DNA of 60,617 nucleotides, from positions 1-60,617 of the forward strand of contig JAGWOI010000014.1 of NCBI GenBank assembly GCA_028870995.1, read 5' to 3'. Within the stretch, counting starts at the first letter, position 1, and each line of letters begins with the position of its first letter. Of the stretch, positions 1-60,617 are shown one piece after another. A model generated the notes under the pieces. That model did no database searches. It was not told where the DNA came from and saw only the letters and a list, made by a program, of their open reading frames with translations. A program made the translations under genes and the position numbers. Source of the DNA: Candidatus Omnitrophota bacterium (GTDB lineage: Bacteria; Omnitrophota; Gorgyraeia; Zapsychrales; Fredricksoniimonadaceae).

Positions 1-524
1 CGTTTTTCTAAAGAAGATTCAACCTTGCTTAGAATACTAACGATTTGCTCTTGAACCGATCTTGGAGGTAAAAAAATTTTAAGATTATCAACATGTTCGT
101 TTCTGAGATTATAAATATTTGCACCAGAAGCAAAACTCGAAATTGTCTGTCTATAATACGGCGTCTTAAAGAAATACGACAAGTATCTTGAGTCAATGTC
201 AGAATTAGGTCTTAGAACTTTACAAAATGCCCCAAAACTACCTTTAAAATCATTTTTAATTTGGGCAGCTTTACCTACAACTGTCATACTTCCACTGGAA
301 GCAGCAATCACGATATCATTTCTTCGTAAAATTTGTGTTTCAGATATATATTTCTCAGGCACATATAATAAGTCTTCATATAATATTTCACCGTCAAGAA
401 TATTATTCGCTCTTAAAATAGGCAAATATTTATCTCTTGACTCCTTTATTGCTTCTTGGCCATTATAGGAAACACCTCTAATCTGCTTTGCAACATCACT
501 TATAGAAACATAAGAAGATTTCAT
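1..524 (-). CDS. hsdS: Type I restriction-modification specificity subunit (5' part; runs off window edge)
   Basis: Not in the ORF track. Manual translation from ATG at 524 (TAATG overlap with hsdM stop): MKSSYVSISDVAKQIRGVSY...LPILRANNI...DIVIAASSGS...VGKAA...ASGANIYNL...LKIFLPPRSVQEQIVSIL, a TRD followed by the conserved LPP..Q..IV helix. Confidence 0.92.
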   Translation of the reverse strand, partial: MKSSYVSISDVAKQIRGVSYNGQEAIKESRDKYLPILRANNILDGEILYEDLLYVPEKYISETQILRRNDIVIAASSGSMTVVGKAAQIKNDFKGSFGAFCKVLRPNSDIDSRYLSYFFKTPYYRQTISSFASGANIYNLRNEHVDNLKIFLPPRSVQEQIVSILSKVESSLEK

Positions 525-2020
525 TATATTATTTCTTCTAATTCTGAAAGACACTGGATTATTTCCTGATTAAGAATCTTTATTCTTTTTAATTGGGCTC
601 TCGGCGAATCGTAGCTTACTTCTTCATACACAACCGGCTTATAGCGGGAAATGGAAAGATCATATTTATTCTCTTTGATCTCCTTGGCATCCACCCAAAA
701 CCACTTCTCCCCTTTTCCGGGCGTCTTTTTCCTATCCCGCGTATTCCATTTTTTGATAATATCAGGAATGTCGTTTTTATCCGGTGTTTTGGTGCGCTTA
801 TCATCCAGGGAATAGCCGTCGGCCTGCATGTCATAGAACCAGACCTTGTCAGTTTTACCGCCCTTAGCAAATATGATAATTGCGGTGGAAACGCCGGCAT
901 AAGGCTTAAAAACACCTGAAGGCATTTTAATAATACCCTGCAATTCGTTGTCTTCCACCAGTCTTTGACGCGCTTCCTTATGCGCGTTGGAAGAACCGAA
1001 TAACACGCCATCCGGCACAATGACCCCGCATTTGCCACCCACCACCATGATTTCTTCAAAAAGATTTAAAAATAAAAGTTCAGTCTTGGTTGTCTTTAGC
1101 TTTAGACGATCGGAAATGTCGCCTTTATCGATATTGCCCTTAAAAGGCGGATTGGCGAGCACGATTTCATACTTTTCTTTCTCTTCATAGCCCTTGGAAA
1201 GCGTATCTTTATATTGGATATCCGGCTTGTCAATGCCGTGCAGGATGGCGTTCATCAAGGCAATACGCACCATGGTTGTATCAAAATCAAAGCCATGCAA
1301 AGCACGTTCCTTCAAGAAAGTCCTTTGCTTTTTATCGGTGATCTTGTCCCCCACCAAGTGGTGAGGAACACCGTCTTCATCATATTCAAGAACATCCGGT
1401 GAAGTGTTTTCTTTAAGAATATGCTGATAGGCATTGATCAAAAAGCCGCCGGTGCCGCAGGCCGGATCGCAGATGCGGTCGCCTAAAACCGGATTGACCA
1501 ATTCCACCATCATGCGGATGATATGCCTTGGCGTGCGGAATTGACCATTTTTCCCTGAAGTTTGCAATTCGCTAAGCAAATATTCGTAAATATCGCCTTG
1601 TGTGTCCTGATTTTGCTGGGTGATGTTTAATTCATCGATAAGACGCACGGATTCCTGCAGCAAGGAAGGCTTAGGGATCATAAACACCGCGTCCTTCATG
1701 GCCTTGCTAAATTCACCATCTTCGCCTTTTAAGATCTTTATAAAGGGAAATACCTTATCCCGCACATGGGTCAACATTTCCTCGGCAGGCATGTTGATCC
1801 AATAAGACCAACGGCAATTCTCTTGGCCTTTATAAATGGAAATATATTTCTCATTGCGCCTTTCCGCAGCTTTTTTATGCACCAGGTCCATGTCTTCCAG
1901 ACGACGCATAAAAATGAGATAGGAAATCTGCTCAATGGCGGTCAGGGGATTGGCAATGCCGCCTTCCCAGAATTTGTTCCAAAGCCGTTTGATTTGATTC
2001 TTTAATTCAGGTGCAAGCAT
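524..2020 (-). CDS. hsdM: Type I R-M N6-adenine methyltransferase subunit
   Basis: GQFRTPRHI, DPACGTGGFL (motif I), NPPF (motif IV). Start set at MLAPEL (2020). Confidence 0.96.
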   Translation of the reverse strand: MLAPELKNQIKRLWNKFWEGGIANPLTAIEQISYLIFMRRLEDMDLVHKKAAERRNEKYISIYKGQENCRWSYWINMPAEEMLTHVRDKVFPFIKILKGEDGEFSKAMKDAVFMIPKPSLLQESVRLIDELNITQQNQDTQGDIYEYLLSELQTSGKNGQFRTPRHIIRMMVELVNPVLGDRICDPACGTGGFLINAYQHILKENTSPDVLEYDEDGVPHHLVGDKITDKKQRTFLKERALHGFDFDTTMVRIALMNAILHGIDKPDIQYKDTLSKGYEEKEKYEIVLANPPFKGNIDKGDISDRLKLKTTKTELLFLNLFEEIMVVGGKCGVIVPDGVLFGSSNAHKEARQRLVEDNELQGIIKMPSGVFKPYAGVSTAIIIFAKGGKTDKVWFYDMQADGYSLDDKRTKTPDKNDIPDIIKKWNTRDRKKTPGKGEKWFWVDAKEIKENKYDLSISRYKPVVYEEVSYDSPRAQLKRIKILNQEIIQCLSELEEII

Positions 2021-2021
2021 G

Positions 2022-3065
2022 TTAACCCTTTCTACGCCATTTGGCCCCGCGCCCCATGCCGGTAGATGAAATCTGGCCGGCATCGCGCAATTCACGCAGG
2101 ACAAGGCGGATCATGTCCCGGCTTATATGAGGACATTCTTTCTCAATTTCAGTAATCGAAAATGGCTTAATGGCTTTATTCACAAATGCTTTGATGAGGT
2201 CGGTCTTCGAGACTTCATCACGGAATATTCCAACCCTTGACTCGAATTCTTTATAGGCGGCAATCAACACCCCGTAAAAATACCGCAGCCATGGCTCGGC
2301 ATTGTGAGCGGCTTGATGCCAGCCTTTTGAAGATGTTTCCAATGTTTCGTAATAGGTCTCTTTGCTGTCCTCAATAACTCTTTCCAAGCTGATATATTTG
2401 CCAACCTTATACCCTGCCTGGTACAAAAGTAACAAGCTTATCAAGCGGGCTGTACGTCCATTTCCGTCTTGAAACGGATGAATACACAAATAATCCAAAA
2501 CAAAAAGCGGTATCAAAATAAGAGAAGAAATCCCCTCCTGTTTATTGACATAAAGATACCGATCAACCAGGGCACTCATGTAATCATAGGTTTGGCTGGC
2601 CGATGGTGGCTGAAAACGCAGGCGGATACTGCCATCCTTCATGCGGTCAACGATTTTATTATCTTCCCGCTTGAATGATCCGCCAGACTGCTGAGTGTAC
2701 TTATATAAAAATTCGTGAAACATCAAGATCGAATTTAGAGAAACCGGCACTGCGCTAAAATTTGTATGGATATAGTCTAAAGCATCCCTGTAGCCTGCCA
2801 CCTCTTCTTCAGGACGGCTGCGCGGCGTTGATTGCTGCTGCACAATATCGATAATGCGCTCATGTTTGACATCAATGCCTTCAATCCGGTTGGAAGACTC
2901 GACACTTTCGACCTTTGCCCGCTCAACGAGCCTCTCCAGAACGTCGGGAGACTGCCTGGTATAAAGAGCTTCCTTGCCCTTATATTCAGACAAGGCATTG
3001 GTCATATTGAGCAATTGCGGTGTTATATGCAGGCCATTTAAATATTCTTGCGAGAAAGATTTCAT
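2022..3065 (-). CDS. Fic-domain protein (class II) with C-terminal winged HTH
   Basis: HPFQDGNGRTAR Fic motif, SSNRIEG inhibitory motif, C-terminal FSITEIEKECPHISRDMIRLVLRELRDAG..GMGRGAKW. Confidence 0.93.
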   Translation of the reverse strand: MKSFSQEYLNGLHITPQLLNMTNALSEYKGKEALYTRQSPDVLERLVERAKVESVESSNRIEGIDVKHERIIDIVQQQSTPRSRPEEEVAGYRDALDYIHTNFSAVPVSLNSILMFHEFLYKYTQQSGGSFKREDNKIVDRMKDGSIRLRFQPPSASQTYDYMSALVDRYLYVNKQEGISSLILIPLFVLDYLCIHPFQDGNGRTARLISLLLLYQAGYKVGKYISLERVIEDSKETYYETLETSSKGWHQAAHNAEPWLRYFYGVLIAAYKEFESRVGIFRDEVSKTDLIKAFVNKAIKPFSITEIEKECPHISRDMIRLVLRELRDAGQISSTGMGRGAKWRRKG

Positions 3066-5851
3066 TTAAGCGGCACCTTTTCATTGAGGAATTCCAATAC
3101 TTCTTTAAGATCATCCTTTGAGAATAAGCGTTCTGCCGCACCCGTACCAAAGGCTTCTACCGGGCCCTCATAGAAATCGTCGATGACCAGCAATTCATGG
3201 CGGCGGACCTTGGCCAGAAAGACGCTCTTAATAACGCGTAAAAACCGCGTTTGGTCAGTGTTATAGTTATGCGCAATAATAAAAGCATCAAAGCTCTCGG
3301 AAATCTGATCTTCCTGGCTTTTGAATTTGTATTTGCCAAAAATCGACTTGATAAATTGCACCAAGGTTCCTTCAGGCTGCTTGTAAACCTCCCTAAGCTT
3401 TTCTTCGGTTATGTATAAATCAGGGCTGTTAAGGGTTTTTTCCAATTCTTCCAAATCCTGGTCATTAACCGGCTGATCGTTACGAAGTTTGGAGACAGCT
3501 TCCTGCTTTTCAGCAAGGTCTTTAATATGCTTCTCAACTTTTTCCTTATAAATATGAACGTATTCTCCCTCGCCATTAGGCCCGAATTCTATCCATTTAC
3601 GTTCGAGGATTTCATCATCCAAATCAAATTCGATGATCTTTTGGCCGTCTTTGCGCTTATATTTCATTATCGGTGAAAGCTTGCTCTTAGCATCCCGGAT
3701 ATTATCTATACTTAAAGACGACCAGAAAGCATCCGATGACATTTTGTATATTGCTTCCTCATGGCGCTTAACGACCTGAAGAGTCATAGGCAGCAGGCGC
3801 AGGTCATCTTTGACAATGTTTTTGAGGTCAAGAATGCGGCGTTCATCCTGATTTAAATGAGCTAATTCCAACTGTTCACACTTTAAAATGAATGAATATT
3901 CATCATAATTGACATCTTCGAGGAAACGCATCAAAGGCGCCACGTGGTCATAAAGAAAATCAGTATCGATATTCTTCCAGAATTCAGGGCTTGATAATCT
4001 TTGCAAAACATCCTTTCGCTCCTTGACACTGATAGAGTCTTTCGGAAGCAGATCAATCATCATCTTTAATTCGTTGATGATATGGCGAACTTCGGTATGA
4101 TCGCCTCTATTGTGATAAAACCGTAACAGATTGATTCTAGCCTTGAATACCCTTGAAGTGATGGCATCTTCGACGGCGGGAGCTTCACCTTCCGGTTTTT
4201 GCCCGAAATATTCAAAATTGTTCCAATGGTCGATAATTAAGAAGTTCTCCTTGTGAGGGCACCAAGGTTTCATATTATTTTTATCCAGAGTCCGTGTGCC
4301 ACGTCCGATCATCTGCCAGAATTTGATTTTGCTGAAAACGGGTTTGGCAAAAACCAAATTGACGACCTCTCTGACATCAACGCCGGTATCGAGCATGTCC
4401 ACCGAAATGGCAATGCGCGGATAGCTGTCATTCTCAAAACGCGTCAAAAAGCCATCGGCCCTGGAATCTTCAGAAACAACAACTTCAGCAAGCCTTCCTT
4501 TATATTGTGGATAAAGCCTATCAAAAGCATCCAAAAGCCGGTACGCATGATTCTTGGTCATGGCAAAGTAAATTGTTTTTCCGGGCAAGGTTCCCGTATC
4601 GTCTTTGGTACATACCTCCATGAACTCCCGAACCATCGCCTCATGGGTGCCGGTATTTGTAAAACGCTTCTCAAACTCCGTGCCTTCAAAGTTCAATTCA
4701 TCGAGCGTCTTGCCCTCTTCCACCAATTTCTTCTTTACTGCCGGCGGAATTTGGTCTTCACGCAGACCTTTAATTTGAAACGATGTTTTGGCATGATAAG
4801 GCACAAAGCCAAGCAGATGTTTTTCTTCAACGGCCTTTTCGTAGGAATAATTAAAGAAATTGTGTTTTATATCCTTCTTCTTTAAGTCCACTTCAAAGAA
4901 CCGGAAGGTATCCCGCTCGATAAATTGTGCAGGAGTGGCGGTAAGGCCGATTTGAATGGCATCGAAATAGGCAAGCACATCCTTCCATTTGTTATAAATG
5001 GAGCGATGGCATTCATCGGCAATCACAAGATCAAAGAATCCGGGAGAAATTTCCTTATAGCATTCCATCATTGTCTGGATGGTGGCTGCATAAAGCCGTT
5101 TCTCGGTATTAAACTTGCCGGAAGTGATTTTGCCGCAGCTTTCCGTAAAAAAACCCTGAAAACCTTTCTTACCATAGGCCTGGTCACGCAGCACCTTGCG
5201 GTCCGTTAAGAATAAAACTGTATTGATACGTTTAGCCCTTAACAGGCAATCAATAGTGGCCATAGCGGTCCGCGTCTTCCCTGTACCCGTTGCCATGACT
5301 AATAAAAACTTACGGCGGCCTTCTTGTATGCCACTTAATACCGTCCGAATGGCCTCCGCCTGATAATCGCGGTCGGCAATTTCAGGGTTTATTTTAATTT
5401 CGTTTAAATTCTTCGCCGCTTCTTGTCTCTGAAAGAATAGCCGCTCTAAATCACGTCTCTCAAAAAAGCCATAAACTAAACGGGGTGGATATCGAAGCCT
5501 GTCCCAAAATAAAATGTCCTCACCATTAGTGAGAAAAATGAACGGTTCGATGCCGAATTTCGCTTTGATATTATCGGCATATCCCTCTGCCTGGCGTTGG
5601 CCTAAGCGCGCACTTTTACTAGTCCTTTTTGCTTCAACAATGGCAAGAGGCAATTCGTTGCGGCCTAACAATAAATAGTCAGCGTATTCATGTTGCGCGC
5701 CATATTCTGCTTGCGGCTCGGAAACCCCCTGTCTTCCCCACACCTTGTCCATCTCATATTCTTCAAGATACTTAACGGGGCCGTTGGGAGACCATAAGGC
5801 CTTTTTTAAGGCCTCATTAATGTAATTTTTTCGAGTTTGCGCTTCGTTCAT
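3062..5851 (-). CDS. hsdR: Type I restriction endonuclease subunit R (EcoEI/EcoAI-like)
   Basis: ADY...VEAK nuclease motif, MATGTGKT, DECHRS, GLTATP, TGVD, QMIGRGTR, EcoEI_R-type C-terminus. Start MNEAQTR. Confidence 0.95.
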   Translation of the reverse strand: MNEAQTRKNYINEALKKALWSPNGPVKYLEEYEMDKVWGRQGVSEPQAEYGAQHEYADYLLLGRNELPLAIVEAKRTSKSARLGQRQAEGYADNIKAKFGIEPFIFLTNGEDILFWDRLRYPPRLVYGFFERRDLERLFFQRQEAAKNLNEIKINPEIADRDYQAEAIRTVLSGIQEGRRKFLLVMATGTGKTRTAMATIDCLLRAKRINTVLFLTDRKVLRDQAYGKKGFQGFFTESCGKITSGKFNTEKRLYAATIQTMMECYKEISPGFFDLVIADECHRSIYNKWKDVLAYFDAIQIGLTATPAQFIERDTFRFFEVDLKKKDIKHNFFNYSYEKAVEEKHLLGFVPYHAKTSFQIKGLREDQIPPAVKKKLVEEGKTLDELNFEGTEFEKRFTNTGTHEAMVREFMEVCTKDDTGTLPGKTIYFAMTKNHAYRLLDAFDRLYPQYKGRLAEVVVSEDSRADGFLTRFENDSYPRIAISVDMLDTGVDVREVVNLVFAKPVFSKIKFWQMIGRGTRTLDKNNMKPWCPHKENFLIIDHWNNFEYFGQKPEGEAPAVEDAITSRVFKARINLLRFYHNRGDHTEVRHIINELKMMIDLLPKDSISVKERKDVLQRLSSPEFWKNIDTDFLYDHVAPLMRFLEDVNYDEYSFILKCEQLELAHLNQDERRILDLKNIVKDDLRLLPMTLQVVKRHEEAIYKMSSDAFWSSLSIDNIRDAKSKLSPIMKYKRKDGQKIIEFDLDDEILERKWIEFGPNGEGEYVHIYKEKVEKHIKDLAEKQEAVSKLRNDQPVNDQDLEELEKTLNSPDLYITEEKLREVYKQPEGTLVQFIKSIFGKYKFKSQEDQISESFDAFIIAHNYNTDQTRFLRVIKSVFLAKVRRHELLVIDDFYEGPVEAFGTGAAERLFSKDDLKEVLEFLNEKVPLK

Positions 5852-5861
5852 ATCTGGGTAA

Positions 5862-5905
5862 AATATAGCACTAAGTAGGTAATATGTCAAATTATTACCT
5901 ACTTA
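5862..5905 (-). promoter_or_regulatory. sigma70 promoter of hsdR operon with 12-bp inverted repeat straddling the -35
   Basis: TTGACA (5885-5890), N17, TGcTATATT (5862-5870). IR TAAGTAGGTAAT (5872-5883) / ATTACCTACTTA (5894-5905). Confidence 0.7.
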
Positions 5906-5910
5906 TAACT

Positions 5911-6591
5911 TCATTTACCTACATTAAAGCTGTAAAAAGAATTATTCCCGATAATGATATGGTCTAAAACTTTTATTTCCATCAAGTCGCCAGCCTCAAA
6001 AAGACGAGATGTGAAAATCTTATCTTCCACACTTGGCGCAGGATCGCCCCCTGGATGGTTATGAACACAAATAAGAGCTGAAGCAAAGTTAGCCAAAGCC
6101 TTTTGAAAGATTTCTCTTATGACAGGATTAGCTTTATTAACAGTTCCTTCAGTTATATCTACTACTGCAATAACTCGATTCTGAGCATTAAGAAGCACTG
6201 CTTTGAAAACCTCAATCTTTAAATCCCTCATGCGGGGCATTAAAAGACCGACAATATCTTTAGCGTTTTTAATGCGTGGTCGAACCTCCTTTAATTCCTC
6301 TTCACGGAAACGTCTTCCTATTTCAATAGCAGCTTTGATTTGAGATAATTTTGCCGGCCCCAAACCTTTAAACTCGCCCCAAACAAGCGAATCAACTTGG
6401 CTTAAGACCCGGAATGACCCAAAACGATCAAGAATATTCCGGGCCAAATCGATCACGCTAATTCCTTTTATACCTGTCCTTAATAAAATTGAGAGAAGTT
6501 CAGAATCGCTTAAAGCCCTTTCGCCCAATTTAAGAAGTTTCTCTCTCGGACGATCATCAACAGGCCAGCGTTTGATTGCAGAATTAGACAT
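5911..6591 (-). CDS. radC: RadC family JAB/MPN protein
   Basis: RPREKL...LSDSELL N-terminus, HhH GLGPAK, HNHPGGDPAPSVED, LDHIIIG. Confidence 0.95.
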   Translation of the reverse strand: MSNSAIKRWPVDDRPREKLLKLGERALSDSELLSILLRTGIKGISVIDLARNILDRFGSFRVLSQVDSLVWGEFKGLGPAKLSQIKAAIEIGRRFREEELKEVRPRIKNAKDIVGLLMPRMRDLKIEVFKAVLLNAQNRVIAVVDITEGTVNKANPVIREIFQKALANFASALICVHNHPGGDPAPSVEDKIFTSRLFEAGDLMEIKVLDHIIIGNNSFYSFNVGK

Positions 6592-6701
6592 AGCACTCCC
6601 TGCCGATTAGTAATTATCTTGTCAGACATGGGGGAATGCTGAGAAATGGATTATATCACATAATGCCGTAATACAAAAAAATCAAATCAACTTAGAAACG
6701 A

Positions 6702-7574
6702 TTAGCGGTAGGGCCGGGACCAGAACTTGAGCTTCCTCTTCCTCACCGGTGTGCCGCGGCGGAAATGCTGGGCCAGCTGGTGGATGAAATACCAAAACTC
6801 CTTCTCGGTCAGGTCGCCTTTCATCCTATTAACCAGCGCTAAGGTGACTACAATCTTTCTGGGATCACGGGGACTCCAATGGTCGAAAACGAGATACCAG
6901 GGGCTTTTGGGGTCATCGGTATCCAAATCCATGCCCGTGTAATAATCGACAAAACCATAATGATGCAAGTATGTCCAAACACCCTCAATGGCCTGGCGAG
7001 TAAAACGCGCCCGTTGCATCCTGTGCAAGAGACCGGAGCATCTGGCACATAACTTTTGCCTTTTTAATTTCGGCGCCCCGCACACTGGACAGACTTCATC
7101 CCCTACCGGCTTAAGTAAGCACCAATGCACCAACGGTCTTTTTTTTACTTTTAGGTGTTTCTGCCTGTAATCATCTAAAGCGAGTACGTAATACTTAAAA
7201 TCTTTCGGTATAAGAGTAAATTTAATATCATTCACCAATGCCGAGGCGGGCACCATCCTGGTTTTATCACCAGGAACCAATTGGCTGAACACCAAATACC
7301 AGGCAGAGGCGTAATCATCTGTCTCCAAGGTCATTCCACTATAATGACATCGACGGCCATGCTTGCGTATCCAGGACCAAAAATATTTCTTACCTTGGGG
7401 TGGAATTCGTTCGTGTATGAGCCGCTGGTCCAAAACGGAACAGGCAGGGCAGTATGTCAACAGATGATGAAAAATCCTGATCTTCTTGCCGCAGCCGCGG
7501 CATTTGACGTATTTGCTGGCCACATATGGATTGCGGCGGCCTTTCATTTTAGAAAAATCATATTCTTTTCTCAT
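6702..7574 (-). CDS. Internally duplicated Zn-ribbon + HNH-like nuclease protein
   Basis: Two units, each CxxC..CxxC followed by Y(S/T)GM.L.TDD..S.WYLVF..; the second has FDH...VNRMK. Start probably MRKEYDFS. Confidence 0.6.
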   Translation of the reverse strand: MRKEYDFSKMKGRRNPYVASKYVKCRGCGKKIRIFHHLLTYCPACSVLDQRLIHERIPPQGKKYFWSWIRKHGRRCHYSGMTLETDDYASAWYLVFSQLVPGDKTRMVPASALVNDIKFTLIPKDFKYYVLALDDYRQKHLKVKKRPLVHWCLLKPVGDEVCPVCGAPKLKRQKLCARCSGLLHRMQRARFTRQAIEGVWTYLHHYGFVDYYTGMDLDTDDPKSPWYLVFDHWSPRDPRKIVVTLALVNRMKGDLTEKEFWYFIHQLAQHFRRGTPVRKRKLKFWSRPYR

Positions 7575-7590
7575 GATCCCCGCTCCCAAT

Positions 7591-7629
7591 TTACACTACA
7601 AGTATCAAAGCTTGGTATTTGTAGTGTAA
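7591..7629. repeat. Inverted repeat TTACACTACAA-N17-TTGTAGTGTAA
   Basis: Perfect 11-bp arms filling most of the gap between the two small island genes. Confidence 0.75.
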
Positions 7630-7950
7630 TTATATTGGCTCTTTTCCACGTAAAGCCCCCCTCAAGAACTTCACCTGTTTTTTAAGCTTAGACAAGGCGT
7701 TTCGGTATTTGGCCCTTAAGCTTTTGGCCTCTTGGTATTGCCTAATTTCTTCCTGAGAAGATTTGCCTTTATAAATATAAACGACTTTAGGGCCTTGCCG
7801 TTTGGCGACATAGTAGTAGTCATGGTTGCGGATCTTCTTTTTGACCAGGCAGCCTTCAGGCAGTTTATTCAAAGCAGATTCGTAGCCCTTCTGCACCCTT
7901 AAAGAGCGCTCCAACTCCTCCGCCAGAACGCCTTTGATCACGCCTCTCAT
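7630..7950 (-). CDS. Small basic protein, DUF6788-like
   Basis: LPEGCLVKKKIRNHDYYYVAKRQGPKVVYIYKGK core between predicted helices. AGGAG RBS upstream. Confidence 0.65.
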   Translation of the reverse strand: MRGVIKGVLAEELERSLRVQKGYESALNKLPEGCLVKKKIRNHDYYYVAKRQGPKVVYIYKGKSSQEEIRQYQEAKSLRAKYRNALSKLKKQVKFLRGALRGKEPI

Positions 7951-7964
7951 ACATCTTCTCCTTT

Positions 7965-8063
7965 TTACCTAACAATATTAACTAAATTATATTATGTTGG
8001 GTAACAATTGTCAACTTTAGTAATTACCTAACAAATATAATTATATCATATTTTGTTAGGTAA
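7965..8063 (-). promoter_or_regulatory. Consensus sigma70 promoter embedded in two tandem 40-bp inverted-repeat units
   Basis: TTGACA (8009-8014), N17, TATAAT (7986-7991). Half-sites TTACCTAACA at 7965 and 8024; TGTTRGGTAA at 7995 and 8054. Confidence 0.8.
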
Positions 8064-8134
8064 CATTGTCGTTGATAGGGACACTTCTGTCGTAACTCTT
8101 TGAGTGACAATGGCTCCCGCGGAAACGGTCCAAG

Positions 8135-8623
8135 TTAGAACAATTCCTTGCTCTGTTTATACGGGGGTAGGGCCAACGGGTTTTTGCGGTTGTAGGCGTG
8201 GGGGTCGAAAACCCAGTCAAAGTCGTTCTCACGCTCGGGGTACCACTCGCCGAAGAACTTGACGTCGCCGTTCTTCTTGTTGATGACCACCACATACTGG
8301 GCCTGGCGCAATTGGGTGTAGGTATTCAAATACGCATGTTTGTTCATGGGCTCAAGCCAGTTGTGCCCGAAGACCACAAACCAATAATCGGGATATTTGG
8401 CTGCCAAGGCACCGGTCTTGATGTCCGGATAGGTGACGCGGTAGCTGTCGCGTTCTATGGTATCAATGAGCTTGCGCTGGGCAATGATCTTGGCCTGCTC
8501 CGTGCCCACCGGGCCGGGATGCACCATGCGCTGGTAATTCTTATAAATGGCCTTGGTGGAGGCACAGCCAGCGGCCGTGGCCAGGAAGCACAGCAGCAGC
8601 ACAAAAAATGAACGGTTTTTCAT
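8135..8623 (-). CDS. Hypothetical lipoprotein
   Basis: Signal peptide with lipobox AAGC. ATGA overlap with recO stop. Confidence 0.75.
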   Translation of the reverse strand: MKNRSFFVLLLCFLATAAGCASTKAIYKNYQRMVHPGPVGTEQAKIIAQRKLIDTIERDSYRVTYPDIKTGALAAKYPDYWFVVFGHNWLEPMNKHAYLNTYTQLRQAQYVVVINKKNGDVKFFGEWYPERENDFDWVFDPHAYNRKNPLALPPYKQSKELF

Positions 8624-9354
8624 GACAAAAACCTCGTCGAGCGCAAATTGCGCTCCAGATGGAAAACCAAAAAGTGATTGAGGATATATTTAAGCTCGCG
8701 CTTGATAAAAGGCGCCATACCAAGCCGCAGGGCGCCTTCCCAGGTGTTCCTTTGAATATGCAAAATGGAGGCGACCGCCCCTGAAGAAATAGGCGTCGCC
8801 TCCCCTGCCGCATCCTGGCAGCCGGGGCACAACAGCCCGCCTAAGCGCAGACTAAAGCGCGGAGCCTGCACCACCTCATTGTTGCAGCTCACACAGGTCT
8901 CCAGATGGGGCTTAAAACCGGACAAGGACAAAATTTTTATCTGAAACGTATGCACCAGCTTCCCAACATCCTGGGTGGTTTGCAGGGTCTTAAGAAAAGC
9001 CCGCACCAAATTATAGATCTCATCATTTTTCTCCTCGGCCGGCATCAGCGTATCAATAAGCTCCGATGCATAGCTGGCCGCGGTCATGCGGTCCAAATCC
9101 TGCCGGAAACCGGCGAAAAAATCCTTCATGTCGCATTGGCTGACCAAATGAATGTCGCTGTTGCGGTACTGGTAATAAACGATGTCGTTAAGCGAAAAGC
9201 GGTCGACACTGGAGGCGAATTTCCTGGGGTCTTTGCGGATACCCTTCAAGACACCCTTGACCTTGCCGTAGTCACGGGTAAAAAAAGTGACGATGCGGCT
9301 GGTCTCCCTAAAATCAAAACTTTTAAGGACTATGCCTTCAGTTTTTACAATCAT
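8620..9354 (-). CDS. recO: DNA repair protein RecO
   Basis: MIVKTEGIVLK..ETSRIVTFFTRDYGKV OB fold; CVSC...CPGC zinc motif. Confidence 0.95.
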   Translation of the reverse strand: MIVKTEGIVLKSFDFRETSRIVTFFTRDYGKVKGVLKGIRKDPRKFASSVDRFSLNDIVYYQYRNSDIHLVSQCDMKDFFAGFRQDLDRMTAASYASELIDTLMPAEEKNDEIYNLVRAFLKTLQTTQDVGKLVHTFQIKILSLSGFKPHLETCVSCNNEVVQAPRFSLRLGGLLCPGCQDAAGEATPISSGAVASILHIQRNTWEGALRLGMAPFIKRELKYILNHFLVFHLERNLRSTRFLS

Positions 9355-9357
9355 GCC

Positions 9358-9389
9358 TTGATTATGCCAAAAGTATTGTGTATATTCAA
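9358..9389. promoter_or_regulatory. Overlapping divergent sigma70 promoters for recO and exeA-like gene
   Basis: Plus strand TTGATT-N17-TATATT (9358-9386); minus strand TTGAAT-N17-CATAAT (9389-9361). Confidence 0.6.
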
Positions 9390-9393
9390 GGAT

Positions 9394-10212
9394 GTGTACA
9401 AGGATTTTTATAAGCTCAAAGAATCCCCATTCAACATCACGGCTGATCCTGGTTTCTTCTTTCCCTCTTCGCGCCATGAGGAGGCCTTTAACCATTTGGT
9501 CTACGGCATCCAGTCGCGCCGGGGCATCCTTGTCATCACCGGCGAGATTGGCACCGGCAAAACCACCCTGTGCCGCACCATCCTCAACCGCCTGGACAAG
9601 TCCGTCAAGACCGCCCTTATCTTAAACCCGGTCTTTTCCGACATGCAGCTCCTGCAGATGATCATCAATGACTTAGGCATCTCCTATGTCAAGAAGACCA
9701 AGCTCGATCTGGTGGGGGCCATTGCCTTATTTCTGATCGAGGAATCGGCCAAGGGCAATAATGTCGTTGTCATCATCGACGAGTGCCAGAATCTTAATGT
9801 CCGCCAGCTGGAACAGATCCGCCTCTTGTCCAACCTGGAGACGGAAAAGGAAAAATTATTGCAGATCGTTTTAGTGGGACAGCCTGAGCTTAGCGATAAA
9901 CTCAAAAGCCCGGCCTTGCGCCAGCTGACCCAGCGGGTGAGCGTGCATTATCATATGCTTCCCCTGCTTAAGACCGAGGTGGAGCAGTATATTAACCATC
10001 GTTTAAAAGTGGCCGAGGCGGATCCCAAGCTCGAGTTTACACCGCAGGCCATTGACGCTATTTTTGAAGTTTCAAAAGGCACGCCGAGGGTCATCAACGT
10101 GTTGTGCGACCGGGCCCTGCTGGCGGGATTTGCCAAGGGCACCTTTAGCATCGACCACACCCTGATCCTCGAAAGTGCTAAGGAAACCCAATATAACTAT
10201 GAGCATCATTAA
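9394..10212 (+). CDS. ExeA/GspA family AAA ATPase
   Basis: (M)YKDFYKLKESPF...GEIGTGKTT, IIDECQNL, LVGQPEL, GTPRVINVLCD. GTG start. Confidence 0.92.
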   Translation: MYKDFYKLKESPFNITADPGFFFPSSRHEEAFNHLVYGIQSRRGILVITGEIGTGKTTLCRTILNRLDKSVKTALILNPVFSDMQLLQMIINDLGISYVKKTKLDLVGAIALFLIEESAKGNNVVVIIDECQNLNVRQLEQIRLLSNLETEKEKLLQIVLVGQPELSDKLKSPALRQLTQRVSVHYHMLPLLKTEVEQYINHRLKVAEADPKLEFTPQAIDAIFEVSKGTPRVINVLCDRALLAGFAKGTFSIDHTLILESAKETQYNYEHH

Positions 10213-10735
10213 TGACGCCCTAAAGAAGGTACAACGCATGCGCGAAGGTAAAGAAGTTGATGAAAAAAATGAAGCGCCGGTTGAATATTTAACGCCGCCT
10301 AAAAGCAAGGTGAAGTCCTTTCTGGCCTTCCTGTGCGCCCTGGTGATCCTGGGCGGATGTTTCTTCTTTCTGTACAAACAAATGAATGTTTATTTCCCCG
10401 GCCCCATGGCCAAGGCGAGGAGCCTGTACTTCAAACTCATGCATCAAAAGGAAGCCAAACAGGCCACGGCACCCCTGCCGCCCCTGGCCAAGATCAAGGT
10501 GGGCCCTGCTGCCAAGTCCGACGCTGCCGCCGCTGGGCAAACTGCCGTCACGCAAAATGCACCCCTAAACATCCACGGGGTGCTGGCCGGCGGCTCGAAA
10601 AATCTGGTGTTGATCGATGACCAGGTCTACCAGGAAGGCGATGAGGTCGACGGCATCAAGATCGTCAAGATCAGCCTGAATGCCATTACCGTTATCAATA
10701 ACGGGCAGGAAGAAATCATTCCTGTGAAGCATTAA
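10199..10735 (+). CDS. ExeB/GspB-like membrane protein
   Basis: MSIINDALKK N-terminus, single TM, C-terminal IHGVL...VLIDDQVYQEGDEVDGIKIVKI domain. Confidence 0.8.
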   Translation: MSIINDALKKVQRMREGKEVDEKNEAPVEYLTPPKSKVKSFLAFLCALVILGGCFFFLYKQMNVYFPGPMAKARSLYFKLMHQKEAKQATAPLPPLAKIKVGPAAKSDAAAAGQTAVTQNAPLNIHGVLAGGSKNLVLIDDQVYQEGDEVDGIKIVKISLNAITVINNGQEEIIPVKH

Positions 10736-11823
10736 TCCAGATAAAGTTTAATTGACTCGGTGATGATATCGGCGGGAATGTCGCGCACAACCGCCACCTG
10801 GCCTATCTTTAAGGCCAGCACAAAACGGTTGTGCCCTGCGAAAAACTTCTTGTCGTGCTGCATCAAATTCATTATCTTCGCAAGCGCCACCCCTTTGATC
10901 CTCTCAGGCAGGCCCACGGCGCTGATCAGGGCGTTGATCCTCTTCTCCTCTGATGTCTTCAAAAAGCCCAGCAAAACGGAAATACGGGCCGCCACACGCA
11001 TGCCAAGACCGACCGCCTCGCCATGATGGTACTGGTCATACCGGGCGGCCGCCTCGACGGCATGGCCTACCGTATGGCCGAAGTTGAGGATGGTGCGCAG
11101 GCCCTTGGTCTCTTTTTCGTCCATGGAAACGACCTGGGCCTTGATGGCTGCACAGCGGCGCACGACGGTATTCAAAGATGCCGTGTCACCTTTCAAGAGC
11201 TTTTGATGATTGGAGCTGATAAAATTAAAGAGACCGGCGTCCCTGATAATGCCGTATTTGATGGCCTCCGCCAGGCCGTTACGGATCTGGCGAAGGTCCA
11301 GGGTCTTGAGCACTTGGGCATCGGCAAGCACTAAGCGGGGCTGATAAAAAGCACCCACCAGATTTTTGCCCGTTGGCAGATCGATGGCGGTCTTGCCGCC
11401 TATAGCAGAATCGATCTGGGCCAGGAGCGTCGTAGGCACCTGGATATAAGGCACGCCGCGTTTATAAATGGCAGCCACAAACCCGGCCAGATCGCCAACT
11501 ACTCCCCCGCCTAAAGCCGCGATAAAAATCTTCTTGTCCACGTCATAGGCACTGATCTGTGTCAGCAGCTTCATGGCGCAGGCAGCGCTTTTGCTGGGTT
11601 CGCCTTCGGGAACGGTGAAGGTCTTGACGGAATAACCGGCTTTTTTAAGGCCGGCGGCAAGCTTGCCCCAGTGCAGCCGCTCAAGACGGACGTGCGTAAT
11701 GATGACCACATCCTTGCCCAATCCCAAATGGCGGATAAACTTGGGCAATTGGCCTAAAATCCCGCTGCCAACGGTGATGTTATAAGGATTATTCTTCAAC
11801 CGGACTGGAATATTGGTGCTCAT
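10732..11823 (-). CDS. aroB: 3-dehydroquinate synthase
   Basis: GGGVVGDLAGF, PTTLLAQIDSAIGGKT, LNFGHTVGHA. Confidence 0.97.
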   Translation of the reverse strand: MSTNIPVRLKNNPYNITVGSGILGQLPKFIRHLGLGKDVVIITHVRLERLHWGKLAAGLKKAGYSVKTFTVPEGEPSKSAACAMKLLTQISAYDVDKKIFIAALGGGVVGDLAGFVAAIYKRGVPYIQVPTTLLAQIDSAIGGKTAIDLPTGKNLVGAFYQPRLVLADAQVLKTLDLRQIRNGLAEAIKYGIIRDAGLFNFISSNHQKLLKGDTASLNTVVRRCAAIKAQVVSMDEKETKGLRTILNFGHTVGHAVEAAARYDQYHHGEAVGLGMRVAARISVLLGFLKTSEEKRINALISAVGLPERIKGVALAKIMNLMQHDKKFFAGHNRFVLALKIGQVAVVRDIPADIITESIKLYLD

Positions 11824-12443
11824 ATCTGCACACCGATCCAATAACCTACTTGTTGTATTACTGGATACAGATAACCCATAAGGCCCACATTAAGAAGCAA
11901 GATGACAATGATTATACCAAAAGGTTCGAGCCGGTTGTAATAATAAGCCAGCTGCATCGGCAGCACACTTGTGACCACCCGGGAGCCGTCCAACGGCGGG
12001 ATGGGAATCATGTTAAAGACCGCGAGCGTCAGGTTGAGCATCACCGCCCAGGCAAAGGTGTGGGACGCCGCCTCCAGAGAGGGCCAGGTGTACAGCCGGG
12101 AAAAAATGAAAGCCAACGCGATATTGGTCAACGGTCCCGCCAGCGCCACCGAGGCCATCCCTAAACGGCGGTTGCGCAAGTTGCGGAAATTGACCGGCAC
12201 CGGCTTGGCCCAGCCAAAGAGCATAAGGCTTTTGGTCATGCCGATATAATAAGCCAAAAAAAGAATGCCGGGAACAATGATGCTGCCGACAGGGTCTATG
12301 TGGCTTATCGGATTCAAGGTGAGCCGCCCGTGGTCCTTGGCCGTTGGATCGCCGAAGGCATAGGCCATTAACCCATGGGCCAATTCGTGCAAAATAATGG
12401 CAGGCCCAAGCGCTACAACTATGAACAAAACAATTTCCAACAT
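11820..12443 (-). CDS. Site-2 protease (M50 family)
   Basis: HELAH and NMIPIPPLDG motifs, hydrophobic. Confidence 0.93.
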   Translation of the reverse strand: MLEIVLFIVVALGPAIILHELAHGLMAYAFGDPTAKDHGRLTLNPISHIDPVGSIIVPGILFLAYYIGMTKSLMLFGWAKPVPVNFRNLRNRRLGMASVALAGPLTNIALAFIFSRLYTWPSLEAASHTFAWAVMLNLTLAVFNMIPIPPLDGSRVVTSVLPMQLAYYYNRLEPFGIIIVILLLNVGLMGYLYPVIQQVGYWIGVQI

Positions 12444-12444
12444 A

Positions 12445-12469
12445 AAAAAGTCAATGTGTCCCGGTTTTT
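12445..12469. repeat. 25-bp dispersed repeat (GGGACAC family)
   Basis: Exact reverse complement of 42434-42458. Confidence 0.85.
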
Positions 12470-13265
12470 AAAGGACCAGGACGATCTTGTTGATATGCAA
12501 GAGCGGATACATGTATTTTTTCTGCGGGTCAGGGACAACGTTGCCTTCTATATTCACGACCGTATTGCAAAAATACTCCAGCTGCGGCATGTCCTTGAGC
12601 AGGAAGACGGACTTGTTGTCCAGGACGATCTCGTAGTGCACCTGCGGGTCTGCCGGTGTGACCAGCGCCTCCACCGTGCCCCGCATGGAAACCCACGGGC
12701 TCTGCGGCTCAGCAGCCTTGACCGGCGCTGCCACAGGTGCCGGCGGTGCGGCCGGCGGCAGCTGCACCTGCGGGATCAGCATGGCTTCCGGCACTTCACC
12801 GGAAACCTGCTTTAAAAAACCCTGATTGATCCACATCGCAGTCCCCGCAACCGGGCTTAAAACAGTCCACCCGTTGGCCTGCCCTAAAACCTTGACCAAG
12901 GTGCCTCTTTTGACCTCTCCCAAAGAAGCGGCGTCGCTGGTCGGACGGGAACGCACGTTCACATTGTCGCCGCTCACCTCGCCGACACCGTCCCCCTTCA
13001 TGTCCACATAATCGGAACGGATATAGGCCTTGGTGCCGGAAGGCGGCTGCACCTTGTACCACTCATAATAGTGGCCCAGCACCACCACCTTGTCGCCTTT
13101 GCGCAGTTCGTCAACTTTTTCGAAATTGATATTAGGGCCCGCCCTGACATTGACGGATTCCCTGGAGACTTCGGCCAGAAATGGGAAATGCTCATCGGCA
13201 TATCCCGGTCTTGCAAAGGCAATAACCAGGAACACCAATGAGCAAATTAAAGATTGTCTGGTCAT
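12468..13265 (-). CDS. Secreted protein with two bacterial SH3 domains
   Basis: Signal peptide; VNVRAGP...WYKV and VNVRSRP...GWT repeats; Pro/Ala linker; small C-terminal beta domain. Confidence 0.85.
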   Translation of the reverse strand: MTRQSLICSLVFLVIAFARPGYADEHFPFLAEVSRESVNVRAGPNINFEKVDELRKGDKVVVLGHYYEWYKVQPPSGTKAYIRSDYVDMKGDGVGEVSGDNVNVRSRPTSDAASLGEVKRGTLVKVLGQANGWTVLSPVAGTAMWINQGFLKQVSGEVPEAMLIPQVQLPPAAPPAPVAAPVKAAEPQSPWVSMRGTVEALVTPADPQVHYEIVLDNKSVFLLKDMPQLEYFCNTVVNIEGNVVPDPQKKYMYPLLHINKIVLVL

Positions 13266-13303
13266 GGATTCCCTCTCGTTCAATGATTAGAGAAGGTAAG
13301 AAG

Positions 13304-13597
13304 TTACTTTTTAGCGGCGCCTGCAGCTGGTTTGGCAGCGGCGGCTTTGGCATCGGCTGCGGGCTTGGCAGCTCCGGCAGCAGCAGCACCTTCAGCGGGT
13401 GCGGCAGCGGCAGTTTCTTCCTTGGCTTTCTTCTTGGCCTTGATGCGGACGATCTTGGTCTTAGGAAGACCCGTGATGGAAGCCTCTTCCTTCCAAAGGC
13501 CTTTTTTCATCAATTCCTTGATGCGCTCGATGCGCGTCTGCACAGACCTTTGGGTCACTGAAGCCTTGTCGACCTTTAACGAAGAATGTAATGACAT
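13304..13597 (-). CDS. PVC-superphylum small basic (signature) protein
   Basis: MSLHSSLK...RSVQTRIERI..L...GLW.....ITGLPKTK with Ala/Lys-rich tail. Confidence 0.88.
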   Translation of the reverse strand: MSLHSSLKVDKASVTQRSVQTRIERIKELMKKGLWKEEASITGLPKTKIVRIKAKKKAKEETAAAAPAEGAAAAGAAKPAADAKAAAAKPAAGAAKK

Positions 13598-14154
13598 CAA
13601 AATCTCCTTACCTGACTTGAACGGTAAACAGCGGGCAGTTTTCTTGAATACCCCGACGCCGCTTCCTTGCTGCTGAAATTGCCGATGCACAGCAGCCAAT
13701 ACTTACCGCTTTTGATTAAAAATGTCGGAAAACCCTTTCCCTTCAGGGCGAGCGCATCGCCTTGAGCATATTGCTCATTGGCGTAGGTGGCCGCCTGTAA
13801 GGTGTAGCGCAGGCCTGTACCTACAATAAAACCGCGATCAGCCAGCGGCCTGGGCAGCGTCTTGGTCACAACCGGTGCCGCTGCAGCCGGGGCCGCAACC
13901 ATCGGACGGGGGTTAACATTCCAGGCAGCAGCAACCCGTTCGTCCAGGGTTTGGGCCGCCAGGCTCTTGCCCCGCTCCACCCCTAAAGAAAACGAAAAAA
14001 GCGCAATCATTATAGCCAAAATCGTCAAAATGACAAGACTTTCTATGGACAGGGTCAGGTTGGCTAAAAGGAACTTTGGTTTGTTGATATCTTCAAGGGT
14101 TGCTGAATTTGCGGGAAAAAGCTCAAACTGCGGCTGCTTATAATTTATGTTCAT
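13597..14154 (-). CDS. SPOR domain membrane protein
   Basis: TM segment (FSFSLGVERGK), then YTLQAATY...A..LKGKGF...IGNF. Confidence 0.85.
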   Translation of the reverse strand: MNINYKQPQFELFPANSATLEDINKPKFLLANLTLSIESLVILTILAIMIALFSFSLGVERGKSLAAQTLDERVAAAWNVNPRPMVAAPAAAAPVVTKTLPRPLADRGFIVGTGLRYTLQAATYANEQYAQGDALALKGKGFPTFLIKSGKYWLLCIGNFSSKEAASGYSRKLPAVYRSSQVRRF

Positions 14155-14235
14155 ATGTTATAAATCCATTAAATTAGAAGGGACTGGCCCTTTTTGTTTT
14201 ATTGTGGAAAACAACCAATTAAAAGTCATTATGTT

Positions 14236-15303
14236 CTATGACTTTATCAAAGACAAGAGTTTTCTGAATTTTTTTTGGGTGGCCAGGCGGTTAAATGCGT
14301 CGACGATTTTGGGGTCGAACTGCGTGCCGCGGCAGCGGACCAGCTCGTCGAGAGCAGCGTCGACGGAAACCGGCGGATGGTAGGACCTGCCCTGCACCAT
14401 CGCCTCAAAAGCATCGACGCAGGCAATGATGCGCGCGCCCAGCGGGATCTGTTCTTTTTTAAGCCCCGACGGGTAACCGCTCCCGTCGTAATGCTCGTGA
14501 TGGTGCAGGATGATGGGCAGCACGGGCTTGAGAAACCCCGCCGACGAGATCAGGGCAACACTGTACTGGGTGTGCCGGCGCACCAGGCTGAATTCATCGT
14601 CGGAAAGTTTGGAGGGCTTGGTCAGGATCTGGTGCGGCAGGTCGATAAGCCCGATATCGTGCAGGAGGCTTGCGTATTCCAGCTGCTTGATCCCGTCGCT
14701 GCTCACCTTCAGATAGATCCCCAGCGCCTTGACGATCTCCATGTAGGCGGGCGGATGGGTCAGCCCCGAGAGGGGCTGTTTTTTCAAAAGGTTGCCGATG
14801 GAGGCGATGGCCCCCAGAACCACCTTCTCATGTTCCTGATGCAGCTGCAAATTCTTGATGGCGGTCACCACCTGCTCGGCGAAGACCGAAAGCATTTCAT
14901 AATCGAAATCATTGAAGGCCTCCTGCGAGGCGGTGCGGCGCACGAAAATGGCCCCCAGATAATCGTCGGCGACCAGCGGCAGCCCGATGCAGTGGTCCTT
15001 GAGGACCGATGCCCCGCGGGTCACCGCCAGCACCTCCTCGCCCACGTCCTTGAAGTCGCCGGGGCGGTCATGCCAGATGTTGATCTGGTTGTCGAACGTG
15101 GCGCACACCATCACATTTTTTTTGACCGGATGCACCAGATAGACACTCACCGACGAGGCATGGATGAACTGGCCCAGCAGGCGGGTCAGGCGCAGGGTCA
15201 GCTCCTTGACCGTATAGGTGGAATTGACCAGGCGGTAGACCATGTGGACCGCGGAAAGGACCAGGTGGTAACGCTTGCCTGAAGAGCCGGAATGAGGCAG
15301 CAT
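14236..15303 (-). CDS. GAF + HD-GYP domain protein
   Basis: LLHDIG, HHHEHYDGSGYP, IPLGARII, GTQFDP; N-terminal GAF (LPLV...LGAI...FNDFD). Confidence 0.9.
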   Translation of the reverse strand: MLPHSGSSGKRYHLVLSAVHMVYRLVNSTYTVKELTLRLTRLLGQFIHASSVSVYLVHPVKKNVMVCATFDNQINIWHDRPGDFKDVGEEVLAVTRGASVLKDHCIGLPLVADDYLGAIFVRRTASQEAFNDFDYEMLSVFAEQVVTAIKNLQLHQEHEKVVLGAIASIGNLLKKQPLSGLTHPPAYMEIVKALGIYLKVSSDGIKQLEYASLLHDIGLIDLPHQILTKPSKLSDDEFSLVRRHTQYSVALISSAGFLKPVLPIILHHHEHYDGSGYPSGLKKEQIPLGARIIACVDAFEAMVQGRSYHPPVSVDAALDELVRCRGTQFDPKIVDAFNRLATQKKFRKLLSLIKS

Positions 15304-16473
15304 TTACTCGGACCTCTGATAAGGGTCAAAAAGCCGTTTATGCTCGTCGAGAGCGAAACGGTCCGTCATCGAAGCGATATAATTGCAAATGATGGCATAG
15401 ACCTGTGAGCGCGAAAATTTCTTGTCGCGCGGGAAAACGCCGTACGGCAATTGCTTGGGGTTCTTTAAATACACGTCGAACAAGTCCCGGATGATGCGGC
15501 GGGCCTTGGTGGTCATGCGTTCCACCCGCCAATGATGATAGAGCTTTTCATCGAGCAGCTTCTGCAGCTGCTCGCGCTCCCGGTGCATGGCATCGCTGAA
15601 GGCCACCACATAACCCTTGTGGTCCTTGACCTCCTGGGCAGACTTGAAATCAAGCTTTTTAAGCCGCTCATAAGTGGCCTTCAGCAGGTCCTTGACCTGC
15701 ATGTCGATGAGTTCCTTGACCACCTGGTAGCGGAACATGTCGCGGTCCGGCTGTTCCTGCACGCCGATCTTTTTGACCGCTTTTTGCCACAGCGTGCTTT
15801 CCATGAGGTCATCTTCGACGATGCAGCCCGACGTCAGCCCGTCGTCGACATCATGGTTAAGGTACGCCAGGGAGTCTGCCACATCAACGATCTGGGCCTC
15901 GAGCGTCGGCCCTTCCGTGCGGTACTGCTTGGGGATGTCCGCCCCCGGCATGTCGAACACCGTCTGGTGCTTGAGGATGCCCACCAGCACCTCGCGGGTC
16001 AGGTTAAGGCCGGGAAAACGCGGATATTTCTTTTCCAGTTTGGCGACGATCTCGTAGCTGCGGAAATTGTGGTTGAATTCGATGTCCGCCTCGCGCACGA
16101 TCTCGTTGAGCACCGCCTCCCCCGCATGGCCGAAGGGCGGATGGCCCAGGTCATGCGCCAGGGCGATGGCTTCGATCAGGTCTTCATTAAGGCGCAGGTT
16201 GCGGCCCAGGGTGCGGGCCAGCTGGGCCACTTCGATCGTGTGGGTCAAACGGGTGCGGTAATAATCGCCTTCAAAGATGACGAACACCTGGGTCTTGTAC
16301 TCGAGCTTGCGGAAGGCCTCGGCATGCACGATGCGGTCGCGGTCGCGCTGAAAACTGGTGCGCCACTCGTGCGCCGGCTCGTCATATTGACGGGCCCCCG
16401 CATCACTGGACTTCATGGCATAAGGCGCCAGGGCCTTACTTTCCAACTCTTCGATGTCTTTCCTTGTACGCAT
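15304..16473 (-). CDS. dgt: Deoxyguanosinetriphosphate triphosphohydrolase-like protein
   Basis: FQRDRDRI, KTQVF, RTRLTH, HDLGHPPFGHAGE, MTDRFA. Confidence 0.95.
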   Translation of the reverse strand: MRTRKDIEELESKALAPYAMKSSDAGARQYDEPAHEWRTSFQRDRDRIVHAEAFRKLEYKTQVFVIFEGDYYRTRLTHTIEVAQLARTLGRNLRLNEDLIEAIALAHDLGHPPFGHAGEAVLNEIVREADIEFNHNFRSYEIVAKLEKKYPRFPGLNLTREVLVGILKHQTVFDMPGADIPKQYRTEGPTLEAQIVDVADSLAYLNHDVDDGLTSGCIVEDDLMESTLWQKAVKKIGVQEQPDRDMFRYQVVKELIDMQVKDLLKATYERLKKLDFKSAQEVKDHKGYVVAFSDAMHREREQLQKLLDEKLYHHWRVERMTTKARRIIRDLFDVYLKNPKQLPYGVFPRDKKFSRSQVYAIICNYIASMTDRFALDEHKRLFDPYQRSE

Positions 16474-16948
16474 CGCTTAATTTCTTGTAAATGACGGTCA
16501 ACGATTGGGAGATCACCTTGGTCCCGGCGGTCACCGGCATGAAATTGTGGTCCCCTTTCCATCGCGGCACCAAATGGACATGCACGTGCCTGGGGATGCC
16601 GGCGCCAGCGGTGCGGCCCAGATTGATCCCCACGTTAAACCCGTGGGGTTTGAGCGCGCCTTGCAAAAGGTCCTTGGCCTCACGGAGCAGTTCCATGAGC
16701 TCGGCGTATTCCCCGGCGGGCAATTGATTGATGTCGCCGGCGTGGCGGTTGGCCACGATCAGGCAGTGCCCGTTGCTGTAAGGGTAAAGATTCAATACCG
16801 CATACGCGTGGGGCTTGCGGATGAAAACCAGGCTCTTGGTGTCCGCTTTACCGGCGAGGATACGGCAAAAGACGCAGGCGCCCGGCTTGTCCTTGCCCGC
16901 TAATTTGGTGATGTAGGCTTCACGCCAGGGTGCCCAGAGTCTCTGCAT
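16436..16948 (-). CDS. HIT family hydrolase (Ap4A phosphorylase/FHIT-like)
   Basis: LWAPWR, CVFC, NLYPYSNGH, HVHVHLVPRW. Confidence 0.93.
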   Translation of the reverse strand: MQRLWAPWREAYITKLAGKDKPGACVFCRILAGKADTKSLVFIRKPHAYAVLNLYPYSNGHCLIVANRHAGDINQLPAGEYAELMELLREAKDLLQGALKPHGFNVGINLGRTAGAGIPRHVHVHLVPRWKGDHNFMPVTAGTKVISQSLTVIYKKLSDAYKERHRRVGK

Positions 16949-16949
16949 A

Positions 16950-17429
16950 TCAGATCTTGACAATTTCCGCCTTTATCTTGCCGGCCTCGATGCTGATAAG
17001 GCCGTATGAAAAAAATTTGGCCCTGACCATGTCATTGGGACTGCCGGGATTGAAATACAAGGTCAACCCCACCCGCTGGTTTAACGCCTGGTGGGAATGG
17101 CCGAAGATCACCACATCCATCTTATCATCTTTAAAGCAGGTCATGGCATTTTTTAAGGCGTCCGGCCCCGGCCCCACATGGCCGTGCGTCACGCCGATCT
17201 TAAGGTTGTCGCAATCGATGATCTCCTTGACCGGCAGGACCTTTTTAAGCCCGTTCTCATCCATGTTGCCGGACACGGCCTTGGTGGGCTTGAGTTTTTT
17301 AAGCATCTTCAAGGTGTCCAGGTCACAGATGTCGCCGGCGTGGATGATCAGATCAACAGTTTTAAAACGTTCGATCAGTGCGGCAGGGATATTCAGGGAA
17401 TGGGTGTCAGAAAGTACGCCGATGGTCAT
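16950..17429 (-). CDS. YfcE/MJ0936 family metallophosphoesterase
   Basis: SDTH, HAGD, GNMD, THGH, GHSH, NPGS. Confidence 0.93.
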   Translation of the reverse strand: MTIGVLSDTHSLNIPAALIERFKTVDLIIHAGDICDLDTLKMLKKLKPTKAVSGNMDENGLKKVLPVKEIIDCDNLKIGVTHGHVGPGPDALKNAMTCFKDDKMDVVIFGHSHQALNQRVGLTLYFNPGSPNDMVRAKFFSYGLISIEAGKIKAEIVKI

Positions 17430-19063
17430 CTTATAATTATAGGCTCATCGAAGAGATGCATCAAGTTGTTCAACTGGTCTTCGTCCCAGATCCAAAGCTT
17501 CTCCTGCAGGGCCCTGACCTTGGCATTCTCGTCCAAGCCGCTCAAAGACACGATGATGCTGCGCGAGGGCCTGGGGTCGAGCTTCTTGATCTCTTCCAGG
17601 ATGCCGCTTAAGTCATTGTCGTGCACCGGGTCCTTTTTCAGCACCACCAGCCACGCGCCCTCCTGGCCCTGGGCGGAAATGGCATCGAAATAATTGCCCG
17701 CGCTGGTGCGCAATTTTAAGGGCTTGATCTCCTTAAAAGAGCTCAGCTTATAGCGGCGGCCGCAAAGCACGAAGGATTCGTTGTCGAACTTGTGCATGAG
17801 ATCCGCCATCCTCGAGGAGAAATCCTTGCGCGCCACCAGGCCGAAATCGTTGAGCGCCTTATTGATCTCTTCCTTGAACTGCTTGCGGGAGCGGCCTATT
17901 TCAAGGTCCACCGCGCGCAGGCGGCGGTGATACACATATTTGATCCAGTAACCGAAAAGCTTGTCCTTGATATGGTAATAGCTGCCGTTGCGTTCGATGA
18001 TATTGGCTTCCTGCAGCGCATTGACGCGGGAGTTGACCTGCGAAGGCTTCAATTTCAACGACTCCAGGAGGTCGTTGATCTTGTGCTTGCCGTGGGCCAG
18101 GGCGCACAGGACAGAAACAGAGGCCCCGGCGGATTTGCCCATGCTCAGCGCATTGATCTGCAGTTCGAAATGACGGCTGATGACGCCCCAGGGATTGAAG
18201 ATCACATTTTCGATGGCCTGGATGACGATGGGCGCGTAGATCTCCTTCTGGGCATAGACCCCGCTTAGGCAGATGAGCTCCTGGCACAGCAGGTTGATGT
18301 ACAAAGGATGCCCGCCGGTAAAGTCCGCGATGAAATTCTTGAGATACAGGCCGATCTTGATGCCGCTTAAGTTGTGGTCGATCAGGCCCTGGGCCTCGAT
18401 AAAGCCGAAAGGCTCGACGGAAATGACCTCGAAATTGCCGAACAAGAGCGATAATTTTTCCGAAAGGATGGTCTGCGCCTTCTGGGGAAAGGAACTGGTG
18501 ACGATATACAGGCAGTTGCGCTGGGTCATGATGCGCTGGCCCAATTGGGCAAAGGCATCGGGGATGTTGAAATCTTCCAGGTGGTCGAACTCGTCCAAGA
18601 TCAGCACCAGGGACCTGCCCGTCTCCTGGGTGAAAACATCCGGCAGCGACAGGATCATGTTGTAGGCCTCGGCGGTCTTGCCCTGGCCCGTCAGCTCCTC
18701 GACGGCCTGCACCAGAAAGACCGTCCTGGGCAGGCGGTCCTTGGCCTCTTCGCACAATAATTTCAAGTCTTCCTGAAGCGGCAGATTTTCCTGTTTAAGG
18801 AAATTATAAAGCAGGCTTTTGGTAAACTGCAGGGCAAAGTAATCGAAATCGCGGCCCTCGAGGTCCAGATAAAGGAAGAAGGCCTCCATCTCCTCCATCT
18901 GGGACATCAGCCGCTGCAGCAGGGCTGTTTTGCCGATATAACGGTTGCCCAGCACGGCTACATTCTGGCGAAAACCTTCCTTAAGCCCCAGCACGCGTTT
19001 TTTGAGCAGGTCCAAAACGCTGCGCCGGCCGAAAAAGTTATGGTCAAAATCGATCAGATTCAT
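17426..19063 (-). CDS. Archaeal-type (ATPase_2/STAND-like) ATPase with winged helix
   Basis: FFGR, Walker A GNRYIGKT, Walker B ILDEFD, TGGHPLYI, wHTH, alpha/beta C-terminal domain. Confidence 0.8.
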   Translation of the reverse strand: MNLIDFDHNFFGRRSVLDLLKKRVLGLKEGFRQNVAVLGNRYIGKTALLQRLMSQMEEMEAFFLYLDLEGRDFDYFALQFTKSLLYNFLKQENLPLQEDLKLLCEEAKDRLPRTVFLVQAVEELTGQGKTAEAYNMILSLPDVFTQETGRSLVLILDEFDHLEDFNIPDAFAQLGQRIMTQRNCLYIVTSSFPQKAQTILSEKLSLLFGNFEVISVEPFGFIEAQGLIDHNLSGIKIGLYLKNFIADFTGGHPLYINLLCQELICLSGVYAQKEIYAPIVIQAIENVIFNPWGVISRHFELQINALSMGKSAGASVSVLCALAHGKHKINDLLESLKLKPSQVNSRVNALQEANIIERNGSYYHIKDKLFGYWIKYVYHRRLRAVDLEIGRSRKQFKEEINKALNDFGLVARKDFSSRMADLMHKFDNESFVLCGRRYKLSSFKEIKPLKLRTSAGNYFDAISAQGQEGAWLVVLKKDPVHDNDLSGILEEIKKLDPRPSRSIIVSLSGLDENAKVRALQEKLWIWDEDQLNNLMHLFDEPIIIR

Positions 19064-19764
19064 GGCAAATAATACAATGGATTGGTCGCCTGGCTGCCGC
19101 GGCGGATTTCAAAATGCTCCACCGTGCGGCCGGCCAGCGGCCCCACCCGGGCGATGACATCGCCCTTGTACACATGCTCTCCGGGCCTGACTAAAAGTTT
19201 GCCGTTGCGTGCGTATACCGATACAAATCCGTCCCCGTGGTCGATCATCACCGTATCGCCGTAGCCTGACATGTAATCCGCCAAAATTACGGTCCCCTCG
19301 CGGGTGGCATGAACGTCGTCCCCGGATTGGGCCTGGATGTCGATGCCGTGGCTGACGGCATTGGTCCCTATCGGGTCATCGAAATAAACGATCACCTTGC
19401 CTATCACCGGCCAAATGAAGGCGCTCTTATTATTGTCCACAATGGGGCTCGAGATATGCTTAACCTTGCTGACCCCCGGGATAAAAACCAATTGGCCGAC
19501 CTCCAACTTGCTGCCGTTTGGGATATTGTTGCTGTCGATGATGTCCTGGATATTGACTCCGTATTCCTGGGCGATCTGCCAAAGGGTCTGGCCGGCCAGG
19601 ACCTTGTGGTACACCCCCTGTTTTTGCACCGTTGGGGCGGCCGGAACCGGGGCTGCCGACTCCGAAATGGGAGTGGGCATGGGGCTGTATTCTGTGGCAC
19701 AACCGGCCAGGAGAATACATAACGAAACAACAGGTAAAATTCTTAAATGATCGTGTCTTGGCAA
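19060..19764 (-). CDS. LysM + M23 peptidase lipoprotein (NlpD-like)
   Basis: LAGC lipobox, LysM (YHKV..GQTLWQIA), FIWPV, HGIDI, HFEIR. Confidence 0.9.
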   Translation of the reverse strand: MPRHDHLRILPVVSLCILLAGCATEYSPMPTPISESAAPVPAAPTVQKQGVYHKVLAGQTLWQIAQEYGVNIQDIIDSNNIPNGSKLEVGQLVFIPGVSKVKHISSPIVDNNKSAFIWPVIGKVIVYFDDPIGTNAVSHGIDIQAQSGDDVHATREGTVILADYMSGYGDTVMIDHGDGFVSVYARNGKLLVRPGEHVYKGDVIARVGPLAGRTVEHFEIRRGSQATNPLYYLP

Positions 19765-19786
19765 TTCTAAATCCTCTTTAAATATA

Positions 19787-19860
19787 TGGAGCGGAGGACG
19801 GGAATCGAACCCGCGTAGCCAGCTTGGGAAGCTGGCATTCTACCATTGAATTACCTCCGC
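19787..19860 (-). tRNA. tRNA-Gly(CCC)
   Basis: GCGGAGG acceptor stem, anticodon loop TTCCCAA, GGTTCGATTCC T-arm, encoded CCA. Confidence 0.97.
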
Positions 19861-19867
19861 ATAAAAA

Positions 19868-20500
19868 TCAAGCGTCTAACAAACTTTTAAACTCGCTCGC
19901 AGCCTGCCGTACATCCCGGGCCAATAAAATGTCCCGGCATACCGCTGCCCGGCCCGCTCCCAAAGCAGCCAAGCCTCCGATATTCCTGCGGCTGATGCCG
20001 CCAATGGGGAAGACCGGAATTCGGATGCGATGAATGACCTTCTGCAAAAGATTAAGATCCATGGGCTGCCGTTGGGGCTTGGTTTGAGTTTTAAACACCG
20101 AGCCAAAGCCGATATAATCAGCGCCCTGCGCCTGGGCTTTCAGCGCATGCCCCATAGTCTGGCAAGAAACGCCGATGATCTTGGCTGCCCCCATCAGTTT
20201 TCTGGCAGCCGTATAATCAAGATCTTCCTGGCCGACATGCAGCCCGTCGGCCCCGCTGATCAAGGCCAGGTCCGCGCGGTCATTGACAATGAACGGTATC
20301 TGATGCCTCGTAATTCTTAAAATCTGACGGCAAAAGCCTAAAATTTCCTTAGCGCTGCTTTTTTTGTCCCGTAATTGTACTATATCGACACCGCCGCGTA
20401 CAGCATCTTTTAAAACTCTCAGCAAGGAAGCGTGATCCAGCACTTGCGTATCCAAGATCAAATACAACTTAGCAGCCGATAGCTTTTTGTTCGAGCGCAT
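19868..20500 (-). CDS. thiE: Thiamine-phosphate synthase
   Basis: QLRDK, IVNDR, GLHVGQED, ADYIGFGSVFKTQTK, IGGI. Confidence 0.95.
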   Translation of the reverse strand: MRSNKKLSAAKLYLILDTQVLDHASLLRVLKDAVRGGVDIVQLRDKKSSAKEILGFCRQILRITRHQIPFIVNDRADLALISGADGLHVGQEDLDYTAARKLMGAAKIIGVSCQTMGHALKAQAQGADYIGFGSVFKTQTKPQRQPMDLNLLQKVIHRIRIPVFPIGGISRRNIGGLAALGAGRAAVCRDILLARDVRQAASEFKSLLDA

Positions 20501-20885
20501 ACACCTTATACCGCAATGCTTTAAGCTTTATCGATCTTTTCACGTCGATCAATTTAGCGACTTCTTCCAGGACCCTTAACGATTCCTTGACCCGCTGGCT
20601 GTTGGCCCAAAAAATCCCCTTGATATTCTTACGCCGGGTTTCGCTGGCAAGGGTCGATCGCCCCACATCATCTTGGATGTTCCTGGCTTCCACCACCTTT
20701 TGAAGATCCAGTCCTCCGAGGATCTCCGTCAACTCGTGGCGAACGCCCTTAAATGCACGCGTCAAACTCTTTTGATCCCAGGCATATCGGCACAGATCTT
20801 CACAAACTCTTAACCCTTCCTTAGCACGGTTGAGATTGGCGTCCAGTATCCGGCACAATGATTTGTCAGGATGATTATTTTTCAC
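20469..20885 (-). CDS. Stand-alone ThiD2-like domain (N-terminal domain of cyanobacterial ThiE)
   Basis: RILDANLNRAKEGLRVCED...ANSQRVKESLRVLEE...RYKVYALE. Probable GTG start at 20885. Confidence 0.85.
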   Translation of the reverse strand: MKNNHPDKSLCRILDANLNRAKEGLRVCEDLCRYAWDQKSLTRAFKGVRHELTEILGGLDLQKVVEARNIQDDVGRSTLASETRRKNIKGIFWANSQRVKESLRVLEEVAKLIDVKRSIKLKALRYKVYALEQKAIGC

Positions 20886-21339
20886 TTTTGATCTTATCGA
20901 TGATATGGGAGGTGGAAAACCCTTTGACCAATTTGACGAACTCCACCCTTTTGACCACATCCTGCCCCGCCACAGCCTTCCCCTTCCAGTCAGCGCCCTT
21001 GATAAGCACATCCGGTTTGACCGCTGCAATGAGTTTGGCCGGGGTCTCCTCATTAAAGATGACCACAAAATCCACACTCTCCAGGGCCGCCAGCACCGCG
21101 GCACGGGATCTTTGAACAACAATGGGACGGGAAGGACCTTTGATGCGGCGGATGGACCTGTCGGAATTAAGACCAACGACCAAAACACGGTTGCCCCGGC
21201 CGGCTTTTTCCAGGTATTTCACGTGGCCGATGTGCATCAGGTCAAAACAGCCGTTGGTAAAAGCAATGGTCCTTCCGCTGCGGCGCAAGGCAGGCAGTTT
21301 TTTTAATAACGCACGTAACGTTAAGATTTTATTCAACAT
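20875..21339 (-). CDS. rfaE2: D-glycero-beta-D-manno-heptose 1-phosphate adenylyltransferase (RfaE domain II/HldC)
   Basis: FTNGCFDLMHIGH, GLNSD.SI..IKG..RP, KGAD, STS.II. Confidence 0.93.
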   Translation of the reverse strand: MLNKILTLRALLKKLPALRRSGRTIAFTNGCFDLMHIGHVKYLEKAGRGNRVLVVGLNSDRSIRRIKGPSRPIVVQRSRAAVLAALESVDFVVIFNEETPAKLIAAVKPDVLIKGADWKGKAVAGQDVVKRVEFVKLVKGFSTSHIIDKIKSEK

Positions 21340-21400
21340 AAGGAAGTTTGAATTTTACCACAGGAACCGCACAAATGGAAGAGTGCTTTACGTTGAAGTT

Positions 21401-21967
21401 TTAGGAAAGGGCGTTCTCGACCAATTCGCAGATGGTATGAAACATGACCAGGTGGGATTCCTGGATGCGGGCGGTTTTTGCGGAGGCGGCCACCAGGGCG
21501 ATATCGCAAAGGCCGGCCAATTGGCCGCCGCTGCCGCCGGTGACGCCGATGGTGGCAATACCAGAGGCTTTCGCGTGCCGGACAGCTTCCAGCACGTTCT
21601 TGGAGTTGCCGCTGGTGGAAATGGCGATCAGGCAATCGCCCTTCTGCCCCAGGGCTTGCAGCTGCCGGGAGAAGACAATATCAAAGGTGTAGTCATTGCC
21701 CAAGGCCGTAAGGGCCGAGGTGTCGGTGGTCAAGGCGATGGCGGGCCAGGCCTTGCGTTCTTTCTGGAAGCGGCCCACGAACTCGGCGGCGATATGCTGG
21801 CTGTCCGCGGCTGAGCCGCCGTTGCCGCAGAAAAACAGCTTATGCCCTGCCCTGAATGTTTTGATGATAAGTTCGGCGGCATCGGCGATTGGGGAAAGGT
21901 TCTTGGTCAGGGTCTTTTGTTTGACGTCGATCGATTCCGCAAATATCTGTTCGATGATTTTCTTCAT
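21401..21967 (-). CDS. gmhA: Phosphoheptose isomerase
   Basis: CGNGGSAADSQH, NDY, STSGNS, RIQESH. Confidence 0.97.
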   Translation of the reverse strand: MKKIIEQIFAESIDVKQKTLTKNLSPIADAAELIIKTFRAGHKLFFCGNGGSAADSQHIAAEFVGRFQKERKAWPAIALTTDTSALTALGNDYTFDIVFSRQLQALGQKGDCLIAISTSGNSKNVLEAVRHAKASGIATIGVTGGSGGQLAGLCDIALVAASAKTARIQESHLVMFHTICELVENALS

Positions 21968-21972
21968 AGGGA

Positions 21973-23010
21973 TTATTGCCGGGCGGAGAACACGTCGGCG
22001 ATCTCAACCAGGTCCGCGGTCACCAGTTTGCGCTGGAAAACCGCTTCTTCCATGTCCACGTAGCGGATCTTGTTGTCTTTGAGGCTGGCCATTTTGCCGA
22101 ACTTATGTTCCTTGACCAGGTCCACGGCCTTCACACCCAAACGGGTGCCCAGCACGCGGTCAAAAGCCGTGGGGCTGCCCCCGCGCAGGATATAGCCCAG
22201 CACACTCACACGGGTTTCATAGCCGGTATTGTCTTCAATGGCTTTGGCCAGGAATTCGCCCACGCTGCCGAAACGCCGCTTTTCCGTCAGGGGCGCCATT
22301 TCAGGAGAAGGCCTGGCCACATAGCCATCGATCTTGGTGCCTTCGGAAATGACCACGATGCTAAACGGCTTGCCGCGCTTATGCCGCTCGTTCAAAAGTT
22401 CATAAACCTGTTTTAAATTGACCGGGATCTCCGGGATCAGGATAATGTCGGCGCCGCCGGCGATACCGGCCTGCACGGCCAGCCATCCGGTGTAAAGCCC
22501 CAGGACTTCAACGACCATGATGCGGTGATGGGATTCCGCGGTGGTGTGCAGGCGGTCGATGCATTCGGTGGCCACATTGACCGCGGTATCAAAACCAAAG
22601 GCATAGTCGGTGCCCGAGAGGGCATTGTCAATGGATTTGGGGACAGCCACGGCCTGGATGATGTTCCTCTTATGCAATTGCAGGGCGATCTTGATCGTCT
22701 CTTCACCGCCTACCACGATCAGGGCATCCATGCCGCTGCGGGCGTAATTTTCCTTGATCTTTTTAACGTGGTCTTCATCCGCCAGCGGGTTGACGCGGCT
22801 GGTGCCCAAAATGGTCCCGCCTTTGTCCAGGATGCCGCTGGTGGACTTCACATCCAGGACCCTCATGTCATTTTCGATCAGGCCCTGCCAGCCGTTCTTG
22901 ATGCCGGTGACCACATAGCCTTCCTGCATGCCTTTGCGCACCACCGACCGGATCACCGAGTTTAACCCCGGGCAATCCGCACCGCCTGTCATTATGCCGA
23001 TTTTTTTCAT
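21973..23010 (-). CDS. pfkA: 6-phosphofructokinase
   Basis: TGGADCPGLN, GGTILGTSR, PKSIDN, TTAESH, RGGSPTAFDR. Confidence 0.9.
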   Translation of the reverse strand: MKKIGIMTGGADCPGLNSVIRSVVRKGMQEGYVVTGIKNGWQGLIENDMRVLDVKSTSGILDKGGTILGTSRVNPLADEDHVKKIKENYARSGMDALIVVGGEETIKIALQLHKRNIIQAVAVPKSIDNALSGTDYAFGFDTAVNVATECIDRLHTTAESHHRIMVVEVLGLYTGWLAVQAGIAGGADIILIPEIPVNLKQVYELLNERHKRGKPFSIVVISEGTKIDGYVARPSPEMAPLTEKRRFGSVGEFLAKAIEDNTGYETRVSVLGYILRGGSPTAFDRVLGTRLGVKAVDLVKEHKFGKMASLKDNKIRYVDMEEAVFQRKLVTADLVEIADVFSARQ

Positions 23011-23019
23011 TCGAAACCT

Positions 23020-23619
23020 TTATGAACTGTACCCATGGAACGGCGCCTGGGCAGGCACCTGGAAATCGCCCCTTGACCGGGATTTGATATCGTCCATCGC
23101 AATCTTGATGACATGCACGCGGATATTGACCTTGCCTTCCAAGCCCACGGACTCCTCGATCTTGCGGCGGACCAGCTCCTGGAACCGGCCGGTCAGTTCG
23201 GGGATGTCCGCCTCATGGCGCAGTACCAATTTAATATCAACCTCCAGGCCCTTGCGGTGGGCGGCCATATAGGGACGGATCTCCTTGATCTCGGGCATCT
23301 GCACGATCAGGCGCCGGACCAGGTCCTCGAGGGCGGTCAGGGACACCGTGACCCCGCCGGTGGGATTTTCAAAAGCGATGGTGCGCTCCTTCTGGCGGCG
23401 GCCGTAAATAAGCCTGGCCAAGACAAAGCTCATGAGCATGATGCCGCCGGCAAAGAACCCGGCGATGGCACCGGTCTGTTTGTCATTATAGATCAGCCAC
23501 AAAAGCTGTTGAATGGTCCGTAAATGAAGGCTGTGAACCACCAAGAGGATGACGGAAATGCCGGTGGTCCAGATAATGACGAGGTAAAAAAGGATGGCGA
23601 TACGGATAAGCAACCACAT
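23020..23619 (-). CDS. amaP: AmaP-like alkaline shock response membrane anchor
   Basis: Two N-terminal TMs plus Asp23-like domain; adjacent to Asp23. Confidence 0.75.
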   Translation of the reverse strand: MWLLIRIAILFYLVIIWTTGISVILLVVHSLHLRTIQQLLWLIYNDKQTGAIAGFFAGGIMLMSFVLARLIYGRRQKERTIAFENPTGGVTVSLTALEDLVRRLIVQMPEIKEIRPYMAAHRKGLEVDIKLVLRHEADIPELTGRFQELVRRKIEESVGLEGKVNIRVHVIKIAMDDIKSRSRGDFQVPAQAPFHGYSS

Positions 23620-23636
23620 GGGATTCTCCTTGGGCC

Positions 23637-23987
23637 TTAGAGGCTGGGCCTCTCAATGGCTTGGATGTTGACATTGATCTCTTTCAAGTGGATGTCAACA
23701 GCCTCTTCCACCGCTGCCGCGATCACGTCCTGGATTTGACGGGCAACCTGTGGGATGTTCATACCGTAATGAATTATAACACGTATTTCCAAAGATACCT
23801 GGGTATCTTTGTCAATGGTCACGGTGACGGCGGGATAATTTTTATAGCCGAAAGCCTCGGCAATGGACCCGATGAAGCCGAAGCTGGCCAGCTGAACGCC
23901 GGGGATCTCCTTGATGGCCGCGGCCGCGATATCGCCGATGACCTTTTTATGGATCTGCACGACACCTAGATCAACCGTATTTTCCAT
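23637..23987 (-). CDS. Asp23/Gls24 family protein
   Basis: LGVVQIHKKVIGDIA...YGMNIPQVARQIQ...INVNI. Confidence 0.9.
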   Translation of the reverse strand: MENTVDLGVVQIHKKVIGDIAAAAIKEIPGVQLASFGFIGSIAEAFGYKNYPAVTVTIDKDTQVSLEIRVIIHYGMNIPQVARQIQDVIAAAVEEAVDIHLKEINVNIQAIERPSL

Positions 23988-23998
23988 AAAGCCCCCTA

Positions 23999-25345
23999 CT
24001 ACTCGTTCTTCATCATTTTTTCCAGGAAATGGGTGGTGACCTTGCCTTCCAGGAAGGTGGGATGATGAAGGATCTCCATATGCAGCGGGATCGTGGTTTT
24101 AATGGGTGCCACGTAAAATTCATCCAGGGCGCGGCGCATGATGCGCACGGCTTCATTACGGTCCCGGCCATGGACGATCAGTTTGGCCACCATGGAATCA
24201 TAGTAAGGACTGATGGTATAGCCGGGATAAATATGGGTATCGATGCGAACCCCCGGGCCGCCGGGCAGGTTGAGCTCCGTGATCTTGCCGGGGCTGGGGA
24301 TAAAATTATTATAAGGATCTTCGGCATTGATGCGGCACTCGATGGCAGCTCCCCGGAACTTGACATCTTCCTGCTTTGTCTTGAGCTTCTGCCCCATGGC
24401 CACCTTGATCTGTTCCTTGATAAGGTCAATGCCGGTGACCATTTCAGTCACCGGGTGTTCCACCTGGATGCGGGTGTTCATTTCCATGAAATAAAAATTA
24501 TTGTGCATGTCCACCAGGAATTCGATGGTTCCGACACCGTGGTAATTGACGCCTTTGGCCGCCTTGACCGCAGCATCGCCCATCTTTTTGCGCAGGTTGG
24601 CGTCCAGGGCCGGTGAGGGGGACTCTTCCAGCAGTTTCTGGTGGCGGCGCTGCACCGAACAGTCGCGTTCGCCCAAATGGATCACATTGCCGTGTTCATC
24701 GGCCAGGATCTGGAATTCCACATGGCGCGGGCCTTCAATATACTTCTCTATATATACGTCGCCCAGGCCGAAATTGGCCTCGGCTTCGGTTTGAGCCATT
24801 TTGAAGGAATTGATGAGGGTCACGTCATTATGGCAAACGCGCATGCCCTTGCCCCCGCCGCCGGCAACGGCCTTGATGATGACCGGATATTTGATCTTTT
24901 GGGCCACACTCAAGGCCTCTTCCTGGGTCTTGATAACGCCGTTGCTGCCGGGCGTCAAAGGGACCCCCATTTTCCTGACGGTCTCCTTGGCCACGATCTT
25001 ATCGCCCATTTTGCGAATGCTCTCCGGGCTGGGGCCTATGAACTTGATATGACAGGACTCGCAGATCTCGGCGAAATGCGCGTTCTCTGAAAGGAAACCG
25101 TAACCGGGATGAATGGCGGAAACGTCGGTGATCTCGGCTGCTGAGACAATGGCCGGGATATTAAGGTAGCTTTCCTTGCTGGCGGCTTTGCCGATGCAGA
25201 CCGCCTCATCCGCAAAACGCACATGCAGGGAATTACGGTCGGCTTCGGAATAGACGGCCACCGTACGGATGCCCATTTCCTTGCAGGCACGGATGACTCT
25301 TAAAGCGATTTCACCACGGTTGGCAATAAGGATTTTGGAGAACAT
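23999..25345 (-). CDS. accC: Acetyl-CoA carboxylase biotin carboxylase
   Basis: [39 protein letters not shown]. Confidence 0.98.
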
Positions 25346-25354
25346 AAAAAGGGG

Positions 25355-25825
25355 TTAAAGCGGATCTACGATGAACAAGGCTTGACCGAATTCCACCGGT
25401 TCGCCGTTTTGGACCGCGACCTCCGTGATCTTGCCGCGGATCTCGGATTTGATCTCATTCATGAGCTTCATGGCTTCGACAATACAGACGACCTGGCCCA
25501 CCTCGACGGTCTGACCGACCTCGACAAACGGCTCCGCTTCCGGTGAGGGGGAGCGGTAAAAAGTACCTACCATGGGAGACTTGATCTCTCCCTTGCCGTT
25601 CTTGGGTTCCGCTGCGGTTTGGGGCGCGGCTGCAGCAGCGGCCGCCTTGGGGGCCGGGATGGATTCAACCGCGTAATGGGTCTCCGGACCGGCAGCGCGG
25701 ACCACCATCTCCTGGCCCATCGATTTTTTAAGTTTCAGCTTCAACCCGTCACGCTCGATCTCTATTTCATTGAGATTGTTCTCGTTCATCAAGCACAAGA
25801 TCTCTTTGATCTCTTTTAAATTCAT
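25355..25825 (-). CDS. accB: Biotin carboxyl carrier protein
   Basis: SPMVGTFY, EAMKLMNEI. Confidence 0.98.
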   Translation of the reverse strand: MNLKEIKEILCLMNENNLNEIEIERDGLKLKLKKSMGQEMVVRAAGPETHYAVESIPAPKAAAAAAAPQTAAEPKNGKGEIKSPMVGTFYRSPSPEAEPFVEVGQTVEVGQVVCIVEAMKLMNEIKSEIRGKITEVAVQNGEPVEFGQALFIVDPL

Positions 25826-26391
25826 TTTTTGACCCTTTCGACGTAGATCCCTGTACGGGTATCTACCTTGATGGTCTCGCCTGTTGAGATAAACAAGGGC
25901 ACCTGGATGGAGGCGCCGGTATCAATCTTGGCCGGCTTGTACCCCGATTTGGAGGAGTCTCCTTTTAAGCCGGGATCGGTCTCGGTAATGGTGGCAACGA
26001 TGAAGTTGGGAACATCCGCCTTGACCACCTGATTCTTGTAAATGATCGTCTCCACTTCCATATTATCCTGCAAATATTTGACCCCGTCACCTAATAATTT
26101 CTTGTCGATCACCGTATCTTCAAAGGTGCTTTGGTCCATGAAATGGTAATCCTCGCCGCTGACATAGGTAAACTGCATGCGGCGGCGCTCAAGTTCCGCT
26201 TCTTCCAGGCTCTCCGCGCTGCGGAAGGTGCGTTCCAGGACGGCATCGGTACGGATATTCTTTATGCGCACGCGGACGAAAGCCGAACCCTTGCCGGGTT
26301 TGACGTGATTATACTCGACAACAAAATAGAGCTGGTTATCAACGACCAGGCCCATCCCGTTTTGGATCTCATTGATTGTGATAGTACCCAC
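25822..26391 (-). CDS. efp: Elongation factor P
   Basis: HVKPGKGSAFVR, PGLKGD, VPLFI, DTRTG.Y..R. Confidence 0.97.
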   Translation of the reverse strand: MGTITINEIQNGMGLVVDNQLYFVVEYNHVKPGKGSAFVRVRIKNIRTDAVLERTFRSAESLEEAELERRRMQFTYVSGEDYHFMDQSTFEDTVIDKKLLGDGVKYLQDNMEVETIIYKNQVVKADVPNFIVATITETDPGLKGDSSKSGYKPAKIDTGASIQVPLFISTGETIKVDTRTGIYVERVKK

Positions 26392-27433
26392 TTAGCACCT
26401 CATTGCCTTCCTTGGTTACTAATACCATGTCTTCTACTCTTATACCGAACTTATTGGGAAGGTAGACGCCCGGTTCCACGGTGACGATCATCCCCTCCTC
26501 CAATAAACCCGTGCTTTGGCTGGAAAGCCGGGGAGCCTCATGGATATCCAGCCCTACGCCATGCCCTAAAGAATGCCCGAAATATTTCGCTAACTTAAAC
26601 TTGCGTAAAACCTTACGCGCCTGCTGATCGACTGTTGAACAGGCAACACCGGGCTTGATAAGACTTATGGCTTCACGTTGCGCAAGTGTCAGAGCCTCAA
26701 ATACTTGCCTGACAGAAGGCGCTATTCTACCCAAAAAGAAATTGCGTGTCAAGTCAGACTTGTACCCATTAAGGTCAATGCCGAAATCCAGCAGGACATT
26801 TTCATTGTTACGGATAACCCTATCCGTGAACCTGGCATGGGGAAAGCAGGAGTTTGGGCCTGAAGCTATAATGGGTTGAAAAGAAAACTCTGCCCCATGC
26901 GATCTGACAAATCCCTCCAATTTTACGGCTATTTGACGCTCAGTCAGGCCTGGCCTCACCACTTTCTTCATAAAATCAATGGCTTTAAAGTGCAGCTTTA
27001 AGCATTCCCTGATCTGACAGATCTCCCCTTCATCCTTTATTTCGCGCAGCGATTCCACCATGCCGGTGGCCGGAATAAGTTTAGGTTTTCTGGGAAAAAA
27101 CTCTTTCAGTTTTTTCCATAAAGCAAAGCTGGTATATCTTTCGTCGAAACCCAACCGCTTGATCTTATATTGTTTACACAATTCCAAAAGGGTTGCGCAA
27201 GGCATGTGATTGTATTCTTTGACAGCAACGCCCTTAAGCCCCTGACGGGCCTCCAGCACATATCTGGAATCCGTGATGTAAAAAGCCTTTGTCTTGGTGA
27301 CCAACGCCCAAGACTCGCAGGCCGGAAATTGGGTCAGGTAGCGGATGTTGCTGTCATTGGTAAGCAGAAGGGCATCGATATTCTTATGGCGGGAAAAATC
27401 TTCAACGAGTGTTTTAAAACGCGTATTTAACAT
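26369..27433 (-). CDS. Xaa-Pro aminopeptidase (M24)
   Basis: Creatinase N-domain; SDLTR, HSLGHGVGLDIHE, EPGVY, GIRVED. Confidence 0.95.
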   Translation of the reverse strand: MLNTRFKTLVEDFSRHKNIDALLLTNDSNIRYLTQFPACESWALVTKTKAFYITDSRYVLEARQGLKGVAVKEYNHMPCATLLELCKQYKIKRLGFDERYTSFALWKKLKEFFPRKPKLIPATGMVESLREIKDEGEICQIRECLKLHFKAIDFMKKVVRPGLTERQIAVKLEGFVRSHGAEFSFQPIIASGPNSCFPHARFTDRVIRNNENVLLDFGIDLNGYKSDLTRNFFLGRIAPSVRQVFEALTLAQREAISLIKPGVACSTVDQQARKVLRKFKLAKYFGHSLGHGVGLDIHEAPRLSSQSTGLLEEGMIVTVEPGVYLPNKFGIRVEDMVLVTKEGNEVLSGYYHNQ

Positions 27434-27442
27434 GGGGGTAAA

Positions 27443-27598
27443 TTATTTTTCGGCCGAATCTACCAGGAGAACAGGAATACCGTCCAGAATGGGGTATTTC
27501 CGCCCGCATTGCCTGCAGACGATCTTTTCGCCTTGAAGCCCGACATCACCTTGGCAGGCGGGACAGGCAAGCAAAGCTAATAACTTCGCATCGATCAT
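27443..27598 (-). CDS. Trm112/YcaR family protein (51 aa)
   Basis: Below ORF-track cutoff. MIDAKLLALLACPACQGDVGLQGEKIVCRQCGRKYPILDGIPVLLVDSAEK. Confidence 0.92.
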   Translation of the reverse strand: MIDAKLLALLACPACQGDVGLQGEKIVCRQCGRKYPILDGIPVLLVDSAEK

Positions 27599-27999
27599 GA
27601 TTTTTTAGATAAATCAACGTAACGCATCTGCAGCTCATAGATCGAGCCGTTAAGCAGGTCATCTTCTTCCTTGGTCAAATTTCCCTTGGTCTTATCCCGC
27701 AAGATGACCAGGGTATCGATCAGGAACTTGGCTTGTTTCAAATTCTTTTCCACCTGGTTGGTGATGGGATTAGGCATCTCGCCTAAGAAGATCATGGTCT
27801 GAAAGCCAAGACTTGCGATGTAGTTGAAGAAATTCAGCTGCCCTTCGCCTTCGGCAGCCGCTTCCTTGGCGGGTTCTTCCCCGGCCGGTTCTTCTTTAGC
27901 CGGCTGCTGACTGCCGCTCGAAGCCAACGGCTGGCCGTCAGGCCCCAAAATGGCGCCTTCTTTATCCACGTTATCACCCCAGCGATTTTTCAAGTCCAT
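27595..27999 (-). CDS. DUF1844 family protein
   Basis: F..YIASL..Q.MIFLG..PNP....EKNL.QAKFLIDTL..L..KTKGNLT.EE. Confidence 0.88.
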   Translation of the reverse strand: MDLKNRWGDNVDKEGAILGPDGQPLASSGSQQPAKEEPAGEEPAKEAAAEGEGQLNFFNYIASLGFQTMIFLGEMPNPITNQVEKNLKQAKFLIDTLVILRDKTKGNLTKEEDDLLNGSIYELQMRYVDLSKKS

Positions 28000-28052
28000 A
28001 TTCTGCCTCATTTCTATAAAGTGCATTACCTTATCATTGGATATTAAAAAAG

Positions 28053-28769
28053 TCAATCCTGTTCCCAACGCCGGTCGAACGATTTGAGCCAAAAAAACCG
28101 GCAGATCTGCATGACGACATAAACCGTGTCGATGATAGGATGGAATTTTGAACTTCCCCCGGTCCTCTTATGATATTCCGTCGGGATATATTTGACCCGC
28201 CGTCCCCGGCATAAAAAAATAAGAGTGATCATGACGCAATAAGAAAACTTGTCCGGGATGATCCAAAGGCTGGGCAAGAGCATATCCTTCTTAAAGACCT
28301 TCAATCCCGTTTGCAAGTCAGGAATTCTTTTTCCCGCCAGCAGGCTCGTGAACATGCGCAGCAGCCATTTGGCCAGGGTACGCAATACAGGCCAAGTCCC
28401 CTGCTCGCTTGTCCTGGCGCCGCTGACCTGGTCAAACTCAGGCAGATAGGACAGCATGACCGGAAGGTCCGCCGCGGTATAGGTGCCGTCGGCATCGAGC
28501 ATGGCTATTATGGGACCGCGGGCGTTGAGAACACCTGTCTTAAAGGCAGCGCCCGCACCTTGGCGGCTTGCATGGCGCACCACCCGCGAGGACAAGGGCT
28601 CGGCGAGGGCAACACTCCTGTCCGTACTGCCATCGTCGACCAATAATATTTCATAGAAATACTTCTGGTCCTTGAAGGCCGCCCTGACATCGGCAATGAC
28701 TCGAGCGATGGACTCCTGTTCGTTATAACAAAGCAGCAGTACTGTTACATCAACAACCTGATCAGGCAT
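28053..28769 (-). CDS. GT2 glycosyltransferase (DPM1-like)
   Basis: CYNEQ, VDDGSTD, DADGTY. Confidence 0.9.
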   Translation of the reverse strand: MPDQVVDVTVLLLCYNEQESIARVIADVRAAFKDQKYFYEILLVDDGSTDRSVALAEPLSSRVVRHASRQGAGAAFKTGVLNARGPIIAMLDADGTYTAADLPVMLSYLPEFDQVSGARTSEQGTWPVLRTLAKWLLRMFTSLLAGKRIPDLQTGLKVFKKDMLLPSLWIIPDKFSYCVMITLIFLCRGRRVKYIPTEYHKRTGGSSKFHPIIDTVYVVMQICRFFWLKSFDRRWEQD

Positions 28770-28780
28770 ACCCTTCGCTT

Positions 28781-29968
<1,188 letters not shown>

Positions 29969-30637
29969 CTAATCGTTGACCTGATACTGAATTTCTATAT
30001 TAAATGAGTACTCCTCAAGGTTCATGCCCTTTAAAAAAGGCGGAAAAGGACTGGCCTGCCGCAGGCTTCTCATGGAAATTTCCTGCAGGTGCTCGGAGGC
30101 ATTGGTCTTTCCCGGTATGATCCTGGCCGCTCTAAGCACCCCGTGTTTGTCCAGTAAAAATGTCAAATAGACGACCCCGGCCTCCATCCGGTCGTAATTG
30201 GCATAGACCTTTTCTTTGATCCGGTCCCGGATCATTTCATTATAAAGGGCATAAACAGGGTTATTGATCTTGGCCGAGGTGATGGGTTTGATAAAGACCC
30301 GGCGGTTTAATTCCATGGTGCTGAAGTGCTCGGGCTTATGTTCGTCAAACATCCTGAAAGGCAGCATGGACTTCTCATGCCCGAGACTGACAGGGACCGT
30401 CCCCTGGTCAAACAGTTTCCGGTTATTGCTCAAGTCCAGGCGCTGGGAAGGCCGGATGGGATATTGCCTGATGTCCACCTGCCGTCTGCGCATGGGTCTG
30501 TAGGTGATCTCCACCTGCTTGCGCTTAAGGGCGGCATAGTGATGGTTGTTGATCTTGGTCAAAAAAGCGGCGCATAAAATGACCGTATGGGCGGTCAATG
30601 AAATGAACAATGCCTTAAAAATAAAATTCTCAGCCAT
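29969..30637 (-). CDS. TonB/TolA C-terminal-like membrane protein
   Basis: N-terminal SxxxH TM (ISLTAH); C-terminal VYLTFLLDKHG.L...ASPFPPF. Confidence 0.7.
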   Translation of the reverse strand: MAENFIFKALFISLTAHTVILCAAFLTKINNHHYAALKRKQVEITYRPMRRRQVDIRQYPIRPSQRLDLSNNRKLFDQGTVPVSLGHEKSMLPFRMFDEHKPEHFSTMELNRRVFIKPITSAKINNPVYALYNEMIRDRIKEKVYANYDRMEAGVVYLTFLLDKHGVLRAARIIPGKTNASEHLQEISMRSLRQASPFPPFLKGMNLEEYSFNIEIQYQVND

Positions 30638-31301
30638 TCTTGTCTCTGAGTTCACGCCATAAGTAAGCAATGAAGCGGCCGGTATCACGCATGGGCTGGA
30701 TCTTGCTTATCTCATTACTGTAGATGGTCTGAATGCCGACCGACGCAATTTTAAAGCCTTTCTTGCTGGCCTTGATCAGCACTTCGGTCTCGATCTCGAA
30801 ATCGCTGCTTCTTAAATGCACCGCCTCCAGCACCTTGGTTTTAAGCAGCCGGAAACCGCATTGGGTGTCCGGAATATGCTGGCGGCAAATCAGTGAGATC
30901 AAAGACGACATCAAATGATTGGTAAACAACCGCAGCCACGGCATCCCGGTGGGGTTGGCCATGCGGTTGCCGTTGACAATATCCGCGCCCTTGGCTTTAT
31001 AACAGACCTCCAAGGCCGGGATATCCGACGGCGCATGCTGGCCGTCGCCGTCCATGGTGACCAGGAGCTCATAGCCTTTGGTTTTGACATAGTCAAATCC
31101 CATTTTTAAGGCATTGCCCTTGCCGCTTTTGACCGGCGTGTCCAGCACCACCGCTCCTGCCTCAAGGGCCATGGCGCGGGTCTGGTCCGCGGAGCCGTCA
31201 TTGATCACGATGCAATCATGCCCGAGAGCTTTGACAGCCTTGACCAAAGGCCCTATGGTTTGCCCTTCATTATGTGCCGGAATGACCACCGCTAGGCGCA
31301 T
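30630..31301 (-). CDS. GT2 glycosyltransferase (DPM1-like)
   Basis: VIPAHNE, NDGSAD, GKGNAL, DGDGQH, DTQCGFR. Confidence 0.92.
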   Translation of the reverse strand: MRLAVVIPAHNEGQTIGPLVKAVKALGHDCIVINDGSADQTRAMALEAGAVVLDTPVKSGKGNALKMGFDYVKTKGYELLVTMDGDGQHAPSDIPALEVCYKAKGADIVNGNRMANPTGMPWLRLFTNHLMSSLISLICRQHIPDTQCGFRLLKTKVLEAVHLRSSDFEIETEVLIKASKKGFKIASVGIQTIYSNEISKIQPMRDTGRFIAYLWRELRDKNG

Positions 31302-32164
31302 GGCTGCCAAAACTCCCTGAATATAAGCCATTGCGACGGGTTCTTAAGGATTTCCTGTTCGATGACCGTCAAATATTTCCGGATACACTCCCTGATCATG
31401 TCTTCGGTGACCTTGGCCGGGCCATTAAGCGCCGGAGGCTCAATGGGCGGATAAACCTTGATCTCATATTGATCATTGGCCGATCGGATAAAAAAAATGG
31501 GAACGATGGGAACACCCATCTTCAGGGAAAAAAAAGCCGCCCCCTTGGGGACCATGGTTTGACGGCCCAAAAAATCCATGTGCATGCCGCGGTTGCCGAA
31601 ATCCCGGTCAGCCAGGATCGCGATCAGGCGGTTTTGCTGAAGATGGTCCGCTATGCGCCGGACAGCCACATCGGTCTGGATGACCATGGCACCGAAGGAT
31701 TCGCGGCGCCGGTTGAAAAGGGCATTGACCCTCGGGTCCTTGTGCGCCAAAGCCACCACGGACAAAGGAAAGCCCATCATTGGCAGGACGGTCCCTCCCA
31801 ATTCCCAGCTGCCCAAATGGGCGCTGACAAGGATACCTCCCTTGCCGCGCTGCAGCACCTCATTCAAGTGTTCGAGGTTCTGGACACGGACATTGGATTG
31901 GATGAAATCCGGTTTCAGGCAGCGGCTGGAAATAAAGAACTCCAATAAATATTGGCCGAAATTCCTGAATACCGCCCGCACCTGGGCGGCGGGGACCTCG
32001 TCACGGCCCGATATCACTTTCAAATTATTTTCAACGGCCCGGCGGTCGGTGGTGGAAAAACAAAAATGGAAATCACACAGGACCCTGACCAGCACACGGC
32101 TGACCTTCAAGGGAAAAATACCGGCCAAAAACAAGCCCATCCTATAAAGATAGTAATTACCCAT
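31292..32164 (-). CDS. Lipid A/lysophospholipid acyltransferase family (LpxL/PatA-like)
   Basis: SAHLGSWE, LADRD, FLG, NPSQW. Confidence 0.9.
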   Translation of the reverse strand: MGNYYLYRMGLFLAGIFPLKVSRVLVRVLCDFHFCFSTTDRRAVENNLKVISGRDEVPAAQVRAVFRNFGQYLLEFFISSRCLKPDFIQSNVRVQNLEHLNEVLQRGKGGILVSAHLGSWELGGTVLPMMGFPLSVVALAHKDPRVNALFNRRRESFGAMVIQTDVAVRRIADHLQQNRLIAILADRDFGNRGMHMDFLGRQTMVPKGAAFFSLKMGVPIVPIFFIRSANDQYEIKVYPPIEPPALNGPAKVTEDMIRECIRKYLTVIEQEILKNPSQWLIFREFWQPCA

Positions 32165-32169
32165 AAAAT

Positions 32170-33300
32170 CTACACAGCCCCGTCCAAGATCAACAGGGCG
32201 ATGTTCTTGGCCGCCAGCGGCTTGGCCTGGCCCAAGGCCGCATGCTTCATGGCCGCCAATTGCTTGGGATCGTCCAAAAGCCCGTCGATGGCAGGGCCGA
32301 TGCGGCGCTTGTCGTCGACGCGGACCGCAATGCCCTGGTTGACCAAGAACTGGGAGTTGCGCTCTTCCTGGCCGGGGATCGGATCGACGATCACCATGGG
32401 CAGGCCCTTGGCCAGGCATTCGCTGGTGGTCATGCCGCCGGGTTTGGTGACGATCAGGGACGCAACTTCCATCAACTCGTCCACATTACTGGCGTATTCG
32501 TAAAAAATGATCTTCTTGGAAGTCTTGCGACGGATCTTCTTGATCCAGTGGACAAGCTTGACATTGGTGCCGCAGATGACGATAAGCTGCAACGGCCGCT
32601 TGAGGCGCACCAGGGATTTGACGGCCTCTTTCATGGGGCCAAGCCCCTGGCCGCCGCCCATGATCAAAACGGTGGGAATGCTCAGATCAAGGCCGAGTTT
32701 TTGGGCGATCAGGTCCGCACCGGCGCTCTCGGCAAATTTCATGCGGATGGGGATGCCCAAGATTTTGATCCGCTCCGGCGATACCCCCTGCTTCACATAC
32801 CTGTCACGGGCCTCCTGGGAGGGGACGACATAATAATCCACCCCTTCATGGAGCCAGTATAAATGCGGGGCATGGTCGGTCAAGACGCCGATCACCGTAA
32901 AGTCCAGGCCGTGCGCTTTTTTATAATCCGCCACCATGCCGCAGGGGAAAGCCTGGGTGCAGACGACCACATCGGGCTTGAATTCGTCGATAAGGGGTTT
33001 TAATTTCTTATGGGATGATTTATGGATGGACTGCTTCCATTTTTCGGAGAATTTGACGATCTTGGGATTGTCGTAAAGGTATTCCCAGATCTTGGGCACG
33101 CGTTTGATGACGCCCATGTAGGCGGTGTTGACGATCTTCTCCATCACCGGATAGGCATAGCCGAACCCGTTGATGCTTAAGATTTCGCAATCAGGATCAA
33201 GGCTCTTAAGGGACTTTGCAATGGCCACAGCGCCCTGACGGTGCCCGGAAACCTGGGAAATGTACATCAACAAGACCCGCTTGTGTTTGGTCACCACCAT
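32170..33300 (-). CDS. MGDG synthase/UgtP-like GT28 glycosyltransferase
   Basis: SGHRQ, MGGGQG, TKPGGMTTSE, PIPGQEERN. Confidence 0.9.
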   Translation of the reverse strand: MVVTKHKRVLLMYISQVSGHRQGAVAIAKSLKSLDPDCEILSINGFGYAYPVMEKIVNTAYMGVIKRVPKIWEYLYDNPKIVKFSEKWKQSIHKSSHKKLKPLIDEFKPDVVVCTQAFPCGMVADYKKAHGLDFTVIGVLTDHAPHLYWLHEGVDYYVVPSQEARDRYVKQGVSPERIKILGIPIRMKFAESAGADLIAQKLGLDLSIPTVLIMGGGQGLGPMKEAVKSLVRLKRPLQLIVICGTNVKLVHWIKKIRRKTSKKIIFYEYASNVDELMEVASLIVTKPGGMTTSECLAKGLPMVIVDPIPGQEERNSQFLVNQGIAVRVDDKRRIGPAIDGLLDDPKQLAAMKHAALGQAKPLAAKNIALLILDGAV

Positions 33301-33302
33301 AT

Positions 33303-33533
33303 TTATTCGATGATCCCCAGGACGCCTCCCACGACACCTTCCTGCCCGTCCTTGACACAGATGTCCTTAAGCTTTCCCGTGGCCGGGGATTCGATGACAA
33401 AGGAGGCCTTATCGGTCACGGCTTCGCAGATCTCCTGGCCGGCCGCCACCGGATCACCCGGGTTCACGTGCCAGCAGGCAATGGTGGCCTTGGTGATCCC
33501 TTCGCCTAATTCTGGAAGAATGATATTGGTCAT
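33303..33533 (-). CDS. Stand-alone lipoyl domain protein
   Basis: LPELGEGI...W.V..GD....VTDKA...SP..G. Confidence 0.9.
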   Translation of the reverse strand: MTNIILPELGEGITKATIACWHVNPGDPVAAGQEICEAVTDKASFVIESPATGKLKDICVKDGQEGVVGGVLGIIE

Positions 33534-34168
33534 GGGTTTAATGATCGAAAATGTTTTTGAAACTGCTCAATCGTTTTTGTCTTAACATCAGCCATGGGCA
33601 CTTCCTGGCCTTTTAACTTCTTCATTGAGGTCATGCGCACATTGAGCCCGCAAGGTTTGATCAGATCAAAGAACGACAGGTCGGTATTAACATTGATCCC
33701 TAAGCCGTGGTAGGTAATCCACTTGCGGACTCCGACGCCGATGGAGACGATCTTATCAGTCCCCACAAAAACGCCTCTTTGTCCCGGAACGCTTATTGCC
33801 AATATACCAAAATTCCTCAATAAATCAACCGCAAGTTCTTCCAGTGTTTCCATGTAGGCCTTTAGGTTTTTACCATATTTATTTAAATTAAAAACGGGAT
33901 AAACGACCAATTGCCCCGGCGCATGCAGGGTGACATCCCCACCCCGGTCGATGGCGGTAATCACGACTCCTCTGGCTTCAATTTCCTTACGCTGGTAAAG
34001 CAGGCTTTGGGGGTTGGTCATGCGGCCCAAGGTCAATACAGGCGGGTGTTCGCAGAGCACCAGGCGATCATCCGCGCCATCCAATACTTGCTGGACCAAG
34101 GCCTTTTGCCGGGCGTACGCATCCGCATACCCAATCAATCCCCAATCTTCGACAACTATCCCCCGCAT
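33530..34168 (-). CDS. lipB: Octanoyltransferase
   Basis: EHPPVLTLG, RGGDVTLHAPGQLVVYP, KIVSIG, HG..IN, PCG. Confidence 0.96.
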   Translation of the reverse strand: MRGIVVEDWGLIGYADAYARQKALVQQVLDGADDRLVLCEHPPVLTLGRMTNPQSLLYQRKEIEARGVVITAIDRGGDVTLHAPGQLVVYPVFNLNKYGKNLKAYMETLEELAVDLLRNFGILAISVPGQRGVFVGTDKIVSIGVGVRKWITYHGLGINVNTDLSFFDLIKPCGLNVRMTSMKKLKGQEVPMADVKTKTIEQFQKHFRSLNP

Positions 34169-34232
34169 TTCCCCTTCTTTTCCTTGGACCGTTTCCAGAT
34201 AACCCTTTGATACTCCATAGGTTCTGATAGAA

Positions 34233-34310
34233 CTGTCCCCCACCCTATTTGTCCAATAAAAATAGGGACACCCTAAAGCGTCCCCATTTTCATTTCAAAG
34301 CGTCCCCTTT
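34233..34310. repeat. Cluster of GGGACAC/GTCCCC repeat variants
   Basis: CTGTCCCC, AAATAGGGACAC and two AAAGCGTCCCC copies between icd and lipB. Confidence 0.55.
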
Positions 34311-35390
34311 TTAAAGCTTCTTACAAATCGCTTCCGCCATCTGCATGGTCCCTACGGCCGTTGGATCATTGCGATCGGCTTTAAGGTCATAGGTCACGTC
34401 CTTACCTTCTTTTAAGACCGTCCTCACGGCCTTGTCCAGCCGGTCCGCCGCCGCCTCTTCTTTAAGATGGCGCAGCATCCATACCGCGGAAAGAATGGTG
34501 GCTGTCGGATTGACCTTGTTCTTCCCGGCATATTTGGGCGCTGATCCGTGTACCGGCTCAAACAGGGCGATCTCATCGCCGTAATTGGCGCCCGGAGCGA
34601 TCCCCAAACCGCCGACCAGTCCGGCGCACAGGTCCGAGACAATGTCGCCGTATAAATTGGGCAAAACCAAACAATCATAGAGAAATGTGCTTTGGATCAA
34701 CTGCATACACATGTTATCCACGATGTTATCGCTGAATTCTATTTTCCCCTCATATTCTTTGGCGACTTCCTGGGCACATTTCAAGAAAAGGCCGTCGGTA
34801 AATTTCATGATATTAGCCTTGTGCACCGCCGTCACTTTCTTGCGGCCGGCCTTAACGGCCCAGTCAAAGGCGAATTTAACGATCCGTTTGGAGCCGCTCC
34901 TGGATATGGGCTTTATAGAAATGGCGGAATCCTGTTTAATCTTTTTAGGCGACATCTCGTTGATCAAATCCCGCAAACGATCACACTCGCCGGTGCCAAG
35001 ATCAAATTCGATGCCCGCATACAAATCTTCCGTGTTTTCGCGAAAGATCATCAAATTGACATTCTTAATGGGCGTCTTGGTTCCTTCATAATAAAGGCAG
35101 GGCCGCACACAGGCAAACAAGTCCAAAGACTGGCGCAGCTGGACATTGACGGAGCGGAAGCCTTTGCCTACAGGTGTCGTGATAGGCCCCTTGATGGCGG
35201 TCTTGTTGCGGCGAATGGATTCCAGCACTTCATCGGTCAAAGGTTTGCCGTTTTTGGCGATGGACTTCTCGCCGACTTCCTGGACTTCCCAATTGATTTT
35301 AACGCCGGTGGCGTCAACGCACAAACGCATCGCATTAGCGACTTCAGGACCGATGCCGTCTCCCGGCAATAACGTTACGGTGTGACTCAT
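34311..35390 (-). CDS. icd: Isocitrate/isopropylmalate dehydrogenase family (probably isocitrate dehydrogenase)
   Basis: [56 protein letters not shown]. Confidence 0.85.
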
Positions 35391-35406
35391 AGCAATGCCT
35401 GCCTTT

Positions 35407-36489
35407 CTACTTGGCCTTGTTGGTGGTGCTGGTCATCAAGGATTTCAATTCATTGACGTCGGTGGATAATTCCAGGGCTGTATTCAAGGTGATAAGCCCC
35501 TTCTCATAAAACTCTTTCAATGACTTATCAAAGGTGCGCATGCCGTATTGGCCGCCGGTCTGCATGGCGGAACGCATCTGCTCAATGGAATTCTCGCGGA
35601 TCAGGTTGCGCACGCCGGCGGTGGCGATCATGATTTCTGGGACCATGATGCGGCCCTTGCCGGAAGCCCGGGGTGCCAGTTTCTGGGAGATGACCCCCTG
35701 CAGCGCTGTGGACAACTGCAAGCGGACCTGCTGCTGCTGGAACGGCGGAAAAACGTCGATGATACGCTCGATGGTCTGGGGAGCATCGGGCGTGTGCACC
35801 GTGGAGAGGACCAAGTGGCCGGTTTCCGCCGCGGTCAATGCCGTGGAAATTGTTTCCAGGTCGCGCAACTCCCCCACCACGATCACATCAGGGTCCTGGC
35901 GCAGGCAGCGTTTGAGCGCCTCGGAAAAAGAATTGGTATCACGGAAAACCTCGCGTTGCTTGATGATGGATCTGTTGTTGGTAAACAAATATTCGATAGG
36001 ATCTTCGATGCACATGATCACACAGGTGCGCTCGGTATTGATCAAATTGATCATGGAGGCCAGGGTGGTCGTCTTGCCCGTACCCGTGGGCCCGGTGACC
36101 AGGACCAGGCCGGTCTGCTTGCGCGCCAGGTCGGCGATCACCGGCGGCAATTGCAGCTCCTCCATCGACGGGATAAACAAGGAAATGCGGCGGAAAGCCG
36201 CCTCCACTGAACCCCGCTGGATATGCACGTTAACGCGGAAGCGGTCCATGCCGGTCAGGGCCAGGGAAAAATCCAGCTCCTTGTCTTCTTCGAATTTGGC
36301 CTTTTGGCTGTCGGAAAGGACGCTGTAGATCATCTCCCTGATCTCAGTGCGGTTTAAGACCTTGCCCGTCAGGGGCACCAGGCGGCCGTCGATACGGAAA
36401 ATCGGGGAGCTCTTTTCCGTCAAATGCAGGTCCGAGGCTTTTTCCTGGATGGCCAGCGCCAAAAGTTCCCTTAAGAAAGAAATATCCAT
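35407..36489 (-). CDS. pilT: Type IV pilus retraction ATPase PilT/PilU family
   Basis: [35 protein letters not shown]. Confidence 0.9.
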
Positions 36490-36493
36490 AATC

Positions 36494-37693
36494 CTACACC
36501 TTTAATGAAGAATGCTGGTTAGCGATCCAACCGGCCACCCGCTTAATGCCTTCCTCGATGCGGGCTTCGGAGGTGGCGAAGCTGAACCTGATGTAATCCG
36601 GCGCCCCGAAACTGTCGCCGGGGATCGCCGCTACCTTGACATCGTCGAGCAGCTTAGCGGCTACGGCAGCCACGCTCCCTCCGTCAGCCGAATTCGCTAT
36701 TTTAGCAAAATTACAAAAAACGTAAAAGGCGCCTTGAGGACGGATGTAAGAAAGTTGAGGAACCTTGTCCAGGCATGCCAACATCAAATCGCGCCGCTTT
36801 TTGAAAATCTGGCACATTTGATCAATGGACTCCGTTGAAGCTTTCAGCGCCTCCACGGCTGCGGCCTGGCTGATGGAGGTCGGGTTGGAAGTCGAATGAT
36901 CCTGGTATTTCTTGATATATTCCATGATCTCAACCGGGCCGGCCGCGTAACCGATGCGCCAGCCGGTCATGGCATACGCTTTGGACACGCCATTGACGGT
37001 GATGGTCAGGTCAAAAATGGCCTTGCCAAGCGATGCTATCGACGTGAAAACGGTAGTATCATAAATCAATTTTTCATAAATTTCATCACTAATCACATAA
37101 ATCTTATGGGCCACACAGATCTCCGCCAGTTTGGCCAGTTCTTCCTTGCCGTACATGACGCCGGTCGGATTGGACGGCGAGTTGATGATCAGGATCCTGG
37201 TCTTGGGGGTGATATGCTTTTTAAGCAGTTCGGGCGTGATCTTAAAGCCGCTGGCGGCATTGGTGGGCACGATCACGGACCTGCCTCCCGCCGCCTTGAC
37301 CATTTCCGGATAACTGACCCAGTACGGCGCCTGGAAGATCACCTCATCCCCATCGTCGACCAATACCTGGATGATGTTAAACAGCGAGTGCTTGGCCCCG
37401 CAGGAGACCACGATCTGGCTGGGTTTGTAGACCAGCCCGTTATCTTTCTGGAATTTTGCGGCAATGGCCTCCCGCAAGTCCACGGTCCCGATGGACGGCG
37501 TGTACTTGGTCATCCCCTTTTCGATCGCTTTGATGCCGGCTTTCTTGATAAAGTCCGGCGTATCGAAATCCGGCTCGCCGGCGCCGAAATTAACGACGTC
37601 ATGGCCCTGGGCGGCCAGTTCCTTGGCCCGGGCCGTGATGGCCAGCGTCGTCGATCCCAACATCTCCTTTACCCTGCGATTCACCTGAAGCAT
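36494..37693 (-). CDS. aspC: Aspartate aminotransferase (class I PLP)
   Basis: GEPDF, NSPSNPTG, SDEIY, SKAYAMTGWRIG. Confidence 0.9.
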   Translation of the reverse strand: MLQVNRRVKEMLGSTTLAITARAKELAAQGHDVVNFGAGEPDFDTPDFIKKAGIKAIEKGMTKYTPSIGTVDLREAIAAKFQKDNGLVYKPSQIVVSCGAKHSLFNIIQVLVDDGDEVIFQAPYWVSYPEMVKAAGGRSVIVPTNAASGFKITPELLKKHITPKTRILIINSPSNPTGVMYGKEELAKLAEICVAHKIYVISDEIYEKLIYDTTVFTSIASLGKAIFDLTITVNGVSKAYAMTGWRIGYAAGPVEIMEYIKKYQDHSTSNPTSISQAAAVEALKASTESIDQMCQIFKKRRDLMLACLDKVPQLSYIRPQGAFYVFCNFAKIANSADGGSVAAVAAKLLDDVKVAAIPGDSFGAPDYIRFSFATSEARIEEGIKRVAGWIANQHSSLKV

Positions 37694-37732
37694 ATACTCT
37701 CCTTCTTACGTAGTAACGAGTGTGGTGCTCGC

Positions 37733-37898
37733 CTTTGAAAATCATTTTTTCAACCACGCTGGCCTTTTTCCGCCAGCCTTTTCTAAATTTCCGGCCATAC
37801 GCCGCGCCTTCGGCGCTGTATGGCCGAATCGGCGACGAAGGCTGGCGGGGCCAGAGTGGTATTCAAAAATGACTTTCAAAGTCTCGCATCGCGATGCG
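37733..37898. repeat. 149-nt nested palindrome plus adjacent 14-bp palindrome (REPIN/MITE-like or structured RNA)
   Basis: Five nested complementary stems 37733-37881 and CGCATCGCGATGCG at 37885-37898. Confidence 0.75.
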
Positions 37899-37951
37899 CG
37901 GGCTCACCATATATTAGGTATGAGCAACATTAATGATCAGACTCCATGCAT

Positions 37952-38770
37952 TTAAGCCGCAACGAGACAAATGTCCGCCTGGTTGGCCAATTGGACCGTC
38001 TTGTCGTAATCAATGATCAAGGTCTTGCCGGCTTCGATGGCCAGGCAGGCCGCCTTGGTCCTGGCCATGGCCTGGATCGTCCGCGGGCCGATGACCGGCA
38101 CATCAAAACGGCTGTCCTGCGCGGGCTTCGAGGTCTTGACCACAACCGCCCCTTGCCGGGCAATGGCCCCGCCCCGGGCAATGGCCCGGTCGGTGCCTTC
38201 CATGGCTTCGATGGCCACGATGGCTTTCTCTTTCACCACCACCGTCTGGCCGATGTCGATGCCCCCCATCTGCTTGGCAAGGCAAAGACCGAATTCAATG
38301 TCCTTTAATTCACTCTCCGTGGGCCCCCGCTTGGTCAGAGTGCCTTGGGGCGCCAGGTATTTTTTTAATAAGAAGGTCGAGTCCACCAGGACCATCCCCT
38401 CTTTCTTGAGGCGGTCGGCCACCGCCGTGAAAATAGTGTCCGCCTTGCGGTCACGCAGCGCGTCATGCAGGGCCTGCAGCTCCTCGTCCAGTTTCACCGC
38501 GGGGTTAAACAAATTGTCCTGGCTGACCTGGCCGGCCATGATCACCTGACTGACGGCATAGGCGCGGAAGTACTCGAAAAGCTTCTTTAATTGGCCTACC
38601 TTAAAATACCGGAATTTATCTACAAAAAAATATAAAAAAGGGGACGTGTCCCCGGTCACAGCCGCAGCCACGACGGAAAACTGCTGGTCGCGGGCCGCCC
38701 TGGCAAACAAGAAAGGGAATTGCCCGTTGCCGGCGATAAGGCCGATTGTCTTTGCGTTAGGAGATGCCAC
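37952..38770 (-). CDS. lpxI: UDP-2,3-diacylglucosamine diphosphatase LpxI
   Basis: IGLIAGNGQFP, DIGQTVVV, AIEAMEGTD, RFDVPVIG. Start approximate (GTG). Confidence 0.93.
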   Translation of the reverse strand: MASPNAKTIGLIAGNGQFPFLFARAARDQQFSVVAAAVTGDTSPFLYFFVDKFRYFKVGQLKKLFEYFRAYAVSQVIMAGQVSQDNLFNPAVKLDEELQALHDALRDRKADTIFTAVADRLKKEGMVLVDSTFLLKKYLAPQGTLTKRGPTESELKDIEFGLCLAKQMGGIDIGQTVVVKEKAIVAIEAMEGTDRAIARGGAIARQGAVVVKTSKPAQDSRFDVPVIGPRTIQAMARTKAACLAIEAGKTLIIDYDKTVQLANQADICLVAA

Positions 38771-39542
38771 GTTTGGATGTCTGGATAAATTCAATGACCC
38801 GGTGGATTTCCGGCAAACCGTTTCCGTTCAACTGATTTTGAACCTGAAGGATGGCATTGCTGCGGTTAAGGCCGGAATTAAAAAGTATCTTAAAGGCGCT
38901 GTGCAGGGCACGCTGGGACGATGAAGGTATCTCCGCGCGCTTTAACCCGACGATATTCAATCCCCTCAAGGTGGCCGGATTTCCGTCCACCAGGGAAAAG
39001 GGCGGCACATCCTGGTTGACCTTCGAGCAGCCACCGACCATGGCCAGAAAACCGACCCGGCCGTACTGGTGCACGCCCGACAGCCCGCCGATCACGGCCC
39101 TGTCTTCGATGGTGACGTGGCCGGAAAGCCCGACATAATTGGCCAACACGCAGTCGTTGCCGATATGGCAATCATGCGCCACATGGCAGCAGGCCATGAA
39201 TAAATTATTGTCGCCGATCATGGTCTTGCCGCCGCCCTCGATGGTGCCCGGATTCACGGTCACATACTCGCGAAAAACATTGTGGGCGCCGATCGTCAAA
39301 AAAACCTTGTCCGTTCTCTGGTGTTTCCTGTCCTGGGGCATGGAACCGATCACCGCCCCCGTAAACAACCGGCAGCCTTCACCAATGGCGGTATTGCCTT
39401 CCACCAGGCAATGGGCGCCGATATCGACACCATCACCCAGGGTCACCTCTCCCTCGATGATGGAGTAGGGGCCGATGGTCACATTATTCCCCAGCTGGAC
39501 CTTGGGGCCGAGAAGCGCTGTTTTATGGATATTATTGGCCAT
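38757..39542 (-). CDS. lpxA: UDP-GlcNAc acyltransferase
   Basis: Hexapeptide repeats, PQD, HVAHDC, VHQ, QDVPPF, GLNIVGLKR. Confidence 0.96.
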   Translation of the reverse strand: MANNIHKTALLGPKVQLGNNVTIGPYSIIEGEVTLGDGVDIGAHCLVEGNTAIGEGCRLFTGAVIGSMPQDRKHQRTDKVFLTIGAHNVFREYVTVNPGTIEGGGKTMIGDNNLFMACCHVAHDCHIGNDCVLANYVGLSGHVTIEDRAVIGGLSGVHQYGRVGFLAMVGGCSKVNQDVPPFSLVDGNPATLRGLNIVGLKRAEIPSSSQRALHSAFKILFNSGLNRSNAILQVQNQLNGNGLPEIHRVIEFIQTSKRGIS

Positions 39543-39543
39543 A

Positions 39544-40875
39544 TTAATTGTATAAATATTGGGCATCCAGATATGAAAAGGTCATTTCCGCTTCGATGAC
39601 GATATCTGTCCCCACGCGTCCGGTCCCTTTGACCTGTGCCGTGCGTTCCCTGTCCCGGACGATCTCCACTTCCATGAGCAGCTGGTCGCCTGGAGAGACA
39701 ACTTTCCGGAACTTGACATCCGAAATAGACATGAATAAAGCTACTTTACCATTATGAGCACCGCTGGTCAATACCACAATCCCTGCTGTTTGGGCCATGG
39801 CCTCGATCATGATGACGCCGGGCATCACCGGTTTCTGCGGGAAGTGCCCCTGAAAGAAACCGTCGTTGACCGTCACATTCTTGATGCCGATCCCTTTTTT
39901 TCCCGCTTCGACTTCAATGACCCTGTCGACGAACAAAAACGGATAGCGATGGGGCAGGATTTTCATGATCTCGTCGATGTTAAAGACGCGGCCGCCATGG
40001 CCGGCCGGAGCAATTTTAGGGGTCCAGGCGCCGTTGTATTTCTGGCGCTGAGCCTCTATTTTCTTGACCAGGGTGCGGTTGAGGCGGTGCCCGCTTTTAG
40101 TGGCGTATACCGCGCCTTTGACGGGATAACCCAGCAAAAACAAATCCCCGACGATATCCAATACCTTATGGCGCACGCATTCGTCCTGAAAACGCAGGGT
40201 ATTCTCCAGGGGCCCCTTGACCGACATCACCAGGGTGTTCTGATAATTGGCGCCCTGGGCCAGGCCGTGGGCCTTGATCTCGGTGACTTCAGATTCCAGA
40301 CAAAAGGTACGGGCCGGGGCCAGTTGAGTGGCAAAAGAATGAGCATCAACGGTCTGTGCAAAGAATTGGGAGCGCAGCAGCGGGTGATCGTAATCCAGCG
40401 TATAGGAAACATGCAGCTCGTCGTGCGGAACAATGACGATGGTGCCGGTTTTATTGGCCACCACGATCGGCTCTTGAACGGCAAAAATCTTTTTTTCCGC
40501 CTCGCCTTCGGCGATACCCGCCTGCTCCAGGGCCTTGAGGATTTCCAGGCTGCTGCCGTCCAAACCGGGGACCTCTTCGGCGTCGATCTCGATGGTCACG
40601 TTATCCAGACCCAGGCCGCTTAACGCCGCCATCACATGTTCGACGGTGTAAACACGGACCCCCTGGGCCTCGATGGCCGAGCAGCGGGTGATCCTTTCGT
40701 CCGTTACCGTATTGGCGGCGTTGACCTTGATCGCAGGCCTGTCCGAAAGGTCCGCACGGACGAAGGTGACCCCCTCATTGTCCCCTGCGGGTTTGATGGT
40801 CATGCGTACTTGTTTGCCGCTGTGCAAACCGACACCTGAAAGTGTCACAGGATTCTTGATCGTCTTTTGCTTCAT
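39544..40875 (-). CDS. lpxC: Bifunctional LpxC-FabZ
   Basis: GVGLHSG, TVEH, APARTF, RHKVLD, then [26 protein letters not shown]. Confidence 0.96.
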
Positions 40876-41927
40876 TTTTCCAGCTTCTCTACCCTCTTTT
40901 TCAAATCTTTGATCATATCCACGTACTTGTCCAGCCGCTGCACGTGCGCCTGGGTCCTGTAAGCATCCTTAATGGGATGTGCGGGCGACCCGAAGACCTG
41001 ATCGCCGGGATTGATCGAATGGGTGACGCCGGACTGGGCCGCCACCACCGCTCCGTCGCCGATTTCGATGTGCCCCACCAGGCCGGATTGAGCGGCCAGG
41101 ATCACATGGTTGCCCAGCCGTGTGCTTCCGGCAATGCCCGACTGGGCAATGACCAGACAATGTTTGCCGATGACAACGTTGTGGGCGATCTGCACCAGGT
41201 TATCGATCTTGGTGCCTTCACCGATGATGGTTTTGTCAAAACGCGCGCGGTCAATGGTGACATTAGCACCTATTTCCACATCGTTCTCGATGTGCACGGT
41301 GCCGATCTGCGGGATCTTCATGTGCCTGCCGTCCACCGGCACATACCCGTACCCGTCGCTGCCGATCACGGTGCCGCTGTGCACGATCACCCGGTCGCCC
41401 AAAAAGACCTTTTCGCGCACCACCACCTGCGGGTAAAGAAGGCAATGCTCGCCCAAATGCGCATCATGCCCCACATAACACTGGGCATGGATCACAGATC
41501 CCTTGCCGATGACAGCACCATTCTCGATAATCGCATGGGGCCCCACCGCCGCGTCCGCGGCCAGCCTGGCCTTTGCCCCGATAACAGCAGTCGGATGGAT
41601 GCCTTGGGGCCTGTAATCAGGGGCGTCTTTTAAAAAATGCTTCACCATTTCAGTGAAGCATAAGGACGGGTTATCGACCCTGATAACGGTCTTCCCCGGG
41701 CACACCGTCTGCCGGGGAACAAGGATGACCCCTGCCTGGGTCTCTGAAAGCAAGGACTCGTATTTGGGATTAGCCAAAAACGTCAGCTCGTCTTTTTTTG
41801 CCTCTTTGATCCCGGAAAACCCGCTGACCAGCGACCCGCCGTTACCGGCCAACTCGCCCTTGACCAGGGCGGCGATCTCGGAGGCGCTGATCTCTTTAAC
41901 GGTCAAATTATTTTTTGTAACTGTCAT
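40872..41927 (-). CDS. lpxD: UDP-3-O-acylglucosamine N-acyltransferase
   Basis: [35 protein letters not shown]. Confidence 0.96.
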
Positions 41928-42414
41928 TTAAATTCTTCATGACCTCGTCCGTGAGATCAAATTGCGGATCGCCGTAGATCATGACACGGTCATTGAGGAC
42001 ATAGGTGTACCCGTCCTTCTTGGAAATGGCGCTCACCACTCCCTGGATGTCGGTGAGGATCTCGCGCACCTTATCATCGCGGCGTTTGGTCAATTCCTGG
42101 CGTTTTTCCTTGTCGAAGGCGATGACGGCATCTTTCTGCTTGTCGATGTCCGCCTGCATGGAGGCCTTCTGCGTATCGCTCATGAGGGTGAGTTTATTTT
42201 GGGCATCCTGGATCTTTTGGATCATGCCGTCCCGCTGTTTCTGAAACGCTTCGCCTTCCTTCTGCAACTGGGCATCGAATTCCTTGGTTTTCTGATAGCT
42301 GTCAAACACCTTGGCCAGATCCACGTAGGCGATCTTCAGATCGGCGGCCAGGCTTACTCCTGCGGACATCACGCTGAATGCAACTGCAACAACCAACACC
42401 TTTACTGCTCTCAT
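41908..42414 (-). CDS. skp: Skp/OmpH chaperone
   Basis: Signal peptide, KIAYVD, coiled coil, DLTDEV; between bamA and lpxD. Confidence 0.92.
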
Positions 42415-42433
42415 AGAAGCCTCCTTCATTACG

Positions 42434-42513
42434 AAAAACCGGGACACATTGACTTTTTAAACGACTTCATAAAAATCGGGACACTACACAAAAATCAATG
42501 TGTCCCGGTTTTT
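42434..42513. repeat. GGGACAC-family doublet: 19-bp perfect inverted repeat with an internal third partial copy
   Basis: AAAAACCGGGACACATTGA (42434-42452) / TCAATGTGTCCCGGTTTTT (42495-42513); AAAAATCGGGACAC at 42471. Confidence 0.85.
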
Positions 42514-42536
42514 ACCACTTTAAAGAGTTATTATAC

Positions 42537-45008
42537 TTAAAACCCGCGGCTGACGCTAAAATAAAATTTACCGCTTTTACTGGTCTGGCCAGGCTCGCTG
42601 TTTAAGGGGATGCCGTAATCCAGTTTGATGGGACCGATGGGCGTCTTGACCCGCAGGCCGACACCGGTGCCGGACTTGGTGCCTCCGGAACCATACTCCC
42701 TCACCTTGCTCCAAACATTACCCGTATCAAAGAACACGGCACCTTTGACGATGGAGATGATAGGCACGGTGTATTCAACGCTGCCCACCAATAAGGCATC
42801 ACCCCCAACGGCGTCATTCGTATTTGGATCAATAGGCCCGACGGAGCGCTCATCGTAACCGCGGATGGAATCCTGACCGCCGGCAAAATAACGTTCAAAG
42901 ATAGGGACATCGGGCGTATCCGGATAGGATTGGACAATGCCTGTCCTGGCGCTTATCTCCAGGACGGTGGTGACATCATGGATCGTAAAGGGGATATAGT
43001 ACGCCCCTCCGGTCTGCAGCCGCCAGAAATTCTTGTCACCACCCAGAGGGCCGCCGGCCAAGTCCGCGCTGTTAGTGATCGTCCAGCCGCGGGTCGGAGA
43101 CACCCGGCTGTCGCGGTAATCATTGGTAACGCTGACTCCCAGGGAGCTGACCAGGCTGCTGCCCTCCTGCTCAAGCAGGGCCTCGGACACGCCGGAATTC
43201 AAATTGCTGATCTCAATGTGTTCCAGGCGGTAGACGCCGGCAACGGAAAGGTTGTCATTGATGGCTTTGCCCAAACGCAGGTCACCGCCGAGGGTCTTTT
43301 GAGTATAGGCATAACCTGTCGTGTTATCGTTGAGATTTTCAGTAAGATAAGCATCGAAGCCTGCGGTCACGGGATGGTCAAAGAGCCAGGGTTCGGTGAA
43401 GCTCAACAGGAATTCGCGCTGCACGGAACCGATCTGGGCACGCAGGCGCAGGTCCTGGCCGCCGCCGGTGAACGTGGACCAATTGGAAATGTCGAAATTC
43501 TTCTGCTCCACTTCGACAAAGCCCACCAGCCTGTCAATGGTGCTGTAACCGCCGCCGAAAGAGAAGGTGCCGGTCTTGGCTTCCTTGACCTGCACGATCA
43601 GGTCCTTATAGTCATCGCGGTCGGTGTCCTCAATGTCATAACCCACATCCTCAAAATAACCCAGATCTTTAAGGCGCTGCTTGGAGACCTTGAGCTTCTC
43701 ACCATCAAAGCGGTCGCCGGGGTACATGCGCAATTCACGGCGGATGACGATATCACGGGTATGGGCATTGCCCTGGATCTTGATCTGGTTGATGTAGGTC
43801 AACATGCCTTCCTTAATATCGATCTTGATATCGACCCTGCCGGAGACCGGATTAAAGGAAGGCGATTCTTCCACCAAGGCCGTGATATAACCATGATTGA
43901 AGTAATCCTCCCGGATATTGGACAAGTCCTCTTCCATCTTCTCATGGCTGAAGACCTTGCCCGGCTTCAAATTCTTCAGGTGGCTCCTGATCTCGGCTTC
44001 GGAAAGGACGGAGTTCCCGGAAAAGGTGACATCGCCGACGTAATAACGGATCCCCTCTTGAATGGTGACATTGACGTTCACCCAACCTTTACGCAAAGGC
44101 TCCAATTGATAAGAGGCTTTGGCATCGAGGTAGCCGTTTTGCTCATAAAAAGACTGGATGGCGGTCATGTCCTGGTCCAGCTGTTCGGGCTTCAGGAGGC
44201 CTGAGTTAAAAAGCCAGGCCCACCGGGATTTCATGACCTTGATGATCTTCTTGTCGCGAAAAGCCACATTACCGTAAATATGGATCCGTTTGATCCGCAT
44301 TTTGTAACCTTCGCGGATGATAAAATGCAGGCCGGCTTTGTTGGTGGCTTCGTTGATGGAGGTCTGTGCATCGACCGTGGCCTGGGTCAGGCCTTTTTTC
44401 TTATATAAGTCCTGGATCATATTAATATCGTCCTTAAGGTCCTTATTATCCAGGAATTTATCTTTCTTGGTCTTCATCTTGTTCATTAAATAACGGGGAT
44501 TGTAATAACGTATCTTGGAAAAGCTTATTTCCTCAACGATCGGCTTTTCCTTAAGCTTGACGATCACTCTGTAGCCGCCGTCAAAATCCTCATGATCGAT
44601 CTGCACATCTGAAAAATGCCCGGTATTGTACAGGCGTTTCAAATCATCGCTGACCACGGCCTCCTGGTAGGGTTCCCCTACCCTGGTTTTAATCCTGGCC
44701 AGGACTTGGGCAATCCCGATGGATTTGTTGCCCTGGATATCGATGGCTTTGACAATTTTGGGGGCGGGGGCCTCTTCCGGCATGGCTGCAGCAGCCGCAG
44801 GCTGTTGCTCCATATTCATGCTGACATCGGCTGCCGGTTGTTGGGCATTGGTTGAAGTCGAATTGTCCTGTGCCGTTTGCTCGGCATTGAGGGCGGCATC
44901 GATCTTTTGCTGCCTGTTGCTATCTGATTGAGCGGAAACAACCTTTGCTCCTGATAGAACAAGACAAAGGCCGAAAAGGACGGTCAATAAAACTTTACAT
45001 TTGGGCAT
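42537..45008 (-). CDS. bamA: Outer membrane protein assembly factor
   Basis: Five POTRA domains, IRGY motif, TPIGPIKLDYG, C-terminal Phe. Confidence 0.97.
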   Translation of the reverse strand: MPKCKVLLTVLFGLCLVLSGAKVVSAQSDSNRQQKIDAALNAEQTAQDNSTSTNAQQPAADVSMNMEQQPAAAAAMPEEAPAPKIVKAIDIQGNKSIGIAQVLARIKTRVGEPYQEAVVSDDLKRLYNTGHFSDVQIDHEDFDGGYRVIVKLKEKPIVEEISFSKIRYYNPRYLMNKMKTKKDKFLDNKDLKDDINMIQDLYKKKGLTQATVDAQTSINEATNKAGLHFIIREGYKMRIKRIHIYGNVAFRDKKIIKVMKSRWAWLFNSGLLKPEQLDQDMTAIQSFYEQNGYLDAKASYQLEPLRKGWVNVNVTIQEGIRYYVGDVTFSGNSVLSEAEIRSHLKNLKPGKVFSHEKMEEDLSNIREDYFNHGYITALVEESPSFNPVSGRVDIKIDIKEGMLTYINQIKIQGNAHTRDIVIRRELRMYPGDRFDGEKLKVSKQRLKDLGYFEDVGYDIEDTDRDDYKDLIVQVKEAKTGTFSFGGGYSTIDRLVGFVEVEQKNFDISNWSTFTGGGQDLRLRAQIGSVQREFLLSFTEPWLFDHPVTAGFDAYLTENLNDNTTGYAYTQKTLGGDLRLGKAINDNLSVAGVYRLEHIEISNLNSGVSEALLEQEGSSLVSSLGVSVTNDYRDSRVSPTRGWTITNSADLAGGPLGGDKNFWRLQTGGAYYIPFTIHDVTTVLEISARTGIVQSYPDTPDVPIFERYFAGGQDSIRGYDERSVGPIDPNTNDAVGGDALLVGSVEYTVPIISIVKGAVFFDTGNVWSKVREYGSGGTKSGTGVGLRVKTPIGPIKLDYGIPLNSEPGQTSKSGKFYFSVSRGF

Positions 45009-45036
45009 ATAACGAAAGCTTTCTTTGAATGCGTTA

Positions 45037-45066
45037 ATTATAAGTTCGGTTTATAGGCCCTGTCAA
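45037..45066 (-). promoter_or_regulatory. sigma70 promoter for bamA-lpx operon
   Basis: TTGACA (45061-45066), N18, TATAAT (45037-45042). Confidence 0.65.
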
Positions 45067-45082
45067 TCGGCATCGCAATTAT

Positions 45083-46417
45083 TTACTGATGATGTGCCAT
45101 TTCCAGGTTAGCGAATTTGACAAATTCCTTAAAGAACTTCATCTTAACCGTACCCGTAGGGCCGTTACGCTGCTTGGCGATAATGGCTTCGGCAATGCCG
45201 CGGTTCTCTTCGGTCGGGTTATAATATTCTTCGCGCATCAAGAGCACCACCACGTCGGCGTCCTGCTCAATGGCCCCCGATTCGCGCAAATCCGAAAGCT
45301 GCGGCCGGTGGTCCTGGCGGCTTTCCACGGCACGGGACAATTGGCTGATGGCGATCAAGGGCAGTCCTAATTCGCGGGCAAGCGCTTTCAAAGACCTGGA
45401 GATCTCGGAAATCTCCTGCTGGCGGCTTTCGGTCTTGGTATGCCCCTGCATCAGCTGCAGGTAGTCCACCACCACCAGGCCTATTTTATGCGCGGCTTTC
45501 AGGCGCCGGGCCTTGGCACGCAATTCCAGCATGGAAATGGCCGGCGTATCATCGATGAACATGGGGGCGGCCGAAAGCCGGCCCGCGGCCTTGGTTAACA
45601 GGGGCCAGTCGGAAGGCGACAAAAATCCGGTCCGGACCTTATGGGCATCCACCTGGGCCTGCGAACAAAGCATACGCTGGACCAATTGCTCCTTGGACAT
45701 TTCCAGGGAAAAAATGGCCACCGGGATATTGTGTTCAAGACAGGCATGTTCGGCGATGGAAACGGCAAAAGCGCTTTTGCCCATGGAAGGACGGCCCGCC
45801 ACGATGATCAAATCAGACCTTTGCAGGCCTGAAGTCTTGCTGTCGAAATCCGTGAAGCCTGTGGGGACGCCGGTAATGGCTTTTTTATGCTGGTAGAGAA
45901 GGTCGATGTTCTCGATGGTGCCCTTGATGATGTCCTTGATATGGACAGCCTGCTGCTTTTGCTTGGCGTTGGCGATCTCAAAGATAAGCTGTTCGGCCGA
46001 ATCCACCAGTTCATCGATGTCCACATTGGTACCGTAACTTTTGGTGATAATCTCCGTGGAATTCTTGATGAGCTGGCGCTGGATGCCTTTTTCTTTGACG
46101 ATATCGATGTAGTATTGGACATTGGCCGCGGTGGGGACGAAATCGGCCAATTGCGACAGGTAGGACACCCCCCCTAAGGATTCCAGCTGGCCGGTATTTT
46201 TCAGCCAGTCGGAAAGGGTGATGATGTCCACTCTCTTGCGCTCGCTGTAAAGCTCGCGCATCGCATCGAAGATCTTCTGGTGGGCGGTCTCGTAAAAATA
46301 AACACTATCCAGGAATTCGATGGCCACACCGATGGCTTCCTCGGAGATCATCATGGCCCCCAACACCGCTTTTTCAGCGTCGATGTTTTGGGGAGGGACC
46401 CTTACCGCCTGTTCCAT
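45083..46417 (-). CDS. dnaB: Replicative DNA helicase
   Basis: PPQNIDAE, GRPSMGKS, FSLEM, DYLQL, SDLRESGAIEQDAD, KQRNGP; no intein. Confidence 0.98.
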   Translation of the reverse strand: MEQAVRVPPQNIDAEKAVLGAMMISEEAIGVAIEFLDSVYFYETAHQKIFDAMRELYSERKRVDIITLSDWLKNTGQLESLGGVSYLSQLADFVPTAANVQYYIDIVKEKGIQRQLIKNSTEIITKSYGTNVDIDELVDSAEQLIFEIANAKQKQQAVHIKDIIKGTIENIDLLYQHKKAITGVPTGFTDFDSKTSGLQRSDLIIVAGRPSMGKSAFAVSIAEHACLEHNIPVAIFSLEMSKEQLVQRMLCSQAQVDAHKVRTGFLSPSDWPLLTKAAGRLSAAPMFIDDTPAISMLELRAKARRLKAAHKIGLVVVDYLQLMQGHTKTESRQQEISEISRSLKALARELGLPLIAISQLSRAVESRQDHRPQLSDLRESGAIEQDADVVVLLMREEYYNPTEENRGIAEAIIAKQRNGPTGTVKMKFFKEFVKFANLEMAHHQ

Positions 46418-46474
46418 GTTAGGCCTTCCAAAAATTCCATTAACCTTTTCCACTGATTCGAAGTGCCGATTTCC

Positions 46475-46939
46475 TTATGCTTTTTTAGAAAGATCGGCTT
46501 TTTTTGTCACCCACAAGCGGATCTTGGCGATCACCTGGGGATGGAGCTTGACACCGACTTCAAAATCACCTAAAGCATCGACCGGTTTCTCAAGGACCAA
46601 ACTTCTTCTGTCGATCTTTTGTCCCTGAGCCTCCAGCGCTTCAAGAATATCGCTCTCGGAAACGGCCCCGTAGAGCTGTTCCTGTTCGTTGACTTCGGCG
46701 GCGATGGTGATGGAGACCTTGCCTAACGCCTCGGCTTTTTTCAAGGCTTCCTGGCGTTCGGCCTCATATTCGGCCAGGCGCTTGGCTTTTTCCTTTTCAA
46801 TACGCTGGATGTTGCCGGGGGTGGCCGGCATGCCCAATTGGCGAGGCAATAAATAATTACGGGCATAGCCGTCCTTGACCTTGACGACGTCGCCGACCTG
46901 CCCTAACTTCTCGATGTTTTTCATGAGGATGACGTTCAT
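46475..46939 (-). CDS. rplI: 50S ribosomal protein L9
   Basis: LGQVGDVVKVKDGYARNYLLP. Confidence 0.97.
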   Translation of the reverse strand: MNVILMKNIEKLGQVGDVVKVKDGYARNYLLPRQLGMPATPGNIQRIEKEKAKRLAEYEAERQEALKKAEALGKVSITIAAEVNEQEQLYGAVSESDILEALEAQGQKIDRRSLVLEKPVDALGDFEVGVKLHPQVIAKIRLWVTKKADLSKKA

Positions 46940-46940
46940 G

Positions 46941-47243
46941 TTATTTTCTCCTGGAAGAACCAACGGGTAAAAGCCCCAAGAAACGGGCGAGTTTGACGGC
47001 AACACCGATCTGGCGCTGCTGGGAAGCGTTGGCGCTGGTCAGGCGACGTGATAACAATTTCCCGCGCTCCGTCAAACACTTTTGCAAAAAGGCGATATTC
47101 TTATAATTGATCTCCGTGCCCTTGGGAATGGACATGCGGGCCGGACGCTGGCGGCGGCCCTCACCTCTGCCAAAGGCACCATCGCCGTCTTTTCTGATTG
47201 ATCTTCTGTCTGAAGGACGTTTTTTATCTGATCTTCTATCCAT
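46941..47243 (-). CDS. rpsR: 30S ribosomal protein S18 (Zn-free form, N-terminal extension)
   Basis: INYKN...LTERGKLLSRRLT...QR....AVK.AR.LGLLP. Confidence 0.93.
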   Translation of the reverse strand: MDRRSDKKRPSDRRSIRKDGDGAFGRGEGRRQRPARMSIPKGTEINYKNIAFLQKCLTERGKLLSRRLTSANASQQRQIGVAVKLARFLGLLPVGSSRRK

Positions 47244-47251
47244 AATCCTTA

Positions 47252-47680
47252 TTACTCCTCCCAAGCTATGTCTTCCGGTGATATCACCGTGTCTTGTTCA
47301 CCTGTATCTTTGGCCGCCGGCTCGCTGCCGGTTGCCCCTTCGCTCTTAACAGCACCGCCCAAAAACTGGATGCGCTCGGCCCGCACGTCGATGGTGCTGC
47401 GTTTCTGGCCGTCCCCGGTTTCCCAGGAGCGGCTCTGCAGGATGCCCTCCACAAACACCGACCGGCCCTTTTGCAAGTACTGGTTGCAGATCTCCGCCTG
47501 CTTGTCCCAGGCCGTCACCGTGATAAAGCAGGTGTCTTCCTTTAACTCACCGGTGCGGTCCTTGAACTTACGGTTGACGGCAATGCGCAAATTGGTCACG
47601 GCCGTACCGTTGGGCGTATAGCGCAATTCCGGGTCCTTGGTCAAATTGCCGATCAACAAAACTTTATTTAGACTTGCCAT
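47252..47680 (-). CDS. ssb: Single-stranded DNA-binding protein
   Basis: LNKVLLIGNLTKDPELRYTPNG; acidic tail ending DIAWEE. Confidence 0.97.
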   Translation of the reverse strand: MASLNKVLLIGNLTKDPELRYTPNGTAVTNLRIAVNRKFKDRTGELKEDTCFITVTAWDKQAEICNQYLQKGRSVFVEGILQSRSWETGDGQKRSTIDVRAERIQFLGGAVKSEGATGSEPAAKDTGEQDTVISPEDIAWEE

Positions 47681-47709
47681 ACATGCCTCCGTTCACTTTA
47701 AGAGAACCT

Positions 47710-48009
47710 TCAGGCCTTTTGGTCTTCAGTCCTGACTGTCAAAAATCGCAGTATCTGCTCGTTGAGGCGCAGAATGCCGTGCAATTTGGGTATGCTGGAA
47801 CTGTCGGCTTCGATGTTCAACAGGTAGTAGGCGCCTTCCACGATCTTTTGGATGGGAAAACTCATCTTATGGCGCTCCAGCCATAACTGGCTGTTGACAA
47901 GTTTGATGCCTGTCTTGGCCGCGGCGTCCGCCACCTGTTTGGCGATGTCGTCCTTGGTGCTTTGCGGCGCATGTGCGTCGACGATATAAACTAGTTCATA
48001 CTTGTTCAT
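47710..48009 (-). CDS. rpsF: 30S ribosomal protein S6
   Basis: KYELVYI...FPIQK...YYL...NEQILRFL; rpsF-ssb-rpsR-rplI order. Confidence 0.93.
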   Translation of the reverse strand: MNKYELVYIVDAHAPQSTKDDIAKQVADAAAKTGIKLVNSQLWLERHKMSFPIQKIVEGAYYLLNIEADSSSIPKLHGILRLNEQILRFLTVRTEDQKA

Positions 48010-48033
48010 TACTTTTTCCTCTTGGTTTCGCGT

Positions 48034-48582
48034 TCAATTGAACTGATTCATGGCAGCTGTCGCACCTTCGGTCACCCAGCATGTGACGCAGTCCAGTGCA
48101 TGGTTTATAAGATCCGGCAGCAATTTTTGCTCGCCGGGGGTGAAATTCGATAAAACGTAATCAACAGTTTCAGCCTTAGCTTCGCCAATGCCCAGGCGCA
48201 GGCGGCTGAACTGATCTGAACCCAAGGCCGTAATAATGGATTTTAACCCGTTATGCCCGCCTGCACTTCCTGACGGCCGCAGACGCATCTTGCCGAAGGG
48301 CAGGTCCAAATCATCACAAACAACCAATATTTCCGTTGCAACAATGCCTTTCTTTTGAGACAAGCTTGCCACAGAAAATCCGGAATTATTCATAAATTCC
48401 ATCGGCATCAACAAAGAGCATTCAACATCTTTAATGGCTGACTTGCCTACTATGCCGTGATCGCTACGCCATTTAACATTAAGGCGTTTTCCTAATTCTT
48501 CGAGGACCATGAAACCTAAATTGTGACGGGTCCCCTCATACTTTGGCCCTGGGTTTCCCAGACCGACGATCAATTTTGCCAT
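48034..48582 (-). CDS. pth: Peptidyl-tRNA hydrolase
   Basis: LIVGLGNPG.KY..TRHN.GF, FMNNSG, GGHNGLKSI. Confidence 0.97.
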   Translation of the reverse strand: MAKLIVGLGNPGPKYEGTRHNLGFMVLEELGKRLNVKWRSDHGIVGKSAIKDVECSLLMPMEFMNNSGFSVASLSQKKGIVATEILVVCDDLDLPFGKMRLRPSGSAGGHNGLKSIITALGSDQFSRLRLGIGEAKAETVDYVLSNFTPGEQKLLPDLINHALDCVTCWVTEGATAAMNQFN

Positions 48583-48589
48583 AGAGGCA

Positions 48590-49309
48590 TTATTTCTTGG
48601 CTTCTTCTTTCTTGGCAGCAGCTTCCGGCTTCTTGGCGCCTTCGGCCGTCTCTTCCTTCTTCTTTTCCTTCAAAACTTCAGGTTCGGCACCGGCAGCAGC
48701 GGCTTCGCCTTCAACAGCAACAGCAGCCGTCTCTTCGCGCATGGAACCGGCCACGGTGATGACCACCGCTTCAAGATCGTGCTTGGTACGCACGCCTTGC
48801 GGCAGGGCCAGATCTTTAACATGGATGGAATCATGCACCCCTAAATTGCTGACATCCGCCTCCAAATGGTGAGGAATGTTGGTCGGCAAACAGATAATGT
48901 CCAATTCCCACATCAGATGTTCCAGGGTACCGCCGTCGCGCTTGACACCCACGGCCTCGCCCTTGGGGATGATCTTGACCTTGATCTCGATCTCCTTATC
49001 AAGGGAAATACGGCTGAAATCCAGATGGATCACCTCATCCGTGACCGGATGAAGCTGGACATCCTTGATGATGGCCGGAAAATCCGACACCTTCTTGCCC
49101 TCATCGGTCAGATTAAGGTGGTAGATCAGGCTTTCGCCGGCATGTTCGCGGGAAATGCGGTCATAGACCTTGCGGTCAGCCTGGATGACGGTCGGCTTTT
49201 GGCCCGCGCCGTAAACGACCCCGGGGATCAGGTTCGATCGCCTGACCTGGCTGGCTGCGGCGGAACCGGTGTTTTTTCTGATTTGAACGTCAAAATTGAT
49301 CTGTTCCAT
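48590..49309 (-). CDS. rplY: 50S ribosomal protein L25/Ctc
   Basis: IPGVVYG, QLHPV...HLDF, GVKRDGG. Confidence 0.95.
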   Translation of the reverse strand: MEQINFDVQIRKNTGSAAASQVRRSNLIPGVVYGAGQKPTVIQADRKVYDRISREHAGESLIYHLNLTDEGKKVSDFPAIIKDVQLHPVTDEVIHLDFSRISLDKEIEIKVKIIPKGEAVGVKRDGGTLEHLMWELDIICLPTNIPHHLEADVSNLGVHDSIHVKDLALPQGVRTKHDLEAVVITVAGSMREETAAVAVEGEAAAAGAEPEVLKEKKKEETAEGAKKPEAAAKKEEAKK

Positions 49310-49322
49310 TTGATTTTCCTTT

Positions 49323-50273
49323 TTAATTTCTGATTTCTTCAAATAAACTGCTGATGGACTCCGCGTTATGGGTGCGGGCGATGGCCTCGGCCAACAGCGG
49401 CGCTATCGACAGTTGTCTTATTTTAGAGTCCTGTAAGCCGTCCTTCAAAGGAACGCTGTTGGTGACCACCACCTCCAAGAGCTCCTTGCAGTTGACGATC
49501 CTCTCCTTGGCGGGGCCGGAAAAAACCCCGTGGCTGGCCGCGGCATAAACCCCCTTGGCCCCGTGCGCTTTGAGGGCCAGCACTGCATCGGTCAGGGAAC
49601 TGGCGGTGGCGATGATGTCGTCAACGATCACCACATTCTTGTCCTTGACCTCACCTAAGATATTCATGACCTCGGTTTTCTCGGGCGACGTGCGTCTTTT
49701 ATCGACGATGGCCAACCCGGCATTCAGGCGCTTGGCATACGCCCTGGCCATCTTGATCCCGCCCACATCGGGCGGCACGATCACCAGGTCCTCGATCTTG
49801 CGGTCTTTAAAATATTCCGCGAGCACATTGATGCCGTACAAATGATCCACCGGAATATCAAAAAACCCCTGCAGCTGGCTGGCATGCAGGTCCATGGTCA
49901 GCACCCGGTTGACGCCGGCGGCCACGATCAGGTTGGCCACGAGCTTGGCCGTGATCGGCACGCGCGGCTGGTCTTTGCGGTCCTGGCGGGCATAACCGTA
50001 ATACGGGACAACCGCCGTGATCCTGTCCGCTGAAGCGCGCCGTGCCGCATCGATCAAAATCAAAAGTTCCATCAGGTTGTCGTTGACCGGCGGACAGGTC
50101 GGCTGCACGATAAAAACATCCTGGCCGCGGATATTTTCCTTGATGTGCACCCGGATCTCGCCTTCGCTGAACCGGCCGACAAAAACCTCGGTCTGGCGGA
50201 TCCCCAGCCTCTGACAAATTTCCGAGGTGAGGGCAGGATTCGCATTTCCCCCGAAGACCGCTAATTTTTTCAT
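49323..50273 (-). CDS. prs: Ribose-phosphate pyrophosphokinase
   Basis: FSEGE, PYYGYARQDRK, DLHA.Q.QGFF, VDDII. Confidence 0.98.
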   Translation of the reverse strand: MKKLAVFGGNANPALTSEICQRLGIRQTEVFVGRFSEGEIRVHIKENIRGQDVFIVQPTCPPVNDNLMELLILIDAARRASADRITAVVPYYGYARQDRKDQPRVPITAKLVANLIVAAGVNRVLTMDLHASQLQGFFDIPVDHLYGINVLAEYFKDRKIEDLVIVPPDVGGIKMARAYAKRLNAGLAIVDKRRTSPEKTEVMNILGEVKDKNVVIVDDIIATASSLTDAVLALKAHGAKGVYAAASHGVFSGPAKERIVNCKELLEVVVTNSVPLKDGLQDSKIRQLSIAPLLAEAIARTHNAESISSLFEEIRN

Positions 50274-50293
50274 ATATTCTCTCCGTTACGCCT

Positions 50294-51550
50294 TCAGGCC
50301 GCTTTTTTAATGACCCGCGCAGGAACACCAAGTGCTATTTTCCCCGCGGGGATGCTTCTTCCTTTAGGCAACACTGAACCGGCGCCGATCACGGCCCCGG
50401 CACCGATACGGTTGGGCGCCACCAAGATCGCATCCGAACCTACGAAAACCTTCGGACCGATGGTGGTTTTATTCTTATTCTTGCCGTCGAAATTCGCCGT
50501 CACCACCCCGGCCCCGATATTGGTCCCGGCGCCCACATGGGCATCGCCCAAAAACGAAAAATGCTTTTGAAAAACCCCTTTGCCGATAGTCGAGCGCGAA
50601 ACCTCGGCAAAGTTGCCGATCTCCGCCCCATCGCTGATGCGCGTACCCGGGCGAAGGCGCGCTAAAGGCCCGATACTGCAATTCTTACCGATGCGCACGT
50701 CCGCATGGATGACGGTCATCGGATGGATGACCGTATCGCGGCCGATGGACACATCCGATTCAATAAATGTTGTCAAAGGATCTACGACGGTGACCCCGGC
50801 GGCCATGTGCCCGCTTAAGATCCTTTGGCGTATAATGGCCTGGGCCTGGGCCAGGTCTTCCCTGGTGTTGACGCCAAAGGCAACGGTTGCCTCACCGGCG
50901 GTAAAGGTACTCACCTTCCTGCCTTCAGCCAGCAGCAGCTCGATGACATCCGTCAGATAGAATTCTTTTTTAACAGCGTTCTTTCTGACTTTTTTGAGGA
51001 CCTGGAACAGATCTTTCGCAGCAAAACAATAAACGCCGACATTGATCTCCTTGATCTGGTCCTCCAGCTGGGAAGCATTCTTCTGCTCCCGGATGGCCGC
51101 AATCTCCCCCGCAGACCCCCGCACAATGCGTCCATACCCGTGAGGGGCATCGATGCAGGCTGTGAGGACCGTCGCCGATGCGCGCAAGGCCTGATGGCGT
51201 TTGAGCAAGGCGGCCACGGTGGCTTTAGTCAGCAGGGGCGTATCCCCGCAAAGGACCAGGACCGTTCCCCGCCAGTTGCGCAGAAAAGGCGCGCAGCGAT
51301 TAACCGCGTCCGCCGTTCCCAGCAAGCGGTCCTGTTCGACAAAGGTGACGCTTTTGCCAAGGTGATCTCTCACCTTTTTGGCGCCGTGTCCCACCACCAC
51401 GTAGGTTTTCAAAGAACGCAAATCTTTGGGTATATCCAGAACGTAATCGAGTACCGTCTTGCCGCAGATTTTATGAAGCACCTTGGGGATCTCGGATTTC
51501 ATCCTTGTCCCCTTGCCTGCCGCCAAAATAATCGCTTGAAACGCACTCAT
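50294..51550 (-). CDS. glmU: Bifunctional GlmU
   Basis: LAAGKGTRMKS..PKVLH, LGTA, GYGRI, EFYLTD, hexapeptide domain NIGAG..TANFDG. Confidence 0.93.
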   Translation of the reverse strand: MSAFQAIILAAGKGTRMKSEIPKVLHKICGKTVLDYVLDIPKDLRSLKTYVVVGHGAKKVRDHLGKSVTFVEQDRLLGTADAVNRCAPFLRNWRGTVLVLCGDTPLLTKATVAALLKRHQALRASATVLTACIDAPHGYGRIVRGSAGEIAAIREQKNASQLEDQIKEINVGVYCFAAKDLFQVLKKVRKNAVKKEFYLTDVIELLLAEGRKVSTFTAGEATVAFGVNTREDLAQAQAIIRQRILSGHMAAGVTVVDPLTTFIESDVSIGRDTVIHPMTVIHADVRIGKNCSIGPLARLRPGTRISDGAEIGNFAEVSRSTIGKGVFQKHFSFLGDAHVGAGTNIGAGVVTANFDGKNKNKTTIGPKVFVGSDAILVAPNRIGAGAVIGAGSVLPKGRSIPAGKIALGVPARVIKKAA

Positions 51551-51560
51551 ATTTTTAAAG

Positions 51561-51631
51561 TTGCCCAGTCAGGACTCGAACCTGAACAACGAGATCCAAA
51601 TTCTCGGGTGCTACCATTACACCACCGGGCA
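51561..51631 (-). tRNA. tRNA-Gln(TTG), CCA not encoded
   Basis: TGCCCGG/CTGGGCA acceptor stem, CGAGA-ATTTGGA-TCTCG anticodon arm, GGTTCGAGTCC. Confidence 0.93.
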
Positions 51632-51637
51632 GCTCAA

Positions 51638-52495
51638 TTACAAAGTACTGACCACAAAGACTTGGGCAAAACGCTTGTCCATTCGAGCCCGGAGGTCGAA
51701 GGCGTGTTGTTGCGACCGGACCAAACCATAGATCGACGGCCCGCTGCCCGAAAAACAAACACTTAAGGCTCCGGCGTCGAGCAATTTCTCTTTTAAATAA
51801 GCAAAATCAGGCCTCAACGACAAAATAGCAGGCTCTAGATCATTGGATAAAGCTCCTGCCAGTCGGCACACGTCCCCTTTTCTTAAAAAGGGAAGCAAAA
51901 TATTAACATTATCCTTTTTATTTGTCAATTTTAATTTAAGACGGGCAAAAACCTCTCTGGTGTACATTTTAACCTTCGGTGTCACAATAAGATGCCATAA
52001 TTTGGCAGGGCTTTTTAAGGGTGTGATGATCTCCCCGCGGCCCGTTCCTAAGGCAAAGGAAACATCGTAGACAAAGAACGCCACATCACTGCCCAGGCAG
52101 GAAGCGTAGTTGACCAGCTCTTTCTGTCCTAACCCCAACCGCCATAACCGGTTTAAACCCGATAGAACGGCAGCGGCATTGCTGGAACCCCCGGCCAGGC
52201 CCGCCGCCACAGGTATATTTTTTATAATATTTATATCAAGACCTGCTGAAATGGAAAAATCCTGCTTAAGCATCAAGGCCGCTTTATAAACCAGATTCTT
52301 AGGCCCCTTCGGCACATGGGGATGGCTGCAATGGATGGTTATCTTACCGGTTTTAACGCTTTTCAAGGTGATCGTGTCCGCCAGGCTGATGCGCTCAAAA
52401 ACAGTTCTAAGCTCATGATAGCCATCGGGCCTGGCCCCCAAAACATCAAGACACAGGTTTACTTTTGCCGATGAATGGACCGTGAGGTGAGGCAT
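51638..52495 (-). CDS. ispE: 4-diphosphocytidyl-2-C-methyl-D-erythritol kinase
   Basis: AKVNL.L, DGYHEL, KNIPVAAGLAGGSS, LGSDV, SGSG. Confidence 0.97.
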   Translation of the reverse strand: MPHLTVHSSAKVNLCLDVLGARPDGYHELRTVFERISLADTITLKSVKTGKITIHCSHPHVPKGPKNLVYKAALMLKQDFSISAGLDINIIKNIPVAAGLAGGSSNAAAVLSGLNRLWRLGLGQKELVNYASCLGSDVAFFVYDVSFALGTGRGEIITPLKSPAKLWHLIVTPKVKMYTREVFARLKLKLTNKKDNVNILLPFLRKGDVCRLAGALSNDLEPAILSLRPDFAYLKEKLLDAGALSVCFSGSGPSIYGLVRSQQHAFDLRARMDKRFAQVFVVSTL

Positions 52496-53460
52496 TTTTT
52501 CAGTTCTTTGATTTTGCGTTGGATGACAGGCTGCCCCGGATCCAGGTCCAGGGATTTCTGCCAATACCGGCAGGCCTCGGCATACTCTTTTAAGGCCTTG
52601 TAAACATCGCCGGTATGGTCATAGAGCGTCTCATTTTCGATCAGGCTCCCGGCTTTCTTTAAGGCCGCCAAACTTGCTTCATATTTCCTTTGCTTAAACA
52701 ACGCCCAACCCAGGCTGTCGTAATAAGCGCCGCTGGCGGGATCAATGGCAATGGCACGGCGGATCATGCGGATGGCTTCGTTCAAATGGACACCCTGCTC
52801 GGCATAAACATACCCCAGGGAGTTGAGCGCATCGCCGTTGTCTGGTTCGATCAGCAGGAGCCGGCGGAAAACATCAATGGCCTTGGGGTCATCATTCTCG
52901 TCGGCATAAACCGAACCCAACAAATAAAGGGCTGAAGTGTCGCGGGGATTGATTTGCAGCATTTTGTCAAACTGCACGATGGCTTCGGGGTATTCCTGCT
53001 GGGCATAATAAAGCTCGCCTAAGTACAAATAAACGTCGGTATCCGCCGGGTTGTCGCGGGCCGCGGTTTTAAGGATGGTCTCGTATTCTTGGGTGGCCAG
53101 GCCGTATTGATGTTGGGAAGAATACAACAGCGCCAGCATGTAGTGCGCTTCAGGCGCGTTCGGACAAAGACGCGCCACCGTCTTAAATTGGGCCATGGCC
53201 GCATCAAAGCGGTCAAGGCGCAGGTAAGAAACACCCAATTTCAGCCGGGGCGTACAGGCGGCAGGGTTATAGGCTACCGATCTCTTGTATTCCTTGAGGG
53301 CTTGGACGCTGTCATCATTGATGTCAGCACCGGCGGCCATGATATAGTGGGCCAGGCTCCTGGCTTGAGCCTGCAGCGAAGGCTGCCCCGCATGGCAAAG
53401 GCCGGGCACTGCCCAAAAAATTACAAACAAAAAAGGAGACAGGCGCTTTTTTAACTGCAT
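52459..53460 (-). CDS. Secreted TPR protein
   Basis: Signal peptide, multiple TPRs, ALNSLGY, YYDSLGW. Confidence 0.9.
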   Translation of the reverse strand: MQLKKRLSPFLFVIFWAVPGLCHAGQPSLQAQARSLAHYIMAAGADINDDSVQALKEYKRSVAYNPAACTPRLKLGVSYLRLDRFDAAMAQFKTVARLCPNAPEAHYMLALLYSSQHQYGLATQEYETILKTAARDNPADTDVYLYLGELYYAQQEYPEAIVQFDKMLQINPRDTSALYLLGSVYADENDDPKAIDVFRRLLLIEPDNGDALNSLGYVYAEQGVHLNEAIRMIRRAIAIDPASGAYYDSLGWALFKQRKYEASLAALKKAGSLIENETLYDHTGDVYKALKEYAEACRYWQKSLDLDPGQPVIQRKIKELKKCLTSRSIHRQK

Positions 53461-53530
53461 CCCTTTAGGAGTGCTGCTAAAAAAGCACCTGCTCCCCTCA
53501 GAGCTTTTAAACATACGCCTGCTCCCTAAA

Positions 53531-53632
53531 TTAGCGAGTAGCTCTCTTCTTGAGATGGCGTAAGGCTTTGCGTAACTTTTTACGCTTGTGGGTCCTGATT
53601 TTGATAAGTTTTCTTTTTCTTCCGCAGGGCAT
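53531..53632 (-). CDS. bS22/AURKAIP1-COX24-type small basic ribosomal protein (33 aa)
   Basis: Below ORF cutoff. MPCGRKRKLIKIRTHKRKKLRKALRHLKKRATR; AAGGA RBS. Confidence 0.85.
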   Translation of the reverse strand: MPCGRKRKLIKIRTHKRKKLRKALRHLKKRATR

Positions 53633-53660
53633 AGTGTATTTCCTTTAGTGACCTTCTTCC

Positions 53661-54536
53661 TTAATAAATAAGCTTATTCAGAGAATATTCGATGATCCCT
53701 TCCGCCCCTGCTTCCTTCAGGGCCGGGATGATCTTGCGCACGGTACCTTCGTCGATAACGGTTTCCAAAGCCACCCATTGGTCATTGACCAACGGTGAAA
53801 TGGTGGGGTTGCGCAAGGCGGTGACCGTATTTAAAACTTTGTCGAGATTTTTGCGCTGCACATTCATCTTAAGGCCAACCATGTTCTTGGCCTGCAGCGC
53901 CCCCTGCAGCAGCATGATGACCTGCTCCATCTTTGTCTTTTTCCAGGCATCCTTCAGGGCCTTCTTATTGGCGATGAACTGGGTGGTGGATTCGCACAGG
54001 GTGTCGACAATGCGCAATTTGTTGGCTCGCAAGGATGAGCCGGTTTCCGTCAATTCGACGATGGCATCCACGAGGCCGGTGGCCACCTTCGCTTCGGTAG
54101 CCCCCCAGGAGAATTCCACATCGGCGGTAACCTTATGCTTGCTCAAATATTTTTTGGTGACATTGACCACTTCCGTGGCGATTTTCTTGCCCTGCAGGTC
54201 CTTGACGGACTTAATGGAGGAGGCTTCAGGCACCGCCAGGACCCAGCGGACCTTGGTGGTGGTCTGCTTGGCATACAGCAATTCGGAAAGCGAAACGACA
54301 TCGGAAGAATTCTCATCGATCCAGTCGGCGCCGGTGATGCCGCAGTCTAAGGTCTCATCCTCGACATAACGGGACATTTCCTGGGCGCGCAGCAGCACGG
54401 GGCTGATCTCTTCGTCGTCGATCTGGGGAAAATAGGAGCGCGAAGAAACGGTCACTTTGAAACCCGCTTTCTCGAAAAGCGCCACCGTCGCCTCCTGCAA
54501 ACTCCCCTTGGGCAATCCCAACTTAAGCTTTTTCAA
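53661..54536 (-). CDS. hisG: ATP phosphoribosyltransferase (long form)
   Basis: [33 protein letters not shown]; C-terminal regulatory domain. Confidence 0.97.
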
Positions 54537-54611
54537 ACCGCACTGCTCCCTTCAATAAAATTAATAAATTTTTCCTTCAAAACGACAATTTAATAATAGC
54601 AATGAAGGCAA

Positions 54612-54678
54612 ATTATAGCCTTCGATACGTCTAATGTAAAGTTATTTTATTGTCAAAGCTCCCAGGGTTAGCTATAAT
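54612..54678. promoter_or_regulatory. Back-to-back divergent sigma70 promoters (hisG and surA-like gene)
   Basis: Minus strand TTTACA (54635-40), N17, TATAAT (54612-17); plus strand TTGTCA (54650-55), N17, TATAAT (54673-78). Confidence 0.7.
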
Positions 54679-54715
54679 GGCACCTTTCAAAACCATTCAT
54701 AGGGGACACGTGTTT

Positions 54716-56137
54716 ATGCTCGAAGTTTTCCGCAAGAAAGGCGTCAACCAAACCATCCTTTGGGTCATCACCGTCATCGTCATTCTCTCTTTCGGCGTTT
54801 TCTGGACCGCCAACCGTTACGACACCGGCGTCAACAGTGTCGGTACGATGTACGGCCACAGCGTCAGCCGCCAGGATTTCGAACAGGCTTATGATGATGC
54901 CCGCGACCAGGACATCAGGACCTACGGTACCGATTTCTTCAAAAACAGCGCCAAATTCGACCTGGAAGCACAGGCCTGGGACCGTTTGATCCTCCTACGG
55001 GAAGCCCGCAAGCGCGGCATCAGGATAAGCGACGCCCAGGTGGTGGACGCGATCGCCAGCATGCCATTTTTCCAGACAGGCGGAAAATTTGACGAGGTAC
55101 GGTATGAAGAAACCGTGCAAAGCCCCGACGGTTTTGACCGGCCCACCCATGATTTCGAGGAAGGCGTCCGCCGGCAACTGATGATCAAGAAATTGGTCGA
55201 CCAGGTCGCCCCTGAAAAAACGTTCACTGATGCCGAATTACGCAACATTTACGATAAACGCAACGAAAAGATCACCCTGCAATATGTCTTGTTCAATGCG
55301 GCTGATTATGCCAAGAATGTTCCCGTTACTGACGAGGGCATCAACAAGTATTACCAACAGCACCATGAAGAGTTTGCCGCTCCCCCTTCCATCGTCCTTA
55401 ATTATGTGCAGACCAAGAATAAAGCCCTGGCCCAGGCTCTTTCCCGTCAGCTGGTGCCGGGAAGCGATTTTGCCGCCACGGCCAAAAAATTAAATTTAGA
55501 AGTTAAGACATCCGCGGCCTTTACTCAGGACCAGCCGATCCTTACCTTCGCTTATAATCCCGACAATATCCAAAAGTTCTTTGCCATGGAACCGGGGGAA
55601 TATTCTCCGGTTCTCGAAGCCCCGGACGGCTGGCAGATCGTGCAGCTCAAGGAAAAGCATCCCTCTTCCATCCCCGCTTTAAAGGATATTAAGGATAAAG
55701 TGAAAGAAGCGCTGCTCTTGGAAAAAGGCTTTAGCCTCGCTAAGCCCCAGGCGGACAAGGCGCTAGCCGCGCTGACCAAGGCATTAAAGACCAAAGATTT
55801 TAAGACAGCAGCGACGGACTTAGGCCTGAAGGTCCAGGAGACCCCCGCTTTCGGACGCAGGGAATTCATCGCCAGCACCGGACTGATAGCGGAATTCCAA
55901 CAGGAAGTCGACGAGCTTAATGCGGACAAAAGATTAAGCGGCGTCATCGCCACGTCACAGGGACCGGCCATCATCTATCTTGAAAAAGAACAAAAGCCTT
56001 CAAAGGCGGAGTTTGATTCGGATAAGGAGAACTTCAGGGAAATGCTGGGTGCCGAAGAGCGCAATCAGCTCCTGGTGGCCTTCATAACCCGGCTTCGTGC
56101 CGAAGCTGATGTGCACAGCCGGATCAAGACCCGGTAA
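54716..56137 (+). CDS. PpiD/SurA N-terminal-domain periplasmic chaperone
   Basis: N-terminal TM, LLREARKRGIRISD, FQTGGKFD..Y, parvulin-like segment (GEYSPV....GWQIV). Confidence 0.85.
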   Translation: MLEVFRKKGVNQTILWVITVIVILSFGVFWTANRYDTGVNSVGTMYGHSVSRQDFEQAYDDARDQDIRTYGTDFFKNSAKFDLEAQAWDRLILLREARKRGIRISDAQVVDAIASMPFFQTGGKFDEVRYEETVQSPDGFDRPTHDFEEGVRRQLMIKKLVDQVAPEKTFTDAELRNIYDKRNEKITLQYVLFNAADYAKNVPVTDEGINKYYQQHHEEFAAPPSIVLNYVQTKNKALAQALSRQLVPGSDFAATAKKLNLEVKTSAAFTQDQPILTFAYNPDNIQKFFAMEPGEYSPVLEAPDGWQIVQLKEKHPSSIPALKDIKDKVKEALLLEKGFSLAKPQADKALAALTKALKTKDFKTAATDLGLKVQETPAFGRREFIASTGLIAEFQQEVDELNADKRLSGVIATSQGPAIIYLEKEQKPSKAEFDSDKENFREMLGAEERNQLLVAFITRLRAEADVHSRIKTR

Positions 56138-59100
56138 CACCAAGAAACTTCCTCAAGTCAACCATAGGCTGGACATGGATAATGACCGGCATGAAACCCG
56201 GGGCATTGCCCAACCGGGCCAGCTGGGCGGGATCAAGATGAAATTTAATCGCCTGGCCGGAGTTATTCATGTGCAGATTCATTTGCCCGGCGGTCAGGTC
56301 GATACCGCCGGTCGTCTGGGCCTTGTCCGCATCCAAGATGCCTTGCAGCATGTTGCCCACCTCTGCCATCGACGCCGGACGCTGTGCCGACGCCCCCACC
56401 ATGCGATTGGTCAGGTCATCGATCTTCATGGAAACGTTCTGCGATACCGGGTTTTCGACATCATGCTGCGAAAGCACATCCTGCAAGGTCCTGCCCAGGC
56501 TGTACATGTCGGAAGAAACGCTGCTTAAATTTTCATACTTGTCCGAATAAGAAGGTGTCATGGCGGGGATCGGTTCACCGAACTTCCTGGCAATGCCAAA
56601 ATCAATCAACATAAATTCGCCCCGGGCATTAACAACGATGTTCGCCGGTTTAATATCATTATGCGCCCACCCCAATTGGTGAACCGCCTGCAGCGTTTGG
56701 ACAAGGCCCTGCACAATACCTATTTTTGCAGCCATAGGCATGGCAAACCAAAACTCCGGCGATTTATTAAGGCTTACCCCTCCCTCGATGCCTTTTAGTT
56801 TCATCCAAAAGGCGTTGTTCTCATCGACCCCTACCTCCAAAAGCTGCGGCACTCCCTGAATTCCCGACTCATTCATATGATAAATCAACCGCGCGGAATC
56901 CTTGGTGGTCTTATTAGAGGGGCCGCGATGCGCGACCTTATAAAAAATGCTTGTGTCGTCCGGGTCCTGGTAGACAGAGGCCGCCCCGCCTTCTCCCAGG
57001 ACTTCCATCCGGGCAAAATCCGGTGCCGATTCGCTGACAAGCCCGTCGAATTCGGGTATCTTATTCAATAAATTTAATGCCTGTTTTCTGGCCCCGGAAA
57101 CCGGTGGCAGTACGGAGACCATGGCACTGTTGGCGCTGTTGGCAATCTCGCTCAACCGCAAGGCGTCAGGATTATTTTGATCTACCAGTTCAGGCAGCGC
57201 AAACTTCAATAACGCCGCGGGGCTGCCCTGCTTTTCCAAGAAAGCCTGCTTTTGCATTATTAAACCGCCGAGATGCCCAACCTCAATGAAGAACGTGTAT
57301 TGGCCGTTAGTCCATCTGGCCTGATCTTGAGCGACGTAGCCGATGACATCCCTTCTATAAATATCCGCCATGGACTTGACGTCATGGGCCAACCGAGCCG
57401 ATTTAAATTGTCCGTCGTCCAAAGGATCCAACGCCGCGAGAACGGCCTTTTTCGCATTTTCCGGCTGGGTCCAATAATTATCTTCTATTTCCAAAGTGCG
57501 CAAAGCTTCCGGATTGGTTTGGTCCACCAGCCGGGGCAAAGCAAACCTTAACAGGGCTGCCGGGCTGCTCTCCTTATCTAAATAAGGTTTTTTGACCACA
57601 GAAGCCATCAGGCCAGAAAGGCCGCCTCTCTCCCTGAAAAATCCTATTTGACCGTCGGTAAACCTTTTGCTATCGGAGGCTTTGTAGGCGATAACATACT
57701 TTCTGTACAACTCGGCCATACGTTTAATATCCCCCGCCTTACGGGCCGCTTCAAATTTCCCCTTGTCTTCAACGCTTTCATCGCCAATACTATCCAGCAC
57801 AGCCAGGATATAATTCTTCGCGGTGATTTCATTGTCCCAAAAACCCCGGGGAAAGGTCACATGGTCTCTTCGCTTGGCCATGTACCACCTCTTAGCGTCC
57901 GCATAAGAAAAACCGTCCTTCACTGCTTTGATTTCAGAAGGGCTGCTGCGCATGGCCGGGTCTTGTGAAACACTGTAATCAATTTCCAGCGTAATGGCCG
58001 TGTTGTTTTCAATGGAAACGCTGGTACCGTTGTTGGTAAACTTCAGCCCTCCCTCAAACCGCGCGGACTTATTGGCATCAACCACCCTGCGTACGGTGCC
58101 TTCCCAGTCCGCCATAAATAACTCCCCGTTAGTGAAGCCAAGGGCCAATTCGCTGCCGCTTACACGGACCAAGGCCTTGCCGCGCCACCCGGCCTCAAAG
58201 GTCATGGTGCTTCCAGGAGCCAAGAATCTTGTTTTGGGCAGGATCCCCTGGTCCTCTCCGGTGGCCTTCTGCAAATCCTCATCGGCATCAGGAGTGGACA
58301 GGCGTTCGAAAAAAGGGTTTCTTGAAGAGAAATACTGTTTATACCTGCCCAGGTCCTGCGCTTTCAAGAACTCTCTGACTTCAGGATAGGTATCAAATTC
58401 GTTTAAGATGCCCACCAAATTCCAATACAACTCCGAGCCGTTGATTTTATCGAGCGGTGATCCGCTGCCTTTCATCAATTGCATTAAGTTAGCTCTATTG
58501 TGGTCTATGACCAGCACCCTCCTTAAAGAATTGAGCATATACCCCTGGTATTCCATACCTCTCCTGTCTTGGAAGGCGTTGAAATACAGGATCAGTTTGT
58601 TCAGATAACTTCGCAAGGCCGGCACGCTCTGATCAAGGACAACTTCATTCTCAGCATCGATCATATCTACGAATAACGGCTTTATGTCCACAGCAGGCGT
58701 CGTTCGTATTTCTTCCCTGAATAATCCGATATGGATATCCCAGGCCTTCCACGGAAAAACCAAGGGTTTGGAAACAAGCAAGCGCAGATCCTGGTCGTCC
58801 GATTTGAGGATGGCCTTAAGAAAGGCATATACTTCATTGGCGTTGGCGTCTTTAACCAGCTGGAGAACATCTTTACTTGTGATGCTGACGGTATTGGTCT
58901 CGCTGACACCTTCAATCGTTTTTAAAATCAATTCATTGAGAATTTTGTATTTAGCATATTGTTCAGGATGGTGTTTTTGAAAAGCCGCGTCATCTACACT
59001 GACCATCGCCTGGTTAACCGGTATCGCCTGCTTGATGCCGGCCAGGGCACTGTTGAGCGCCACCTTGCTTTCATCCGGCAATAAATACCAGACCAGGTCA

Positions 59101-60617
59101 TGCCGTAACATGACCCCAGGGGCAAACATCGATCTTCCCTTAATCTCCTCCTTAAAATAGACTTTATCCCAATTGATCTGTTTAATATCTTTAGCGATGT
59201 CCTCAACCCCCTTGTAATTCTCGGCGAACCTTACAAGCAGCGGTTTTGGGGGAATGGCCCCGTGGTTCTGCGCAAGCCGAAGCGCACGATCGGTGACCTG
59301 GGCATCCCTATCATGAAGGGTCTGTTTCATGTGGTCGGTCACAGCCACCTTGTTGAACCAATCCAGGTCCTGGTTGGAAGGTATATTGACGAGGGGGCCT
59401 GGCAGGGCCGGCTGGCTTATTTGACGCCGCCGTTTGGCCCAGGCCATGAGCAGCAGCCGCATTAAAGAAGTGCGGGTGGATAATTGTTCATACGATTGGC
59501 GGTCCATGGCCACGACTGTTTTCAAAAAATGTTCGGGATCTTTGAAGTCTACCTTATCGTTCTTAAGCGCGCGAAAAAGCTGGCGGGCCGTGGCAGAAAT
59601 ATCATCTCCATTAAGCGCGTAAAGTTGACTAAGAATATATTGCCCTACAAAATGATTAAACCCGTAATGCGCATCTTTTACAGCCTTTAACAAAAGCGTT
59701 CTGATCTGGCCGCTGCCGGTATTCAAATGTTCTTTGATCATCTGGGCGCGGACGTAGTCCATGAATGCGTTTAAAAATTCGGTAAAGTCACTGTCCTTTG
59801 AATACCCCCTGGGTACATTCTCCCAATTCCACTGGGGATTGTCCTTAATGAATCCTATCAGCAGTTTTCCTATCGCAGCACCCTGCTCCAAGCCTGCCGT
59901 ATTAAAGGACTCCTTTGACAAACGGCCCACCAAGGTGCTGACAAGGGTGTCATAGGCTTCAGCAACCCCATTATGAGGCGCTTGCTGGCGCAAGGCAAAA
60001 TGAATGGCATGACCTACCTCGGAACCCAAACCATGAATGCCGTCATCCACCACCCAATCAATCGTGATTTTATCCTTATACATCCCGTTCGTTGTTGAAG
60101 GATAGGTCCCTTTGGATAACCGCAGGTCAATCTTGCGCATGACTTCGTCGGCCAATTGCGGCTGCCCCATCCGGGAAAGGGCCATGGTCACCACCTCGCG
60201 CAGCAAATCCATGGCCCTGGCATGCTGGGGCGTGTCTTTTTGACGCTGATAGGCCTCCTCCTGCCGGTTCATGAAATTTTCGTAAACGGTATTGGCGGCA
60301 GAATTTTCGCCTAGCATGGCGGGGTTGGAGGCGGTTATGTCGACTAAAACGTCATATGAAGGTCCGGCTTCCTGCTGTTGGTAGCTTTTCAACCAGGTTT
60401 TAACGGTCTGTAAAATACCGCCCTGCATGGCCATGTTGGTCTTACCGATCATGGCAAAATTGACCCCCCCTGAAAAATACTTCCTGGGGATCATCTGCTG
60501 GGTCAGCGGGTCCTGTTCTTCTTTGATGTAGTTGTATACCCCCTTCTTGAAGGCCTGTAAGTACCGTTGGTATATCTTCTGCTTTTCCTGAGGGTCCCGG
60601 ATACTGATCCCCGCCAC
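56124..60617 (-). CDS. Giant multidomain protein (5' end outside window) with Ser/Thr kinase domain and GGIDL C-terminal domain
   Basis: 1497-codon open frame reaching the window edge. Kinase motifs LGEGGAASVY, HNDIKPANI, DFG, DMYSLG; internal ~115-aa duplication; recurring [N/D]xAM linkers. Confidence 0.9.
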   Translation of the reverse strand: MAGISIRDPQEKQKIYQRYLQAFKKGVYNYIKEEQDPLTQQMIPRKYFSGGVNFAMIGKTNMAMQGGILQTVKTWLKSYQQQEAGPSYDVLVDITASNPAMLGENSAANTVYENFMNRQEEAYQRQKDTPQHARAMDLLREVVTMALSRMGQPQLADEVMRKIDLRLSKGTYPSTTNGMYKDKITIDWVVDDGIHGLGSEVGHAIHFALRQQAPHNGVAEAYDTLVSTLVGRLSKESFNTAGLEQGAAIGKLLIGFIKDNPQWNWENVPRGYSKDSDFTEFLNAFMDYVRAQMIKEHLNTGSGQIRTLLLKAVKDAHYGFNHFVGQYILSQLYALNGDDISATARQLFRALKNDKVDFKDPEHFLKTVVAMDRQSYEQLSTRTSLMRLLLMAWAKRRRQISQPALPGPLVNIPSNQDLDWFNKVAVTDHMKQTLHDRDAQVTDRALRLAQNHGAIPPKPLLVRFAENYKGVEDIAKDIKQINWDKVYFKEEIKGRSMFAPGVMLRHDLVWYLLPDESKVALNSALAGIKQAIPVNQAMVSVDDAAFQKHHPEQYAKYKILNELILKTIEGVSETNTVSITSKDVLQLVKDANANEVYAFLKAILKSDDQDLRLLVSKPLVFPWKAWDIHIGLFREEIRTTPAVDIKPLFVDMIDAENEVVLDQSVPALRSYLNKLILYFNAFQDRRGMEYQGYMLNSLRRVLVIDHNRANLMQLMKGSGSPLDKINGSELYWNLVGILNEFDTYPEVREFLKAQDLGRYKQYFSSRNPFFERLSTPDADEDLQKATGEDQGILPKTRFLAPGSTMTFEAGWRGKALVRVSGSELALGFTNGELFMADWEGTVRRVVDANKSARFEGGLKFTNNGTSVSIENNTAITLEIDYSVSQDPAMRSSPSEIKAVKDGFSYADAKRWYMAKRRDHVTFPRGFWDNEITAKNYILAVLDSIGDESVEDKGKFEAARKAGDIKRMAELYRKYVIAYKASDSKRFTDGQIGFFRERGGLSGLMASVVKKPYLDKESSPAALLRFALPRLVDQTNPEALRTLEIEDNYWTQPENAKKAVLAALDPLDDGQFKSARLAHDVKSMADIYRRDVIGYVAQDQARWTNGQYTFFIEVGHLGGLIMQKQAFLEKQGSPAALLKFALPELVDQNNPDALRLSEIANSANSAMVSVLPPVSGARKQALNLLNKIPEFDGLVSESAPDFARMEVLGEGGAASVYQDPDDTSIFYKVAHRGPSNKTTKDSARLIYHMNESGIQGVPQLLEVGVDENNAFWMKLKGIEGGVSLNKSPEFWFAMPMAAKIGIVQGLVQTLQAVHQLGWAHNDIKPANIVVNARGEFMLIDFGIARKFGEPIPAMTPSYSDKYENLSSVSSDMYSLGRTLQDVLSQHDVENPVSQNVSMKIDDLTNRMVGASAQRPASMAEVGNMLQGILDADKAQTTGGIDLTAGQMNLHMNNSGQAIKFHLDPAQLARLGNAPGFMPVIIHVQPMVDLRKFLGVTGS

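Follow-up and report, generated by a model that had tools for sequence, protein, structure and literature searches.

A modular protein family of Omnitrophota with D/N-x-A-M junctions looks like a multi-effector delivery platform, with cleavage proposed at the motif

The window analysed here is a stretch of 60,617 nucleotides from a Candidatus Omnitrophota bacterium. Contig C54 stops where the window stops, and at this point lies an open reading frame (ORF) on the reverse strand (56124-60617) that encodes 1497 aa plus a stop and lacks its 5' end; the truncation falls within a conserved N-terminal domain. The product had been described in an initial annotation as a string of unrelated domains punctuated by an [N/D]-x-A-M motif. 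Arithmetic on the residue positions reproduced all seven motif coordinates, including those of a DKAQ variant, and segment lengths of 437, 351, 277, 268 and 64 aa follow from them. The ORF comprises the following features:

56124..60617, (-): whole ORF, 1497 aa plus stop, one of 17 paralogs of the genome
60465..60617, (-): remainder of the N-domain, its final 51 residues, terminating in PRKYFSGG; sequence conserved in the family
60318..60464, (-): head-to-cargo linker, residues 52-100, with the junction motifs NFAM, NMAM and NPAM
59007..60317, (-): cargo module 1, residues 101-537, begins at the NPAM Met
57954..59006, (-): cargo module 2, residues 538-888, begins at the NQAM Met
57123..57953, (-): cargo module 3, residues 889-1165, begins at the DPAM Met
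56319..57122, (-): cargo module 4, residues 1166-1433, begins at the NSAM Met; Ser/Thr protein kinase domain
56127..56318, (-): conserved GGIDL C-terminal tail, residues 1434-1497, with DKAQ upstream and DPAQ inside
60450-60461, (-): NFAM, residues 53-56
60426-60437, (-): NMAM, residues 61-64
60315-60326, (-): NPAM, residues 98-101, overlapping cargo module 1
59004-59015, (-): NQAM, residues 535-538
57951-57962, (-): DPAM, residues 886-889
57120-57131, (-): NSAM, residues 1163-1166
56316-56327, (-): DKAQ, residues 1431-1434, a relaxed junction variant ahead of the tail

The DNA of the N-domain remainder is about 99% identical to two further paralogs (at the start of C17 and the end of C27); it was this repeated DNA that broke the assembly. 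Read depth over the N-domain repeat was 57 versus 11 in run X1, whose contigs also displayed the presence of the locus, joins between paralogs and a collapsed repeat. In the linker, DNA identity among the paralogs ends at the first junction motif. Because full-length paralogs carry 288-387 aa ahead of the block at which the window ORF starts, the complete protein is estimated at about 1,800 aa. The term giant, which had been applied to it, is thus not justified in a genome that also contains ORFs of 23,142 and 11,695 aa.

Cargo module 1 had no sequence match in Pfam or the PDB and retrieved only weak unnamed clusters from the ESM Atlas; it shares 57% identity with the module that opens the cargo of the family gene in L061. 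The C-terminal part of module 2 (residues 652-885) is 48% identical to residues 964-1205 of P0154, and the match stops one residue before DPAM. Two or more homology units meet within module 2 without a motif between them, so some domain boundaries are free of the motif. Module 3 is a tandem pair of a repeat of about 110 aa, as had been suggested for the DPAM-NSAM segment, and local self-alignment of residues 889-1166 recovered it with a score of 222 over about 105 aa. This module recurs as the final module of P0152 with 60% identity, and homologs also exist as free-standing proteins that have neither head, tail nor motif, contain 12 Cys in 2,066 aa and start at a point other than the one that aligns with the motif Met. 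The kinase that had been placed between NSAM and DKAQ was recovered as well: PF00069 (Pkinase) scored 53.8 bits, above its cut-off of 31.7 (E 2.3e-14, envelope 1202-1401, 56415-57014), kinases from the PDB aligned to residues 1197-1470, and both the catalytic loop (HND..K..N) and DFG are readable in the translation. With a profile score above the cut-off and both motifs in place, module 4 is assigned to the protein kinase superfamily. The entire window protein contains no Cys among its 1497 aa.

All members of the family share a layout of a signal-like N terminus, a head (the N-domain) of about 320 aa ending in PRKYFSGG, variable cargo and a GGIDL tail of about 65 aa. The 17 paralogs have the head and tail in common and share no cargo. 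The family comprises 8,281 representative clusters, all of which have the head at the N terminus, and its occurrence is confined to a part of the Omnitrophota, where at least 569 loci were found. Among 80 external loci, the head was present in 40 of 45 tail-bearing ORFs. Each member carries between one and about ten mutually unrelated cargo modules (median 318 aa), whose recognisable types include kinase, methyltransferase, Fic, PLD, glycosyltransferase, receiver, HATPase, DnaJ, HPr and HTH domains. The first module of some paralogs opens with a signal-peptide-like stretch. Literature searches covering main texts returned no account of the family, its head, its tail or the motif.

The junction motif was evaluated in the window protein, the paralogs and representatives from other genomes. 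In the window protein, six of the ten AM dipeptides have N or D at position -3. Three exceptions (ARAM, WFAM and IPAM) had been listed correctly by the initial annotation, which overlooked the fourth, VVAM. Within the genome, [ND]xAM accounts for 61 of 104 AM dipeptides in the 17 paralogs versus 119 of 1522 in the remaining, crudely called ORFs (Fisher p = 1.7e-35). Outside it, 150 family representatives (123,934 aa of cargo) contain 346 DxAM instances where 14.0 are expected, a 25-fold enrichment that makes DxAM the top-enriched gapped 4-mer of meaningful count. The motif occupies 155 of 267 AM dipeptides in 71 ORFs of other Omnitrophota genomes, a sample drawn from 80 loci of which nine gave no ORF with the marker patterns and were omitted. 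Over 233 proteins, 623 of 960 AM dipeptides belong to [ND]xAM; position 1 is enriched 8.2-fold in D and 2.3-fold in N, with E at 0.3-fold and S at 0.8-fold, and A and M are enriched 7.8-fold and 12.7-fold at their own positions. Of 159 proteins, 136 have a strict motif in the 80 aa that follow the head; of 144 tails, 75 have one in the 30 aa that precede them, 29 more have a relaxed variant there and 40 have no motif in these 30 aa, and the cargo motif is absent from 6 of 143 representatives. D/N-x-A-M marks nearly every joint, after the head, between modules and before the tail. Only 2 motifs fall inside 37 Pfam envelopes versus 15.3 expected (p = 1.1e-5), and disorder-promoting residues are slightly enriched around the motif (0.66-0.74 vs 0.58). 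D and N interchange at orthologous joints. The motif codons vary synonymously (GAT 39, GAC 22; GCC 38, GCG 13, GCA 7, GCT 3), and selection therefore acts at the protein level.

The earlier proposal of a cassette junction is supported by shared heads and tails without shared cargo and by the reappearance of single window-protein modules in other family members at other positions. The clearest breakpoints are those of P0002 (residues 874-1188) and P0006 (391-705), which are 99% identical and diverge on both flanks at DxA|M; further cases of such exchange units are P0068/P0097 and C15/L055. Module index differs in 69 of 92 homologous module pairs, and the paralogs are not collinear orthologs. 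Starts of high-scoring segment pairs coincided with module starts in 39 of 92 pairs, which is no excess over the null (mean 33.6, maximum 44). Since module identity exceeded head identity in 0 of 78 pairs, P0002/P0006 excepted, most exchanges are considered old. The predictions that the motif would lie at domain boundaries, exceed background and accompany cargo shuffling all held, and the motif is supported as the junction of exchangeable cassettes. There is very little doubt that the family and its architecture, the enrichment and inter-domain position of the motif, its selection at the protein level and its match with exchange boundaries have been demonstrated.

Neither head nor tail matched Pfam or NCBIfam. 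The head had no clear fold match in the PDB by Foldseek (best E 0.053), reached at best Z 4.5 over 58 residues in a wide VIA structure comparison and Z 3.4 in the VIA comparison against the PDB, and matched only hypothetical Omnitrophota clusters in the ESM Atlas. Weak rows pointed to BPI/PLUNC-like proteins (Z 2.6-3.1, 110-142 aligned) and, at a Foldseek probability of about 0.1, to ClyA-family toxins; we treat both as leads and no more. Predicted alone, the tail yielded a pLDDT of 67 and a pTM of 0.30 and no compact sandwich; it carries an internal DPA[MQ] at which AlphaFold places the start of a helix. An insensitive word search with the 73-aa tail matched 2 proteins. Pfam, NCBIfam, Foldseek, structure comparison and the ESM Atlas all failed to reveal a protease fold or family in the head or the tail. 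The co-occurring protease that had been anticipated did not emerge from the neighbourhoods either: 97 loci had no conserved neighbouring gene, for a protease or otherwise, beyond generic families, and the best real clusters of neighbours covered 9-10 of 97. The largest neighbour cluster (28 members, 23 loci) was a shadow ORF lying antisense across the head domain. In the genome itself (94.6% complete), no Pfam C13 or C14 peptidases were detected and the peptidases found were two ordinary S41 enzymes; Peptidase_C80 had no match there, in a search that matched no control genome either.

Several observations bear on the location of these proteins. A hydrophobic N-terminal segment was found in 107 of 159 proteins by a crude hydropathy scan with inspection by eye, and 112 of the 159 have no TM-like segment later on. 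Cys makes up 0.05% of the cargo in this genome and 0.11% in the 150 representatives versus 1.25% in the rest of the proteome. Cargo of cytoplasm-type enzymes that is nearly Cys-free argues for export, and the proteins are probably exported. Given such exported enzymes in Omnitrophota, a link to a host-dependent lifestyle is plausible. The chains would cross the inner membrane via Sec and stay unfolded or disulfide-free in transit, which would explain the near-total absence of Cys, and the cargo would act in another cell. An Asp/Asn-directed protease may recognise the motif and free the head, each module and the tail; a cut at A|M would leave an N-terminal Met on the module, and a cut at D/N|x is equally possible. 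As a candidate site, the motif has close to an even chance of being cleaved. Taken jointly, it seems to us an open bet, with even prospects, that the window ORF is a truncated copy from a very large Omnitrophota family, hitherto without annotation, whose members are modular and exported, whose cargo acts elsewhere and whose junction motif is cut. A more specific reading is offered tentatively: an undescribed effector-delivery platform of one Omnitrophota class might use the head to anchor or translocate, the GGIDL tail as a signal for secretion or targeting whose folding depends on a partner, and D/N-x-A-M as both a dedicated protease site and the register for cassette swaps, with the Cys-free modules released in or on prey or host.

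The junction evidence fits equally well with a motif that is never cut. Each product could be one long multi-domain exported or surface protein in which DxAM is a linker signature, a docking or capping element travelling with the cassette; we consider this possible but doubtful, and are similarly hesitant about a partner for DxAM such as a chaperone, a secretion component or the head domain. The helix start modelled at the DPA[MQ] within the tail indicates that the motif is able to play a structural role, and neither the conserved parts nor the neighbours nor the peptidase searches pointed to a protease. Helix caps, however, usually accept S and T, and the position-1 values for S and E are unlike those of a cap, for which the strict A-M pair would also be hard to explain. 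The slight excess of disorder-promoting residues around the motif likewise speaks against an uncut structural element, and unrelated enzymes without a common pathway on one chain suggest separate release. An unlikely arrangement is that of non-exported, membrane-anchored signalling or metabolic proteins with the cargo in the producer's cytoplasm and the head as a periplasmic sensor. It would suit receiver, HATPase_c, HTH and kinase domains, which are typically cytoplasmic, and in 17 of 159 proteins a hydrophobic segment within 75 aa past the head could return the cargo inside; the accessible part of a preprint on Omnitrophota giant proteins takes similar domain content as membrane-anchored and cytoplasmic. 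Yet the 112 of 159 proteins without a TM-like segment past the head do not fit, a 25-fold depletion of Cys over unrelated folds would be unexpected for cytoplasmic proteins, and the conserved tail and the junction motif would be left without a role.

The nearly obligatory Met, the small residues at +2 that resemble native N termini, the signal-peptide-like opening of some first modules and the free-standing genes of module 3 could also be accommodated if the motif Met were a functional or fossil start codon, the modules captured or internally initiated ORFs and DxA a fusion remnant. Internal starts were rejected, as Shine-Dalgarno-like words precede 5 of 61 motif ATGs and are just as frequent (7.9%) ahead of internal Met codons used as controls. 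With the upstream D/N and A under protein-level selection, a motif also ahead of the tail, itself no captured ORF, and free-standing homologs that start elsewhere, this explanation is highly improbable. Chance or composition, conceivable for a motif with only three fixed residues, is refuted by the Fisher test within the genome, the DxAM excess in independent representatives, the position-wise enrichment and the fixed placing after the head and before the tail; we give it practically no credence.

Omnitrophota are widespread, uncultured, very small bacteria that are thought to live on other cells, and we know of no described means by which they act on hosts. With this family, a concrete and very large set of candidate effectors becomes available. 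Its head, its tail and the DxAM joints form a simple grammar that can be searched in sequence, by which cargo modules, mostly without a known family, can be enumerated, natural module boundaries predicted, and direct tests of secretion and processing designed from sequence alone. Should the motif be a site of cleavage, it would define a new type of protease specificity as well as a scaffold that is modular by nature; if the delivery-platform reading is true, each cell would hold a dozen or more multi-effector proteins.

MARTX toxins are cleaved after Leu, whereas the junction of the Omnitrophota family is D/N-x-A-M. In the accessible parts of PMC6315884, PMC11296635 and PMC2900308, MARTX effectors are freed by inter-domain cutting. 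The Omnitrophota proteins, as read from sequence, likewise are long chains with an array of unrelated, exchangeable effector-type domains between conserved flanks, and in both groups the arrays vary among relatives. They differ in the N-terminal signal-like segment, the unrelated head, the 65-aa tail and the many paralogs per genome (17 here). RTX repeats (HemolysinCabind) were absent from the window protein (E <= 1), 16 paralogs (E <= 0.01) and 75 representatives (E <= 1e-5), and the same Pfam scans detected no Peptidase_C80 domain in the 17 own and 75 outside proteins.

In the polymorphic toxins CdiA and Rhs, a VENN and a DPxGL motif, respectively, stand at the swap point. The Omnitrophota family similarly combines a conserved N-terminal, putative trafficking part with hypervariable cargo, also found in other contexts, and a short peptide motif exactly at the swap point; the modularity of CdiA is described in the accessible part of PMC5371414. 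Unlike these toxins, it has multiple motif-bounded modules per protein, a conserved tail behind the cargo, and cargo resembling regulatory and metabolic enzymes, not nucleases or pore formers. Pfam pre-toxin, PT-VENN, PT-HINT, Rhs core and haemagglutinin repeat domains were absent from the window protein, paralogs and representatives, and the neighbourhoods of 97 loci gave no recurring downstream gene of immunity type, a search that unrelated small immunity genes would escape. The Crinklers of oomycetes have their junction at HVLVxxP. Their modularity (accessible part of PMC3607596) is comparable in that a conserved N-terminal trafficking region closes in a short motif followed by recombined, diverse effector domains. 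Crinklers are, however, eukaryotic, carry a single C-terminal cargo without a conserved tail and are unrelated in sequence.

The type IX secretion system (T9SS) belongs to Bacteroidota. Its C-terminal domain directs passage through the outer membrane and is then removed by cutting, according to the accessible part of PMC11285876. Like T9SS cargo, the Omnitrophota proteins combine an N-terminal Sec-type signal-like segment with a conserved C-terminal domain of less than 100 aa; no T9SS sorting domain matched the window protein (Pfam E <= 1, NCBIfam E <= 0.1), and the tail alone is not predicted as a compact sandwich. A classical autotransporter barrel takes about 250-300 aa, the conserved C-terminal part here only about 65 aa, and no Autotransporter Pfam match was found in the window protein and 16 paralogs. 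Viral polyproteins also place unrelated units on one chain with a short degenerate motif in the linkers. The Omnitrophota proteins, by contrast, form a cellular multi-copy family with no protease module in the chain, and their cleavage is only proposed. In its layout, the family looks like a new multi-effector delivery platform, with the motif as the proposed site of cleavage.

The end of the window holds the truncated gene of a modular protein in which a short motif, [ND]xAM, marks the boundaries of exchangeable cassettes:

56124-60617, minus strand: family ORF of 1497 residues, open at the contig end

Six of the ten AM dipeptides of this protein have N or D at position -3, and the remaining four are ARAM, VVAM, WFAM and IPAM. 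Arithmetic on residue positions reproduced every motif coordinate of the initial annotation and its segment lengths of 437, 351, 277, 268 and 64 aa. The kinase that it had placed in the last large segment was recovered as PF00069 at residues 1202-1401 (score 53.8 bits, cut-off 31.7), with PDB kinases matching residues 1197-1470, and the preceding segment is, as described, a tandem-repeat pair, with units of ~110 aa. The label 'giant' was wrong, as the frame starts 51 residues before the end of a conserved N-terminal domain (the head), the complete protein would be ~1,800 aa long, and ORFs of 23,142 and 11,695 aa are present in the same genome (G000). The larger of these lies at G000:C42:84266-153691 (+), contains 0.18% cysteine and has [ND]xAM at 13 of its 70 AM dipeptides, only mildly above the 9.2% background; the other, at G000:C14:1-35085 (+), is open at the contig start and contains 0.017% cysteine.

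The window spans the whole of contig C54, one of 59 contigs in a 2.34-Mb assembly with a completeness of 94.6%. In five paralogs the frame runs off a contig within the head, and five matching head fragments were found on other contig ends, one of which carries the missing 5' part of the window gene. The DNA of contigs C54, C17 and C27 is ~99% identical as far as the YFSGG(VNF) codons and diverges abruptly at the first motif; the breaks within the head are thus attributed to near-identical paralog copies. Read depth, in a run that is possibly the source, rises from 11 to 57 over positions 60474-60617, with loose ends at 60457-60472. Two further features of the window were recorded. Positions 1-8000 have a GC content of 0.41-0.44 versus 0.50-0.56 in most of the remainder and may represent a foreign or differently constrained segment, and a convergent 495-aa ORF (54650-56137 (+)) shares 14 nt with the 3' end of the family gene.

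In tblastn searches of the genome, the 60 N-terminal residues of the window protein matched 16 places and the 72 C-terminal residues 11, and the enclosing ORFs defined 17 paralogs of 669-5041 aa. The short members of the family, with a single module between head and tail, have about 620-700 aa. The N terminus is complete in 12 of them and consists of a hydrophobic signal-like segment followed by the ~320-aa head ending in PRKYFSGG (mean column identity 63%), while a ~65-aa tail starting with GGI[DK][LF] closes all 17. No pair of paralogs is similar at E < 1e-5 in the cargo between head and tail. Neither head nor tail has a Pfam or NCBIfam match. The head is predicted to form long helices and two beta hairpins (pLDDT 80, pTM 0.81), with an invariant WVNLSPYE loop of low confidence, and LKQ and FNKVW are likewise invariant; the head model has no clear PDB match, and its only matches in the Atlas are hypothetical Omnitrophota proteins. 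No fold is predicted for the tail by itself (pLDDT 67, pTM 0.30). Among 80 loci outside this genome, 40 of 45 tail-bearing ORFs also carry the head; the 5' end of one of the other five is open, and the remaining four appear to belong to split genes of the family. At these four loci (L043, L048, L077 and L103) a headless tail ORF lies just downstream of a tailless head ORF on the same strand, and each pair is probably a single family gene interrupted by a stop or frameshift. A second tail subtype (L092, L096, L099 and L103:4313-4567) has the core ...IKRDGKGVPLP... instead of IKFHLDPAML...NAPGF and retains GGIDL and GF.PVI. An AT-rich word, (A/G)CATACTTTA, is found upstream of several paralog starts (e.g. 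on contigs C23, C32, C15, C53 and C14 of G000), 8-12 nt from the start codon in some cases and 50-60 nt from it in others, and most paralog starts have no Shine-Dalgarno word; a common promoter or leaderless mRNAs may be reflected here. A long ORF antisense to the head (e.g. G000:C53 ~16343-17348 (+); 23 of 97 loci) was dismissed as a shadow of coding conservation and not a gene.

The recurrence of [ND]xAM noted in the window protein was confirmed and extends across the family, in own paralogs, other genomes and representatives.

Frequency of [ND]xAM among AM dipeptides
17 paralogs of the same genome: 61/104
All other ORFs of the genome: 119/1522
71 ORFs of other Omnitrophota genomes: 155/267
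233 family proteins (215,838 aa): 623/960

Within the genome the contrast is strong (Fisher p = 1.7e-35; N+D background share 9.2%), its background ORFs coming from crude greedy calling (1,937 ORFs altogether); nine of the 80 external loci were left out, having no ORF by marker patterns. In 123,934 aa of cargo from 150 representatives obtained by profile search, DxAM occurred 346 times where 14.0 were expected. Across the 233 proteins, position 1 favors D (8.2x) and N (2.3x) over S (0.8x) and E (0.3x), position 3 is A (7.8x), and position 4 is M (12.7x) or, less so, Q (1.6x); x is permissive (A, R, Q, K, P), and two places past the Met a small residue is mostly found. The motif D and A are each encoded by different synonymous codons, and orthologous joints may carry either D or N; therefore selection acts on the protein and not on a DNA site.

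Of 159 proteins, 136 have a strict motif no more than 80 aa after PRKYFSGG (median 8 aa), and 75 of 144 tails have one in the 30 aa before them, with a median of 7 aa from Met to GGIDL. A relaxed form, [NDS]xA[MQ], like the DKAQ of the window protein, stands before a further 29 tails, and 40 have no motif within 30 aa upstream. Modules from motif to motif have a median length of 318 aa (n = 293). The placement at domain boundaries proposed initially holds against background, as only two motifs fall inside Pfam envelopes versus 15.3 expected (p = 1.1e-5; 37 envelopes, 27 proteins), both at most about 11 residues from an envelope edge. Disorder-promoting residues are modestly enriched in the motif flanks. 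An internal DPA[MQ] within the tail coincides with a helix start in the AlphaFold model.

That the motif is a cassette junction, one of two readings in the initial annotation, is supported by exchanged modules with breakpoints at DxA|M and by cargo shuffled between relatives. Module 3 of the window protein (residues 889-1165, the repeat pair) is 60% identical to the module that closes the cargo of P0152 (2208 aa) immediately before the tail, and residues 652-885 are 48% identical in P0154, the match stopping one residue short of DPAM, the joint before module 3. In the family representatives P0002 (874-1188) and P0006 (391-705) a whole module is 99% identical with both flanks unrelated up to DxA|M, their heads being 91% identical; a block of two modules recurs at different positions in P0068 and P0097, and the paralog on C15 has an extra module between two that it has in common with locus L055. 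From 469 modules of 241 proteins, 134 homologous pairs were obtained, 92 of which were used after removal of those at >=95% identity and of rows with a failed head-end pattern. The module index differs in 69 of the 92. In 54 pairs the alignment stops no more than 10 aa from the end of a module in one or both partners (null mean 33.6, maximum 46, 2000 trials), and alignment starts show no excess at module starts (39 versus null mean 33.6, maximum 44). Module identity exceeded head identity in none of 78 pairs below 95%, so most exchanges are old. Module 3 also occurs free-standing in P0168-P0172 (206-580 aa), without head, tail or motif.

The other initial reading, a protease site, would have the proteins cleaved at the motif, and we give it slightly less than an even chance. 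Four properties of the motif suggest cleavage: a short and strict form, selection on the protein sequence, a position in linkers, and occurrence at every type of joint, including the one that precedes the tail. That D and N are equivalent and E is excluded suggests that an Asp/Asn side chain would be recognized, and with Ala on the N-terminal side of the putative A|M bond the site would fit proteases accepting small P1 residues. As to a candidate enzyme, no neighbor gene is conserved at 97 family loci; no C13, C14 or C80 peptidase was detected in this 94.6% complete genome, the C80 search having no positive control, and two ordinary S41 peptidases are present. Internal translation starts at the motif Met are not supported, since SD-like words precede 5 of 61 motif ATGs compared with 7.9% of control internal Mets.

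Recognizable cargo comprises Pkinase, ABC1, Fic, PLD, several methyltransferases, GT1/GT2/GT5, UDPGP and PRTase, as well as HAD, metallophosphatase, receiver, HATPase_c, HTH, DnaJ, HPr, M48, HEAT and pentapeptide families; 51 of 75 outside representatives scanned had no Pfam match at 1e-5. The named domains require cytoplasmic cofactors. A crude Kyte-Doolittle scan detected an N-terminal hydrophobic segment in 107 of 159 proteins and no later TM-like segment in 112. Cysteine makes up 0.05% of the cargo in this genome and 0.11% in 150 representatives versus 1.25% of the remaining proteome; the window protein has none in 1497 residues, and free-standing homologs of module 3 have 12 in 2,066 aa. 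The hydrophobic N terminus, the few later TM segments and the scarcity of cysteine therefore point to export. The proteins would pass unfolded through an oxidizing compartment and then act in the cytoplasm of another cell. A TM-like segment within 75 aa past the head was seen in 17 of 159 proteins, and a hydrophobic signal-peptide-like or TM-like stretch opens the first module of the G000 paralogs on C32, C58, C15, C14 and C17:20495-29239.

At least 569 family loci are present in genome contigs, nearly all in records whose titles name Omnitrophota or Omnitrophica or which their submitters labelled 'uncultured Planctomycetales', and 8,281 representative clusters matched at E <= 0.001. Of 201 genomes sampled from the phylum, 26 contain the family, all of them in the class of the present genome; it was not found in the remaining sampled genomes. 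No description of the family was found in the literature searched, with supplements outside the search; the accessible portions of bioRxiv 10.64898/2026.06.07.730766, PMC12419801 and PMC11285876 concern giant Omnitrophota proteins or unrelated systems. With a new head, tail and junction motif, the system varies the theme of polymorphic multi-effector proteins.

Follow-up and report, generated by a model that had tools for sequence, protein, structure and literature searches.

The window, which is the whole 60,617-nucleotide stretch analysed and corresponds to contig JAGWOI010000014.1 of a Candidatus Omnitrophota bacterium (assembly GCA_028870995.1), ends in a large open reading frame on the minus strand which is truncated at its 5' end and runs off both window and contig (Table 1). 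Its product closes with ...DKAQTT GGIDLTAGQMNLHMNNSGQAIKFHLDPAQLARLGNAPGFMPVIIHVQPMVDLRKFLGV, followed by TGS and a TGA stop codon. The original prediction had read the C-terminal GGIDL peptide and its placement at 56124-56327 exactly, to which are added here the minus strand and the final TGS, omitted at the time. The tail comprises, in order, the GGIDL core, three strand-like segments, a short helix capped by DPAQ, a hydrophobic GFMPVIIHVQP segment, DLRKFLG and the VTGS end. Ahead of it lies a Ser/Thr kinase domain, which scores above the PF00069 cut-off and contains HNDIKPANIV and DFG motifs. Four [DN]-x-A-M motifs are distributed along the frame, with a fifth, degenerate one shortly before the tail, at which site the paralogs read DKAM, DQAM, DRAM or NPAM. 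At the N-terminal side only the end of a conserved domain, the head, is visible, as the contig does not reach its remainder or the signal peptide; frames C27 and C17, likewise at contig ends, begin with the same 51 head residues. The tail, the head end, the four junctions with their degenerate fifth and the absence of any Cys in 1497 residues place this protein in the family described below, the members of which are referred to as carriers.

Table 1. Features of the carrier gene and its convergent neighbour in the window.
Feature	Position	Strand	Basis and remarks
Carrier open reading frame	56124-60617	-	translation; 5'-truncated, runs off window and contig end; 1497 aa visible
TGA stop of carrier gene	56124-56126	-	translation
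Tail proper, aa 1437-1497 of visible frame	56127..56309	-	translation; tail profile aa 1435-1495, E 2e-28
Last junction motif, degenerate D-K-A-Q (vs D-x-A-M)	56316..56327	-	translation; two residues upstream of GGIDL
Protein kinase domain, aa 1202-1401, last cargo module	56415..57014	-	PF00069, 53.8 bits (cut-off 31.7), E 2.3e-14
Junction motif N-S-A-M, aa 1163-1166	57120..57131	-	motif scan
Junction motif D-P-A-M, aa 886-889	57951..57962	-	motif scan
Junction motif N-Q-A-M, aa 535-538	59004..59015	-	motif scan
Junction motif N-P-A-M, aa 98-101, first after head	60315..60326	-	motif scan
Last 51 head residues, end ...PRKYFSGG	60465..60617	-	head profile positions 253-303, E 7e-21
PpiD/SurA-like chaperone gene, convergent	54650..56137	+	SurA_N_3 E 3e-25; Rotamase_2 E 1.9e-22

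The convergent chaperone gene overlaps the carrier gene by 14 nt (56124-56137). This overlap, pointed out earlier, is real but peculiar to the window copy, with no recurrent neighbour at the 17 carriers of the genome and no gene within 5 kb of them shared by more than three loci. The PpiD/SurA-like gene is a mere neighbour, and nothing ties it to the tail system.

The 2.3-Mb genome encodes 17 large tail-bearing proteins. A tail profile recovers 15 large open frames, 14 of them at E 2e-28 to 5e-16 and the last at 1.4e-5; the remaining two carriers were recognised by eye. In a library of 1.84 billion proteins, 5751 cluster representatives match the same profile, 2069 of them at E<=1e-10, a recurrence far above chance. 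The tail had been proposed as a lineage-specific module common to a family of large proteins, and it is indeed found on many which are otherwise unlike one another. Its position is strictly terminal. The distance to the stop is 0-14 residues in 14/14 tblastn matches of the own genome, with three more carriers also ending in the tail (17/17 overall), in all 30 fetched loci the frame closes 0-37 residues after the tail, and the distance is 0-21 residues (median 7) in the best 150 of the 5751 representatives, where it is terminal in every case and never occurs twice in one protein. Within this conserved module of ca. 60 aa, G, G and I are invariant across the alignments, while D, two G, two P and I are present in at least 90% of rows. 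In distant families GGID(L/F) and a short strand alone persist, at the C-terminus of head-bearing frames. Tails were identified in 11 of the 201 genomes in a phylum-wide sample, including 8 of the 9 other genomes of the order; elsewhere in the class, only one f17 and one f25 genome in the sample have one. Truncated-tail proteins also exist.

The carriers have two constant caps, of which the tail is one. The family layout consists of a signal peptide, a head of ca. 305 aa, a varying number (one to many) of unrelated cargo modules with [DN]-x-A-M between them, and the tail of ca. 60 aa. All 12 complete carriers begin with a basic-hydrophobic-AxA segment resembling a signal peptide, as judged by eye, followed by the head. 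In the loci fetched from other genomes such a segment precedes 26 of 27 heads, the exception (L070) having its frame start too near the head for the segment to show. Mature carriers contain 13 Cys in 27,841 residues (0.047%), against 0.9-1.2% in the other open frames of the genome, and the best 150 of the 5751 tail representatives contain 0.12%. Such depletion is typical for proteins that cross the outer membrane unfolded. The original prediction envisaged export or anchoring as the role of the tail, and this is plausible, given N-termini that resemble signal peptides, a Cys content close to nil and the strict terminal position.

The cargo itself is diverse. Pfam searches, which covered the carriers apart from one of 5041 aa, identified Pkinase, Response_reg, HEAT, DUF218, Metallophos, UDPGP and Glyco_transf_5, with most modules belonging to no family. 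The kinase is therefore one cargo among many and the tail is not an integral part of a kinase family, nor is it confined to a single protein, the two outcomes that would have spoken against a shared tag. Two carriers hold membrane-embedded or outer-membrane-type modules, from which it follows that not every carrier is a fully secreted passenger.

The modules are joined by the [DN]xAM motif, which sits between domains; 7 of 7 Pfam domains lie between consecutive copies. It occurs 2.15 times per 1000 aa in carriers compared with 0.16 in other open frames (13-fold enriched), and 3.3 times in the best 150 representatives. A signal at the DNA level, such as an internal start or a recombination site, was considered and rejected, as conservation is confined to the four codons with only a preference for GCC; [DN]xAM is a protein-level motif. 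Its enrichment, inter-domain position and protein-level nature would suit cleavage sites in a polyprotein, with the tail as the precursor's terminal pro-peptide, intramolecular chaperone or enzyme-presenting element, itself cut at D-P-A-(M/Q). Consistent with this, D-x-A-(M/Q) recurs 15-40 residues past GGI in 113 of the 150 best representative tails (of 5751) and in 6 of 16 own tails, and a language-model search of the ESM Atlas gave weak leads from the tail to subtilisin/CspB prodomains (score 0.85, under the 0.9 bar). Against processing, the family has no associated protease, the genome's only C39 peptidase match being located in an unrelated frame of 23,142 aa, and D-P-A-Q starts a helix in the tail model, so the motif may instead simply N-cap helices where modules begin. 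Processing of this kind is considered quite improbable.

Structure models hint at a tail that may not be self-sufficient. Modelled alone with AF2, the tail reaches pLDDT 69 and pTM 0.22 with two short helices, its confidence being best over the last 20 residues, although the alignment was shallow (64 rows) and this may alone explain the poor model. The lack of a confident fold on its own suggests that the tail may need a partner to fold. No beta-sandwich appears in this model, the low confidence of which is too weak a basis to judge an Ig-like fold of ca. 70-100 aa as in the T9SS domain discussed below. The head is modelled better (pLDDT 80, pTM 0.72), as mixed hairpins and long helices rather than a beta-helix, and ends in a beta-hairpin adjoining ...KYFSGG. 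Foldseek against the PDB gave no match to the head model at E<=0.001, and neither did a PDB sequence profile search with the head; a wide VIA-align comparison returned a best Z of 4.0 and listed no Tiki, TraB or erythromycin-esterase family. The heads match no Pfam family. For the tail, the profile search of PDB sequences returned nothing but a chance-level DnaK row (E 0.91).

A partner for the tail could be the head itself. The tail might bind a head within one chain, thereby closing around the cargo, or between chains, forming chains or a coat in a manner resembling donor-strand complementation in chaperone-usher pili; the caps would then be a chassis for assembly and not a signal for secretion. 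Each of the 12 complete carriers has a single head and a single tail, and all 11 tail-bearing genomes also have the head. The tail, without a confident fold of its own, is rich in strand-like alternating patterns, and the head model has its terminal hairpin. Furthermore, a cargo-less protein of 438 aa, P0256, consists of signal peptide, head, a 14-residue spacer and tail, and matches only unnamed Omnitrophota clusters in the ESM Atlas. The carriers' own genome, however, has no such cargo-less subunit, its smallest complete carrier frame measuring 1150 aa (carriers here are mostly of 1-2 kaa). The head also occurs in more of the 201 genomes (26) than does a tail that can be recognised (11), head-only proteins occur even on long contigs, and a profile-profile comparison finds tail and head unrelated, with only an 11-column GG match at a probability of 0.5%. 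Docking between the caps is viewed as rather unlikely. P0256 also led to rejection of the idea that the post-head connector duplicates the first half of the tail, as this protein contains both.

Comparison with known C-terminal signals bears out the earlier reading that the tail corresponds to none of LPXTG, PEP-CTERM, the CTD of type IX secretion (T9SS), autotransporters or RTX, based on Pfam, NCBIfam and a hydropathy scan. Searched as a 91-aa piece, the C-terminus yields no family at E<=1 from either Pfam or NCBIfam. A close organisational resemblance is to the T9SS CTD of Bacteroidota (Por_Secre_tail), in which a Sec signal peptide is combined with a non-catalytic, conserved domain of ca. 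60-90 aa that is always last, is common to many unrelated, often large cargo proteins of one lineage and reaches dozens of copies per genome. The tail nevertheless shows no sequence relation to this domain, and T9SS cargo has neither the head of ca. 305 aa nor the [DN]xAM junctions of the carriers. Searches with PF14349 (SprA/Sov) and TIGR04183 gave zero matches in the own genome, a result to be read alongside control genomes that were also silent. Sortase, exosortase and rhombosortase signals (LPXTG, PEP-CTERM, GlyGly-CTERM) consist of a short motif, then a transmembrane helix of hydrophobic residues and basic residues at the very C-terminus. In the window protein, tail included, a Kyte-Doolittle scan over 19 residues found no segment at or above 1.6, and NCBIfam gave no match. 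Autotransporters (T5aSS) end in a beta-barrel of ca. 250-300 aa, in contrast to the carriers' conserved end of ca. 60 aa, and no autotransporter family was matched by Pfam in any carrier scanned.

In size and position the tail would also fit an uncleaved C-terminal signal of ca. 60 residues for an ABC transporter, adaptor and TolC, of the kind known from RTX proteins and giant adhesins, and the carriers are suitably large and Cys-poor. Yet each of the 12 complete carriers shows, by eye, a Sec-type N-terminus, which type I substrates by definition lack. RTX substrates have glycine-rich nonapeptide repeats ahead of their C-terminal signal, but no RTX repeat family was matched in carriers by Pfam, and no ABC exporter adjoins the 17 carriers. 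Type I signals are normally not conserved to the level of the tail. A type I-like route appears very improbable.

Several large-protein systems share other parts of the layout. TpsA exoproteins of two-partner secretion likewise have a signal peptide, a conserved N-terminal domain of ca. 300 aa and long variable cargo, and are large and Cys-poor; they differ in that the carriers' head has no TPS (Haemagg_act) match and in having no constant C-terminal cap. TpsB was rejected as a dedicated transporter, since ShlB/TpsB is present in 102 of the 201 phylum genomes irrespective of head or tail, and was not found in G129, G079, G091 or G167, four genomes with 2 to at least 30 tails, of which G129 holds at least 30. 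MARTX effector polyproteins offer an analogy, with interchangeable modules between constant ends and defined junctions; they rely on type I secretion, glycine-rich repeats and a cysteine protease domain of their own, none of which was found in carriers. Cellulosomal dockerins and donor-strand subunits are short terminal plug-in modules, in keeping with the tail's lack of a confident autonomous fold, although the tail has neither dockerin nor pilin matches in Pfam or NCBIfam, nor any known cohesin-like partner. Within the phylum itself, giant proteins ("Archaeovorins", dockerin-type) have N-terminal C39/S8 peptidase domains, transmembrane anchors and SecA-like domains, according to the part of the preprint consulted (West-Roberts et al., 2023, 10.1101/2023.11.21.568195). 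As described in that part, they too are large exported multi-enzyme proteins of unknown function with proposed processing into pieces; it describes no head, junction motif or GGIDL tail (West-Roberts et al., 2023). The carriers here are mostly smaller than such giants.

The favoured explanation, to which nearly an even chance is given, is that the GGIDL segment serves as the constant end-cap, at the C-terminus, of a Sec-exported modular family specific to Omnitrophota, with a partner-dependent docking or sorting role. After Sec export the tail would act as a non-catalytic element, its strand-like segments and invariant GGID(L/F) core binding a shared envelope component. Such binding would send the protein as a whole into a single, shared post-Sec step, which may be retention at the cell surface or outer-membrane passage in an unfolded, disulfide-free state; for the window protein, the cargo so delivered would end in the Ser/Thr kinase. 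The strict terminal position, export-like N-termini, low Cys content, cargo diversity, missing autonomous fold, GGID(L/F) core and P0256 all argue for an end-cap. On the other side, neither a receptor nor a translocon or processing enzyme could be identified, and head-only and truncated-tail proteins exist. Much of the cargo (kinase, receiver, UDP-glucose pyrophosphorylase, starch synthase) is moreover typically cytoplasmic and nucleotide-dependent, an unexpected trait in proteins of the periplasm or cell surface, unless their site of action is the interior of another cell. Head, [DN]xAM and tail could together define a new delivery or display pathway in Omnitrophota, ultra-small bacteria that may live as predators or parasites. 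Disulfide-free, Sec-exported polyproteins of kinases, receivers and sugar-nucleotide enzymes, all of cytoplasmic type, would be recognised through both caps, moved to the surface or into a partner cell and cut at the junction motif into separate effectors; this extension is speculative and, on balance, unlikely.

Omnitrophota are widespread, uncultured and very small bacteria, many large proteins of which are almost wholly unexplained. Here a constant tail and head mark thousands of them (5751 representatives), with dozens per genome in one order. Two profiles suffice to list the repertoire of a genome and the junction motif predicts module boundaries, which aids localisation experiments. If the caps turn out to be sorting signals, a new export or display route would be implied; if the two bind each other, so would a new mode of constructing surface assemblies that carry enzymes. 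The family is apparently undescribed, no description having been found in literature on Omnitrophota secretion, polyproteins, Cys and signal peptides, or on GGIDL. Head, junction motif and tail are absent from the main-text portions consulted of 10.64898/2026.06.07.730766, 10.1101/2023.11.21.568195, PMC10066038, PMC8542988 and PMC11285876. Five carrier genes of the genome, that of the window included, are broken inside the head, and the conservation of this domain accounts for assemblies of such genomes breaking in carrier genes.

The GGIDL-led segment of about 60 residues that ends the kinase-bearing protein of the window (the tail) is the constant cap at the C-terminus of a large protein family specific to Omnitrophota, with a fixed N-terminal region of about 305 residues (the head) and cargo modules joined by a [DN]-x-A-M motif. 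Its members bear N-terminal export-type segments, judged by eye, and almost no cysteine. Translation of the minus strand gives the last 67 residues of the window protein as DKAQTT-GGIDLTAGQMNLHMNNSGQAIKFHLDPAQLARLGNAPGFMPVIIHVQPMVDLRKFLGVTGS, followed by TGA, reproducing the peptide of the original prediction with three end residues omitted there; the 14-nt overlap with a convergent PpiD/SurA-like gene was likewise recovered. The last 91 residues match no family at E ≤ 1 in Pfam and NCBIfam. Neighbouring genes are housekeeping ones (hisG, a TPR protein, a GHMP kinase, a GlmU-like gene and PRPP synthetase). Two envelope-biogenesis genes also lie in the window, the PpiD/SurA-like gene and, 13 kb from the tail-bearing gene, an 837-aa frame with an Omp85/BamA-family match.

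Coordinates of features in the window and on other contigs (C) of its genome, G000
Feature	Position	Strand	Basis
Carrier ORF, single open frame reaching past contig end	56124-60617	-	translation
TGA stop of carrier ORF	56124-56126	-	translation
Pkinase domain, directly upstream of tail	aa 1202-1401 of carrier ORF	-	Pfam, 53.8 bits
DPAM-to-NSAM module	57131-57962 (aa ~889-1163)	-	
First 51 residues of carrier ORF	60465-60617	-	
PpiD/SurA-like convergent gene	54650-56137	+	SurA_N_3 and Rotamase_2 matches
Omp85/BamA-family match	42540-43472	-	E 8e-73
Carrier frames with a second signal-peptide-like or transmembrane segment after first junction	C14:62914-78036, C58:1-3807, C32:80439-84107, C15:14404-17985		

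Within the genome (2.34 Mb, 59 contigs, 51% G+C), tblastn with the tail matched 14 open frames of 669–5041 aa, the match lying 0–14 residues from the stop in all 14. A tail profile returned the same frames (E 2e-28 to 5e-16) plus one on C55 (E 1.4e-5), with no copies found at internal or N-terminal sites. Diverged tails recognised by eye on C41 (NPAM..PGGIKF...DLADFIR) and in the 2915-aa frame C17:20495-29239 (DHAQ...PGGIDLSQ..., degenerate, with a head at E 1e-124) bring the tail-bearing large proteins, or carriers, to 17. Against a library of 1.84 billion protein cluster representatives, the profile matched 5751 proteins at E ≤ 0.001 and 2069 at E ≤ 1e-10; each of the best 150 of the 5751 has a single copy, whose match stops 0–21 residues (median 7) short of the C-terminus. 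Fetched loci supplied 30 matches, of which 28 come from other genomes and 2 are this genome's own, fetched again; all lie 0–37 residues before the frame end. The tail is therefore terminal in all three sets, a position that the original prediction had proposed checking when it described an export or anchoring tag. Past the TAA of the carrier on C29, the same phase continues into a ComEA-like helix-hairpin-helix sequence of about 124 aa (C29:13517-13900), most likely just a following gene that shares the frame. The function that we rank first, tentatively and at slightly less than even chances, is that the tail would serve as a partner-dependent sorting or anchoring element after Sec export.

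All 12 complete carriers open with a basic-hydrophobic-AxA segment resembling a signal peptide (judged by eye), followed by the head, whose paralogs are 50–74% identical (LPxPGxMVxLSP...LIKYFLAxLTIPEKDLWVNLSPYEK...NTFNKVW...PRKYFSGG). As a conserved repeat, the head interrupts assembly of the genome. Five tail-bearing frames begin at contig ends, four of them, the window ORF included, within the head, and five head fragments lie at 3' contig ends (C11, C41, C14, C44, C3). Frames C27:93337-95343 and C17:1-4092 start with exactly the 51 residues, the end of the head, that open the window ORF; assembly thus breaks in the head, and a signal peptide and complete head almost certainly precede the visible part of the window protein, beyond the contig end. 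Among the matches listed, 52 tail-bearing library representatives have at least 700 aa; 33 carry a full head, 8 a partial one and 11 none, the last probably being 5' fragments. Cargo may be absent altogether, as in P0256 (438 aa, from a long contig), a database protein made of signal peptide, head, 14-residue spacer and tail, for which the ESM Atlas returned nothing but unnamed Omnitrophota clusters. Others on long contigs are head-only (P0162, P0155 and P0242, 347–353 aa), P0231 ends in a truncated tail (...STGIDLNAK), and distant head-bearing families keep no more of the tail than a GGID(L/F) core close to the C-terminus, e.g. ...GGIDLNRIRLKVIFYEE-stop and ...GGIDLRNMRINLR-stop. Second in rank, and rather unlikely, is docking of the tail on the head of its own or another chain.

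In an even sample of 201 Omnitrophota genomes the head occurs in 26, including all 11 with the tail. These 11 are the present genome, the three other members of its family sampled (from 14 to at least 30 copies per genome), five of six in the order's other families and two more in the class; the tail was not found in the remaining 190, among them 63 of the largest family. Many of the head's database relatives carry the label hypothetical protein of Candidatus Omnitrophica or Omnitrophota. Database and literature searches turned up neither a curated family nor a solved structure or paper that describes tail, head or junction motif.

The head is modelled (38 sequences; pLDDT 80, pTM 0.72) as three beta-hairpins plus long helices; no PDB relatives were found by Foldseek at E ≤ 0.001 or by sequence profile, and the best VIA-align Z was 4.0; a Tiki/TraB fold was not recovered for it. 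The tail model (pLDDT 69, pTM 0.22) has two short helices, one begun by a D-P-A-(M/Q) motif, and exceeds 80 only over the final ~20 residues; given these weak scores, the tail is not predicted as an autonomous domain, on a shallow alignment of 64 sequences.

Carrier modules are set apart by [DN]-x-A-M, mostly with x-(S/A/T) after it. Carriers contain 61 copies of the motif in 28,395 residues (2.15 per 1000), a 13-fold enrichment over the 0.16 per 1000 of the genome's other 1472 ORFs of at least 250 aa, and its frequency reaches 3.3 per 1000 in the best 150 of the 5751 representatives. Its conservation is at protein level: past its four codons the nucleotides show none. All seven Pfam domains of the carriers (Pkinase, Response_reg, HEAT_2, DUF218, Metallophos, UDPGP and Glyco_transf_5) fall wholly between consecutive junctions. 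The tail does not belong to the kinase; its being part of a kinase family would have counted against the original prediction. Junctions of the window protein read NPAM, NQAM, DPAM and NSAM, with a degenerate DKAQ two residues upstream of GGIDL. Its DPAM-to-NSAM module, lacking a Pfam match, looks internally duplicated, two units of about 135 aa both ending in ...LL(R/K)FALP(R/E)LVDQxNP(E/D)ALR. D-P-A-(M/Q) recurs mid-tail in 113 of the best 150 of the 5751 representatives and in 6 of 16 own copies; a part for the tail in junction-directed processing ranks third and seems improbable.

Mature carriers hold 13 Cys in 27,841 residues (0.047%; other ORFs of the genome, 0.9–1.2%), the window protein none. 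What most troubles any export model is cargo of a cytoplasmic type (kinase, receiver, sugar-nucleotide enzymes). Speculatively, such cargo would be most sensible if carriers act in another cell, and an equally speculative connection may be drawn to the predatory or parasitic lifestyles proposed for parts of Omnitrophota (PMC10066038; 10.1101/2023.11.21.568195).

No gene recurs beside the 17 carriers. The genome has two ShlB/TpsB genes; ShlB is present in 102 of the 201 genomes irrespective of head or tail and was not found in G129, an Omnitrophota genome with at least 30 tails, so a two-partner-secretion mechanism is not supported. An unrelated 23,142-aa ORF (C42:84266-153691) has the genome's only C39 peptidase match, near its N-terminus. 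T9SS searches gave no match in this genome, but none in the control genomes either. By its logic the architecture recalls known C-terminal sorting domains, yet it failed every membership test that could be run; a T1SS-like signal, ranked fourth, is highly improbable.

In several carriers a second signal-peptide-like or transmembrane segment stands right behind the first junction (e.g. AM-LGTTTRRWAAALVGLALLAGANTVYA), so carriers may vary in the topology of the cargo that lies downstream. Two giant ORFs, likewise cysteine-poor, bear neither head nor tail, the C42 frame (0.18% Cys, 13 [DN]xAM) and C14:1-35085 (11,695 aa, 0.02% Cys, 5 [DN]xAM).
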